Assembly: GCA_024137785.1 (NCBI GenBank) | Contig: JAHRHZ010000084.1 | Coordinates: 7,217,573 to 7,277,092, forward strand | DNA length: 59,520 bases | Direction: 5' to 3' | Source of the DNA: Ginglymostoma cirratum | Lineage: Eukaryota | In this document: positions 1-59,520 of the stretch, piece after piece | How the letters are laid out: every line of letters starts with the position of its first letter | Numbering within the stretch: the stretch's first letter is position 1 | Notes under the pieces: model-generated | The model's input: only the letters and a program-made list of their open reading frames with translations | What the model was told of the DNA's origin: nothing | The model's database searches: none | Position numbers and translations under genes: made by a program

Positions 1-479
1 GTGTGCAAATTAACATTCTCAAGTTGGCAGGCTGTCATTAATGCATTCAAGGATGTGTGCCACTTACAATCTATTGAAATTCTTCAGATTAGGAGACATA
101 AAGTATCATATGCACATTTCCTGTCGATACAAGCTAGATGAGAAGGTATATAATCGAATGAAGGGTTCTTCAGTTGAATGTAGCAAAATTTGGACACAGG
201 TTTGATGTATTCATGATATGAAGACGAAGAAACAGCTATGATGTAATAGACATTACGGAGATATGGTTACAAGGTAACCAAGACTAGATTTTGAATGCTA
301 AAAGTTGTGTGATATTACAATATGATAGCAAAAAAAGCAAAAGCGTATTGTTGGCTCTGTTAATAAATGAGTGATCTGTAAAGTCATGAGAAATCACCTC
401 TGTTCTGAAAATAAATATGCAATAATTGTGTGGATGCACATAAGAAATGGCAAGGAGAAGTTACAAATGAAAATAGCTT

Positions 480-2600
480 AGAGCTCACTGAACAATAGCT
501 ACTTTTCAAAAAAAGAACTCGTTAAATGCTGTGAATGGAAAGAAGAGTACTGCAATAGTTATGGGTGATTTTAATCTTAATACAGAATGGACGCGTCAAA
601 TTTTCAGATTTAAATACTAATGATCAGAGAGACGTGGCTACACATCTACAAGCAACAAAGAAAGTTAACATGCTGATACCACAAGGTGTTAGGAAGTTTA
701 ATGACACGTTGAATTTTATTTTGAGAGGCTTAGAGGAAAAGGAATAAAAAAGAAATATTTCTCCAATTAGGCCAGGCTTTGGTGAGGAAAGTCTATAAAT
801 AGTGTGCTCTTTGCTTTCAACATTTAAGGAAGGATGAAATAAGAAGAGGAATTGCTAGAGAAACATTTCAGAAGAAAGCTAACCCTACTTTCGCTCTACA
901 ATGCTGGCAGACCTACTGAGTTTCCCCAGCAATTTCTGTTTGGTTTCAGAATTCCAGCATCGACATTTCTTCTTTTTTTTTGTTTAAGGTAGAATGCATT
1001 TAAATTGAAGAATGCACAGTGAACTTTCAGTAAGTTTAAGCTTGAGACGAGGTTGGCGTCCAAGGATGAGTAGCTGAATAAATTCAGGCCTTATTCTTGG
1101 ACGTTTCAAGGAATGGGGGGCTATTGGACTTGGTAAGCAGTTCATAGACTGTTCTACGAACAATATTTTGTGGAACAGAATAATTTAGTACAGGCATTTG
1201 TTGAATGAGAGCAGCTGTTTGATGATGTTGCAATAATCAAAGCCAGCAGGGAAATTAATCATAACTAAAAGGATTTTCACATTCTGCTAGAAACTGAAAA
1301 AAAGATGTGTCTAAAACTTAAAGAAATGACAATTGCAACAATTCGAAGACAGAATTGGCTAAGTTGTACTGTTAAGATATCTCAGACGGAAAGACTGTGA
1401 AAAGCAGTAAAACACATTGAAACTCTTAATAAAGGTATATTCCATCGAGAATGAACGCGAACAGCATAGATCAACCGCAGCGAAGTAAAGAAATGAATAG
1501 GTCCTTACGAAATTCTTCTGCTTGCTATTTTCATTTAAGCATTAACCTACTTCTTTAAATAGGTAACAATAGCAGACAAGCATCTTTCATGTCAAGATTC
1601 AACCAGAAAATTATCATCATATAAAGGTGGAGAAGGTCAAAACACGGAGAGAAACCAAACCATGAAGTAAATTCGTTAAAACGGATATTTTTGTTGTTGT
1701 GTGCAAACGGCTTGGGTATTGGAATACAGAATCAAATTTCAGAACTTGTTGATGAAACCTGACTTGGAAACAAAATATGATAGCAACGTTTTATAACAGG
1801 ATATAGGCTAGTGTGTGACGAGTGTAATTTAGCAAAATGGAGATGATGAATTGTCGCGTATTGGGAAATAGAGAAAACAACACAGGCTTATTGGTGCCCT
1901 TCTAAAGAGGGTGCAAGAACAGAAATGTGCAGAAGGTGCTTATGAAGCAATCTTCAAAAGTGGCAGGACATAATATTTGTCAAACCTTATGTTTTCTTGA
2001 AATTCGTCAATAAAAGCATTGAGTACCAAAGTAGGGAAGTAATGTTGAACCTTAATAGATCTGGTTAGGTCATCATGAGAACACCGAACCGAGATCTGGT
2101 CATCACAGTTTGGAAAAAGTGGGTCCTGGAGGGGATTCACGTGAGATATATTTGCAAGGTACTCTAAATCGGAGATGGTAGATCTGTGAACCAGTTGGAA
2201 AAGCTTAGGTTGTTGGCCTTGACAAAAGAAAATTGAGGGTATGACATAACAGAGTTATATAAGATTATGAAAGGCTCAGATAAGGTAGACAACGAAAACT
2301 ATTCCCATTCATTGACAACACGAAGTCCAGAAAACATAGAATTAAGGTTGTGGAAAAGAGGTACAGAGGAAATGCAAAGAAGCATTTATTATTGTGAGTC
2401 ATATTGGCTTGTTAAATGCATTCCATTACGACAGTGGAAGCAGAGACCATCAATGATTTCAAACGGGAAATAAATGGGCATGTGAACAAAGTAAACTGTG
2501 GGCCACAGTTATCAAATAATGGAGCGGGACTGAGTTGCCTCAAGAAAAGCTTTCAGACTTGATAGGCCATATGCTGTCTTTAGTGCCTCTAACTTAATCT
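480..2600 (+). mobile_element. Highly decayed CR1-clade LINE fragments
   Basis: Endonuclease motif remnant AIVMGDFNL (gcaatagttatgggtgattttaatctt, ~552-578), CR1 RT C-terminal remnants ('LNFILRGLE' ~710-735; ~1960-2300) and a CR1-like 3' region; many stops and frameshifts. Confidence 0.6.
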
Positions 2601-3008
2601 AATTTAAAGTTATTTTCATTTATTCACTGACGGAAAACGGGTAGCAAGGACTAGGCAAATAGTGCTCGTCAATCCTAATCGGTCTTGAGAAAGTGATGGT
2701 GAGTTGACTTCTTGAACTATTGCAGTCCATCTGGGGTTGGTGCACTCATAATGCTATGAGGAGAATGGTTTGATTAATTTGAAAAGCAAAAGTGAAACGA
2801 CCGTGGTAAAATTCCATGTCAGTATAGAAATGGTGACATCCCAAGGCATCTACTGCTCTTGCCCTCCTGGGTGCTAGACGTCATAACCTTACAAAACACC
2901 AGAAACTGATGAGAGGAAATTTCATGCCAGCTTTTATTTACAAGTTCAATTATCTCAAACAGTGAGTGACAATGTGCTAACAGGTAATATTAAACATTGA
3001 TTTCACAG

Positions 3009-3150
3009 ATTGAACAAAAAGGCGGAGATGACAAGTTGGCTTGTGCAACTTGAAGATTGCTGATTCCAAAAAAAACATCAAAACTGGTATAGCAAGACAA
3101 ATGTGCAGGATATGCAGATATAAAGCTGACAAGTGAGAAGCTGAGCATCC
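3009..3150 (+). pseudogene. Decayed copy of the terminal cytoplasmic exon of an upstream paralog of the V-C1 receptor gene
   Basis: The acceptor ttcacag|ATT matches ttcacag|ATC at 37677. Reads IEQKGGDDKLACAT*, then after a 1-nt deletion LKIADSKK, and after a 1-nt insertion TSKLV*QDKCAGYADIKLT, aligning to IKKGSGGNKVTHATLQIADSKKSSKPKLQDNSALYAEVKVT. The upstream intron is also homologous (aactgatgagaggaaatttca ~2904 vs aactgatgacaggaaatttca ~37571). Confidence 0.85.
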
Positions 3151-3399
3151 AGAAAAGCAGTCTGAATTTGTGAATTATTTATAGATGGAATCCGAGGATA
3201 TCCAATCATATACCATAAAATGATGTCTATCACTGTTCCACAGGACAAGAGGGAATAATGACCTAAAACATTACGTGTAACTCATGTGCATAATGGGAAG
3301 AAAAGGTGAAACGTCAATTTTCAGCTTCAGTGTTGAGTGTTATATCCAAACATAATAGGTTGCCAAATACAGCTCTTCAGTTTACTGTGTAAGACTCTC

Positions 3400-5362
3400 T
3401 GTTCATCTTCTTATTCCCGACTTTTATCTTCTCTTTTACATAACTGACATGGATCTCATTACAGAACATTTATCACCAGTCTATCGGAGAACTATTCCAT
3501 ATTAGAGCTTTTCATGAGAAGGGCTGGCGTTTCAGGCGGAAAATCAGTCTCCATATTCAACAAAGGGATAATCTACGCCATCATCGTAAAACACAAGGCT
3601 GATGCATTTGTAAAGTGTAAATAACACATTGTTAACTCTTCCTGACGTCTCCACCATGCATGTGGTCTCAATAAACAAATTAAGGCACTGGTAACTGCAA
3701 ATTTCATGCGCCTGACAACAATGAGCAAGCTGAAGACTTCCAATCCAGACTAGATTTGACCAAGACAATTTGTTCCATTACAGCTACACCATTGGCATCT
3801 GGGTGGCAATGAGTAAAATTGTCCAGATATGTCTTAAAAAAAAGGACACAACCACTAATGCCAATTGCCACCATATCAATCTACTTTGCACCATTGGAAA
3901 GGTTATGGAAGGGGGCATTGTTATGTAAAGACACTCGCACAGAAATAACCTGCTCATTGGCGCTCATTTTGGATTCTTCCAGAGACATTCAAGTCCTAAT
4001 ATCATGTCATATTTTGTTCCAAAAATAGACAAAAATACCTGAGCTCCAGAGGTGAGGTGAGGCTGAGCGCTCTGAACATCAAGTAAACATTTGACCAAGC
4101 ATGGCTTCAAGAGCTCTCGCAAAACTGGAATCAATGGTGTTCAGAGGGGAAAGATTCCAGGAATTGTAGTCATATCCAATAGAAAGGATGATCATTGTTG
4201 TTTTTGTAAATCAATCAGCTCAGTACAAGTCTAATAGACCAAGATACTAAATAAAAACCGAAAGAATTGCACATGCTGTAAATTAGGAACAAAAGCAGAA
4301 GTGGCTGGAAAATCTTAGGAAGTGTCACCTGACCCAAAACATTAACTCTTATTTTTTTCTTCACAGATGCTGCCAGACCTGCTGAGCTTTTCAAGCCACT
4401 TCTGTTTTTGTCCCAAAACAGTAAGAGTTTCTCGGGGTAGTCTCTGACCCGAACCATTTTCACATGATTCGATTACTTTGTCGACAAATAGTCAGAATTT
4501 AACATACTTGTTGGTGATTGCACAATGTCCAACGTAATTCACGAATCATATGATCCATGTCCATATGCAGCAAGACCTGAATGGTACTAGGCTTGGACTG
4601 GTGAATGGCAAGCAACATTATGCCACAAAACTGCCCATCAATGGGAATCTCAAACAATAGGGAATTAAACATTGCCCTGCAGCATTTATGCGCATTGCCA
4701 TCATTGAACATCACACTTTCAAAATTCTGGGGTTGCTGTTAACCTGAAACTGAAATCTAACAATTAAATTAATACTGGTTTTGCATGAACAGTTGAGGGC
4801 AAGAGTTACTGCAATGAGTAATTTGCCTCCTGACATGCCAATGCCTTTCCACCATCTACAAGTCGTAAGTCAGGACCGTCATGGAATGCTCTCCACTTGG
4901 CTGGATACGTGCAGATTTGAGAGCAAACAAGAAGCTCAACATTATTGGAAGAAAAGCAGCCTATGCCAATAGCATTCAATCCAACACTTTCCACATTCAA
5001 TTCATCCACAATTGACATACGGGAACAACAATGTCTACTATTTCCAACTTGCACTGTAGCAAATCTCCAATACACGTCTAACAGCTAATTCAGGTGCCAT
5101 TACCTCTACCATACAGGAAGGGCAGCATATGCTGGAGCCATCTGCAAGTTCCTCTCCAAACCACATATTGTCCTGCATTACATTTCTGATTGTACACTCA
5201 CTTTTTCCTGAATCAACATCCTTGAACATCCTCTGAAAATAGTTAGGAGCATTTACAAGCAAAGGGCTGTGGCATTCAAAGTTCAGCTAAGCACAATCAG
5301 CAAGCTTGATTTGGAAGTAATAATAAAACATTTAGCCAGTCATGTCCATATATCATGAATAA
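3400..5362 (+). mobile_element. Decayed LINE (CR1/L2 clade, same family as 48620-50710)
   Basis: RT-like remnants (aaacatttgaccaagcatggc, KAFD-like, ~4085) and a 3' tail resembling the tRNA-SINE tail (~5330-5362). Interrupted by a Penelope-derived short repeat at ~4280-4415. Confidence 0.5.
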
Positions 5363-5699
5363 AGCGAAAGTAATTCATTCTCAAACCTCTTGCGAAGAAG
5401 GAATTCAACTCATTTCCTGCATTGTGCAAAATAAATACCTAGTTAACCATATCCGACACCAATAGGAGGCACAAACCAGTGAAACTTGTTTGTGATTCAT
5501 TACTTTTCAGGGCCATAGTTTTTAAATTCAGTTCAACTCAACAGCTGATGTCCAGATCAAATTGCATTTTTCCTTTGGAACTAGAATATTCTCAAAGTAC
5601 ATGTTGATACTATTTCAAGAATATGTGTATGCAACATTATGACTGACTGCGTGTGAAATACAGACTTACCGGTATTTCTGTCAACTTGTTTACCTTTGC

Positions 5700-6033
5700 T
5701 TTTTGATCATTCACGGGATGACGGTATCACCGACCAGGCAACATTTATTTCCCAGATTGCAGTTCAGAGTCAACCCCATTTCTGTGGGTCTGGAGTCATG
5801 TAGGCCTGACAAAGATAAGAGTGGCAGTGTCCTTCCCTGAAGGACATTATTAAACCACATGTTTTTTTTTTTCCTGACAATTGATCATGGGTTAACAGCC
5901 ATTATAGAACTCTTTTTGCTGGATTCAAAATCCACCATCTGCCATGGCGAGATTTGTATCCAGCACCACGGAACATTTTCTGCATATCTGGACTAACAGT
6001 CCAGCGATAGTACCACTGGGCCATTGCATCCCC
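5700..6033 (-). mobile_element. tRNA-derived shark SINE (family of 20075-20417)
   Basis: Colinear with the copies at 20075-20417 and 33265-33600 (gggtctggagtca..tgtaggcc.gac, ccttccct.aaggacatta). Confidence 0.75.
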
Positions 6034-6223
6034 TTGCTGTTTACAATTTGGCCTTTTCTGTACTTGGAAAACCAATCATGGAACTTTTGGCGATTCAGTG
6101 GAATTCCTCCACTCTGTCTGCAGTTTTGGTGTTTTCTACGCCAAAGGATTAAAATCAACAATATAATTAATCTCCTTTAATTAGTCTATAAAAGACCCGT
6201 ATGGGAGGGAAGAAACCCCATCT

Positions 6224-6903
6224 CAGATGGCTGCAGTGTAGGACGCTCCACTGCTTTGCTTGTTCTTTTTCTTTCTCTTAGTTTTCCACTCTATTTTAAT
6301 TCTTCCCTCCCCTCGTCTATCCTCAGATCCGGAAGCGAATGCCAGCAGGTGTTGGCAGCTTATGGAACGAGCCGGAACACTGTGTGATGTGGCGTCACCT
6401 GGAGCAGCATGGAGAACGAGCTACTTCGAGGCCCGGAACACCGCGTGGGCTGCTAGCCCTGAAGCAGTGTGGGGAACAAGCTGGTACAGCCGCCGAATGA
6501 GCTGATACAGCGTGTGCTGCTAACTCTGGGATATTGCACGGGGAATCCGAAGTTCTGGAGTGGTATGAGGGAGGCAAACTCCAGTGAAGCGCCCCTTAAC
6601 TTGTTGTTGCTGAGTGCCAGTGACAAGCGGAATGGAGGCTGGTATGATGCAGGACAGTTGCTGCACTTGGGCATGGTGCCATGTGCTGAGTTGCTGCTGT
6701 TTGGTACTGTTACAGGACTTAATGTAACTCTTTACCTTTTGATTTTCTTGTATAACAACATTTTAGTTTACTGTATAAGATTTGTGTTTCGGTACTTGTA
6801 CGTAAGAGGGCGCCTTTAAAAGGCAACCATTGTAAAACCTTTGCTGTAATCGTGCACTTCTCTGCTGGATTATAAGTGACAATAAATGATATTCTATTCT
6901 ATT
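6224..6903 (+). repeat. Unclassified ~0.7 kb interspersed element with AATAAA and (ATTCT)n tail
   Basis: GC/CpG-rich body that contrasts with the flanks; ends gtgacaataaatgatattctattctatt, a retroposon-like simple-repeat tail; no credible protein. Confidence 0.45.
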
Positions 6904-7921
6904 GGTGGAAATCTTCAATAAACGTCAATACAGACTCACCTGTTCATTTCAGTGACAATAAGTCATGTCGGAAAGTAATCATATACCACATCCTCCAATG
7001 CTACGGTTGCGCAGACCTTTACCAGTATAATGTTCCAAACTAATCGTCCTGAGAAGACTTTGACTTTCTGTTAATGACTATTGACCACGTCCAAATTGTG
7101 TACTGATGGCATCAAGACACCTAAGAGCTTACCCTGCTGTGTACGACATCAATGACGCCACATGTTTAGTTTTAAGGATGGAGGTGGCTGGCGCAATGTT
7201 TTCGGATTAAGGATTGACTTAATAGAATTAATATAAGCCTATTCAGGTTGGCATTGAGTTGGGTTTGGGGATCGACGCTTTAAGAATAACGATTGGCTTG
7301 GTAGAATCATTTTAAGTCTTTCTAAGCGTGCAGGTAGCATTGTGTTTCGGGCACCTACCTGGGCCATTGTTATGAAAGAAGCTGACAGTAACACTGTACA
7401 ATTCAGATCTCAGAGTGAAACCTGATAGATCCTCAGTTTTAAATTTGAAGTTTCATAATTAAGATAGCCCTTGAAAGCGGGAGATGGTCAATGATCTTTT
7501 CACAAAAAACAACACAAGATTATTGCAGAAACAAAACAACCTAAATGTATGAAAAGCAACTTAGAAAGATCTTTTCATAAACAGCAAAAGTAAAGTTTCC
7601 ACCCTGCTCCCAACAGTATCTTTTACAGTCACCCAATGCCAGAAAAATAAACCTTCTAATCATTCACTGATGAAATCAAATGCATTTCTTTTTGGTGACT
7701 TTCGCAAGATGTGGTTCTACTCATCATGGTCACTGCGTCCTTAAAATATAAAACACTTTAACACATATTTGCAGCTCTGACAGCTTGAACAGCCACAAGC
7801 TGAACTAAGTTAATGATTCTTCTGCTCAGAGAACTGCTCTTCTTTGGAACTCAAGCTGCTATAGACAATTCGTTTCTATATTATAAAATTCAATTCATAA
7901 AAACCAAATACTTATTATGAT

Positions 7922-9995
7922 TCATGGAACATAGAACAGTAGAGCACAGTACAGGCACTTTGGCCCACGACGTTGTGCCGATCTATTATCCTACTAAGGT
8001 CAATCTACCCTGCATACCCTACATTTCACTATTCTCCATGTGCCTATCCAGGAGTCGTTTAAAAGTTTCAAAAATATCTGACTTCACTACCACTGCTGGC
8101 AGCGCATTCCACACGCCCACCACTCTCTGTGTGAAGAACCTCCCAACACCCCTATACCTTCGTCCAATCACCTTAAATTATGCCCCCTCGTAATAGTCAT
8201 TTCCGCCTTGGGAAAAAGTCTCTAACTATCCACTCTATCTATGCCTCTCATCATCTTATAAACCTCTATCAAGTCACCTCTCATCCTTCTTCAATCCAAC
8301 GAATAAAGCCTTAGATCCCTCAACCTTTCCTCATAAGACCTGTCCTCCAGTCCAGGCAGCGTCCTGGTAAATCTCCTCTGCACCCTCTCTAAAGCTTCTA
8401 CATCTTTCGTGTAATGAGGTGACCAGAAATGAACACAATATTCCAAGTGTGGTCTAACCAGAGTTTTATAGATCTGCAGCATAACCTCACGGCTCTAAAA
8501 CTCAATTCCCCGGCTAATGAAAGGCAACACACCGTATGCCTTCTTTACACCCCTGTCAACTTGGATAGCAACGTTCAGAGATCTATGGGCGTGGACCCCA
8601 AGACCCCTCTGTTCCGCGACACTGTTGAGAATCCTGCCATTAACCCTGTATTCAAATTCGAACTTCCAAAATGAATCACTTCACACTTTTCTAGGTTAAA
8701 TTATATCTGGCACTTCTTTGCCCAGCTCTGCATCCTGTCAATGTCCCGCTGCAACCTACAACAGCCCTCCACGCTGTCCACAACTCCACCAACCTTCATG
8801 TCATCGGCAAACTTACTAATCCACCCTTCCACTTCCTCATCCAACACACTTATAAAGATCACAAAGAGCAGAGGCTCCAGAACAGATCCCTACGGCATAC
8901 CACTGGTCACCGAGCTCCAGGCTGCATACTTTCCATTTACTACCACCCTCTGTCTTCTATTGGACAGCCAGTTTTGTATCCAGACAGACCAATTTCCCTG
9001 AATCCCATGTCTCCTTACTTTCTGAATGATCCTCCCTTGTGGAACCTTATCGAATGCCTTGCTAAAATCCATATCCACCACGTCCATTGCTCTACCTTCA
9101 TCGATGTGTTTTGTCACGTCCTCAAAGAATTCAATAAAGCTTGTGAAGCATTACCAGCCGCTCACAAAACCATGCTGACTATTTCTAATCAAACTGTGCT
9201 TTTCCAAATAAACATTAATACTATCTCTCAGAATCCTCTACAATAATTTGCCCACCACAGAAGTAAGACTGTAATTCTGTAGAAGTAAGTCTATAATTTC
9301 CCTTTCTTGAACAACGGAATGACATTTGCCATCCTCCAATCTTCTGGCACTACTCCAATGGACAGTGAGGATGCAAAGAACATTGCTAAAGGGGCAGCAA
9401 TCTCTTCCCTCACTTCCCGTAGAAACTTGGGTGTGTCCCATCTGGCCCGGGGGCTTATCTATCCTCATGTTTTTCAAAAATTCTAGCGCATCCTCCTTCC
9501 TAGCAACAACCTGTTCCAGCATATCTGCCTGTTTCATGCTGTCCTCACAAACGTCAATGTCCCTCTCACTGATAAATACTGAAGCAATGTATTCATTAAG
9601 GACCTCCCCTACCTCTTCTGACTCCACACACAAGTTCCCTCCACTGTCCCTGATTGGCCCCACCCTCACTCTGGCCATCCTCCTGTTCTGCGCATAAGTA
9701 TAGAAAACCTTGGGGTTTTTCTTGATCCCACCTGTCAAGGTTTTCTCTTACCCCCTTCTAGCTCTCCTAAGTCCATTCTTCAGTTCCTTCCTGGCTTCCT
9801 TGTAGAACTCTAGATCCCTGTCCGATCCTTGCTTCGTCAATTTTAAGTAAGATTAATTCTTCCTCTTGTCTAAGTGTTCAACATGTCCTGTCATCCAAGG
9901 TTCCTTCACCTTACAATCCTTTCCTTGCCTCAGTGGGACAAGCCTATCCAGTACCTGTAGCAACTGCTCCCTGATCAACATCCACATTTCTATTG
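7922..9995 (-). mobile_element. 5'-truncated CR1-clade LINE (HER1-like), RT region with frameshifts
   Basis: Minus ORFs 9238-9738 (IKKNPKVFYTY), 8890-9117 (DVVDMDFSKAFDKVP..WLSNRRQRVVVNG) and 8291-8482 (YKTLVRPHLEYCVHFWSP..LERVQRRFTR) are canonical CR1 ORF2; 3' tail repeat at ~7922-7940. Confidence 0.92.
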
Positions 9996-10547
9996 TATGA
10001 TTGGATATCTATATTTCAAAATGTTTCAGAGCCAAAACCAGGTTCAGACTCTTTCCCACCATCCAAAGTTTCTATCGATGCGTACTTAAAATGAATGGAA
10101 AGTATCACAGAATCCATAGTGATGTCACTGGCATGAACAGCCAGTTTGAATGGCTTAACATAATTGGAAGTAACTAAAATTGGTGGAGTCATCAGTACAG
10201 CTTTTAGGTTGTGAAATATACTCAGTTTATGTTGTCCACTAAAATTTATAGCTTTTCTCCCAGGAACACGTCAGAGTAGGCACTAAGTCTTGAAATTCAG
10301 AATAGTCTTACCATGAAATCCATTCATTCATTCTATAATCTTCTTGGTATTTTTCACTTTTCTACTTTTATTTTCATCGTTCTAAACAATTGTATTTTCT
10401 GAGTCACGTTCCTGCCTTATGTTATTATCCTTACCTCATGTTAATTGCCTTGGATGCCATGAACTCTTAGCTTCTCAACTAGTCTTCCACGTGAGAAAAT
10501 GTCAAACATCATTCTGAAGTGCATGGAGACGACATCATCTGTATTAT

Positions 10548-11190
10548 GACAGAGATAAAAGGTACTGCAGATGCTGGAGAATCCGAGATAACAAGCATGG
10601 GGCTGGATGAACACAGCAGGTCAAGCAGCATCATAGGAGCAGGAAAACTTGACGTTTCGGGCCTAAACCCTTCAAGGGTTTAGGCCCNNNNNNNNNNNNN
10701 NNNNNNNNNNNNNNNNNNNNNNNNNNNNNNNNNNNNNNNNNNNNNNNNNNNNNNNNNNNNNNNNNNNNNNNNNNNNNNNNNNNNNNNNNNNNNNNNNNNN
10801 NNNNNNNNNNNNNNNNNNNNNNNNNNNNNNNNNNNNNNNNNNNNNNNNNNNNNNNNNNNNNNNNNNNNNNNNNNNNNNNNNNNNNNNNNNNNNNNNNNNN
10901 NNNNNNNNNNNNNNNNNNNNNNNNNNNNNNNNNNNNNNNNNNNNNNNNNNNNNNNNNNNNNNNNNNNNNNNNNNNNNNNNNNNNNNNNNNNNNNNNNNNN
11001 NNNNNNNNNNNNNNNNNNNNNNNNNNNNNNNNNNNNNNNNNNNNNNNNNNNNNNNNNNNNNNNNNNNNNNNNNNNNNNNNNNNNNNNGGGCCTAAACCCT
11101 TCAAGGGTTTAGGCCCGAAACGTCAAGTTTTCCTGCTCCTATGATGCTGCTTGACCTGCTGTGTTCATCCAGCCCCATGCTTGTTATCAT
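10548..11190. mobile_element. Young Penelope-derived palindromic insertion spanning an assembly gap, with a 14-bp target-site duplication
   Basis: The arms are inverted copies, nearly identical to 47099-47226; TSD atcatctgtattat at 10534-10547 and 11186-11199. Confidence 0.85.
10688..11087. other. Assembly gap (400 N)
   Basis: Run of N. Confidence 0.99.
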
Positions 11191-14100
11191 CTGTATTATC
11201 CTCATTTACACACATAGCCACGTCCACGAAACATTCAATAAAATTTGTTCGACATTGTCTCCACTAAATTAAACCCTGATGGCTTTACTTAATTACCCCT
11301 TGCCTCTATAACTGAAGATTAATTCTGTCATTCAGAATGTTTTCCAAACTTCCCGGACCACATGACTCAGGCCTGTAGTTTCCTGGTTTATCCCATAACC
11401 CTTCTTGAATAAAACCGTCCTCTAGTCCTCCGACATACTTGTTCTGGTAGAGAGGATTGAATATTAATGGCAGAGCCCCTAAAACCTCCTCTCTTGCCTC
11501 CCACAGCAGCTTTACTTACATCTGGGTCTGGAGGTTAATCTGCTTTCAAGCCTGCTAAAATTTATAAGACCTTCTTCGCCTTAATGTTAATAGGTTCGAC
11601 AATAACTTAGTTGATACAATTGTCCTTCCCTCAATTCAGAACCCTTATTACCAGTCTATCTCTGTTCTTATCCGTAATTTATTTAAATCTTTCAGTATTG
11701 TGGTCACTACCACTGAAATGCTGCCCCACTGCCACATCTACCAATGCCAGATCTACCCTGCTTTGCTCCTGATAATTAACTGTAACAAGCCAGCAGCAGC
11801 CACCGCAACTCCCCACCCCTCCACACTTCCACCAACCAGCCCAACTCACTAATTGTTGGCTCATAAAGCTCTCATGAACACATTTGAAGAATTCCACCTG
11901 CTCTCAGCCATTCATATTTTATCTAAGCCAGCTAACATCGGAGAAGGTGAAATCCCCTACTTCCATTTCCCAAAAAAATTTAACAATTCCCTTTGATTTG
12001 ATTTATTGTCTATATATCTGTCTTTCTACCTCTCCCTGACTGATTGAGATCTATAGTATAACCATACAAATAGTACCCACTTTTTGCCCTTAAGTATTAG
12101 CGAAATCAACACATTTGTCTTTATATACGAACTGTACGGAGACACTTTAGGAACTTTCTAAGACATGATCCCTCCTTACTGCAGTAATTGATTCTGATCA
12201 ATATTGTGATAACACATTTTCTTTTGCAGTCCCTTCCTATACTTGGCTTAAAGATTCTCTGCCCTGTAACATTGAGTAGTCAGTACCTTTCTTCCCACAG
12301 CAATGTCTCCACAATAACAATGATATCATATCCTCATGTTTTAATCAAAACCTTCAACTCATCTGGCTTACACACCAAGTCATTATATTAAAATAAATGA
12401 CATCCAGCTCTTCCACACTTACACGTGCATTTATTTTCTTATGTTTGCACTGCCTTCTGTACCGACTCGATTATTCTTCTGCATTTGTCTGGGCATTCCT
12501 CTACGGTACTTCCACTTCATATTTTTACCTCCTACCTCAATAGTGTATGCGCGCATCAACACACTAGTAAGCTGCCCCATAAGTATGATTGTCGTGTTGT
12601 TGTTGAAGTGACCTTCCTGACCTTGGTCCCTGGGAGGCAACGAACCAAGTTGGAGTTACGTCTGTGGTTGCAGAGTTGCCTGTCTTTATCTCTCACTATT
12701 CAATGTCCTATTGCCATTGTTCTCTCTCTATCTCCTTTCTTGCGCAGCTGGGCACTGGCTGCACTCTCACTGTTTTCCAACACAGAAGATGCATTGTTGT
12801 GTGAGAAGCACTCTGATGCTTTCCTAAACTGCCACCCTTCCTCTGACTGATGTTCACCCATTGCCTCCATCATTGGAAATTATATAAGCAGCGGAGTGAT
12901 CATGTCCGGAATTGCAACCCACATAACTCTCAGCCTCACGGATGAGTTGTTGTGTCTCCAAAGACTGGCAATCAAGCTCATCAAACCAGTGTCACATTCT
13001 GCAGATGCCATCATCCCGATTGCCAGGAGTATTCATAGCTGCAGATGGTACAACATGCCGGGCTGAACTCCCCTGCAAAATTGGGAGATTTCTGTTATTC
13101 ACCACAACCAACAAAACCAAATGGAGGCACTTGGAAGCTTCATGCCTGTGCAAGGGAGATAAACTCTTCCCATACAAAAGGTGTATCTCGAACTACTGTT
13201 ACAAACTTTAAATATCATTCTGTTTTTAAGTAGACATTAAATTCTATGAATGTACTGATTACCTGTAATACATGTCATTCTCTTCATCTAATCATGCTTC
13301 AATTTCTTCTATGACGTTTGCACAGTAAAATCGCAGCAGGGCACATGCATAGGGAGGAGGGGAGGTAAACAGATGCTGAACAACAATGTCCTTAAACTTC
13401 TTTGAGTGGGACTCTTAACCCTTACATTTTGTAAAATCCTATCGGTTGATTGTTCCTGTACAATGGCTTAAAATCTTAGTGTGACTCTTTTGGCCTTCTT
13501 CTCATAGGAAATGATCCTTTAGCTATGGGCGTATCATTATTCACATCGAAAAGTTATCATTTCACTGCCCTGTAGCAGTCTCTACAACTATGGCACATGA
13601 CCATTTTATTTTAACTCTTTCTCCTCTTTTTGTGCCAAGTTTGTTCGGCTAACCATTGCGTTCTTGGGGAATTTTAACATGCTGGATTAATTCAACATTT
13701 TTTTCCGACTTCATATTACTTGCTTCAAACAACATGGCCCAGAAGATTTATTACTTTTGTTGCAATTTCTTTTCCCCCATTCACCTGCTATACCTTGCCT
13801 CCGTCTTAAGCCGACTTCCCTTATTATAACGTTAAACTATTCCTCTTGGGCTTACAACCCTACAATGGTCTTTATACTATTACTTAATTCCATTGATTCT
13901 AACTTTAACTTATTTCTGGTGCTTAACAACATAATTTACAGATAGTCCCTATCAACAAATACATTTACCTAATTTCTGTGGTATTACTTGTTATTTATCA
14001 TTCATTCTACTCTTTCATCTCCATTGTTTTCGCATTGTTCTGTTAGCTTCCTGAAACTGATGCCTTTTCTGTCCGAACAATTTCTATTTCTCCAATTTCC

Positions 14101-14610
14101 TTGTAGATTTCCTTATGACCAACTTTCTACGACCAACTGTAGGTATTTGGTAACATAGGTGCTTGCTAGAACTGCTGCTCCTCAGGTGTACAATATTTGA
14201 TACTCTTGTAAATCAGTCTTAAGAGTTGGAATCCTTGCATAATTATGATTTCCCTCATGCTCTCAAGGTTTTCCTCTAACTTTAGTAAAAAAAAACTTCA
14301 ACATTGCAAATTCTTCACATATCTCATTAGTTTTCTTTACCATCACAATTAAATCTGCATTGATACCTTTAAGGCCAAGTTGTATGCATTTACAATTGCT
14401 ATTCAGTTTGACATTTCATTGTCTGCAGACTGCACCTTTTGCAAACTGACATTCGCGTTCGTAGTTGTACACGTCGAAAAATCCTATAACATTCAAGAGC
14501 AAACATCATTCAGTTCCTATATTTTCCGGGATATCTTCACAAATCAGGTTAAATAACATTTCACTCAATTGCCTGTAACAATAATTAACGTTTCAAACAA
14601 AAAACAATTT

Positions 14611-14750
14611 CAGTTCTGAAGAAGCGTCACTGGACCAGAAACGTTAACCACCTTTTTCTCCACAGATACTGCCAGAACTGCTGAAATTTTTCCAACAGTT
14701 TCTGCTTTTGTTTCTTATTTCCAACATCTGCAGCTCTTTGTTTTTATTCT
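14611..14750 (+). mobile_element. Penelope-derived short repeat with a decayed hammerhead core
   Basis: CTGAAGA-agcgtcactggacca-GAAA-CGTTA at 14616-14646, followed by the family tail (cacagatactgccagaactgctga...catctgcag). Confidence 0.65.
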
Positions 14751-15464
14751 AATCACAAAATATTTCATTTTCCTCCGTAATTTGACCTGTTCATGGGGAT
14801 TTAACTTGATTGAATGAATGTTCCGTCCACCTACTTCGGTGATTCTCGTGCGCAGAACAGTAAGGTTCACCCTGAAGATCTCAATGTGTCTCGATTGCGT
14901 AAGGACAACTCGAAAGTGGGATTTCCATTAGAGAGCGCGCCTAGAAGGTAGTTAAAACATAAAATAGCTTTCCAGCGGTTATCATCCCGCAGCGGAGTGA
15001 CATACAGCTACAAATTGTCTCTTTTCAGGCTCCAAAGTCAACTTCGTTCATCGGCTTTTTAAAAGTACTTTTAAACATGTTTATTTATTTACCTTGAAAG
15101 TAGTGACATCTCCACCGGCAGCGAACACATCTCGAAAGGAAACAGCGACCTCCTCTGGTCAGTCTGCTTTAGCGTTGAGCGAAGACTTTTAAAGGATTTC
15201 GAAGTTTTTGAGAAATAAAGAGATCACTATATTTCATTGGAAATAACAGTCAAAGGAAATTTTAGAAATTGCTTTGATGTCGGGATAATGTTTCATTACA
15301 GAAAAAAAAATATTCGCCTTTCACAAACACTGGACTTCCCATAGTGGTTACTGCCACCCTTTGAAGTGTACTGACAGCTGTGATGAAGGAGATGCCACAG
15401 CCAATTCGCACACTGCAAACTTCCCCAATTAGCAATGTGATAGTGACCAGGTAAACATTTGCTC

Positions 15465-15526
15465 GTGCGCGAGAGCGTGCGCGCGCGCGCGTGTGTGTGT
15501 GAGAGAGAGAGAGAAAGCGAGAGAGA
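15465..15526. repeat. Compound microsatellite (GC)n(GT)n(GA)n
   Basis: Seen directly. Confidence 0.9.
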
Positions 15527-17559
15527 CAGTCGGAGAGGGAAGGTGACGCAGAGAGACAGATGCTGACTAAATGGTAAAGATTGAAGACACTCGATTAATT
15601 CCTTCGTTCTAATTCAAAGAGGTGACCATGGATCCTTTACGTTCTCACAGGAGGGTGAAAGAGGACTTGGGTTAACGTCGCACGCGTAAAGCAATGCTTC
15701 CAACAGCGTGACTTGTTCAGTCCTGCACTGGAATGTCAACCTAAATATCTGCTGCTTTTGAACTCGGGCTGTCGTCAACCTACTCCTTCGACAGAAGTGA
15801 GGCTGCTACCATCTGATCAACAGCTAGCATTCAAATCAATTTATGAGAATGAAAGGTGCGGGAGACCTGATCAAGGTAATTGGTATTACGAAGGAATCTG
15901 ACTGGGTTGATCATTCAGAGAAAATATTTTCATTTGTGATCGAATGGTCAACTAGATGATATAAACTTATTAGACATTGTGAAATCGGAAAGTGAGTTTG
16001 TGCATACGAAACAGAAATAAACTAAAGGATAATTAAAAAGTACAGCGGTCGTGGCAGAGGAAGACCAAAGGAGGTAATCCTTTGGCTGCGAATTCTATTT
16101 CTCTTTGCAAAATGTCCTCCCACTGCTGAAAACCGAGCTGACCCGGAATTAGGTTTCTCAGTAATTTGAGGTCACATGTTCGATTCCAAGAGACTGCCTA
16201 TTATGGCAATGCAATTGTGTACGGATGTGTACGGAATGTCTGTTGGGATATTTATGTATGTTGCTCTGCATGTGCCTGTGATTTCTGCAACATAAGAGCG
16301 ACCTTACCTTATTGGTTTTAAAGTGTTTTAAAGTGCTTCGATCCTTCCTGGCTGCCATGGTTAAGAATAAAACTCACTTTATTTGTAAGTGTGCGTGAAC
16401 TTGTGTGCGCATCGGTTTTGTGCTTGCATCTTTATTTTTAGGTGATTTTGCTTTTAGTCCATGCTAAAATCGATGTATGTATAACTCATCCCAACACCAC
16501 TTCAGTCAGTATTTCATATTCACTGAGCCACATTGCCTTCTGATTCTGCAACGTCTTTCGTTTGAAATCCTCTTTAACATTTTAAATCCCTCCAGTCCAG
16601 GACATAGTCTCCGTTACAATCCTGATCTCTTGGCCAGGTTTAATTTCTACGTTCCGCCTTTGGCAACGACGCCTTGAACGATACGAGTCCACATGTCTGG
16701 AAGCTGATCACGAACCAAGTCTGTTTCTGTCTCATCTTTTAAAACCTGCCTTTTTGTCCAAGCTGTTTTCATCACTAAATTAATTTGGTCCGTCCATAAA
16801 GTCCTTGCCAATCGCCTTCATATTTTACTACGTTGTAGGTGCTATATAAATGTAACTTGCCGAATGCGTGTGTCCTATGATTTTGCTTGTGCGTGGGAGT
16901 GCCTCCTTACACATTTGTTCCCTTGGTAAATGTTATTTTTACTTGTAACGCATTCTACGTTGACAGAGAGTTCAGACCACGCAGACACTATTTTCGATTT
17001 ATGCTTCGGATGAACTATTATCGCTGCTCACGTTTCAAAGTTTGCAACATATTTATTTTTAAAGAAAGATTCAGTACAGTTGAAGAGAATGGAAACACTT
17101 GTGGTTAGATCTTTAGCCCGTTTCAAGACCTGCAAGTGTAGCAATACTTGCATTTTCGCGTTCGAATTGAAAGGAGGCTAATTTTTAAAATTGCACTTCC
17201 TGCCTGGCAGCTGCCAAACCAGCCTCTCCGAACACATCTGCAAGTTTTATGTTTAGCAATGTCCCAGTGCGCTACCTCTGAAAACGAAATGAAATCTGAA
17301 ACAATCGTTTTGACATCACGTATATTTGAACACTACCTATAATTAACTTTAGACACGTATACCTCGTAGACACGTATACACGTGTACCTAAAAAACATCC
17401 TACTTGACCGTCTGAACAAGGTTAATTGAACCCGAAATGTCAACTCCGCTTTGTCTCCACAGCTGTTGCCAGACCTGCTGAGGTTTTCCAGCAATTTCAA
17501 CTTCTGATTTGTAATTTGGTTTTCGTGAAGTCGGTGAGGGAGGACCTCACGGATGACCA

Positions 17560-18570
17560 GGCCAACAACTACAATATTGCGCTGTAACATGCCCTGAGGA
17601 ACCCATCATTCCTATTTATTCACATAGATACTTCCAGAAAGGGAAGCATGCAATTGTAACTGTCAGTGTCCCTTTGCATCACCACTGGCTTCAACAGCTC
17701 TGTAACTGGTTTACAGTGATGGCAGATCAAATGGAAGAAGTGGAAATCTCAGCCGTGATTATAGGTTCCAGAAGATTTCTGGTTCTCTATTTACATTGGC
17801 ACCTCCCAACTATCATAATCCACGGTGAGCCCCGAGACAAACGCGATATACCTCAGCTGACTTCCTTTGGCGCGAGCATTGTGGATGAAATCCAACATCG
17901 ACTCCAGTGTGCAGTAACAGCCGACAGACAACTGAGGAATACAGAGTTCGACGTCTGAGATCTCAAACTCACCACCGATCTCGTTGTCTGCAAAGCAAGG
18001 GTGGCTCTCGCTCTCCCATACGCATCAAAAATATCGACCACGAACACCGGGAACCACAACTTCTTTAGTGTTAAATTTAGAGCTGCATTCAGAAAATCCG
18101 GCAAACCCCTTGGCAAGAAAGGCATACCAACATGAACGTCCTCTCCCAGGCCAATACCCCCAGTGTCAAGATACTGGCCACACACAACCAGCTGTGATGG
18201 GCGGCCAAGTTGTTCATATGTCTCACACAAGCCTCTCTAAACAATTGCTCTACTCCATGGGACACATGGGAATTGTTTGTCGTGGAATGTGCATACTGGG
18301 GAAGAAGCATTTTCCAAGGCTAAACCATTTGCAAGTGGAGCACATAGAGGCCAACCCCAAATACAGAAAAAGAGCGCAGAATCCAGAGCATTCCACCTAT
18401 CCATCATCAAACACCACGTACACCGCCTGTGACATTGCTTGCGAATACAGGTTTGGAGTATTCAGAGACAGCAGAACACCATCACACCCAACCACCAGCA
18501 CACTCCCCAAGCCCTAACCCCTTCCGAGTTGAAACAAACTACCCTCAACCCTGTGGGACTGCCAAAGGTA
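17560..18570 (+). mobile_element. Decayed RTE-clade LINE 3' part
   Basis: QL*WA..VVHMSHTSLSKQLLYS resembles RTE QLRWAGHVxRMxxxRLPKQLLY; C-terminal 'YTACDIACEYRFGVFRDSRT' resembles the RTE CxxCGRxCxSRIGLxSHxRxH motif. Confidence 0.7.
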
Positions 18571-20074
18571 AACATTGGGAAGTGAGAGTAACAGGCAGTG
18601 AAAAATAGCAATAGGAAAGCACAGTCCATTATCACCACGACACTGACCTGTCATAATACCAGGACCATAATGCACACATGACTCGCAGGCATCCAGGAAT
18701 GCTTCCTCAATTCCAACTTCCATTATACTTGCAGATTTTCACATATGCCACTTTGATGAAAGACTGACCAATCTGCATTCATATGTAGCACCTCCTTCCT
18801 TCCCTAACGAAAAGTTCCAAAATCTGTCACACTGATTAGCACAGGCAAATGTGGAAGAATTGTGCGCACAATATGCTCCATTTACAACAACGTGAAGCAC
18901 ATTTGGTTTTTACTACCACGAAATGCTCCAATAGATCTTCTTGAAGTACCTTCACTGTCACAATACAGGGAAAGATGACAGGCAATTAGCAAACTGAAAG
19001 AAATAACAGCAAATAGCAATGATGTGTCAGTCCAAAAACATTGAAGGTCATTTTCGGTTGAAAAATATTGGCCAGGCACTGGGAGATCTTGACATGGCAG
19101 GGCTCCAGCTGAGAAAGCGGAAATCCATGGTATTTTATCTCTTGCTCAGAAGAGCAAGTCCAGGCACATGTCCGTTATGTGATTTAACTATAGGAGGTGC
19201 AAGGTTGTAGGGGTAGTGGAGGGGGGTGATTCTGGGTGGGAACTCTTCAAAGGGTTGATGTGGACACTATAGGCCAAATGGCCTTCTTCCACACTGTAGG
19301 AATTTTATGATTCTGTGACATTTTCGTGTAGCTTCATGACTTTTTGGAACACACAGCAAATATTACATAGAACAAAAGCAAACTGAGTGTAGACAGTCTC
19401 GCATTCCTACCAATCACCAGGAAGTAGCGCTAAAATCTCCTTCTCTCGAAAGTAAAACTTCAGTAGATTGCATTGATCGCCACCAAGTCTTCTTCCAACC
19501 AATCCATAATGTTCTTCTCCCCACCACCAACCCCCACCCTACTCCATGCGCCACAGCTTCTCTTCCCCAGTTGTGTTAATAATAAAACTAAGTTTGAGAG
19601 GCTGGAACAAGTAGTTGGGATGGATTTACCTGGAAGCCAGACAAAAGGCAGAATGATAGATTTAGATGAACAAAGGTGCGAGGAAGATCGAGGGAAGAAA
19701 CAAGTGGACTATTTGTGATAAAAGATCTGTCTCCATTATTTTGGTTTCACACAAGAAAACAATATGATTAGTGTAGAAAAATTCCTTTTGTCATATTTGA
19801 TCATTGTCCCTCAAATGCAGGTTATCTACAATGAAAATATGATCCTGAAAAGAAGTCTGGAATGCAAAAACTATACCAACATCAACCATACAAATACTGT
19901 CGATTTTCATCAAAGCAAACAAGCGTTATTCCCCATTCCAAAGGGCAGTTGACAGTTAACCATGTTGCTGTGTAGGTCATACCAGAAAAGGCAAGCAGGT
20001 TTCCTTCCCAAAAGGACATTAGTGAACCATGTGGTACTTGTGTGTTCTATATGTTACTTGCCATTTATGATTTT

Positions 20075-20417
20075 TTTAGTTATTCATTCACAGGATGCAG
20101 GCGTCGCTGGCTAGGCAGCATTTATTGCCCATCCCGCAGTTAAGAGCCAATCACGTTGCTGAGGGTCTGGAGTCACATGTAGGTCTGACCAGGTAAGGAT
20201 GGTAGTTTCCTTCCCTAAAGGACATTAGCGAACCAGATAGGTGCTTCCTGACAACCCACAAGGGATTCATGGTCATCATTAGATTCTTAATTCCAGATAT
20301 TTATTGAATTCAGATTACACAATCTGCCGTGGTGGGATTCGAACCTAGGTCCCCAGAACATTACCTAGGTTTTTGGATTAATAGTCCAGTGATAATACCA
20401 TGACGAGACTGCCTCCC
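20075..20417 (-). mobile_element. tRNA-derived shark SINE, near full length
   Basis: Minus strand starts gggaggc..tggtattat (A-box region), has B-box ggttcgaatccc (plus gggattcgaacc ~20334-20345) and a 3' tail shared with the LINE at 48620. Confidence 0.8.
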
Positions 20418-23400
20418 TGAGCCCAAGACTAAATGTTGTTTCTTTTTGCTGAGCTTGGACATGTCCAAATTCAGTTTCTGAGAAGTTGTAACTAGTAATG
20501 AATATTCTGCAATTATCAATAAACATGTCCACTTTCAACTTTATGCCAGAGTGAAGATTATTAAGAAGCATGTGAGATGGCTGAGCTAGAACGCCGTCCT
20601 ATCCTGCAGCAATGTCCTGGGATCTGAAATGATTGACTGGCAAAAAAGATACTATGACCTTCCTTGTGGTACGTATAAATCCAATCAGTGGAGATTTTTA
20701 TTTACTACTATGCCCACTCCACTGTGTCTGATTTCCACTGACGTTGCCGTCTAGGTTTCCTATGGACTACGCATAATCAGCGGCTGCCTTTATCTCAAGG
20801 GCAGTCACTGTCACCTCACCTCTGGCTCTTTGATGATGCTTGGACAAAAGGTCAAACGTGTTCCAAGGAAGAATAGATTTGATAGAACTGACAGTGAACC
20901 TCAGTGAGCAGATTGATGTTGTGCAAATGTCGCCTGATAGCACTGCTGGCGACAACTTTCAGCTCTTTGCTGAAGATGAGGAGGAGGCTGATGGAGTGTT
21001 ATTTGTCCGGATTTAATTTGTCCTGTTTTGGATTTATGACAACGGATATTTAAGTGGATTACCATTCAAATTGTTGGGTAGCTGCTATTGATTTGGGCGT
21101 GTTGAAACAGTTTGTCTAGGGCCCTTCCATGTTCTGGAACACAAGTCATTCGTGTCAATGTAAGGAATTTGCCAGGCTGCATTTTTTTTTTTCACTAGAT
21201 GTGGCAAGGTACGCTTCAAACAATTGAGATACACAAGACCAGCATTGTGGAATAGAAGCTCTATTGCAAGGTAAATATCATGAGCTTCTTACATTTCTTT
21301 TCATGAAAATCCTTAGAGAGAATAATCGAATTTTGTTTACGGCATACAGCTGGCCGCTTACTGGGGTTCATTGAGAAGTCAGTTCAGGGCTGGGGCAATT
21401 TGACTGGGACAATCATTCTTCATGGTCAAAATGTCACTGCGCTATCACGTTTTCAGAATAAATTGTCTCAATTTCTTTGCATTAACATAAACTTCAGGAA
21501 AATCTAAAATTGCATTCATGCTTTTGTGCAACAACAGACCTAAGCGCAGTTTAACACTATGACAGCCATTACTGTCATGTTACTTAGTTCAAATATCAGG
21601 GCTTCTACATTTATGCTTCGGAAAGATCTGCAGTCTTAACAGTGATGGAAACTTGAATCATAAATTTAGTCACATTTTATTATTGCAAGAAGATAGGAGA
21701 GTTCAATGAAAGTAAAGACCTGCGGTCTGTGCACAGTTTTTGAGGATTGCAGGACGAATGAAATGGCAACGTACATTCTAGAAGTCACTAATAAAGAGAA
21801 GGTGCATAAAGCGAGGAAGTTGCACGTAACATGCGTTAAAAGCTATTTAGGTCTCGGCTGGAGTGTTATGTACAAATCTGCCAAAACCCTTGGTGGAGAC
21901 TTAAACGAAAATGGAAACTCCACAGTAGATGTTTGCCAGAATGAAATCAGGGTCGTGATATTTACCCCTGTGGAACGATTGGAGAAGCTAAGGTTTTTCT
22001 CGTTAGAGTCAAGAAGAATGAGGCGAATGATGTTGGAGTTCAGAGTTCACAACACTTCTAAAAGGCAAATTGAAGAAAAATATTCCTAGTTCGAGAATGT
22101 TCGGAAAACAAATAACAAAGAGTTAAGGACGAAAGCACTAGGGGCTACTGAGAAGAAGTGGGGTACAAAGCAGTGCTGCTCCCTCCTTGTCCATTTTCAA
22201 AATGTGTATAGATCAAATGTACGGCAGTGATGAACAGAATTCCTCAATGGTATGCACCAACAGGTAAGGAGCAAAACCAATAAAAGACTGAACAGACTTG
22301 CAAACTGCAAGAATACCGACACTCTGAATAACCAAAGTCCCAATTCTGCTTGTTGGGGTTCTGATAACAGTCACCGGACTCGAAACGTGAACTCTGCTTT
22401 CTTCCCACAATATGCTGCTAGATCTTGGATTTGTCCACTAATTTCAGTTCTTGTTCCCACTTGCATTGTTATCTTATCTTTCAACTGTTATCAGCAAAAT
22501 GATTATCTCTTTATTCAGCTTATCGTCGCACTTCCATACGGAAATGTCAACAAACAGCGTGAATAATACTTGCTGCCTTTCAGGTTGCTAGATTAATAGC
22601 CGTAACCGTGAACCACGTGAACAGTGGTCTGGATTTTCACATTTGTCAAGTGTAAAAATAATATTATCCTCGACAGCCCTGGACTGAAGAAATCGAAATG
22701 AGCAGGGTTGTTAATTCTAATTGCTGTTCCAATGATTTCAGCTTGAGATCGTGATGCACGTGCAGCTCCTGTCCTACCAACCCCAGTATCCTGCATGTAA
22801 GTGAATACTTCAGGTGAAGTACTGAAGAAATGGTGATACCTGCGATCTGAAACATTATTTTCAGACCTAGTCAAGGCTGGAAAGTTGTTGCTGACAAATT
22901 ATTCGAAAGCAGTGCACCGGTACAGTCGGAAACACATTGTGTTCAGACAGAATCTGTTCAAGCAGCAGTGAGCAAGGAACGTTCCACTTCGTGCACTTCT
23001 GGGATTCAATACATACCATGTGACGTCTCCGGTCATGGAAGTACACTTGATAAAGTTTTCCAAACAAACCATTCAGGACACGGTCCTCAGTTACAACGAC
23101 AAAACAACGAACTTTACTTTCAGTCGCGATGTAGTGATGCCAATGGCATATGGATTCAATTCCCACATCACCTCAAATTACCATGAAGGACCTGCCTTCC
23201 AAACCTCCATTCTTTCCTGAGGTATCGTGACCGTAAAGTTAAAGGATCACCAGTCATCCATCTGTCATGAAACAGCATTCACTTGACCTGGTGAGACAAT
23301 GGCAATATTACTTTCATAACATAATCTGCCCAGTCAACAGAGGCTATGAAACGCCATTCTTGATGATAATAATTGAAATCCCTCACCCAGAATATAAGCT

Positions 23401-24841
23401 GTGCCTCTGCCACCCACTGTGCACCCAACAAATAACATCTAAAATTGGGACCAGCTGGTTCATCTGAGAGGAGAGACAGATGAAAGTTCGTAAGCACCAC
23501 AAAGTTTCTTTAACCACGGGTGGCCCGATGACATGAGACTTCATGACGTGCATTATCAGTGAGGACTTCCTTCAAACTATATGTCATTGGTACCACCACC
23601 TCTGCTGAGGTGAGACATCAGAGAAATAGGGTAAGATGCTGGCTGGAGCATTTTAAATTATGATTCCAAATGAATGACTATTTCAACATATTTCTCTACG
23701 AGTTAATGGGCCATATCTTCCCAATTTTGGCCCAGGTTGTAAAGAGGGCTTTGTAGGCTCTACAGCGCTGACATTGTCATCGTCCTTGTTTTGGCGCCTA
23801 AGCTTACGCAGGTTGATCAATCCATTCCTTTCCTTTTATCAAATCTTCTAGTAGTGAGGTACAACTCAATGGCTTGCAAAGCTATTTCAATGACTGACAA
23901 AAGCTATTTAATAATCTATAATATTACTGGAAGACAGGCCAAGACTGGGAGGGTTCTCTTCCCAAAAAGAAATAATGAAGCAAATGCATTTTTACAACAA
24001 TTGAAAATGGTATCATTTGATTAGCGTTTAATTCCAGGTTCAATTTAATTCGAATACACTATCAACTAAGAGATTAAGCTACTGTCCCAAAGCTTTGACC
24101 CAGAGTTCTAAGTTAGGAGGGCCGTGGCAACACAAAGCGCCACTGCCTCCTCTTTTGTAGAGAAATGTCAAGCAATACGTTTTGGTTTGAAAAACAACAG
24201 TGGCGCAAACAGATGCAAATGTGTGAAAGATGGCACTGTATATTGAGAAACTTGTTAAAAGTAATAAAGGATCCCGGGCATTACAAACAAATTTTAGAGA
24301 CAGAAACACAAGACTAATATCTCCAATTTGGGCGTTACACATTTGGTTGTGATCTGCAGTACACTGCCTGAGAGGGTTTTGGAGGCAAATATATTTGTGG
24401 AATTTGAACGCAGATTACATGATGATCTCAGGATAGCGACAAAATCAGAAACTTGAGACTAGGTGAGTAGGTCGTGAGCTGCAAATGTCAGTTTCAAATG
24501 ACATTTTTTTGTAGCGTATCCATTCTATTGACACTTTAAGAACTGACCAATCAGCATATTAAGTCTCGTCCGCCATTCAACGAACTCACCGCTGATCTGA
24601 TCATTCATACAGTGATACCAATAAAACCCAGTCATGGAATGAAAAATGTGTCAGTCCTTGGTTCTTGAATTGGAAAATATTATTTGGCAAAAAAGCTGCA
24701 GTTTCTGAAATCTCTGGAAAGTGACAATATCTAGAGGATTCCAATGCACGATTTCTAGTCTCTACCCGGAATGACATCTGCCTGGAGTCGGCTGAGGAAC
24801 TTCAGTGATGTGGAGGAAGTGATGCTATTTTCCTGAACAAA

Positions 24842-25240
24842 GTCACAGCCACAGAGTCATGGAGCACAGAAACAAGCATTCAGGTGCAACAAGTCCATGC
24901 CGAACATAATCCTAAACTAATGTAGTCCCACCTGCACATTCCTGGCCCATATCCCTCCAAACTTTGTCTATTCATGTGCTTATCCAATTGTCTTTTAGAC
25001 CTTGTAATTGTGTCCACATCCAACACTTCTTCAGGAAGTGGATTCCACACGCAAACCGACCGTTGTCTAAAAAAAAAGTTGCCCCTCATGTCTTTTTTTC
25101 AAATCTCTCTCCTCTCACCTTAAAAATGTGTCGCCCAAATTGCAAATCTACCATGCTAATAAAAAGACATATACCATTAACTCTATCTATCCTCGAATTA
25201 CTTTATACACTTCCATCATGTTACTGCTCAGTCAAGAAGG
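24842..25240 (-). mobile_element. CR1/HER1 LINE 3' end fragment
   Basis: ORF 24880-25089 MRGNFFFRQRSVCVWNPLPEEV..LDKHMNR is the conserved CR1 ORF2 C-terminus (FFxQRVVxxWNxLP). Confidence 0.85.
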
Positions 25241-26273
25241 TTAGCTGCATTCATGATTGTGAAAGTTTTGATGGCATAAACTACCATAAAAGGATTGATC
25301 GCATAAACTACTGGGATAACTTGCGTCCTTGCAGAAGAGACAGTTATTAGACCGATTGCTTAAAAAAAAACTAAAGGCTTTTCAATTTCACAGTGGCAAT
25401 GAGTTCTGGCCAGGCCATCCCTGCTGAGGAACGACTCCTCGAATGATGATTTCCACCGGAATTCCTCAATGCGTTTTGTCTACTCATTCAGGTCAAATAG
25501 TTCATTGAGCAAACTGCCAGCTGCAATAAGCTTAAGGTTGGCAAAACCTGGTCTTACTTTCACAAAGATCTCTTTCTCCTTCCAGTTGGATAAATGGGCG
25601 TTGTCCAGAGTTGTTTCTCCTCCGAATTCCATCTCTAGGCATCACCAAACACAATGTTGGGATTATATCTTGTGTATTGCTTCTACGAATAGCTCCAACT
25701 GAAAACGAATTGGATTTCTTTTTCTTATCTCCACCCAAAATAACACTCAAACAGTACTCATCATCTCTGAAGTGGAGAAATGGAGATGAACATAACTATC
25801 AATCTGGCGGATCCTCCTCGAAACTCGTGTGTTCGAAGGTTGTTTAGATGGTGGTGGCATGAAAGTCAGAGCTTCCAAGATAAAAAGTTGCTTACGTGAA
25901 GAGGAATCGCTTAGACAAAGGAGCTGGTGTACTATAGCCTGAAGCGATATTTTCAGCAGTAAAAGGTAAGTGTTGACAAAGGAGATTTTTGGAACACAAT
26001 GTCTCTGTCGTGACTGAAAACAAAACAAAACCGCTGATCTTCAGATGGAAACATTTCAGCAGAGAGTTAGAAGGGGCTCTCCGACGAACGAACTCTCACA
26101 GAGTAGGACAAGCACATCGATTACGCCACATTAGTCACGTGATATCGCCTGTTATGGTTTCATGTTTAATATTTCCACCTATGAAACGCATTTGTTCCTA
26201 CGCCCCCACCCACCCACTGAGACTACTGCCCTCATTGACATCAAGCAGCCCGCTATTTTATCTCATTTGCATT

Positions 26274-26328
26274 ATGTTGGTGAGAGCAGTGGTTCCGTTC
26301 ATGGCTTTTCTGAGTTTGGCTTGGCAAG
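26274..26328 (+). CDS. SIRP-alpha-like V-C1 Ig receptor, exon 1 (signal peptide MLVRAVVPFMAFLSLAWQ)
   Basis: ATG at 26274, hydrophobic 18-aa leader, phase-1 donor CAAG|GTACTC; a 209-nt intron leads to the V exon. Confidence 0.8.
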
Positions 26329-26537
26329 GTACTCATAAACGTTACAAACTTCTCTTTTCTAATAACTTAGAATGTATTTCATATTTACAGATTCTATGCA
26401 TTGCAAAATTAGCTGCCCTGCTTTTCTAATTCGATGCACGTCATTGTTATCAATTGTTCTTGTATTTTATTCCTCCGTTGTTTTCCATGTCTGCTATCTA
26501 CAACTAGTACCATGGTTTTTACTCGTTTTTCTTTTAG

Positions 26538-26846
26538 TAGCCACGAAAGTAACTTCAAGTAAAGTAGATCAGTTTCCCAAAATCTTGAAGGCGGACAGAG
26601 GTGACAATGTTTCCATGTTCTGTACTTTTCCCATATTTGAAGATGTTCCTGAAGTATTTTGGTGGAGACGCAACGAGGAATCAATTCTGGAACCAGACAG
26701 CAGAATGCTTTTTCATGTCCAGAAAGGAAGTGGCACACTTCATGTTTTCAATGTCACTTTTCCAGACTCCGGAATGTATCATTGTAAAATAAAACATCAG
26801 CAAACGACTCTTCGAGCTGAAAGTGGATCATTGCTGACAGTGTGCG
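26538..26846 (+). CDS. Exon 2: V-set (VJ-type) Ig domain
   Basis: Polypyrimidine tract plus TAG acceptor; KVDQFP..GDNVSMFC..VFWWR..GTLHVFNVTFPDSGMYHC..ESGSLLTV has the canonical Cys, Trp, D-x-G-x-Y-x-C and a J-like G strand; phase-1 donor G|GTAAGA. Confidence 0.93.
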
Positions 26847-27046
26847 GTAAGAGACATTGCACCGGGTGCAGGCAAATTATGTGATCTAAGTTTTTTTAAT
26901 AATTAGATGAAAATCCAGTGATCGTGTATTCGCTTCTCACTGTTGGCTGGATCTCTTCCTCATTGAACTTGCTGTACAATGACCTTGATTTGCTTCACTC
27001 TTTATGTGCTATTTCTCAAGATCAATTCCACTACTGATTTTGATCA

Positions 27047-27245
27047 TGATGTGGAGGTGCCAGTGCTGGACTGACGTGCACAAGGTCAGAAATCACACGA
27101 CACCAGGTGATATTCTAACAGGTTTATTTGAAAAGACAAGCTTTTGGAGCCTCAGACTGAAGAAGGACTGAGGCTCCGAAAGCTTGTGACTTCAAATGAA
27201 CTTGTTGGACTTTCACCTGGTCTTGTGTGATTTCTGATATTGTCA
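27047..27245. mobile_element. Second Penelope-derived inverted-repeat family with a hammerhead core
   Basis: Inverted arms (tcagaaatcacacgacaccaggtga...tcacctggtcttgtgtgatttctga); core CTGAAGA-aGGA ctgaggc TCC-GAAA-GCTT at 27157-27185. Confidence 0.7.
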
Positions 27246-27379
27246 TCATGACATTCTACTGTGCTATTAATGTAATGAGTGTCTTTTTTTCCTGCAGCAA
27301 CAGTTGATATTGTGCCAAGAGAGTGAAACAGGATAATTGTTGAAATCTTGGGCGAAATTAGTTCGTAGAGTAAGATAAA

Positions 27380-27880
27380 ATAATGAACTGCAGATTCTGG
27401 AAATCTGAAACAAAGATAGAAATAGCTGGAGAAGCTCAACACATCTGGCAGTATCTGTCTGAGCTGACCTTTCGAGTCCAGCAATCCTTCTTCAGAATGG
27501 TTCTGCAGAAAGGCCACAGGACGCAAAATGTTAACTCACTTCTCCCTTCACAGATAGCCTCAAAATAAGAGGATGCAGTTTTAAGAATGAGTTGAGGAGG
27601 AGTCTCTTCGCACAAAGGGTTGTGAATCTTTGGAACTCTCTGCCCAGTGACGCAGTGGAGGCTACGGACCTCGTTGAATGTTTCAAGGCAAAGATAGATA
27701 GATTTTTGAACAGTAAAGAAGTTAAGTGTTATGATGAGCTAAGTTCACAATAAGATCAGCCATGATCTTATTCATTGGCAGGACAGGCTCCGGGGGGTCA
27801 GATGGCGTATGGTGCGAATATTTCCTATCTTTGAATTCTGTCAGATCTACTGAGTTTCTCCAGCAATTTCTATCTTTGTG
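27380..27880. mobile_element. Penelope-derived inverted repeat with a nested CR1 3' fragment (~27560-27830)
   Basis: The arm breaks at ...cacagat (27555) and resumes ..gtcagatctactgagtttctccagc (27840); the intervening sequence is the CR1 3' end (agggttgtgaatctttggaactctctgcc). Confidence 0.65.
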
Positions 27881-29649
27881 TCGTGGGGAAAATGTTCGAT
27901 TTACCTCTAACCAAAATAACCTTGCTAAGATGTGACAATGGAAATAATGTCAATAAAAAAGCAATGTATTTTGGATATTGAAAATTTGGAATGCTAACAG
28001 AAATTACTTGAAACGTGTCTGAGCACCTATACAGGTAAAACGTGCACAAGGATTAGCAACAAGAGTGGTGATTCGTCCATAAAGTTTACTCGGCCACTCA
28101 ATATAATTATAGCTGAACTGGTTGTGGTGTCAACCACAAGTTCCTGTCCACCTTGATACCCTTGGGCTTCCTCGTTAATCAAAAACACAATTCAGGTCAT
28201 AATCTTTCTTCAGAACATTTTTAATACCTCTTACATCAATTCTTTTGTACATGGTTGTATATAACACTCAATCAGCGCCTAAAATTTGCATTTATTTTAA
28301 ATTAAGGAAAATGATAATATACCACAGCCATCAATATTCAACAAACACAAAATAACTTTTCGACATCCAAATGGCCGATTAAAACATTCTGTAGCAAATA
28401 CTTCAAACTTTGAGATGGGTATCAAGGAAAATTAATACTAGGAATCAATGGAATGTAATAGAACTGGGCAAAAGGAGTTGAGAGACAGTTCAACCATAAC
28501 CAAAGTGAGTGGCGGAGTAAGTTCAAGGATGGTATTGGTTAGTGTTGTGGATGTACATTTTCCCAATACTCACATGCTTGAAAAGACATTTTTTAAAACA
28601 AACGAATCACATGATCCAGTGTGATGGCAAGTCTTGATCTTGGTGTCAATGCTTGATTCTATCCTAAAGCTTTCAGAGCACTGGAGTTACCCATTGGCTC
28701 TGATTGGCTCTCTGAAGTTCGCCAACTGGATATTTTCTGAAGCAGACAGAACAGGCAAACTGAATAAAGGACAGTACCAAGCATATCTAAAAGTGACTGT
28801 GCTCCTGCACTTGTAATTTATTATTTCAATGCAATGGGACATAACAGGAGACCAAGATGATTCTTTTTTTTCTCTACGAGAATTCTGTGACATCTGAAGC
28901 AGCTCCATGGGAAAAATAAAACTTTTCTCAGCCTTTTCTGGCAATAACAATTAGCATAAATTTGGAAGTGAATCAAATATCGAATTTAGTATTTCCCTCG
29001 TATTAAAAATTCAGGAGCAATAAATGGGTAGATAACAGAAATTAAGGTTATTGCTTGTAATAAACATCAGAACAATTATAATCCTCTAATATTTCTCCCA
29101 GATAAGCACTGAATGTAGATTGAGAGTGTATTAGTTCACTTGAGTAAATGGTTAATGTAGAATTGATATTTCAAAGAGCGTACTTTCAGGCCAAGAGGGA
29201 AATATGAATAGGGAACATAAATGACACAGCCATAATCTTATTGACGGTTGGATCAGACTCAAAGGGTCGAATTGCCTACTCTTTGGATGCCCTACTTCAG
29301 ATTCTTATGCATATGAAACCTCCAGGCAGAATCTGTTCCAGAAAAAAAAAAGTTCAATGAAGTGATTTTTCTTAGAGAAGGGTAAATGCCTGGGGTTACG
29401 TTACACCTGCACTTTATTACAGAATTTCTCCGCAGGTTCATCATTGTTGTGCATAGTTTGCAAAGCATTCCAACATTTTGCCATGAATTTCTTTAAAAAT
29501 ATAAACAAAGACCACGTTTAAAATACAATAACAACGAAAACTGTTGTCACATTAGGAATGGTACAGCATTAGTGTGGAAGGGGATGCATTGAAAAGCGTG
29601 AAAGAAGAGAGTGTAAGTTTTTTTTTAAATGTTTTACTTTATGTTATAG

Positions 29650-29946
29650 TTCCTCCGATCCTCCTGAAAATCATTCCCGTGGAAAGGATTTCAGGGAATA
29701 ATTTGACATTCAAGTGCAAAACGACTGCCTTTTACCCGGAGGATTTAGGAATCTCCTGGTTAAGAGATGGTGTCAAAATTCAGGCCGGAATAGAAACTGT
29801 GAAAAACAAGACCGTGGATGGTCTTTATGAAGTTACTAGTTCGTTGGAAGATGAACAGCCTGTGCAGGGCAGTGTAGTTTATACCTGCCTGGTATCTCAT
29901 GCCTGTCTTAAGGTGCCCGCCAGCGTCAGCTACATCTTCAATCGAG
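29650..29946 (+). CDS. Exon 3: C1-set Ig domain
   Basis: TATAG acceptor; LTFKCKTTAFYPEDLGISWLRDG..DGLYEVTSSL..YTCLVSH has the C1 hallmarks FYP, W and YxCxVxH; phase 1/1; donor G|GTAAGA. Confidence 0.95.
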
Positions 29947-30282
29947 GTAAGATTGAAAATGTTCCCTGAGGGAGTTTGGTATGTGAAGAAGGGTAAAATC
30001 CTAGATGTGTATTCTTCAGGCATTGAGCTAACTCTAATTCTAGAATATCGTGTAAATGTGAATGGAGTTCATTCTCAATGTCTCAGAAATTGAAACGAAG
30101 TAAAATATTCTTAGATGTCTTGCAGATGTAGGAGGCCGACTAGTTCGCTGTAATGACCTGAAACGGAAAGTTGATGTGAAAACTACTCAAAAGTTGAAAA
30201 CTCGACAGTTTTATTTTGCTAAATGAAATGAATGTAGCGCTAAAATTGATCCTTTTCACTCGAGTAACTTATGCAACTTGCA

Positions 30283-30530
30283 AAAAATGAAAGAACTGCG
30301 GATGCTGTAAATCAGGAAACAAAACAGAAATTGCTGGAGAAAACTCAACTGGTCCGGCAGCATCTGAGAAGGAAAAAACAGAGTTACCGTTTCGGGTCCA
30401 TTGACCCTTCCTCAGAACTTCCCACAGTTCTGAGGAAGGGTCACCAGACCCGAAACGTTAATTCTGTTTTGTTTTTCCTTCACAGATGCTACCAGATCTG
30501 CCGAGCTATTCCAGCCATTTCTGTTTTGTT
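30283..30530. mobile_element. Penelope-derived palindromic element with back-to-back hammerhead cores (intron 3)
   Basis: Inverted arms around a tcccac spacer; minus core at 30385-30415 and plus core CTGAGGA-aGGGTC acca GACCC-GAAA-CGTTA at 30430-30460. Confidence 0.8.
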
Positions 30531-31547
30531 GTGCAACTTGTCCATGTGTATCGTTTATACCACTCAGCTGATCTCTGCCAACAGCATCTTCAGTTGCCTG
30601 TAACCTACACTTGGAAAATACTAGCCTCCCGTTGTGTCTTTCCTTCTTTAAGGTGTCTCTTGAACCTTATTTCTCTCTGTCTTAAGATTACTTTGTGTAG
30701 AGTGGATAATGCTGTTTGAAGTGCCACAGAATTTTTAACTCGGTTAAAGGCCAGTTTGGTTGCAAGTTGTGCTTGTTATATATATTAAGAGTTGCAGGAG
30801 GTGGTTTCTGGGAAGACCGGAGAAATGTGTCATAAAGCATCCAAAATCCTTACAGATCTTGACAGTGTAAATGAGGAAAGTGTATTTCCGTTGGCGGCTG
30901 GTCTAAAACCAGAGAACACGGTTTCAAAACAAGGGGCGGGTCATTTAGGACTGAGGGGAAGAGGAATGTATTCATCCAGAATCTTTGGAATTCCCCACAC
31001 AGAATGCAGGGGAAATTCAGTCACTAAGAGTATGAAATATTGAGATCGACAGAGTTCCAAATGTTAAACGAAATGTAGACAGTGCGAGAAAATAGCGCTG
31101 ATGAAAAACACTCATAATCTAATTGAAAGACGGAGTGTGATCCACAGCCTCACTGCCTATTCCTGCTCCTGTTGTTTACCTTCCTTTGTAACCGTCGTTA
31201 GGGGATGTAAACTTTGCCCGATATTGCAGCTGTTGTGCATCAGTCTGGTTTAAGACAATGAGTAAACAAGTGCAAATTCCTTTACTCATAGCAAACAACG
31301 CTTCTACACAGAGAGAACTTTCCCACGCCCTTTAAGTCATCAAATGCGTTTTCTCAATCCAATGCATTATTGAGCTGAAGTTAATGTCTTCTGGTGCACG
31401 TTAAGGATCTTGTACAGGTGTCTCTTCTGAAATTAAATTGGTCCAACTTTTCCATCAGTGGGTTTATCCTGGGTGATGCCTTTGCAATTTATCATCGTGT
31501 GCTTTATGTTCTCCGCATGTAACTCACTGTGTTCCAAACTTGTTCAG

Positions 31548-31676
31548 TTCCATCAGGTGTTGATCCTGTAGGCGAAAGTATCACTGTTCCGATGATCATT
31601 GGTTGTGCAGGAGGAGCATTGGCAATGTTACTAATCATGATCATCTTCATGATACTCAAAGTGAAAGCATCGGCTG
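31548..31676 (+). CDS. Exon 4: stalk and transmembrane helix
   Basis: TTCAG acceptor (an alternative in-phase CAG ends at 31556); VPMIIGCAGGALAMLLIMIIFMIL followed by a KVK stop-transfer; no charged TM residue; phase-1 donor G|GTAAGA. Confidence 0.9.
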
Positions 31677-32277
31677 GTAAGAACCTTTCATATTTCGTTG
31701 TGTACTTTTTATTTCCTTAGACCCAGTGTAAAAAGCATTAAGAGCAGGAGAGGAATCAAGGACTGTGGCTTTAAATTGTGTAGTTGGACATGAAATGTAA
31801 ACATTTAACCTTCTTATTCGAACTGGACACTCGGTTTGTTCACCACCACGTTGCTCCGGTCGAAATTACAAGTGTTCTGTATTATTGATTAGTGCGGATC
31901 CAGGTCCTAAAGAAGAAACCTTTTTTTTTAGAAGCTAGATGTTGGCATTTGGCATTAATGTGGGTGTATTCGAACGGACAACTAGATATGCACATCCTCA
32001 GATTTTATTTCCATTGTAATTTGTGGTATATATGTGCCACGGACTTGCATTTTGCACTGTCACATAGAAACTAACTCTGCTTCATTGGGTGCTTTGCAAC
32101 TTGAGCAGTGAACAGGCAAAACACAAAGTACTACACTCAGTGCAGCTGAATACCTTCAAACTGTGGTTTTCTGTACTATGCATATAAATTAAATGTTTCG
32201 AACAGCGAAGGCATGACATTGGATTTGGTGATACTTTGATTCTATCATTAACAGTGCATTACTTTGCTTTGTATTAG

Positions 32278-32321
32278 GCAACAAGAGAAATTCGATGGAA
32301 GTGGGTCAAAATGACGAACCG
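32278..32321 (+). CDS. Exon 5: short cytoplasmic exon (GNKRNSMEVGQNDEP)
   Basis: ctttgtattAG acceptor and CCG|GTAGGG donor; phase 1 to 0 bridges the TM exon to exon 6 exactly. Confidence 0.75.
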
Positions 32322-33264
32322 GTAGGGTGACAATATTCTTTCAATTCCAAACAAAAATCGTAAAGGATGTGGGCACATAGAATGGATAGCAGTAAATTTT
32401 ACATTCGGTTGAAATTACTTAAATTTCATAGAACATATAATTCTATAGCCCAGGATGAAAAGCTCACACCTCTGCCACCTTTAAGAGGTAGTAAGTCGAT
32501 TTGTTCCACGCTCGTGTTTTACCTGTACATCTCATTTTTCACGCCAATCCAATCCTCTTTTTGAAATTTCCTATCGAACCTCTTCCTGTCACTGTCTCAG
32601 TTGATGGGCAGCTCACTGCAACTGTCTGCAGAGAGAAACAAACAAAACTCTCCACATATTATTTACTAATAATACCGACTGTGTGTCACCTGGATCTGAA
32701 TCAACTAATCTATGAAAATAATGTCTCCTCATATACTTCATCACAGACTCTCAACTTAAACACTTACGTTAAACCTTCCCTTAAATGTACTTGATCTAAG
32801 TAAAATAATTATTTCCAGTCTCCGGAATATCATTGAAATCTCTGAAAGCTGGGACCTTTCCAGGAAATATCTGTTACATCCTTTCAAAGAACTAGACATC
32901 CTCCTGACGTGGTGCCTGGAGTGGGGCACAATATCTCAGGTCTTTTATGTGCTGTATTCCTTTGTTAGCAGTTCTGGGAGCAGAGAGTATGAGTGGGGTG
33001 GGTTAAAATCGAAATAGCGGCTGTGGAAGTGTTGGGAGATAGTTTTGCCAAGAATATAATTGTTGCACGCCATTTAGAGGACGTACGTTTCCAGAAATGT
33101 ATTGAGAACAGCCTAAGGCTTTGCTACCAGATCTCGTAATAGATTACGCTAACTATGGAATAAGAAAACTTCCATCACTACAACAGTGTCAAAAAGAGCT
33201 AGACATAAATGAGAAAATACTAAATGCCTGCTGTCCATCAGCAAGATGTTAAAATGTAGTTCAT

Positions 33265-33600
33265 TTTATTTTATTCATTTACAGGATGAGGGCATTGCTG
33301 GGTAGGCAGCATTTATTGCCCATCGCTAATTGCCCTTAAGAATCAACCACAGTGTTGTGGGTCTGGATTCACTTGTAGGCCAGACCAGGTGACAATGGCA
33401 GTTTGCTTCCCTAAAGGACATTAGTGAACCAGATGGGTTTTTGTTCTGACAACGGATTCACGTGAAATTCTTAATTCTAGATATTTATTGAATGCAAATT
33501 CCACCCTCTGCTGTGGTGGGATCTGAACCCAGATCCCCAAAACATGATCTAGGTCTCTAGATTAACAGCCCAGCAATAATGCCACTAGGCCATTGCTCCT
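33265..33600 (-). mobile_element. tRNA-derived shark SINE (intron 5)
   Basis: Colinear with 20075-20417. Confidence 0.8.
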
Positions 33601-33809
33601 CCGCCCTGCGTTTCATATTTAAGACATAACTCCTGACTACAATGGTGAGATATTAGGTGCAAATCACTGAGCGTTGACAGGGTGCCATTGCGACATTGTT
33701 TCATTGACTCCTGCCTGAATATTAACTGTCTCGCATTCAGTTACAGTTGGTCGTGGCTGGCTGCATAATTAAGCTTTCTGCTATCAATATTTCTTATCTT
33801 ATATTCTAG

Positions 33810-33920
33810 CTTAGACAAGAACCAACTGAAGAAAATTTCGCCTATGCTCCTGTAAACTTAAAAGCCAAAAAGGATTCTGCTAAACACAGGCACAAGGAAG
33901 AACATGCTGTCTATTCCCAG
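33810..33920 (+). CDS. Exon 6: cytoplasmic, motifs FAYAPV and AVYSQ(I/V)
   Basis: ttctAG acceptor; LRQEPTEENFAYAPVNLKAKKDSAKHRHKEEHAVYSQ; donor CAG|GTAAAA, where read-through gives VK* with the stop at 33927-33929. Confidence 0.85.
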
Positions 33921-34574
33921 GTAAAATGAAATAGTTGTCAAATATGCAACATCCATGTCACTCTCATACGAGGGCAATATAGTGAAGATGGAGTCCATTT
34001 TTTTAAAAAAAGACATTGTAAAATAGAAAGGGAAAGGGGTGTTCTAATCTTGACTCGATGAAAGAGAATATGTGGCAGTTATCCAGATGCCACCGTTGAT
34101 AATATGAGGACATCGGTTCAAATCTCACCTCGGGCAGCTAATAGAACTAAATTGAGTCGATGAATCTGGACTGTCAGGTTAATTTCAATAAATGTTGATC
34201 ATGCGAATTGTAATTAATTGTTATCAAAAAAAAACTTCCCTGTTTCACTTGTGCAGAGGATTGGCGAGACAAATTCTGGAGCATTATGCACAATACTGGT
34301 CACCTTTCTCATGGAAAGGTATTAATACATTGAATGTGACTCAGAGAAGGTTTACTGGACTAATACCTGAAATGAGCATATTCCCTTATGTGACGTTATG
34401 ACGATAAGACACGGTCTTCAGGGAAGGAAGCTTGCCATCCTTACCTGGCCCATGTTTCATGTAAATCCACAATCACGGCGATGTGGTTGATTCTCAACTG
34501 CTGTCTGCGCAATTAGGAATGTGCAATGAACATTGGCCTAGCCATTGATGCTCACATACTGTGAATGAATTAAC

Positions 34575-36110
34575 AGAAAAAGAAGTAAGCCATTTCGACC
34601 AGGGAATCTGCTTCACCATCCAATGAGGTCAAGCTCGATCTGACAAACTTCCATTTTCCTTCCTCTTCCCTGTAACATTTTATTCCTTTCCTCATTAAAA
34701 ATCTGTTTTAGCTTTGAACATTCTTAATAGCCCAACCTAGGCAGCTTTTGTGGAACATAATTTCACATATTCACTGCCCTCCAAGAGAAAAAATTCCTTC
34801 TCATCTCAATTTTAAATATGCAACCACTTATTCTGGGATTATGCCCTCTGGCCCAGGACTCTGATATGGGGAAACAAACACTCCTCATCGATCCAGTTAA
34901 GTCCCCTAAGAATCTTTTTTATGTTTCAATCAGGTGTCATTCTTCTAAATTCCAATGAATACAGGCCCAGCCTACTCAACCTCTCTTCCTTCTTACCTTC
35001 TTTACCAATGAATTTCTCTGGACATTCTGCAATCCCAGTATATCTTTTCTGATATCGGGGAAGAAAACAGTTCGCAGTGTTTCATATATAGCCTAACACG
35101 AGACTTGCACGGTTTTGGCAAATATCCCTTTTTTAATATTCCATTCTCATTGAAAGCAAGGCCAGTATTCCATTTGCCTTCTCGGTTACCTGCTGTAATT
35201 AGGTGCTAGCTGTTTGTGATTCATGCATGAGGACTCCAAAATCCCTCTGCTACGTAGATTTCTGCTGTCTTTCTGCACTTAAATAATACTCAGCTCTTCT
35301 ATTCCTTTTCTCAAAGTGCTTAACCTCACATTTCCCCACATTATACTCCATGTGCCAAATCCTTGCCCATCCTCGTAACTGGGCTACATCCCTTTAAAGA
35401 TTTTTCTGTCACCCTCACCACTCATCATCCTACCTACTTTAATTTTAACCAAATACTTGGGACACTGCATGTGAATTTTCCACATTCAAGTCTTCAATAT
35501 TTATATTTGGCAAATTTGTGGTCCTACCACTAATTCCTATGGCATTCCATGAGATCTAGATTTCCATTCTGAAAATTCCCTCCGTTCCCTCATCCAAAAC
35601 TCGTAGTATTCTATTACCTCACCAGTTGTCTGTCCATTTAATGTACTACTCCCACAACCACAGTTTTTTTTAATCTTATTAAGTGACCTAGTATGTGGTT
35701 CCTCTGCAAATGTTTTCTGAAAATACAGATATATTATATATACCGTTTCTCATTTATCTGCCTTCCTCTGACCTCCTGAAAGAATTTCTGGAAGATTGCT
35801 ACTGCTGCATCCACTACACGAGCTACTTCTCTAGATATCCTTGGATACATCCCATCAGATCCAGGGGACTTATTTGTCTTATGCCCCACTAGTTTCCCAG
35901 ATGTTTCTTCTCCAGTGATAGCGATTGTGTTTAATTCCTCTCCCCCATTTGCCCTTGAATATTTAATAATTTGAAATTCTGTTAGTGTTTTCTACTGTCA
36001 CAATTGATGTAAAGTATTCATTCAAGTCTTCTACCATTCCCTGGTTCCCCATTGTTCATTTTCACGCCTCCTTCTCTTTTGGGGCCTTTGTTCATTTTGA
36101 CTTCTCTCTT
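34575..36110 (-). mobile_element. Decayed CR1 LINE (intron 6)
   Basis: CR1 3' end and RT remnants, similar to 43335-44340 (gagaaaaaattccttctcatctc, ttccattctcattgaaagcaaggccagtattccatttgcc). Confidence 0.65.
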
Positions 36111-36134
36111 CCGTTTTAAAAACTATACAATAAC

Positions 36135-36560
36135 TAACAGGTATGTATCCTCTGGAGTTTAAAAGGTTAGAGGTGACTTAATTGAGACATATGAGTTCCT
36201 GACAGACCAGGTGCATGTGAAAGGTTCTTTCTTTTTGTGTAAGAATCTAAAATTAGAGGACATAGTTTCAAAATAAGGCATTGTCTATTAAGGTAGTGCT
36301 GAGGACATTTTTTTTCTCTCTCTCATAGGGTTGTATGTCGTTAAAATTCCCTTCCTCCAACAGCAGTATATGCAGAATCTTTAAATGTGTTTTAAGGCAG
36401 TGGTAGATAAATTCTCCATTACAAAGTGGTTACTGTATTATGGGCGGATTTAGGAATGTAGAGTTGAACTTAAAATCAGGTCAGCAAGGAGCTTATTCAA
36501 TGATGGTGCAGACTTGAAGTGCCGAGTGTCTTGATCTTGCTCCTTGTTTGCATGTTGGTA
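36135..36560 (+). mobile_element. CR1 LINE 3' fragment
   Basis: ctctggagtttaaaaggttagaggtgacttaattgagacatat (SLE..RLRGDLIETY) plus a CR1 3' UTR. Confidence 0.7.
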
Positions 36561-37677
36561 ATGTCCTTTTGGGAAGAAAATCTGCTGCTCTTACCTGGCC
36601 TGGCCGACGTGTGCCACTCGACTCTCAGCCTTGTGATTGATGTTTAGCGATGATTAATATTTGATATAGCCAAACAAGACACTCTGTACAAGACAGTTAG
36701 TAACGGGCAGCAGCTGCTGATATTGTCACTGCCTTCTTTATGCCATGAAAACAAAAGGCAAAATCATGCCACTGTTCAGGAATCGATATCTCTTCTTCTG
36801 ATTTGTTCGGAAATAGAAATCAGGGGAAATATCAAACGGGCAGCGGGCTCTTACCATCAGTTTTAGACTGGAATTCCAACAAAACTATCCGTATTTCATT
36901 TTATGGATTAGCACTAAGAATGATGGTCCCTATATAAACACAACTATATAAACTCAACTGGGAAGTGTGGCAAATATCAATTTTACAGAAAATGTACGGC
37001 ACCAAGAACAATCTGCTTTACACCTATTCTGCTGAATCCAGCAGCAGAACAAATAACAAACCAGACAGGCAAAGCAGATTACTATCTATAGCCAAGCACA
37101 GCTATATCTTCAACGTTGTTTGGTACTACACTAAAACGCAGGGAATTGAAAGATCTGAGGTTTAACCTATTAACTGTACTGGGCGACCATCTCAGCCAAG
37201 GCTGACCATATTCACCCTGGGTCCAAGAGTTCTGAAAATCAGCAGTGGTGGGGTAAAGGAGGTTGAAATGTGTGACTTAAGGCCTCTCCCTGGGATAAGC
37301 AGATCTAAACGACTGTCAGGGGTCAGAAATTGAGCCTTGAAAGGGATGTTTCACAATATCAGAAATCAAAACACATCTAACACGCCTTCATTTGATTCCT
37401 TTGCTATTTTAATTGAAGTAATAACCTGCATTTTAAAATGCACAATGCTGATATTCTAACCTATTTCACAAGAAGTTTAAAGCAGAATACAATTTTTAGG
37501 CAGGCCTGTAGAGTGCCGAGAAATCACAGATAGAAGACGGTACTAAACTCGGTCACAATGTGAAGTTGGTAACTGATGACAGGAAATTTCACCAAAGCCT
37601 ATTTAATAAAATATTGACTACGTCTAGCAATGACTTGATGATGGCCTAATGGGTGATGTTAAATTTTACATTCACAG

Positions 37678-37818
37678 ATCAAGAAAGGAAGCGGAGGTAA
37701 CAAAGTGACTCACGCCACTCTGCAAATAGCTGATTCCAAGAAATCATCAAAACCCAAACTACAAGACAATTCCGCATTATATGCAGAAGTAAAGGTGACA
37801 AAGAAAATGAGAGGCTGA
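37678..37818 (+). CDS. Exon 7: terminal cytoplasmic exon, motifs VTHATL and ALYAEV
   Basis: ttcacAG acceptor, phase 0; IKKGSGGNKVTHATLQIADSKKSSKPKLQDNSALYAEVKVTKKMRG*; TGA at 37816-37818; paralogous copy at 3009. Confidence 0.82.
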   Translation: MKKGSGGNKVTHATLQIADSKKSSKPKLQDNSALYAEVKVTKKMRG

Positions 37819-37944
37819 GAATCTAAATATATTGGAAAGATGGTAGATATTAATAGACGCAGGTCCAGAGTATTTGGTTAAACGTCGTACAAGCGTCATA
37901 CAACGTGCTCAAACGACTATTGACATTCAATGCGTTCAGACCAA

Positions 37945-38185
37945 GAAAGAATTATCTGGAATAGGTCAGCAGTTCTCGCAGCATCTGTGAAGAAAAAAAT
38001 CAGAGTTTCACGTCCAATGATTCTTTCTCAAAACTCATTTCCTCAGTTCTGAGGAAGGGTCACTGGACCCGAAATGTTAACTCTGATTATTTCTTCACAG
38101 ATGCTGCCAGACCTGATGAGATTTTCCATCCACTTCTGCTTTTGTTCCTGATTTACAGCATCAACAGTTCTTTCAGTTTCTTTTT
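37945..38185. mobile_element. Penelope-derived inverted repeat in the putative 3' UTR, with a hammerhead core
   Basis: CTGAGGA-aGGGTC actg GACCC-GAAA-TGTTA at 38049-38079; a decayed inverted arm lies upstream. Confidence 0.75.
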
Positions 38186-40649
38186 GGGAATAGTTATCTA
38201 TTATGAAATGTAACATGGAAGAATTGTTGGCCAAAAACCAGTCACTGTATATGTAAAACCAATCCAAAATCGGGCACTTCCCACGCGCAGGGCAAAGTTT
38301 TCAAAAGCATTTTCAACTTTTTATAAGTTCAAAACTATGTTTATACCAAAAGTTCTGGTTTTCAAACTTGCAGTTGTTCGTGTGTTTCGACATTGACATT
38401 TATTTTGTAGGTTGTTTGTTGACTTTCACAAAGATAAGTTACATTTGGTTGTTGGACTCGTTCCTGATTGAGCTGAAGGCAATCATTCACTACATATGAC
38501 CTCATTTTTCTGACCTTCTCAGTCTTGGGATAGGTAGACAGGAGCCACTGCCCCAAAAACTCCGCAATTTGCCACAAAACTGTGTTCTTTAGTTATGCAA
38601 GTTCAATGTCTGCTGTTTTCAATAGAGAAACAGACAACCTAACAGGCACAGGGATATAATTAAGTTTTAATCTTAAGGTGAAAACATTATTAAAATGCAC
38701 CGGAACTTGAGCTACTATACTACTGTAAGGAAAATGTATATCAAAATATATTCAACAACAAGTTGAAAATGAATTATGGGCCGCAAGGTTTATGTTAAAT
38801 TAAATCTTTACTAAAAGAGGCGAAATGTGTTGGAGAGAACAGGACAGAAAAACCTACTGAAACACCGAAACAATGTAGTTCTTGTTGCTAAAAGAGGCAC
38901 CCAGTTACAGCCCAATCTCAGAGATCCAATCGAATTAACATATAGTCTGGAAGATGCCCGTCTGGCTGTCGTCCAGAGTTGTGCAGTTTTCATTGTGATG
39001 TTGTAACATGTGCCAGTTCACTGAGTCCAACAAGGTGCAGGGGTACAGGCTTCTGCTAAGAAGAGCTATTTCAGAACACAACAATAAGCTCATGGTTCCA
39101 GAATTGCAGATCAATTTATATCAAGCCTAATGAACTTTTTGAAACAGAAAATAGTCAAGAAGCTTCAAGAACAAGGCATGTGCCCAGGTTCAATCTTCTA
39201 TAAAGATTAGAGGAATTTAGAGACAGCTGGTCACCAAATTTGTAATTGTGTTCAAGAATTTGAATGGCCAGAAGAATCGTTGATTTTCCTTTATGAACAA
39301 AATATCAGGTCTGACCAATATTTACATTGATTTGTTATCTGGTAGCATATTGGCACAAATAAATTGTGGGTCTGTGATATGTCGTTCAGGCATATTATTA
39401 TTTTCCATTTCAGTAGGTGGTGATGCTGATAAGACTACTGATTTTGAAATTTCATCAGTGTGCACGCATCAACTCGCTGCTTCAAATTTGGGAGGCCTCT
39501 TTACCTTGCAGGATAGGTGGTTTGCTGGAGTGAGGGATGGGAAGCAGGAATTAGAGGGTGTAAGCCACCGTCTATCACTCCTTGTGGTTTCTTGAAGTTC
39601 CAACCAGTGACCTGTAGTGTCTCGCTACATTATGCAAGATCCAAACTTAAGCCACGCTTTGCACTGAATATGCAATGCAAGTTATATCTTGCATCAGCCC
39701 CAACATTAACAGAATCTTTCTAACTTTGTTACACACTATCAGTATACAAATCACTCGAGATGCCAAAAAACTGTAACATACAATATACAATAAGACATAA
39801 TTGCAACCATCTTTTGCAACTCAGGTTGGTAAAAAAAAAATGTACATATCTACAGCAATTCTAGTTAAATAAATAAAACAAGAGCTGTACATCTGTGACA
39901 AAAGCAGAAATTACTGTCAAAACTCAGCAGATTTGGTAGTATAGTATGAGGGGAGAACGTGAAGTAAACATTTTTAGTTCAGTGATGATCCAGTCATCTG
40001 TTCTGATGAAGACTGCCCGAATTCTGAATTTCTGACTGACACCCAACTTCTGCCAGAGGTAATGTTCTACCAGACCCTATTGGCTCATACAAGTTCAAAA
40101 CTACATTGATGTACAACATCAAGACGTAACAGATTTCTCACTCTCTAAGTAAGGAGCAATGGAGTGGATACATTTTATAAAATCCATTTTGGGATGCAGA
40201 GTGAGGATATTATCTTTGCCACCAAGGAAATCACAACGCACATCTTCCTCGAATTGATGCAATCTGTGATGAATCCAACTTTTAGAATCATCAAACGCCT
40301 CTTGCCAAAAATGGATACATTTTTGAACGGAATCCATCCTCTTGATGGGTGCAATTCAGATAAACGTAGCACACACAAAACAACGCAATAAAATTACATT
40401 CATTCACTCTCCCATATTCCTTATACAGACTTAAGAAATGAACTTTAATTTACTTTGCAAACTCTTAAACTATTTCAGCCTGATCACATTCTTGATATTG
40501 TGTTCACTATTACATTTTCGTTTCCAGCAGTATAATTACAGTTGAATCAATAAGTTCCATTAGAATGATTTTGATTTTCAAGCCATAAATTTCTTCACAG
40601 TATGTAACAGAATACGATCAGTATATATCAGTGATTCATTACAAACATG

Positions 40650-42850
40650 ACGGACATTGGCATTAAATTGTTAAAGAGTCAATGATAATCATAAAGTTTC
40701 CTTCTCCAGTGTTAATTATTTCTTCTAATCTTTTTTTTTGAAAAGCGTCCCACTGTCTTCTCTATTGATAAATTCATCACCTTGTCATAAGACTGCGCTT
40801 ACTGCAAAGTTTTTAACATTAATTTCCATTCTGATAGACTTTGTAAAATCGGGATGTGGAGGGGGGAGAACGGGACACTAATTTCATTTGCTAGCATCAC
40901 CTTCAGCTTCTTTATGTAACAATTCTGCTAAAGATGCAGCTGATATGCTGATGTTAGTCACAAATGATCATTGAAAATCGCAGAAACACAAACATTTCAT
41001 GAATTCTGTTTGGTTTTAGGAATGAGGAATTTGATGAGAACATTTACTTCCATTGTTCTTAATTTTCAAATTGCAAAGTTCTCCTGGTATTTCGGTTATA
41101 TTGCATTTCAACTTCATTTCAGTTTATATATCCAAATACAAAAACTATATGATATCTTACAACAGTCATATTATTGCCTCAGATGAAATCATCTGCTTCA
41201 ATTTGCATTAGCTAAACAACATTTATTACACTCCTTTTTTATATTCTAAGTAAACTCAAGATAATAGGATAACATTGTACTGTCTGTGCATAGAATCATA
41301 GAATCCCTATAGTGTGGAGACAGGCCACTTGTCTCATCACGTCCACACTGCCCCTCTAAAGAGCATCCCACCCTGACCCATTCCACTCACCTTTCCCTGC
41401 GACCTGTCATTTTCCATGTCTAATCCACCTAATATACACGCCCCTGGACACTGCGGGCAATTAGGTATGGTCAATCCACCTAACCTGCACATCTTTGGAC
41501 GATGGGAGAAAGCGAGATCTCCTGGAGGAAACTCACGCAGACACGGGGAGAATGCACAAACTCCACACAGACAGTCACCTGAGGGTGTAATTGAGCCCAG
41601 GTCACTGGCACTCTATGGTAACAGCGCTAGCCACTGAGTGACCGGGCCAATGCCAATTATTTGTTTCCTTCATTAACCCATCCAATGTCTCTCATTATCT
41701 TTATTGGTTTGCCTTCTTTATTGTAAGACCAATAAAATGTCTTTCCTTGAAATAAATAATCTGGTCTATCCAATAGTCTGATTTTGTATTACAGTATCAA
41801 ATAAAGGTTTTCTTTAATGATTTGAGCTTTCTGTTCCTTCCTACTAGATTACAATGCAACTTGCTCCACGTGCACTACTGCTACAGTTTTAATACTCATT
41901 TCGTTTTCTGATGCATGTTTTTTTTAAGGATTCTTTAGGCTCCTATTCTTGCAATTGGTCTAACATTTCAGCTTTAGTATGCAGGATCTTATTGTAATGG
42001 AGACATATTATTTTCTTTCTGCAAAATTTGAGTTCTAGCCTTTCTCTTATCTTGTTTGGAATTCTTCAGTTCATTTCCTAAAGCTAACATCTTTTCAACC
42101 CAAATAAATGTCTTCTTCCAATTTCCTCGTTGATTTTCATATGGCTAATATCCCACAAATGATGGTCTGTGTGCAATAGCATGGGAAATCGATCAAAATA
42201 TTCTGTAAAATGCAATTCTAAGAACCTTTCAGCCATTTCATTTTCCAAGCTACCTTTTCAAAAGAGATGAAATCTTTTGCCACTCCGTGCTTTGTAAATT
42301 TAGGAACTAATGTGGATTTCTAGTTAAATCGAAGCCCTCAATGCAATAAAAATCCTCTTTTGAGCTAAGACATAATCTTTTCTCAATTCTAAGTTTTGCT
42401 GTATACGAGATCTATTTGCTCATTCAGCCATATGTTTAGTGTTTTTTTTTAAATTTCCATTTCTCTTTTTACTTTCTTCCTTTGCTGCATTCAATTCAAA
42501 TTTTCTTATTTGTTACTTTTTTTCTTTCCTTTTCTTCCCGCATTCTCATCTTTTCCATTGATCCTTTCATTTTTTTTATTCTAGCTGAATTTTAATTCAG
42601 TGGAACATATCAATTTCATATTTTCCATTTATTTAGTCTTAATTGTTAGGTAAACTGTTTAAGCATTTCAAATTTACAAGATTCTACTGTTATTTTCTAC
42701 TTCCAACTTACTCACTTTCTCTCAGTGTAGTCTCAGTCAAAGATTTCAAATAATCTTCAATTACATTACTCTACTCCCAGTAAAGTTTTAACAACAGTCA
42801 AAGCAATCTGCAAATTCCAATGTGTGCAATAACCTGCGAAACTCTTGTTT
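40650..42850 (-). mobile_element. Decayed Gypsy (Gmr1-like) LTR retrotransposon gag region
   Basis: Minus strand ~42227-42313 translates TLVPKFTKHGVAKDFISFEKVAWKMKWLK, similar to Gmr1-like gag LVPKFxExDVxxFFxxFEKVAxxxxWP, preceded by an E/K-rich coiled-coil-like stretch. Boundaries are uncertain. Confidence 0.55.
41289..41645 (-). mobile_element. HE1-type elasmobranch SINE
   Basis: Minus 5' tRNA-like head (cagtggctagcgctgtt..gacctgggctcaatt), conserved body and an (ATTCTATG)-type CR1 tail; colinear with 49300-49618. Confidence 0.85.
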
Positions 42851-43334
42851 CTATGTTCACTAATTCTGTGTCCTTGTTTCTTTAAATTGTTCCCTTTTAA
42901 GATCCCTTTTAAATTCAACATAACTCTACCTCAGATGACCGATACTTTGTTATTGTCCCAGATGACTGCAATACACAACAAAGCACATCTCAGAGTCAAA
43001 TCTGACTACATAGAACATATATTATATTTTGCATTATAACTAGAATGGTGGTCTGCCACTGAACTCAGCAGGTTCTGATTATATATCAACAGAAAAAGAA
43101 AACAAGAAAAGTGAGGGCTGATTGATGACCTGATTAACACTTGTCAAATCAAGAAAGAAACTCAGCACCTCTGGTAGCATGTCTGGGAGTCTAGTATGAC
43201 TCTTTTTTCAGAATTGAAGCGGGCTGGAAAATTGTATTTTTATGATGATGGTGTGTGTACGTGCATGCAAGAGACAGAGAGAGAAACAGAGATGGGGGAG
43301 GTGGAAGGAAAAATGAACACACGTTTAGGGTGTT

Positions 43335-44340
43335 ATGCACATTGGAGCTGAAGTGGACCATTCAATACACCAAGTCTACTTCACCTTCAATGAGGTTATG
43401 GCATATCTAATAATCCTCATCTTCACTTTCCTACCTTTTCGCCATAACCCTTGATTCTATTCTCTATTTAAAAAGCTACCTATCTCAACCTTGAATATCA
43501 TGAAAGCTTCATCCTATACAAGTCTCTGTGGTTAGGAATTCCAAAGATTCACTACCCTCTGAGAGAAGAAATTCTTTCACATCTCTGTCCTAAATGTGCA
43601 ACCCCTAATTCTGATATTGTGCCCTCTATCCTAGGCTTTCACACAAACAGAAACAACCTATCAGCATCTAACCTTTCAGGTACTATACGAATCTTCAATT
43701 TTCAATAAAATTGCTTCTCGCTCTCAATCCCAATGATTAAAGGGTCACCTGACTCAACCTGTCTTCATAAGACAGTGCCTCCATAGGTATCAGGCTAGTG
43801 AACCTTCTCTGGACTACCTCCAATGCTAATATATCTTTCCTTAGAAAACGGATATAGGACTGTTCACAGCTTTCCAGCTTTGGTCTGATTCCTGCCTTGT
43901 AAAGTTTTAGCAGTGTCTCGCTACGTCTGTGCGCCATTCCCCTTGAAACAAATGACAATGTTCTATTTGCCTTCCTTATTAACTGTTGAGCTTGGATTCT
44001 AGCTATTGGAGAATCACGGACAAGGACTCAAAAATCTCTCTATTCTGTAGCTCTTATTTTTACAGTCTTTTTCCAATTAAATATATTTCAGCTCTTCTAT
44101 TCTTCCTGGGAAAGTGCATTACCTCACACCTTTCAAATTATTACCCACTTATGTAACTTGTTTATATTCCTCTGCAAACTCCGTGTCTTCCTCAACTAAT
44201 TGACTTCCCAACTATTTTTGTGCCATTTGCAGCCCTGGTTATAGTATATTCACTTACCTCATCTAAGACTTCAATATATATTGTGAACAATTGTGGCCAC
44301 AGCACTGAGCCCCATCATGGTCCACGAGTTAGAGGTTTCC
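43335..44340 (-). mobile_element. Decayed CR1 LINE 3' ~1 kb
   Basis: ORF 43737-43958 LKLYKAGIRPKLESC..LEVVQRRFTSLIP. Confidence 0.8.
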
Positions 44341-47098
44341 GTGACGACATGTGGAGGAGAGATGTGTAGCAGAGATGTGTTTATTAACCATACCAAAAAT
44401 AACAGCTTGATGTTCTGTGGGGCCATGATACAGGGTCAGATAAAAGGATGTGTCTGAAAGTTAGTGCTCAGCCTATAACAGGTGAATAACAACAGCACCA
44501 TCCTTACCAGCAAGTATGATAACAAATTCCAAGTTAGAACTGAGAAACTGGACAGCAGCAAATTCAGAGGAGCACAGGTTAGAGTATGCTAGGGGAGCGG
44601 ATAAAATAAGGCAGTTGACGTTAAATTGACAATTCTCAACGAAGAAATCAAGCTGAAAGACAGAGGGGAGGCATCAGGAGGAGACGATTGGATGTTGGTG
44701 AAAGAGTCCATGGAGAAGCATAGGGACGCCTGAACCAGAGTTCAACATCATGTTCTGCCTGAAATTCACTGAGATGGGAATGGCACAAAGGGAAAATGAA
44801 ATTTTTGCTTAACAGTGATTGTTCACCATCTGAAGGGAAGTTTAGAGACTGCAAAAACTAAAGTCACAGTGGTCTTCACAGACTATCGGGCTGCTCTCTC
44901 ATTACACAGAGATTACTGGTGGTGGCTTCAACCTGAGGGTCTGCACACTTCAGGCAAGGCAGAGGCTGGGAAAGAGAATCCTTCATGTTGACTTCAATCA
45001 GTGCAGACAATATCTTTGCGATTTTGACACCACTCTCCATTGCAAACATTCAGGGTGACTGACCCACATGAATATAGGGAATACTCATAGGATATAGTGA
45101 ATACGGGGAAAATTGTGGGATTAGAAAAAGGGATAAAGTCAGCGGCAAGGATGGGGAGGAAGTATTCAGAATTACACTGGTATCTGTAACTTTTTGGAGC
45201 TTCTATTCCTTAACACCTCAAAGAAAGAAAAAGCGATTCCTAAAGCTGTGCATTAAACAAATCATAAAGTGGAACTGGTGAGTGGGACGGTGCGAGGTGG
45301 TGCTGATTGAGAGAAAGGTTAAGCGTGTGTTTGTGGTGGCACATGACACTGGATGTGGACGGTGGGATGAGGTGGGAGTGGCTGAGCATTTTTGCTGTCC
45401 AATTTTCTAGCTGCACCCCACCCCATTCCACATCTCGTGAAGTATGAAAGATTATGCCAATCCCTCCTATTATTTCCACCTTCACTTTCATTTCCGCTCC
45501 ATGAAACAAGCCCTCTAAACTAAGCAACCTATCCACTCTTCGGAGAAACATCATTTTCAGGACATTTTGGCCAGATTTTTTGCACAATTTATTCTACATT
45601 GAATTCTACATATGTTACATTGCATCATCTTCTTTGATAAGCATCAGTCAAAATATTCATTGCATTCTCTCGTTTTGAAATATGCCTCAGAGTATAATTC
45701 GCGATTTTGCACCAATAGCTACCACAAAATGTTTTTCCACCTGTTGACTGATCAAAGGCTAGCAGAAGGCTTTACAAATCTATTTAATTACAGCAGCCTG
45801 TCAATTCTTATCCTTTCTTTAACAGTGTTATTTTCATCTTCAATTCTGCTATCAATTCACTATATTTGGTCTGCTCTGTTTATAAATGTACTTATGACTG
45901 TGTGAATTTGAATATGTGTATATTTATACCCGTATGTGAATACGTGCAAGACTGCCTATATATACTAATACATAGTTATGTATATCTGCGTAGGTGTGCC
46001 AGTAACTTAGTTAATTTCAATTCAGACATCAATTTGACTCATGTCCAAGCAATGTCTTTATTTTAAAATTCTCATCCATGTTTTCAAATCCATCTCTAAC
46101 CTTCTTCTTGCTTCAATTCTGAGCTCTTGTCTACCTCTAATTTTCATCGTTAGCGGATATGCTCTGAGCTGCACAGTTGCAAAGCTCTGGCATTCAAACC
46201 AAAAGAAAACTTTGCCTCTTTTAAAGCCTGCTATTGTTCAAGCACCATTATGTGGTATTGTTCAGTGGTTAAAAAAAATTGATAATGAACTGCCTGATGA
46301 CACTTCATACCTACCCTATATAATGCTTTTACCGTTGCATGTGTGAGCGTGCAACGAGCGTAACTGCCTTTCTTTACTTATGTTTTTCTCACCTCAGTTC
46401 GTCGTTTGCGTTTTAAATTATTCTCATTTGTCATTTAATCCATTCTGATTGAAGACGTTGGCCGCAAAGGAATCAATATTTGGCATTTTTTTTCTATATT
46501 GCATAACTGTCACTCAAATGTGAACTCTTGAAAAACCATATACGAAAATACATCAGAACGTTGTTTATTTTATATTAAGTTACTCATTGCAAATACTTGG
46601 AGAACAGAACTCCATCACGTCTAACAGCATAATGGAAACATTTGTGGTTACACATTGCGCCCATCTCACGATGTGCTGGTTAACACCACGATCATGTTAC
46701 CTCATTTGTCCTTCGGAAAAGGTATGAACCAAGAAATTTCTTTGTAATTTCACATCTATCACCCAATCAGTTCTATAATTGCTCCACAATGTCTATGTTT
46801 AGTGATTCCCCAGCGTGATCATTCTGAAAGGTATCACGCAAAGCCATTTTCCTGATTTTACCTCAATCAACATTGTCATTATGAGTGTGTCTTTAGTTCA
46901 ATACCCGCTGCTGCTTCATCTTGGGCCATTTACCGGGCAGGCCTTGTCAGGGGTCTTCAACTTTCGGGACAGAAGTTAGGTTTCAGGAAAAATGGAATCA
47001 AAATCCCATAATTGGCACTTAGTTGAAATACGCATTAGCGATCCCTCCAATTGAGTTAACCAGATGAATTAACTACTGTCAATGTTCAATATAATTCA

Positions 47099-47226
47099 CT
47101 GATGAAGGGTTTAGGCCCGAAACGTCAAGTTTTCCTGCTCCTATGATGCTGCTTGACCTGTTGTGTTCATCCAGCCCCATGCTTGTTATCTCGGATTCTC
47201 CAGCATCTGCAGTACCTTTTATCTCT
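47099..47226 (+). mobile_element. Young Penelope pLTR fragment beginning with an intact minimal hammerhead core
   Basis: CTGATGA-aGGG tttagg CCC-GAAA-CGTC at 47099-47126; one visible mismatch to the arm at 10551-10673; homologous to the 3' end of the Penelope at 58025-58120. Confidence 0.85.
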
Positions 47227-47829
47227 ATCACTTTAGAAAAAAGTAGTTTTCCTTTTTTTTCTGTGAGAACACTTAATCGTGGATGTTATTTTTCCCTTTT
47301 GCACTGATTACTGTATAATTGATTACTTCCAGAGAAATAAATCTCCCTTTATTAACTTGCATGGAAAGCCAGGAAACATTTTGAAAATAAAATGACAGTC
47401 GTACTCTGTTATAATGGAGAATAACTTAACAGTTCAAAAATTTCTCAGTTTGCTGATTTGTCTTCTTTTTTAGGTTGGATATTCCAAAGGAATGCTCCTG
47501 CTGTTATCGAAAATAGCATAGTACAATTCACCTATTGATGTTGTGCTGCATATTTTGTGGTTATTGGAGTGCTTCATCACCATTTCGACATGTTTAACAT
47601 GTCTACGTTTGAAATGTTCCCACTGCAATGTTGGATCCATGGTGGTCAACTGGTACAATATAAAAAGCCTCCACAAACAGGAACATTACGATGAAGAAAT
47701 AAAACACTTCTCTGCAGTTAGTTGAGGGATGAATATTAGCCAGTAAATAATCAATACGATGAATGATTGTGCAAAGCATCTTCTACGCACGTCTTTTTTA
47801 ATTTCACAAGAGGATAACATAATAGCATA

Positions 47830-48110
47830 TCATCTATAAGAAAGTCGCTGCATGACTGCTGAGCAACACACAAGCAACAACACACAGTGTCGTGTTATTA
47901 GGTTCATGCCTCTCACCTTCATTTACACAGTATTTTGCTGCAAAGGGAAACAGAATACAATCGTCGCTGGAGTATGAAGATTCAAAAATGGAACGCTCAT
48001 TCAGTGTTCTGAATTCCACTAAAACCCTGGCTCTGGGTTTACATTGGGAAATGGGGACCGTTTTCCACGGGAGGAAACTTTGTAGCTTAATGCTTGCGAC
48101 TATCTCTTCG
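47830..48110 (+). pseudogene. Possible heavily decayed V exon of a downstream paralog
   Basis: SFSVLNST and cctggctctgggtttacattgggaa resemble TLHVFNVT and ccagactccggaatgtatcattgtaaa (PDSGMYHCK). The position upstream of the C1 pseudo-exon fits, but similarity is weak. Confidence 0.35.
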
Positions 48111-48619
48111 TAATAAGGTCCTTCATGCACATTCAATTCAATAACTTGCAAGAGTCTTTGGGAAATGCTAAATTCCAATCAATTTCACATATGTTATCTA
48201 TATCGCCTTGGTGAAATAAGTATATTTTATTCTAATATAGCATTTCATTAACTTCGTTTTGAAATATTGCTATTTGTGCCAGAGGCAAAAGTGTAAACAG
48301 GTTTCTTCATTGCAAAATCTTATTGCCAGCAGTAGATTAAAGAAATCACTTGCATACACTTGTGATGTTCTCCAAAGCCTTCACAACTCTAAAGTACTTT
48401 TGAAGTTTTGGCAGCAGTTGTGGTGTGATGGATATATGAAATACCAGTAGCAATCTGGTGAGTGACATGCACAACGATTAGATAATCTGGAAGTACCAAT
48501 TCTGAACGGTGCCAGTCAGAACACCAAAAGAGCTCCTTGAAGGATATGAACAATATTTATTATACGAAAGCATAAAACGTATAACTCAGGGAAAAAACAT
48601 TTGTGAACATGAAACTTTT

Positions 48620-50710
48620 TTCTTATTAACTCGTGGGACATGGGACATTAGCATTGCTGGCTAACCAGCATTCATTGCCAATCATTAGCTACCCTTGAGA
48701 AGGTGGTGGTGAGCTGCCTTCCTGAACTGCTGCAATCCATGTGCTGCGGGATGATCCACAATGCCCTTAGGAAGGGAATTACAATATTTTGAGCCAGTCA
48801 CATTGAAGGAACTGTGATATATTATCAAGTCAGGATGGTGAGTGCCTTGGAGGGGAACTTTCAGGTGTTCCCATGTATCTGCTGCATTCGTCCTTCTAGA
48901 TGGAAGTGGTCCAGAGTTTGGAACGTGCTGTCTATGGATCTTGGTTGCATTTCTCCATTGCATCTTGAAGACCACACTCACTGCTGCTACTTAACATTGG
49001 TGGGAATAGGTACTTGTCTATACCATGCCAATCATTTGGGTTACTTTGTTATGATGAGTAGACTGATGGGAAGGGGATTAGCGGTGTAGATATGTCATTT
49101 GTGTGTGTGTGTGTTTACAGGGGTACCTGGGCAAGGTTTCACTTTATCAGTTAGATGCCAAGGTTGTAACTGGACTGGAAGAGCTTGGCTCAGGGAGCAG
49201 CATATTCTAGAGCACAAGTTTTCAATATTGCAGCTGGAAAGTTGTCAGGGTCCGTTGACTTTGTACTGTCCAGCGCTTACACCAATTTGCTCAGAACTTT
49301 AGAATCCCTACAGTGTGGAAACAGGCCCTTCAGCCCAACAAGTCGGCACTGACGCTCAGAGCATCCCACCCGTACACATCCCCCAACAACCTACCTAATC
49401 TACACATCCCTGAACACTATGGGCAATTTAGCATAGACAGTCCATCTAGCCTGCACATCTCTGGACTGTGGGAGCAAAACAAAGCACCCGGAGGAAACCC
49501 AAGCAGACACGGTGAGAATGTACAAACGCCACACAGACAATCGGCTAATGGTGGAATCGAACCTGGAACCCAGGTGCTGAAAGGCAGCAGTGCTAATGAC
49601 TAAGCCACCATGCCACCCTTGCTTGGCAGCACGTGGAACGAATCGAATTGACTGAAGTCTTGTGTCTGTGATGCTGGGGACCATAGGAGCAGACCGAGAT
49701 GGGTCATCCACTCAGTACTTCTGGCTGAATATTGCTGTGAATGTTTCGGTATTATCCTTTGCACTGGTGTGTGAGCTTCATCCAGTATCGTGAATGTGGA
49801 TTTTGTTAACTTCCTCCTCCACCCGTGCATTGTGCAATTGTCCACCACTGTGCACAACTGGAAGCTGCAGAACTACACAGCTTAAATCTGTGGGATCATT
49901 TAGCTCTGTCTATCACTTGGTGCTTATGCTATTTGGATTGCAGGTGGTCCTGTTTGGTAGCTTCGCCAGGCTGACACCTTATTTTTAGGTATGCCTGGTA
50001 CTGCACCTGGCACGTGCTCCTGCACTCACCATTGAACCAGCGCTAATCCATTGGCTTGATGTTAATGGATGAGCAGGGGATATGCCGGACCATGACTTTG
50101 CAAATTGTGCTCGAGTGCATTTGTGATGTTGCTGGTGGCCTACAGTTCCTCATGAATGCCCAGTCCTACGTCTGTCCCTTTTTTCACGGTGATAGTGCCA
50201 CACAACATGATCGAGGGTATTCTCGATATGCAGGGGAGTTTTCATCTCCACAAGCACTGTGCGATGGTCACTTTTACCGATACTGCCATGGACAGATGCA
50301 TCTACAGCTGGAAGATAGCTGGGATGAGATCAGATCTGTTTCTTTCACTATTGTTGGTTCCCTCATAATCTGCCACAGCCCCAGTTTACCAGTTATGTCC
50401 CTTATGACAAGGTTGATCAGAAGTGCTACTGCAGAACCATTCTTGGTTGTCAACATTGTAATCCCCAACCCAGAGTATGTGCTGTACCCTTGCCACCTTC
50501 AGTGCTTTCTCTAAGTATTGTTCAACATGGAGGAGCACTGATTCTTCAGTCCAGATAGGACAGTATGTGATAATCAACAGAAAGTTTTCTTGCCCATGTT
50601 TAACCTGAAGCCATGAGACTTTATGGGACCTGGAATCAAGGTTGAGGATTCCCATATCAATTCCATCCAGATTGTATACCACAGTGCCACCACCTCTGCT
50701 GGGGTCTGTA
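48620..50710 (-). mobile_element. LINE (CR1/L2 clade) with APE endonuclease remnant, internally deleted, containing a nested HE1 SINE
   Basis: ORF 50386-50682 LLIITYCP..VLLHVEQYLEKALKVARVQHILWVGDYNV (GDFN motif); its 3' end at 48620-48700 matches the tRNA-SINE tail. Confidence 0.75.
49300..49618 (-). mobile_element. HE1-type elasmobranch SINE
   Basis: Minus 5' gggtggcatggtggcttagtc..agcactgctgcc..ccaggttcgattcc (A and B boxes), conserved body, CR1-type tail. Confidence 0.88.
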
Positions 50711-51777
50711 CTGCCAATATATTTTTCAAGTGTAGTCGTTATTTTAGTAAGCTGTTAACAATGTCTGCCCGACAGAGAACCACAATTAATGTAGATAAAC
50801 TGCAGGTTTATTTTTCAGCGGTATTTGGAAATGGAATAATCATGGCTTCAGAAAATAACGAAAGCTTCCTCCTCTTTCTCCAAATGATGTATGAGATACT
50901 TTTACCATGGAGTTCTCATTGAATCAATACTCTTGTGCAAAAACAAATGTTGCTTTACATTGCTTACGATTTAATCTTGACTTCTTCAATATACGAGTTA
51001 CTGTTCATCTCTAAAAAAACAACGAAACCAAACATTTTATGCTGGACTCGATACTACTAAGAAATGCAGATAACGTGAAGTACGAAGCTACGGATATCTA
51101 GCGTATGAATCCGTCACTTGACCTTCGCACTGACCTGTCAACGTTCAGAATGTCGTTGTGCTCCAATCAAGTTCGTTGGATATTTTCCATGCTCCCATAC
51201 ATAACATGGAGGTTAACAATTCTTGAAAACAATCTTGTATTTTGTTACAGTTTTTCAGCAGTGCACCTGATCAATGGCACATAATCTGCTTCATTGTTTC
51301 TTTTCGCCCATCATCACTGTCTTTCGTTCCGTACGAGTAACTTTCCAATATTTTCATTCCCTCTGTGTTCCACCCATCATCAACATCATTTTTCCACTCT
51401 CTGTCTCAAAATGTTACACTTTTGAACTTTAGTAAGTTCTAATCAAAGAACGCAGTCTTTGGGAAGTTACTCTGATTTTTCTTCCTTCTGCGCTGACTGA
51501 CCTGCTAAGCGTTTGCAGCTCTGGTACATTGTATGTACCAGCAGGGAAATGCCACTTTCTCACATATCAAGTGCTAGATGTCACATTCCAGATCTGTTAT
51601 GATTTCATTAAGTGGAACAAAACCGCGAGTGAAACAGAGAACTTTTGATCCTGTGTGAGGAAGCATAATCCAATCTCCAAACATTAACCCCAGTGTGATT
51701 CATAAGTATTGTCAATAGATACTGAAAGATCATGAATGTTTTTCAATTATTTAATATTTAACTTCATGTTTCAATAG

Positions 51778-52035
51778 TTGGGGTTTTAATTCCATTGAAC
51801 CAAATTTACCTTTGTATGCGATGATGTTGATGACTGACCTGTCATTGCACTCTTTGCTTCTGAGTAGCAATTAAGTGTTGGAAATTGTCATGCGGCTTTG
51901 TTCTTCAACTTGGAAATTTCTGCAGCAATTGCAGGAAGCACTACATGAAATTTCGACACTCACTTGCACCAGTGCGTGGTGATTCATCTCTGCTCCATTG
52001 GTATCTGTTATTAATTCCTTCAGAAGTTATTTATT
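51778..52035 (+). pseudogene. Decayed C1 exon of a downstream paralog
   Basis: Acceptor catgtttcaatAG|TT and donor GTAAGT sit in intron context homologous to exon 3. The frame reads KFTFVC..(3 stops)..LEISAAI..HQCVVIHLC versus NLTFKC..YEVTSSL..YTCLVSHAC. Confidence 0.65.
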
Positions 52036-52479
52036 GTAAGTCGGAACAGGAATAAAAGTGTTATGCTTAGACGTGAAAAACCCGTCAATTACTGCGATTT
52101 CATGAGGTAAATAATTGAACTGACTAATCATTCGTCAACAATGAAATTGCCAATCGGAATTCACTTCAGATCAAGCTGAAGTCAATAGGAATTCCACCTC
52201 TGTCTTGCAATATTACAGATCTCACAGCTATGAGTAGTGTGTAATGGACTATTTATTATGAAACTTTCAGAACTCTGCCCCTAATTAGTTAGAGGGTTAG
52301 GTCACCTTGCGTTTCCGAGCACCACCTGTCACCTCAAGGGTTATTGTAGTGCAGTAAACAGTGTCCCTACTTTTGTACCAACAGATCTAATATAATTCAA
52401 GTTGTTCTTCTTACATATCCTAAAGGTTGCTGTCAGTGTTGTCTCGGAAAGCTGTAGGACAGTGTCGTAAAGCATTTAA

Positions 52480-53335
52480 AAATCCTTAGAAATCTCCACA
52501 GGATAAATGAGGAAAGGATGTTTCTCCTGGCTGATGGTCTAGAACCAGAGAACGCAGTTATAAGACAAGATGCAGGTCATTAGAACTGAGGTTACGAGGA
52601 ATTTCTTTAAGCAGAGGGTGGTGAATCTTTTGAATTCTCCAGCCTAGACTGCTGAGAAAACTCAGTCACAGACAGTATAAACTACTGAGATCGACAAAGT
52701 TCCAGAGGTTAAATGATATATAGATAGTGTGGGAAAATACCGCTGAGGAAGATCAATCATGATCTATTTGAAAGCTGGAGCATGCTCCAGGGTCCCAATA
52801 TCTACCCCTGTTCCTGCTGTTTATGATCCTTAGCAGCCGTGGTTTGCGGTTGAAAGCTTTGCCAATCATGCAGCTGTCGTCCATTAGTCTATTTTAAGGT
52901 AAATGAGTGCAAATTCCTTTACGCATAGAAAACAACCCTCCTAAGCAGAGAAAAGTCTGTTACGCATTTAAGTCATGAAATACGTTTCCTCCATAGCTGC
53001 AGTTGATGTCCTCTGATTTTCATTAAGGGCCTTGTACAGCTATTCCTACCGAAATTAAAACGGTACATCTTGGCTAAGTAAGTAGAGAGCTGAATGAACA
53101 CAACAGGTCAAGCAGCATCAGAGGAGTAGGAAGCCTTCCGGCTCCTCTGATGCTACTTGGCCTGCTGTGTTCATCCAGCTCTACACCTTGTTATCTCAGA
53201 TTTTCCAGCATCTGCAGTTCCTACTATCTCTGAAACAACTTGGCTAAATGCGGGTTTATCCTGAGAGACACTATTGTAAGTTATCATCCAGTGCTTAATG
53301 CTCTAAGCACATGACTCGCTGTGTTCCACACTTTG
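52480..53335 (+). repeat. Paralogous copy of the 3' part of intron 3 (30840-31545) of the intact gene
   Basis: Colinear matches, e.g. gtgcaaattcctttac.catag.aaacaac, cttgtacag, gaaattaaa, gggtttatcctg, ctgtgttcca.act. Confidence 0.9.
53078..53238. mobile_element. Penelope-derived hairpin insertion with a 9-bp TSD
   Basis: TSD cttggctaa at 53069-53077 and 53239-53247; inverted arms; absent from the paralogous site at ~31445. Confidence 0.85.
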
Positions 53336-55469
53336 CATCTGTCATAGTAACATGTGCATGGCATACATTTAAACCCCAGAGTTCCTGGAATTTTCCGTAA
53401 ATTCCAAATCCCATCATATTTGCAGGTGTTCACATATGTTGCTTTGATGAAGGAAAGGCTGACGCACGTTCATATATTACACCTCATTATCTCGCCAATG
53501 AACAGTCTCAAAATGTATCACACTGATTGTTTTGGGAAACGCAAATCTGGAAGAAATTTTGCGCACAGCATCATCCGCTCACAGCAGCAGAAAAAAACAC
53601 GTGGTTTTTGACTACGAAGAAATGCTGGAAAGCACCACAGCCAGGAATGGCTTTTAAAACTGCAGTCAGTGTTATAACACAGCGAGAACCAAAGAGCAAA
53701 ACTGAAAATTTGAAGTTAGTTTCATTTTTGCGGGAATAATGCTAATCAGAATGCACGTGAGAGTTTCAAGAATACCTGACGAGGCAGAGACCCGTGGTGT
53801 TTTGTCACTTGATCAAAAGAACAACTCTAGAGTGGTTGATCAGCACTTCTGGGATAAACTGCGCATGAGAGGTTGCATTGCTGTCATATCAACTTTAAAC
53901 TTTGAGGATTGTTGCTTATATTAAAACTAAAGGTGCAACTTTTCATTTACAACTGCTCTGTTCATTCAAAAATTCTATTACTTATTTATATATTTGTTCA
54001 CTTGAAAATTTATTTTTCTGCGAATCTTAAATAGTGAAATACACTGGAGTTTATAAGCAAAGGAATGTAGACGAAACCAAAAATATATGTTAAGTATTTC
54101 TAAAAGATTGTGCGAACCCTCTTTGCTCTTAATAAGCATAATTTGAAGATACGAAGGAACGTTTATACAGCACCTTTCATCACCTCGAGACGTTGCAAAG
54201 TATTATAATTGAAATATCTGTGTATTCAAAATACGTAAGCACTAAGGAACAGACAACAGTTTGTCCTTAACAGAATATCCCAAACGTCACTGTATTAATT
54301 ATCAGGTGATCATATTTAATCGAGGTTGAATAAGCATGAGTTATGGGTTTTTTGTAGTGCACTGGTAGTACCCCTCAGCCATGGACAGGGGGTCTGGAGT
54401 CAAGTCCCACTCTGTGCCAGAGATGCGTCATGTGAACGTGAACAGGTAGTCTACAAAGTAATAATATTACAAAAAGTCATTTGAGAGTTATTTATATCGA
54501 ATGGCACTATTCTTAAAACGGTGATATTTGTTTATGATTTCTCAGTCTTATTGAAAGCATAAAAATCTCAAGAATTGGCTTCTGTTTAAATGTTAACACA
54601 ATTGAGTCTTTTGATTCTTGAAAGTATTTTCTTTGATTTACGAATTAAGTTGTTCACCTCACTAAAAAATCCAAAATATCAAATATGTTGTATTGCGCTT
54701 GTATATAATTGAGAAACTTCGCCATTTCAACACCTTAACATTTACACGTAGTCATCAAATGGGCACGTAACAAAATATCATGCATAAAGTAATCATCTGA
54801 GATGTCACTCAATTCCAAAATATGCTAGAAGAGTATTCTGATGAGATTGAATATGAGATGAGTACTGTCTTACAGTGGAATCTCCAAGAATAAAGCAAAA
54901 TCGAGTTACCGATACTATTGTGACTCAGTAATATTCCATAGATACAAAGCGGTTATTAATGTATTTTCACTGCTTTACTTTTACTGTCACGTTTCCAATA
55001 TTCAGAATTTTATTTTCACCAAGTTAAAATTTATTCTGAATGAAATATATGTCTCTGGTCTGTTATTGCGGTCTTTAATATTTAGTAACGCTAAGACAAA
55101 CGTTTCACAACAGAAACTATAATCGATCTGTTTTCATTGCTCCCAGAATTTTATTCCTTTTTTGAATATGATTTGGGAGTTTCTGACAAATCATACTTAT
55201 TTTAAAACCCTGGCTGTACTGAAGGTAATAGTGACCTGCCTCATAGAACCCATACAGTCAATGTTATTTACTGTACTATCATGTTGTCAGCAAGGACTTG
55301 GACACAGAAACAATGAAGGGACAATGATAAAGTTCCAAGTAAGAATGGTGAATGGTTTGAAGAGGAACAGATGATGGTGGCCTTCCCATGCCTCTGTCAC
55401 CCTGCTCTTCTAGACGATAGGAGGAGCAGGTTTGGATGGTGCTGTCAAATAAGGCTCAGTAGATAGCTT

Positions 55470-55740
55470 CAAGAGAAAATTACTGTGGATGTTGGGATCT
55501 GACCTGAAGACGGCAAATGCTGAAGATCACAGCGGGTCAGGCAGCATCCATGAAGAGAAGGCAAGCTAATATTTTGAGTCTAGATGACTCTTCATCAGAA
55601 CTGAAGTGAAGTGTGGAGGGAGAAGAATTTATGCAATAGTGGAGGGGAGGGTTGTAATGCAGGGGGGCGAAAGGATGTTGACGCTTCAGATTAACCAATC
55701 GGAATGTGAAAATGGCAGAACAATGGTGTGTTCAACTGCT
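55470..55740 (-). mobile_element. Penelope-family 3' fragment nested in an old LINE (~55230-56640)
   Basis: Minus CTGATGA-aGAGTC atcta GACTC-aAAA (55570-55598) followed by a pLTR-like tail. Confidence 0.6.
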
Positions 55741-58024
55741 AGACTGGAAAGAATATGAGTAGCTGTCAAGTGTCTTGTAGATGGAAGACACTGTTGCCAT
55801 GTCAATGAGTGGTGGGGTTGGTGAACATTTGCGGTGGTGAATTAGGTTCAAAACAAGAGTGCTTCTTTTCCCCAGATCACATCCAGTTTGTAGTGTGTTG
55901 CTGGGTACGGATTCTTTCAGGCAAGTGGTGAATTTTTCATCACACTTCTGAATTCTGCCCTGTAGACACTGGACAGATTTTGAGGACTTACTAGGCTGCA
56001 GAATTCCTAACCTCTGTCTTAGTCAAGTATATGATAGGTTGAGTCATTTTCTTGTCGACGTACCCCCAGCATGTTGTGGGAAATCCAGCAATGAGATATC
56101 AGTGAATGTCAAGGAAGATAGCTTGATTCTCTTTTGTTGGAAATGGTCATAGCCTGGTACATGCGTGTTGTAAATGTTATGTGTAACTTATCAGCTTAAA
56201 ATAGAATTGTGCTTTGGTTTTCCTGCATTTGGTCATGAATTATTTCATTTTCTGAGGAGTTTCAAATGGTGCTGAAGATTCTGCAATTATCAGTGAACAT
56301 GCACATTGTTGACTTTATGTCGGAGGCAAGATCACAAAGAAGCAGACATGGTGTTTGGGAGTGGGCATTGCCCTGCTGTTACATGGTAACATCCAGTAAT
56401 GATATAATTGACATCCAGAAAATAAATCTTCCTTTGTGTGAGATATAGTGGTGGCAGGTACTAACCACTTCCATCACCTCCGACTGACCCTCTCCCCATC
56501 CTACCTTATTCCCATTGACTCCAGTTTCTCTAGGGCTCCTTAACAGCATACTCGGTCGAACACTCCATTAATGTTAAGGGCAGAAACTTTCGCTTCACGT
56601 CTGGTGTTCAGCTCTTCTTTCGGTGCTTGAAGCAATGCTGTAGTACTTCCAGAAGTTCCTACACTGTAGCTGGTTCAAATTTCTGCAATGCCCTCCCTAA
56701 CAGTATTTTTAATCGACCAACATCACACACAATGCAACAATTCAGAAGGCAGATCACCACCACTTTCTCAAGCGCATCCGAGGATGGATAATAAACAATG
56801 GACAGCCAGTGGCATCGACATCACACAAGTGAGCAAACAAAGACGTAAAGAATCTCAATTCCAACCTCCGTGAGCAGATTACGTTTGTGCAAATTTCACC
56901 TGATAGCACTGTTCATGAAATCTCATCTCTTTGCGAAAACCAAAGAGTAGGGCGTTAATTGCTCATATCTTCTTTGAGTTGCTTTTTTATGGAGACTGCA
57001 TACCTAGGTCACTTTTTACATTTCTCTGTTGACGTAAGTTTTGTAGATTAGCAGATAATTCTTGCCTAGAGGGCCTGCATCGTTAAGGGAAACACGTCAA
57101 CAGTGTTGCTGCAAGGATGTTGTCAAGGCAAAAGCCTTTTCAGTAGCAAACATAGCACACACCTCAAACAACTGATATCCTCACAGCCTGTTCATACGAA
57201 GTGCTGTCTCACCTCCAGTGATGGATATCATGAGATCCTTATGATTTTTGAAGGAAAAATCGTTGTGAGAATAACAGATTCATATGCAAAGTAGAAGGCT
57301 AGCAAGTGCTGGGGTTCATTGAAGGCGTATATTTGAGGTGGACAATCTTCATGACCAAACTTCGGCCATGAAGTCGCTCCTTCAGAACAAGTTTGCAACC
57401 AAGTGGAATAGCATCCGATTTATTGCACTATAACCTATGTCAGAAGAAGCGTGAACTCGCATTCACAGCTATTGCGAATGCACATAATATAACATCCACG
57501 ACTGCGCTGTTAACTATTTCACTTGTCATGTCTTCAGCATTTATGTTTCCTAAAGCACCAAAGTCCTCAGTCAATTCCTGGGGATAGAACCATGAAGAGA
57601 AGCTGGAAGCATTACTCACATTTTGCTGGGGGGTAGGGGTTGTTGGCAAAGGAGGATGGTGGTCTGTTGAAGTGTGTGCAAGAGAGGCAACACTACCCCC
57701 CACCCCTCACCCCGACCAGGGACAAAGACTCAGGATATAGACAGGATTCAGGCATGTTGTGGACTTTTATTCAAGCAAAATCTGGTTAATGCAGGGAGAG
57801 GACCAAAGGATTTTCCACAATTCTGGCTTAGACATGAAACACAATCATTCCCTTCATCTTCGGATCAAACTGGAAGAGGGATCAATGACACAATCTTATT
57901 TTACAGTAAAAACATGTATTTTTAAGTTTTTTCATACATTTTGTGTTATAATATTCATACACGACATGTTTATTGTGCCCTCTTCTTCCCTTCAACGGGA
58001 CCAATCCCATAAAACACTTGATCA

Positions 58025-59520
58025 GTGATGGGGCGTGGGGCTGGATAAACACAGCAGGCCAAGCAGCATCAAAGGAGCAGGAAAACGTGACGTTTCAGGC
58101 CTAGACCCTTCATCAGAAATGGGGGAGGGGAGGAGGGTTATGAAATAAATAGGGAAAGAGGGGGAGGCTGATAGAGGATGGATAGAGGAGAGGATAGGTG
58201 GAGAGGAGGCAGACAAGTCGAAGAGGCGGGGATGGAGCCAGTAATGGTGAGTGTACGAGAGGGGGGTAGGGAGGAGATAGGTCAGTTCCGGGAGGACGGA
58301 CAGGTCAAGGGGGCGGGATGATGTTAGTAGATAGAAGATGGGGGTGGGGCTTGAGGTGGGGGGGGGGATAGGTGAGAGGAAAAACAGATTAGGGAGGTGG
58401 AGATGAGCTGGGCAGGTTTTGGGATGCGGTTGGGGGAGGGGAGATTTTGAAGCTTGTGAAATCCACATTGATACCATTGGGCTGCAGGGTTCCCAGGCTG
58501 AATATGATTTGCTGTTCCTGCAGCCTTCGGATGGCATCACTGTGGCATTGCAGGAGGCCCAGGATGGACGTGTCATCTGAGGAATGGGAGGGGGAGTTGA
58601 AATGGTTCGCGACTGGGAGGTGCAGTTGTTTGTTGCGAACTGAGCGCAGGTGTTCTGCACAGCGGTCGCCAAGCCTCCGCTTGGTTTCCTTGATGCAGAG
58701 GAAGCCACAACGGGTACAGTGGATGCAGTATACCACATTGGCACATGTGCAGGTGAACATCTGCCTGATGTGGAAAGTCTTCTTGGGGCCTGGGATTGGG
58801 GTGAGGGAGGAGGTGTGGGGGCAGGTGTAGCACTTCCTGCGGTTGCAGGGAAAAGTGCCGGGTGTGGTGGGGCTGGAGGGGAGTGTGGAGAGGACAAGGG
58901 ATTCGTGGAGGGAGAGGTCCCTCCGGAAGGCAGATAAGGGTGGGGAGGGAAAAATGTCTTTGATGGTGGGGTCTGATTGCAGATGGCGGAAGTGTCGGAG
59001 GATGATGCGTTGGATCCGGAGGTTGGTGGGGTGGTACGTGAGGACGAGGGGTATTCTGTTTTGGTTATTATTGCGGGGACGGAGCCTGAGGGATGTGTTA
59101 TGGGAAATGCGGGAGACACGGTCAAGGGCGTTCTCGACCACTGTGGGGGGAAAGTTGCGGTCCTTGAAAAATGAGGACATCTGAGATGTACAGGAGTGGA
59201 ATGTCCCATCCTGGGAGCAGATGCGGCTGAGGCGAAGGAATTGGGAATAGGGGATGGCATTTTTGCAGGAAGGTGGGTGGGAGGAGGTGTATTCCAGGTA
59301 GCTGTGGGAGTCAGTGGGCTTGAAATGGACATCGGTTTCTAGGTGGTTACCCGAGATGGAGACAGAGAGGTCCAGGAAGGAGACAGCAGTGTTGGAGATG
59401 GTCCAGGTGTACTTCAGGTTGGGGTGGAAGGTGTTGGTGAAGTGGATGAACTGTTCGAGCTCCTCGTGGGAGCACGAGGCGGCGCCGATGCAGTCATCAA
59501 TGTAACGGAGGAAGAGGTGG
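58025..59520 (-). mobile_element. Penelope-like retroelement, 3' part with pLTR (runs off the window)
   Basis: RT and GIY-YIG ORF, C-rich 3' UTR, pLTR with hammerhead core at 58089-58116. Confidence 0.95.
58389..59519 (-). CDS. Penelope RT (YIDD) / thumb / GIY-YIG endonuclease, partial; endonuclease motif degenerate
   Basis: The frame is open from the window edge: FLRYIDDCIG (YIDD at 59493-59504)..FLDL..KPTDSHSYL..HP.., in frame with ORF 58389-59180 containing CNRRKCYTC and VVYCIHCTRCGFLCIKETKRRLGDR..EH (YIG is now CIK). Confidence 0.9.
   Translation of the reverse strand, partial: HLFLRYIDDCIGAASCSHEELEQFIHFTNTFHPNLKYTWTISNTAVSFLDLSVSISGNHLETDVHFKPTDSHSYLEYTSSHPPSCKNAIPYSQFLRLSRICSQDGTFHSCTSQMSSFFKDRNFPPTVVENALDRVSRISHNTSLRLRPRNNNQNRIPLVLTYHPTNLRIQRIILRHFRHLQSDPTIKDIFPSPPLSAFRRDLSLHESLVLSTLPSSPTTPGTFPCNRRKCYTCPHTSSLTPIPGPKKTFHIRQMFTCTCANVVYCIHCTRCGFLCIKETKRRLGDRCAEHLRSVRNKQLHLPVANHFNSPSHSSDDTSILGLLQCHSDAIRRLQEQQIIFSLGTLQPNGINVDFTSFKISPPPTASQNLPSSSPPP

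What the first reader, a model, noticed from the sequence alone, without database searches (positions are those of the whole stretch)
26274..37818. Intact non-rearranging VJ-C1-TM inhibitory receptor gene (SIRP-alpha-like, antigen-receptor-like ectodomain) in a shark
Seen: seven exons with GT-AG junctions and consistent phases (1,1,1,1,0,0) splice to 1086 nt, or 361 aa, giving leader, V with a germline-joined J-like strand (ESGSLLTV), C1, uncharged TM and a tail with FAYAPV, AVYSQI, VTHATL and ALYAEV. Established: C1-set domains occur mainly in Ig/TCR/MHC/B2M, tapasin, SIRPs and some B7/nectin relatives, and a V+C1 ectodomain is the layout of a TCR or Ig light chain; mammalian SIRP-alpha is V-C1-C1 with four tail tyrosines. 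Inference: a cartilaginous-fish inhibitory receptor family resembling the proposed pre-RAG antigen-receptor ancestor. Orthology to SIRPA is not established here.
Basis: partly seen in the sequence, partly recalled or inferred. Interest (0 to 1): 0.78.

Follow-up and report, generated by a model that had tools for sequence, protein, structure and literature searches.

The report
Shark SIRP-like V-C1 receptor gene
This is a real, intact shark gene for a cell-surface immune receptor with one variable-like and one constant-type antibody domain and a SIRP-style tyrosine tail; it is one more, somewhat worn, member of a large family that annotation pipelines already predict in sharks, rays and chimaeras.

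Summary
The seven-exon model holds. All six introns are GT-AG, the phases are 1,1,1,1,0,0, the exon lengths sum to 1086 nt, and no whole codon is a stop. Every exon matches predicted proteins of cartilaginous fishes in the same order. One public contig joins exon 4 to the 44-nt exon 5.

The gene belongs to a family seen only in cartilaginous fishes: 31 of 31 and 42 of 42 hits. NCBI names its members inconsistently, most often "SIRP-alpha-like". This scan has already met the family many times elsewhere in this genome.

- **J-like strand:** it has lost the family's invariant first glycine (23 of 23 relatives keep it).
- **VTHATL:** it has no tyrosine (19 of 19 relatives have Tyr there), so three tail tyrosines remain.
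- **ITIM fit:** none of the three meets the strict consensus at position -2.

The "V" is short, with no room for a C'' strand. The first tyrosine pair keeps the spacing and flanks of the SHP-2-binding pair of human SIRP-alpha.

Most likely this is an inhibitory-type member of a paired-receptor cluster. It is not a SIRPA orthologue. It is a new member of a known kind, of moderate interest.

The parts
26274..26328 (+). Exon 1: ATG and signal peptide (MLVRAVVPFMAFLSLAWQ), phase-1 donor AAG|gtactc
   Evidence: Read; splice sites. It aligns to family leaders such as P0155.
26538..26846 (+). Exon 2: N-terminal Ig domain, a short V-type frame. Cys-Cys spacing is 54 aa. It ends in a J-like G strand, AESGSLLTV, in which the family's first GxG glycine is Glu (GAA, 26819-26821). 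An extra Cys lies at 26843-26845. There are two N-glycosylation sequons.
   Evidence: Ig_3 2.2e-09, I-set 1.5e-08, V-set 1.6e-08; tblastn E down to 5.6e-39. Conserved columns.
29650..29946 (+). Exon 3: C1-set domain (FYPEDLGISW ... YTCLVSH). The hinge reads VPPILL where the family has VPPTPL. An extra Cys lies in the presumed F-G loop (TGT, 29904-29906).
   Evidence: C1-set 1.9e-10, 41.4 bits; best single stretches are IgM constant (47 bits) and SIRP-gamma d3 (40.7 bits). E 1.6e-39.
31548..31676 (+). Exon 4: stalk plus an uncharged transmembrane segment (ITVPMIIGCAGGALAMLLIMIIFMIL, about 31580-31657) and a KVK stop-transfer
   Evidence: Read. E 5.5e-06 to P0166. Contig record 15 of run X8 covers 31571-31675.
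32278..32321 (+). Exon 5: 44-nt juxtamembrane exon (G)NKRNSMEVGQNDEP, which moves the phase from 1 to 0
   Evidence: Candidate list; read; joint 31675/6 to 32277/8 (GT..AG), and the contig piece ends exactly at 32321. It aligns to the family's GSKKDSAEAGQAEEQ.
33810..33920 (+). Exon 6: first tyrosine pair. FAYAPV lies at 33837-33854 and AVYSQ at 33906-33920; the pair is completed by Ile, the first codon of exon 7. The two tyrosines are 23 residues apart.
   Evidence: E 1.5e-05 to P0155. Tail alignment. SIRP-alpha peptide with 24-residue spacing.
37678..37818 (+). Exon 7: second unit. VTHATL (37705-37722) has His where the family has Tyr. ALYAEV lies at 37774-37791. The stop TGA is at 37816-37818.
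   Evidence: E 6.4e-12 to P0155; 19 of 19 family tails have Tyr at the His position; exon 6 against exon 7 scores 33; 58 of 5000 shuffles reach it.
2904..3149 (+). Decayed copy of exon 7 with about 100 nt of its upstream intron. It has two in-frame stops and a 5-nt gap. It lies behind the upstream paralogue, whose V, C1 and TM exons are outside this window.
   Evidence: E 3.1e-04. Read. Alignment; 67.7% identity over 254 nt. P0164 hit at 2994-3128.

Best explanation
The locus is an intact, at least partly transcribed gene for a type I membrane receptor. It belongs to the SIRP-like V-C1 family of cartilaginous fishes.

**Shown.**
- It has seven exons: a signal peptide, a short V-type Ig domain with a J-like last strand, one C1-set domain, an uncharged transmembrane helix and a 107-residue tail.
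- It does not rearrange.
- It sits in a cluster next to a decayed copy of its own last exon.

**Inferred mechanism.**
- The ectodomain binds an unknown ligand.
- Src-family kinases then phosphorylate the first tyrosine pair (FAYAPV and AVYSQI, 23 residues apart).
- That pair docks the tandem SH2 domains of SHP-1 or SHP-2, as the matching pair of SIRP-alpha does.
- This dampens signalling from activating relatives that have a charged transmembrane residue.

This copy is a divergent member. It has lost the first glycine of the J core and the tyrosine of the family's one canonical ITIM. Any inhibitory output would therefore rest on three non-canonical YxxV/I motifs.
For: **Gene model.**
- Splice sites, phases and the open frame check out.
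- Family proteins match in the same order, including exons 1 and 5.
- One 241-nt contig of run X8 joins exon 4 to exon 5 at GT..AG with 0 other letters, and its piece ends at the predicted end of exon 5.

**Constraint.**
- 34 of 39 conserved family columns are kept, including both disulfide pairs, Trp, D-x-G-x-Y-x-C and YTCxVxH.
- In a neutral simulation the frame stays open in 1.0% of 5000 runs at 0.10 changes per site and 0.12% at 0.15.
- The exon-7 relic has two stops in 46 codons.

**Family.**
- 31 of 31 and 42 of 42 hits are from cartilaginous fishes.
- Some relatives have long tyrosine tails. Others have short tails with Arg and Asp in the TM, such as P0032, P0152 and P0168. That is the pattern of paired receptors.

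**SIRP likeness.**
- The family profile scores human SIRP-alpha at 92.7-96.6 bits, matching in order across V and C1.
- The SIRP-alpha peptide printed in PMC5589908 has its two tyrosines 24 residues apart, with YA.LNL and H..Y..I flanks. Here the spacing is 23, with YA.VNL and H..Y..I.
- The TM has no charged residue.
Against: - **Expression:** there is no read depth over exons 2 and 3 in any of the four runs laid. One of these is a poly(A) RNA run, of which about 24 in 100 reads were read. The only spliced evidence is one low-depth contig (3.4) in a run whose RNA label is a guess.
- **ITIM fit:** 0 of 3 tyrosines fit the strict ITIM consensus at -2 (F, A, A).
- **Lost ITIM:** the family's canonical ITIM has His for Tyr here; 19 of 19 relatives keep Tyr.
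- **Other departures:** the invariant J-core Gly is Glu (23 of 23 relatives have Gly), the hinge PPTPL is PPILL, and the WWKxG glycine is Asn.
- **Branch lengths:** the terminal branches are long, 0.31 against a median of 0.21 for V and 0.38 against 0.12 for C1.
- **V domain:** profiles of the V domain alone do not list SIRP d1 among the best 60 solved chains. Single V-C stretches of Ig light chains score 62-65 bits, so the ectodomain is no closer to SIRP than to light chains.
- **Not measured:** no ligand, phosphorylation or SHP binding was or could be tested.
Confidence: 0.6

Rival explanations
1. The copy is drifting. The frame is still open, but the gene is no longer under selection for its original job and is little expressed. 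It would be a young pseudogene in a birth-and-death cluster.
For: Five of 39 conserved family columns are changed, two of them at hallmark positions: the J-core Gly and the hinge. The canonical ITIM tyrosine is lost. Terminal branches are long. There is no depth over exons 2 and 3 in four runs. Decayed family pieces lie nearby: the relic at 2904-3149, and earlier unchecked notes of broken copies.
Against: All 357 whole codons are open and all 12 splice sites are canonical. Neutral drift at 0.10 changes per site or more keeps the frame open in at most 1% of runs. The Ig-fold core residues of both domains are intact. A spliced exon 4-5 contig exists. Motif 2 has Ile at +3, a better SH2 fit than the family's Thr.
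Confidence: 0.2
2. The tail works mainly through something other than SHP phosphatases, for example as YxxPhi endocytosis signals or by docking other SH2 proteins. The receptor would then be an uptake, adhesion or switch receptor rather than a plain inhibitor.
For: All three tyrosines read YxxV/I, which also fits the general YxxPhi sorting pattern (established knowledge). None has the ITIM -2 residue.
Against: The two-tyrosine unit, with its 23-residue spacing and flanks, matches the SHP-2-binding pair of SIRP-alpha. It is conserved across the family from chimaera to sharks.
Confidence: 0.1
3. It is the shark orthologue of SIRPA, and binds CD47.
For: NCBI pipelines name 11 of 31 relatives SIRP-alpha-like. 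Human SIRP-alpha is the best solved chain that is neither an Ig/Fab chain, UrIg2 nor titin for the whole-family profile. The tail units are alike.
Against: There is one C1 domain, not two. The family has many copies in species-specific clusters, and the C1 exon has no starred partner. SIRP d1 is not among the best 60 chains for the V-only profiles. The pipeline names are inconsistent: NCR3LG1-like, tapasin-related, Ig-lambda-like and TCR-beta-like also occur.
Confidence: 0.05

Closest known systems
Mammalian SIRP family (SIRP-alpha inhibitory, SIRP-beta activating)
   Same: - Both are non-rearranging, with V followed by C1.
- The tail is built of two two-tyrosine units. The tyrosines of a unit are 23 residues apart here and 24 in the SIRP-alpha peptide of PMC5589908 (passage).
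- ITYADL/LTYADL-type and TEYASI-type motifs are present (passages).
- Relatives with a short tail and a charged TM residue give inhibitory/activating pairs.
- The whole-family profile scores SIRP-alpha at 92.7-96.6 bits.
   Different: - There is one C1 domain instead of two.
- The V is about 16 residues shorter over V plus C1 (187 profile positions against 203 residues) and leaves no room for a C'' strand.
- SIRP d1 is not among the best 60 chains for the V-only profiles.
- The family has many copies that cluster by species.
- The ligand is unknown.
- In this gene the third tyrosine is His.
Ig light chains and TCR chains (rearranging antigen receptors)
   Same: - The ectodomain is V-J-C1.
- The family's J core, GxG(S/T)xLxV, aligns to the FGTGTKVTV of a lambda chain.
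- The C1 domain has the FYP..W and YxCxVxH hallmarks.
- Light chains score 62-65 bits in a single V-C stretch. TCR V-alpha and V-beta score about 41 bits with the V profile.
   Different: - V and J are one germline exon, with no RSS heptamer nearby.
- The protein has its own TM and tyrosine tail.
- Phe of FGXG is Asn or Asp in the family.
- In this gene the first Gly is Glu.
UrIg / UrIg2 (non-rearranging shark antibody-like genes; PMC12227049, passages seen)
   Same: Both are shark genes with a germline-joined VJ exon followed by C1-type domains. UrIg2 (9dmx) is the second-best solved chain for this C1 exon (E 3.7e-16 over three stretches) and for the family profiles.
   Different: UrIg2 is V-C1-C2-C3 and forms antibody-like homodimers (abstract). 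This gene has two Ig domains, a TM and a signalling tail. The high UrIg2 score is the sum of three C domains; its single V-C stretch scores 48.6 bits.
PRARP genes of chicken and other non-mammals, and teleost NITRs (recalled; for PRARP I saw only a one-line mention and a reference entry)
   Same: As I recall them, both are non-rearranging receptors with a J-like V domain. PRARPs have V-C1-TM, and many NITRs have ITIM tails.
   Different: I could not test this. No PRARP or NITR sequence was available from any tool, and the PRARP paper is not in the held library. NITRs, as I recall, lack a C1 domain.

Membership tests
SIRP-like V-C1 receptor family of cartilaginous fishes (pipeline-predicted; most often named 'tyrosine-protein phosphatase non-receptor type substrate 1-like') | Leader, V, C1, TM and tail exons that match family proteins in the same order | tested here: met
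   tblastn of 15 family proteins hits exons 2, 3, 4, 6 and 7 in order. Exons 1 and 5 align as added fragments.
SIRP-like V-C1 receptor family of cartilaginous fishes (pipeline-predicted; most often named 'tyrosine-protein phosphatase non-receptor type substrate 1-like') | Conserved family columns (at least 85% of 23 relatives) | tested here: met
   34 of the 39 columns that carry a residue of this gene agree. The 5 that differ are G to N, G to E (J core), T to I, P to L (hinge) and A to T.
SIRP-like V-C1 receptor family of cartilaginous fishes (pipeline-predicted; most often named 'tyrosine-protein phosphatase non-receptor type substrate 1-like') | Tail order AYxxLNL ... VYxQ ... LTYAxL ... 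YAEV | tested here: met
   The order and spacing are kept. The third motif has His for Tyr, whereas 19 of 19 aligned family tails have Tyr.
SIRP-alpha (orthologue) | Three Ig domains, V-C1-C1 | tested here: not met
   There is only one C1 exon between V and TM. No second C1-like hit appears anywhere in the window.
SIRP-alpha (orthologue) | Tail with two pairs of tyrosines that bind SHP-1/2 | tested here: inconclusive
   The first pair is kept, with 23-residue spacing against 24 in the peptide of PMC5589908. The second pair has lost its first tyrosine. I made no statistical comparison, because the human peptide is not a stored sequence. Binding is not testable here.
SIRP-alpha (orthologue) | Shared gene neighbours or one-to-one phylogeny | tested here: inconclusive
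   The window holds no other recognisable gene besides repeats, so synteny is untested. The trees hold only family members. They show species-specific clusters and no outgroup SIRPs.
Rearranging Ig/TCR genes | Separate V and J segments flanked by RSS | tested here: not met
   The exon runs unbroken from V through the J-like strand to a GT donor. No CACAGTG or CACTGTG lies between 26000 and 30000.
VJ-type V domain | G-strand core GxG(T/S)xLxV | tested here: not met
   This gene reads E-S-G-S-L-L-T-V. The first Gly is invariant in 23 of 23 relatives and nearly invariant in A2 and A6.
V-set Ig domain | Full V frame, including the C'-C'' strands | tested here: inconclusive
   Pfam V-set scores 35.2 bits (cut-off 26) but covers only residues 59-101; I-set scores 35.0 bits over 8-88. 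All 13 of 13 family V domains pass both models, with the best E for V-set at 2.5e-15. The cysteines are 54 aa apart, and Ig V domains need 7- to 17-residue insertions to align.
C1-set Ig domain | Pfam C1-set above its cut-off, with the FYP..W and YxCxVxH hallmarks | tested here: met
   41.4 bits against a cut-off of 21, E 1.9e-10. The best solved matches are Ig constant domains, UrIg2 and SIRP-gamma d3.
ITIM-bearing inhibitory receptors | (S/I/V/L)xYxx(I/V/L) in the tail | tested here: not met
   Read directly: FAYAPV, AVYSQI and ALYAEV. The -2 residues are F, A and A (0 of 3 fit). The +3 residues are V, I and V (3 of 3 fit).
ITIM-bearing inhibitory receptors | Uncharged transmembrane segment | tested here: met
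   The 26-residue hydrophobic stretch contains no K, R, D or E. Short-tailed relatives carry R and D there.
UrIg / UrIg2 | V followed by three C domains, antibody-like | tested here: not met
   This gene has two Ig exons only. The UrIg2 layout is taken from the entry title and the abstract.

The most novel reading that the evidence does not exclude
The V-C1 family, this gene included, keeps the ancestral two-domain, single-exon VJ-C1 layout with a paired-tyrosine tail. The SIRPs of bony vertebrates would have arisen from it by duplicating the C1 domain. The family would stand beside the stock that the RAG transposon split into rearranging receptors. On this reading the SHP-binding two-tyrosine unit and the inhibitory/activating pairing both predate the split of cartilaginous and bony vertebrates.
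Probability: 0.15. Interest if true: 0.75.

Novelty: new member of a known kind. Interest (0 to 1): 0.42.

Why it matters
C1-set domains are almost confined to antigen receptors, MHC molecules and their close partners. SIRPs have been proposed as relatives of the antigen-receptor precursor (Hatherley 2009, PMC2785349, passages). [quoted passage not shown]

A family of V(J)-C1 receptors with SIRP-style tails and activating partners, present throughout the cartilaginous fishes, places this receptor type at the base of the jawed vertebrates. It also offers a simpler two-domain form to compare with UrIg, NKp30, light chains and TCRs.

This particular gene adds one intact copy to that family. It also shows how such copies wear: the J-core glycine and the canonical ITIM tyrosine are lost, and a relic tail exon lies behind the neighbouring paralogue. 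The gene is useful for annotation and for choosing family members to express. It is not a surprise in its own right.

Tried and rejected
1. **V-NAR link.** A four-sequence profile of this gene's closest V exons ranked shark V-NAR domains as the best single-domain V-type hits (4hgk_C at 42 bits; TCR V-alpha at about 31.7). With a broader 13-sequence family V profile, V-NAR dropped out of the best 60 and TCR V-alpha/beta (about 41 bits) and PD-L1 V took its place. I reject any special kinship to IgNAR V. The earlier result probably reflects the shared short frame without C''.

2. **Second relic near 53 kb.** Positions 30763-31541 resemble 52398-53333 at 72-77%, but the likeness stops at the acceptor of exon 4. 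I take it for a repeat, not a second TM exon.

3. **Relics of exons 5 and 6 behind the upstream paralogue.** I found none in the first 6 kb by motif scan or sensitive blastn.

4. **Poly(A) signal.** The first AATAAA on the + strand after the stop is at 39358. That is too far to assign, so I make no claim.

5. **Same-gene protein fragments in public data.** The V exon found only P0012, at 62% identity. The length window of 56-178 aa makes this blank uninformative.

6. **Relatives outside cartilaginous fishes.** None appeared. Those searches need shared 5-residue words and did not even pick up human SIRP-alpha, which the profile scores at over 90 bits in PDB. The blank therefore does not show absence.

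7. **Literature.** Searches listed no paper describing SIRP-like V-C1 receptors of cartilaginous fish. The PRARP paper (J Immunol 2019) is not held. Supplements were closed and may hold gene lists that bear on this.

8. **Structure.** No fold prediction and no fold search could be done.

9. **Species.** I did not check this. In my V tree the exon groups with Scyliorhinus canicula proteins.

Full report
**What is there.** I read the stretch exon by exon and never joined the exons. The stated length is a sum of exon lengths, and every search used single exons or database proteins.
- The seven exons are 26274-26328, 26538-26846, 29650-29946, 31548-31676, 32278-32321, 33810-33920 and 37678-37818.
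- All six introns are GT-AG. The phases are 1,1,1,1,0,0. The lengths sum to 1086 nt. None of the 357 whole codons is a stop.
- The 44-nt exon 5 was the only uncertain part. Among 83 frame-compatible AG...GT candidates between exons 4 and 6, the one at 32278-32321 has a good pyrimidine tract.
- Its peptide aligns to the juxtamembrane segment of relatives. It is also the one that a public contig uses (next section).

**Transcript evidence.** The look-up of sequencing runs listed no holder on record as RNA. I laid four runs on 26400-32399.
- In run X8, kept as contigs with an RNA label that is only a guess, a 241-nt contig (record 15, depth 3.4, 0 other letters) covers 31571-31675. It then skips 601 nt with GT..AG ends to 32277-32321 and stops exactly at the predicted end of exon 5.
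- Its remaining 91 letters lie outside the stretch I laid. That fits exon 6, but I did not show it.
- Exons 2 and 3 had zero depth in all four runs. One of these, X4, is a poly(A) RNA run of which about 24 in 100 reads were read.
- Depth in X4, X1 and X8 sat on intronic repeats at 27000-27999 and 30200-30599.
- The gene is therefore spliced at least at junction 4-5. Full-length expression is not shown.

**Domains.**
- Exon 3 is a C1-set domain: Pfam 41.4 bits against a cut-off of 21. Its best solved matches are Ig constant domains, UrIg2 and SIRP-gamma d3. The best single stretches are IgM constant at 47 bits and SIRP-gamma at 40.7 bits.
- Exon 2 is an Ig domain that Pfam cannot assign. Ig_3, I-set and V-set all score E of about 1e-8 to 1e-9. 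V-set covers only the last 43 residues, while I-set covers residues 8-88.
- Its cysteines are 54 residues apart. In profile alignments a lambda V domain needs a 7-residue insertion after the C' strand, and a VH needs 17.
- The domain is thus a short V-type frame with no room for a C'' strand, ending in a J-like strand.
- All 13 of 13 family V domains pass both the V-set model (best E 2.5e-15) and the I-set model.
- Exon 4 carries a 26-residue hydrophobic segment with no charged residue, followed by KVK.

**The family.**
- A full scan of 1.84 billion representatives with the V exon gave mostly giant multi-Ig proteins. It also gave a set of 130-410-aa proteins at 33-62% identity.
- These and their relatives are V-C1-TM proteins of sharks, rays and the chimaera Callorhinchus.
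- A word-indexed search with one of them found 31 proteins, all 31 from cartilaginous fishes. A 23-sequence profile found 42, again all from cartilaginous fishes. These blanks outside the group are weak, because the tool needs shared 5-residue words.
- NCBI's names for the 31 are inconsistent:

| NCBI name | Count (of 31) |
|---|---|
| SIRP-alpha-like ("PTPNS1-like") | 11 |
| SIRP-beta-1-like | 1 |
| NCR3 ligand 1-like | 7 |
| Tapasin-related-like | 3 |
| TCR-beta-like | 2 |
| Ig-lambda-like | 1 |
| Unnamed | 6 |

- Some members have long tyrosine tails. Others, such as P0032, P0152 and P0168, have short tails and Arg and Asp in the TM. That is the paired inhibitory/activating pattern.
- Earlier notes of this scan report many such genes elsewhere in this genome, including an Arg-TM gene just upstream of my window. 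I used these as leads only.

**How this copy differs from its relatives.**
- Against 23 hand-picked full-length relatives, 34 of 39 conserved columns agree.
- The five that differ include the first Gly of the J core GxG(S/T)xLxV. It is Gly in 23 of 23 relatives and Glu here (AESGSLLTV). They also include the hinge VPPTPL, which reads VPPILL here.
- In the tail, the motif LTYAxL carries Tyr in 19 of 19 aligned relatives and His here (VTHATL). That motif is the family's one canonical ITIM.
- The three remaining tyrosines (FAYAPV, AVYSQI, ALYAEV) have F, A and A at -2, so none fits the strict ITIM. All three have V or I at +3.
- Motif 2 has Ile at +3 where the relatives have Thr.
- In trees of 43 of the 61 family proteins I had fetched (isoforms and fragments left out by hand), the V exon sits in a starred set of 5 rows. 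The other four are three Scyliorhinus canicula proteins and P0012. Its end branch is 0.31 against a median of 0.21 (44 rows).
- The C1 tree dropped 5 rows that lack a C1 domain. There the exon sits in a starred clade of 21 rows with no closer starred partner. Its end branch is 0.38 against a median of 0.12 (39 rows).
- Sequences cluster by species, and inhibitory and Arg-TM forms are mixed. This speaks for birth-and-death evolution rather than one-to-one orthology.

**Working or decaying?**
- In a neutral simulation on the 357 whole codons, the frame stays open in 9.5% of 5000 runs at 0.05 changes per site, 1.0% at 0.10 and 0.12% at 0.15.
- The window offers an internal contrast. A copy of exon 7 with about 100 nt of its intron lies at 2904-3149, at 67.7% identity over 254 nt. 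It has two in-frame stops and a 5-nt gap.
- The open frame, the intact fold core and the spliced contig favour a gene that is, or was until recently, under constraint.
- The lost hallmark residues, the long branches and the silence of exons 2 and 3 keep the drifting-copy rival alive, at about 0.2.

**Likely mechanism.**
- Exon 6 and exon 7 each encode one two-motif unit with the same 23-residue spacing. They align without gaps at a score of 33, against a shuffle mean of 21.1 (sd 4.1); 58 of 5000 shuffles reach that score.
- The SIRP-alpha-derived peptide printed in PMC5589908 was used there to engage and activate SHP-2 (one passage seen). Its two tyrosines are 24 residues apart, with YADLNL and HTEYASI flanks. 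The exon-6 unit here reads YAPVNL ... HAVYSQI.
- PMC5413580 (passages) gives ITYADL and LTYADL as the conserved SIRP-alpha ITIMs and TEYASI as ITSM-like.
- I infer that the first unit, once phosphorylated, docks the tandem SH2 domains of SHP-1 or SHP-2, and that the receptor opposes activating relatives.
- Phosphorylation, SHP binding and the ligand are all inferred.

**Comparison with known families.**
- The whole-family profiles score human SIRP-alpha at 92.7-96.6 bits, matching in order over V and C1. SIRP-gamma scores 82.9-85.4 bits.
- Single V-C stretches of light chains score 62-65 bits, and UrIg2 scores 48.6 bits plus two further C domains.
- V-only profiles do not list SIRP d1 among the best 60 chains.
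- The ectodomain is therefore about as close to light chains as to SIRPs. The SIRP label rests on the tail, the lack of rearrangement and the pairing.
- The gene is not a SIRPA orthologue, since it has one C1 domain. It is not a rearranging receptor: V-J is one exon, and no RSS heptamer lies between 26000 and 30000. It is not a UrIg, which has four Ig domains.
- Hatherley 2009 (PMC2785349, passages) proposed SIRPs as relatives of the antigen-receptor precursor. The current published candidates are UrIg and UrIg2 (PMC12227049, abstract and passages; PMC10751288, passages).
- PRARPs and NITRs are recalled only and were not tested.

**Verdict.** The gene is a new, somewhat divergent member of a pipeline-predicted family of cartilaginous fishes, SIRP-like in its workings. 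I found that family described in none of the papers listed by my searches (supplements closed). This scan had already met the family on other DNA of the same genome.

Noticed in passing
window 2904-3149 (+): A decayed copy of exon 7 with part of its upstream intron: 67.7% identity over 254 nt, two in-frame stops and a 5-nt gap. It probably marks the lost inhibitory tail of the upstream Arg-TM paralogue. No relics of exons 5 or 6 lie in the first 6 kb.
   Followed up: partly
window 26843-26845 and 29904-29906: This gene has two extra cysteines. One is the last residue of the V exon (LTVC); most relatives have Y, F, L or H there. The other is in the presumed F-G loop of C1 (SHACLK; relatives have S). 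Both would lie near the V-C1 hinge, so they might pair or make an interchain bond.
   Followed up: no
window 27000-27999 and 30200-30599: Intronic interspersed repeats show very high depth in the RNA and contig runs, with many variant letters and loose ends. Copies lie elsewhere in the window, near 900, 4250-4410, 14610-14740 and 38040-38185.
   Followed up: no
window 30763-31541 and 52398-53333: About 780 nt just upstream of exon 4 recur 21 kb downstream at 72-77% identity. The likeness ends at the exon-4 acceptor. This could be a repeat or a relic intron without its exon.
   Followed up: partly
window 58022-59332 (-): Two long overlapping ORFs lie on the minus strand (436 aa and 263 aa, Pro/Ser-rich, one with a Cys-rich block). 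They look like a retroelement remnant. I did not search them.
   Followed up: no
window 26540-26845 (V exon) against solved structures: For this gene's own V exon and its three closest V-only relatives, shark V-NAR domains are the best single-domain V-type matches. The effect vanishes with a broader family profile.
   Followed up: yes
window 10688-11087: A run of 400 N.
   Followed up: no
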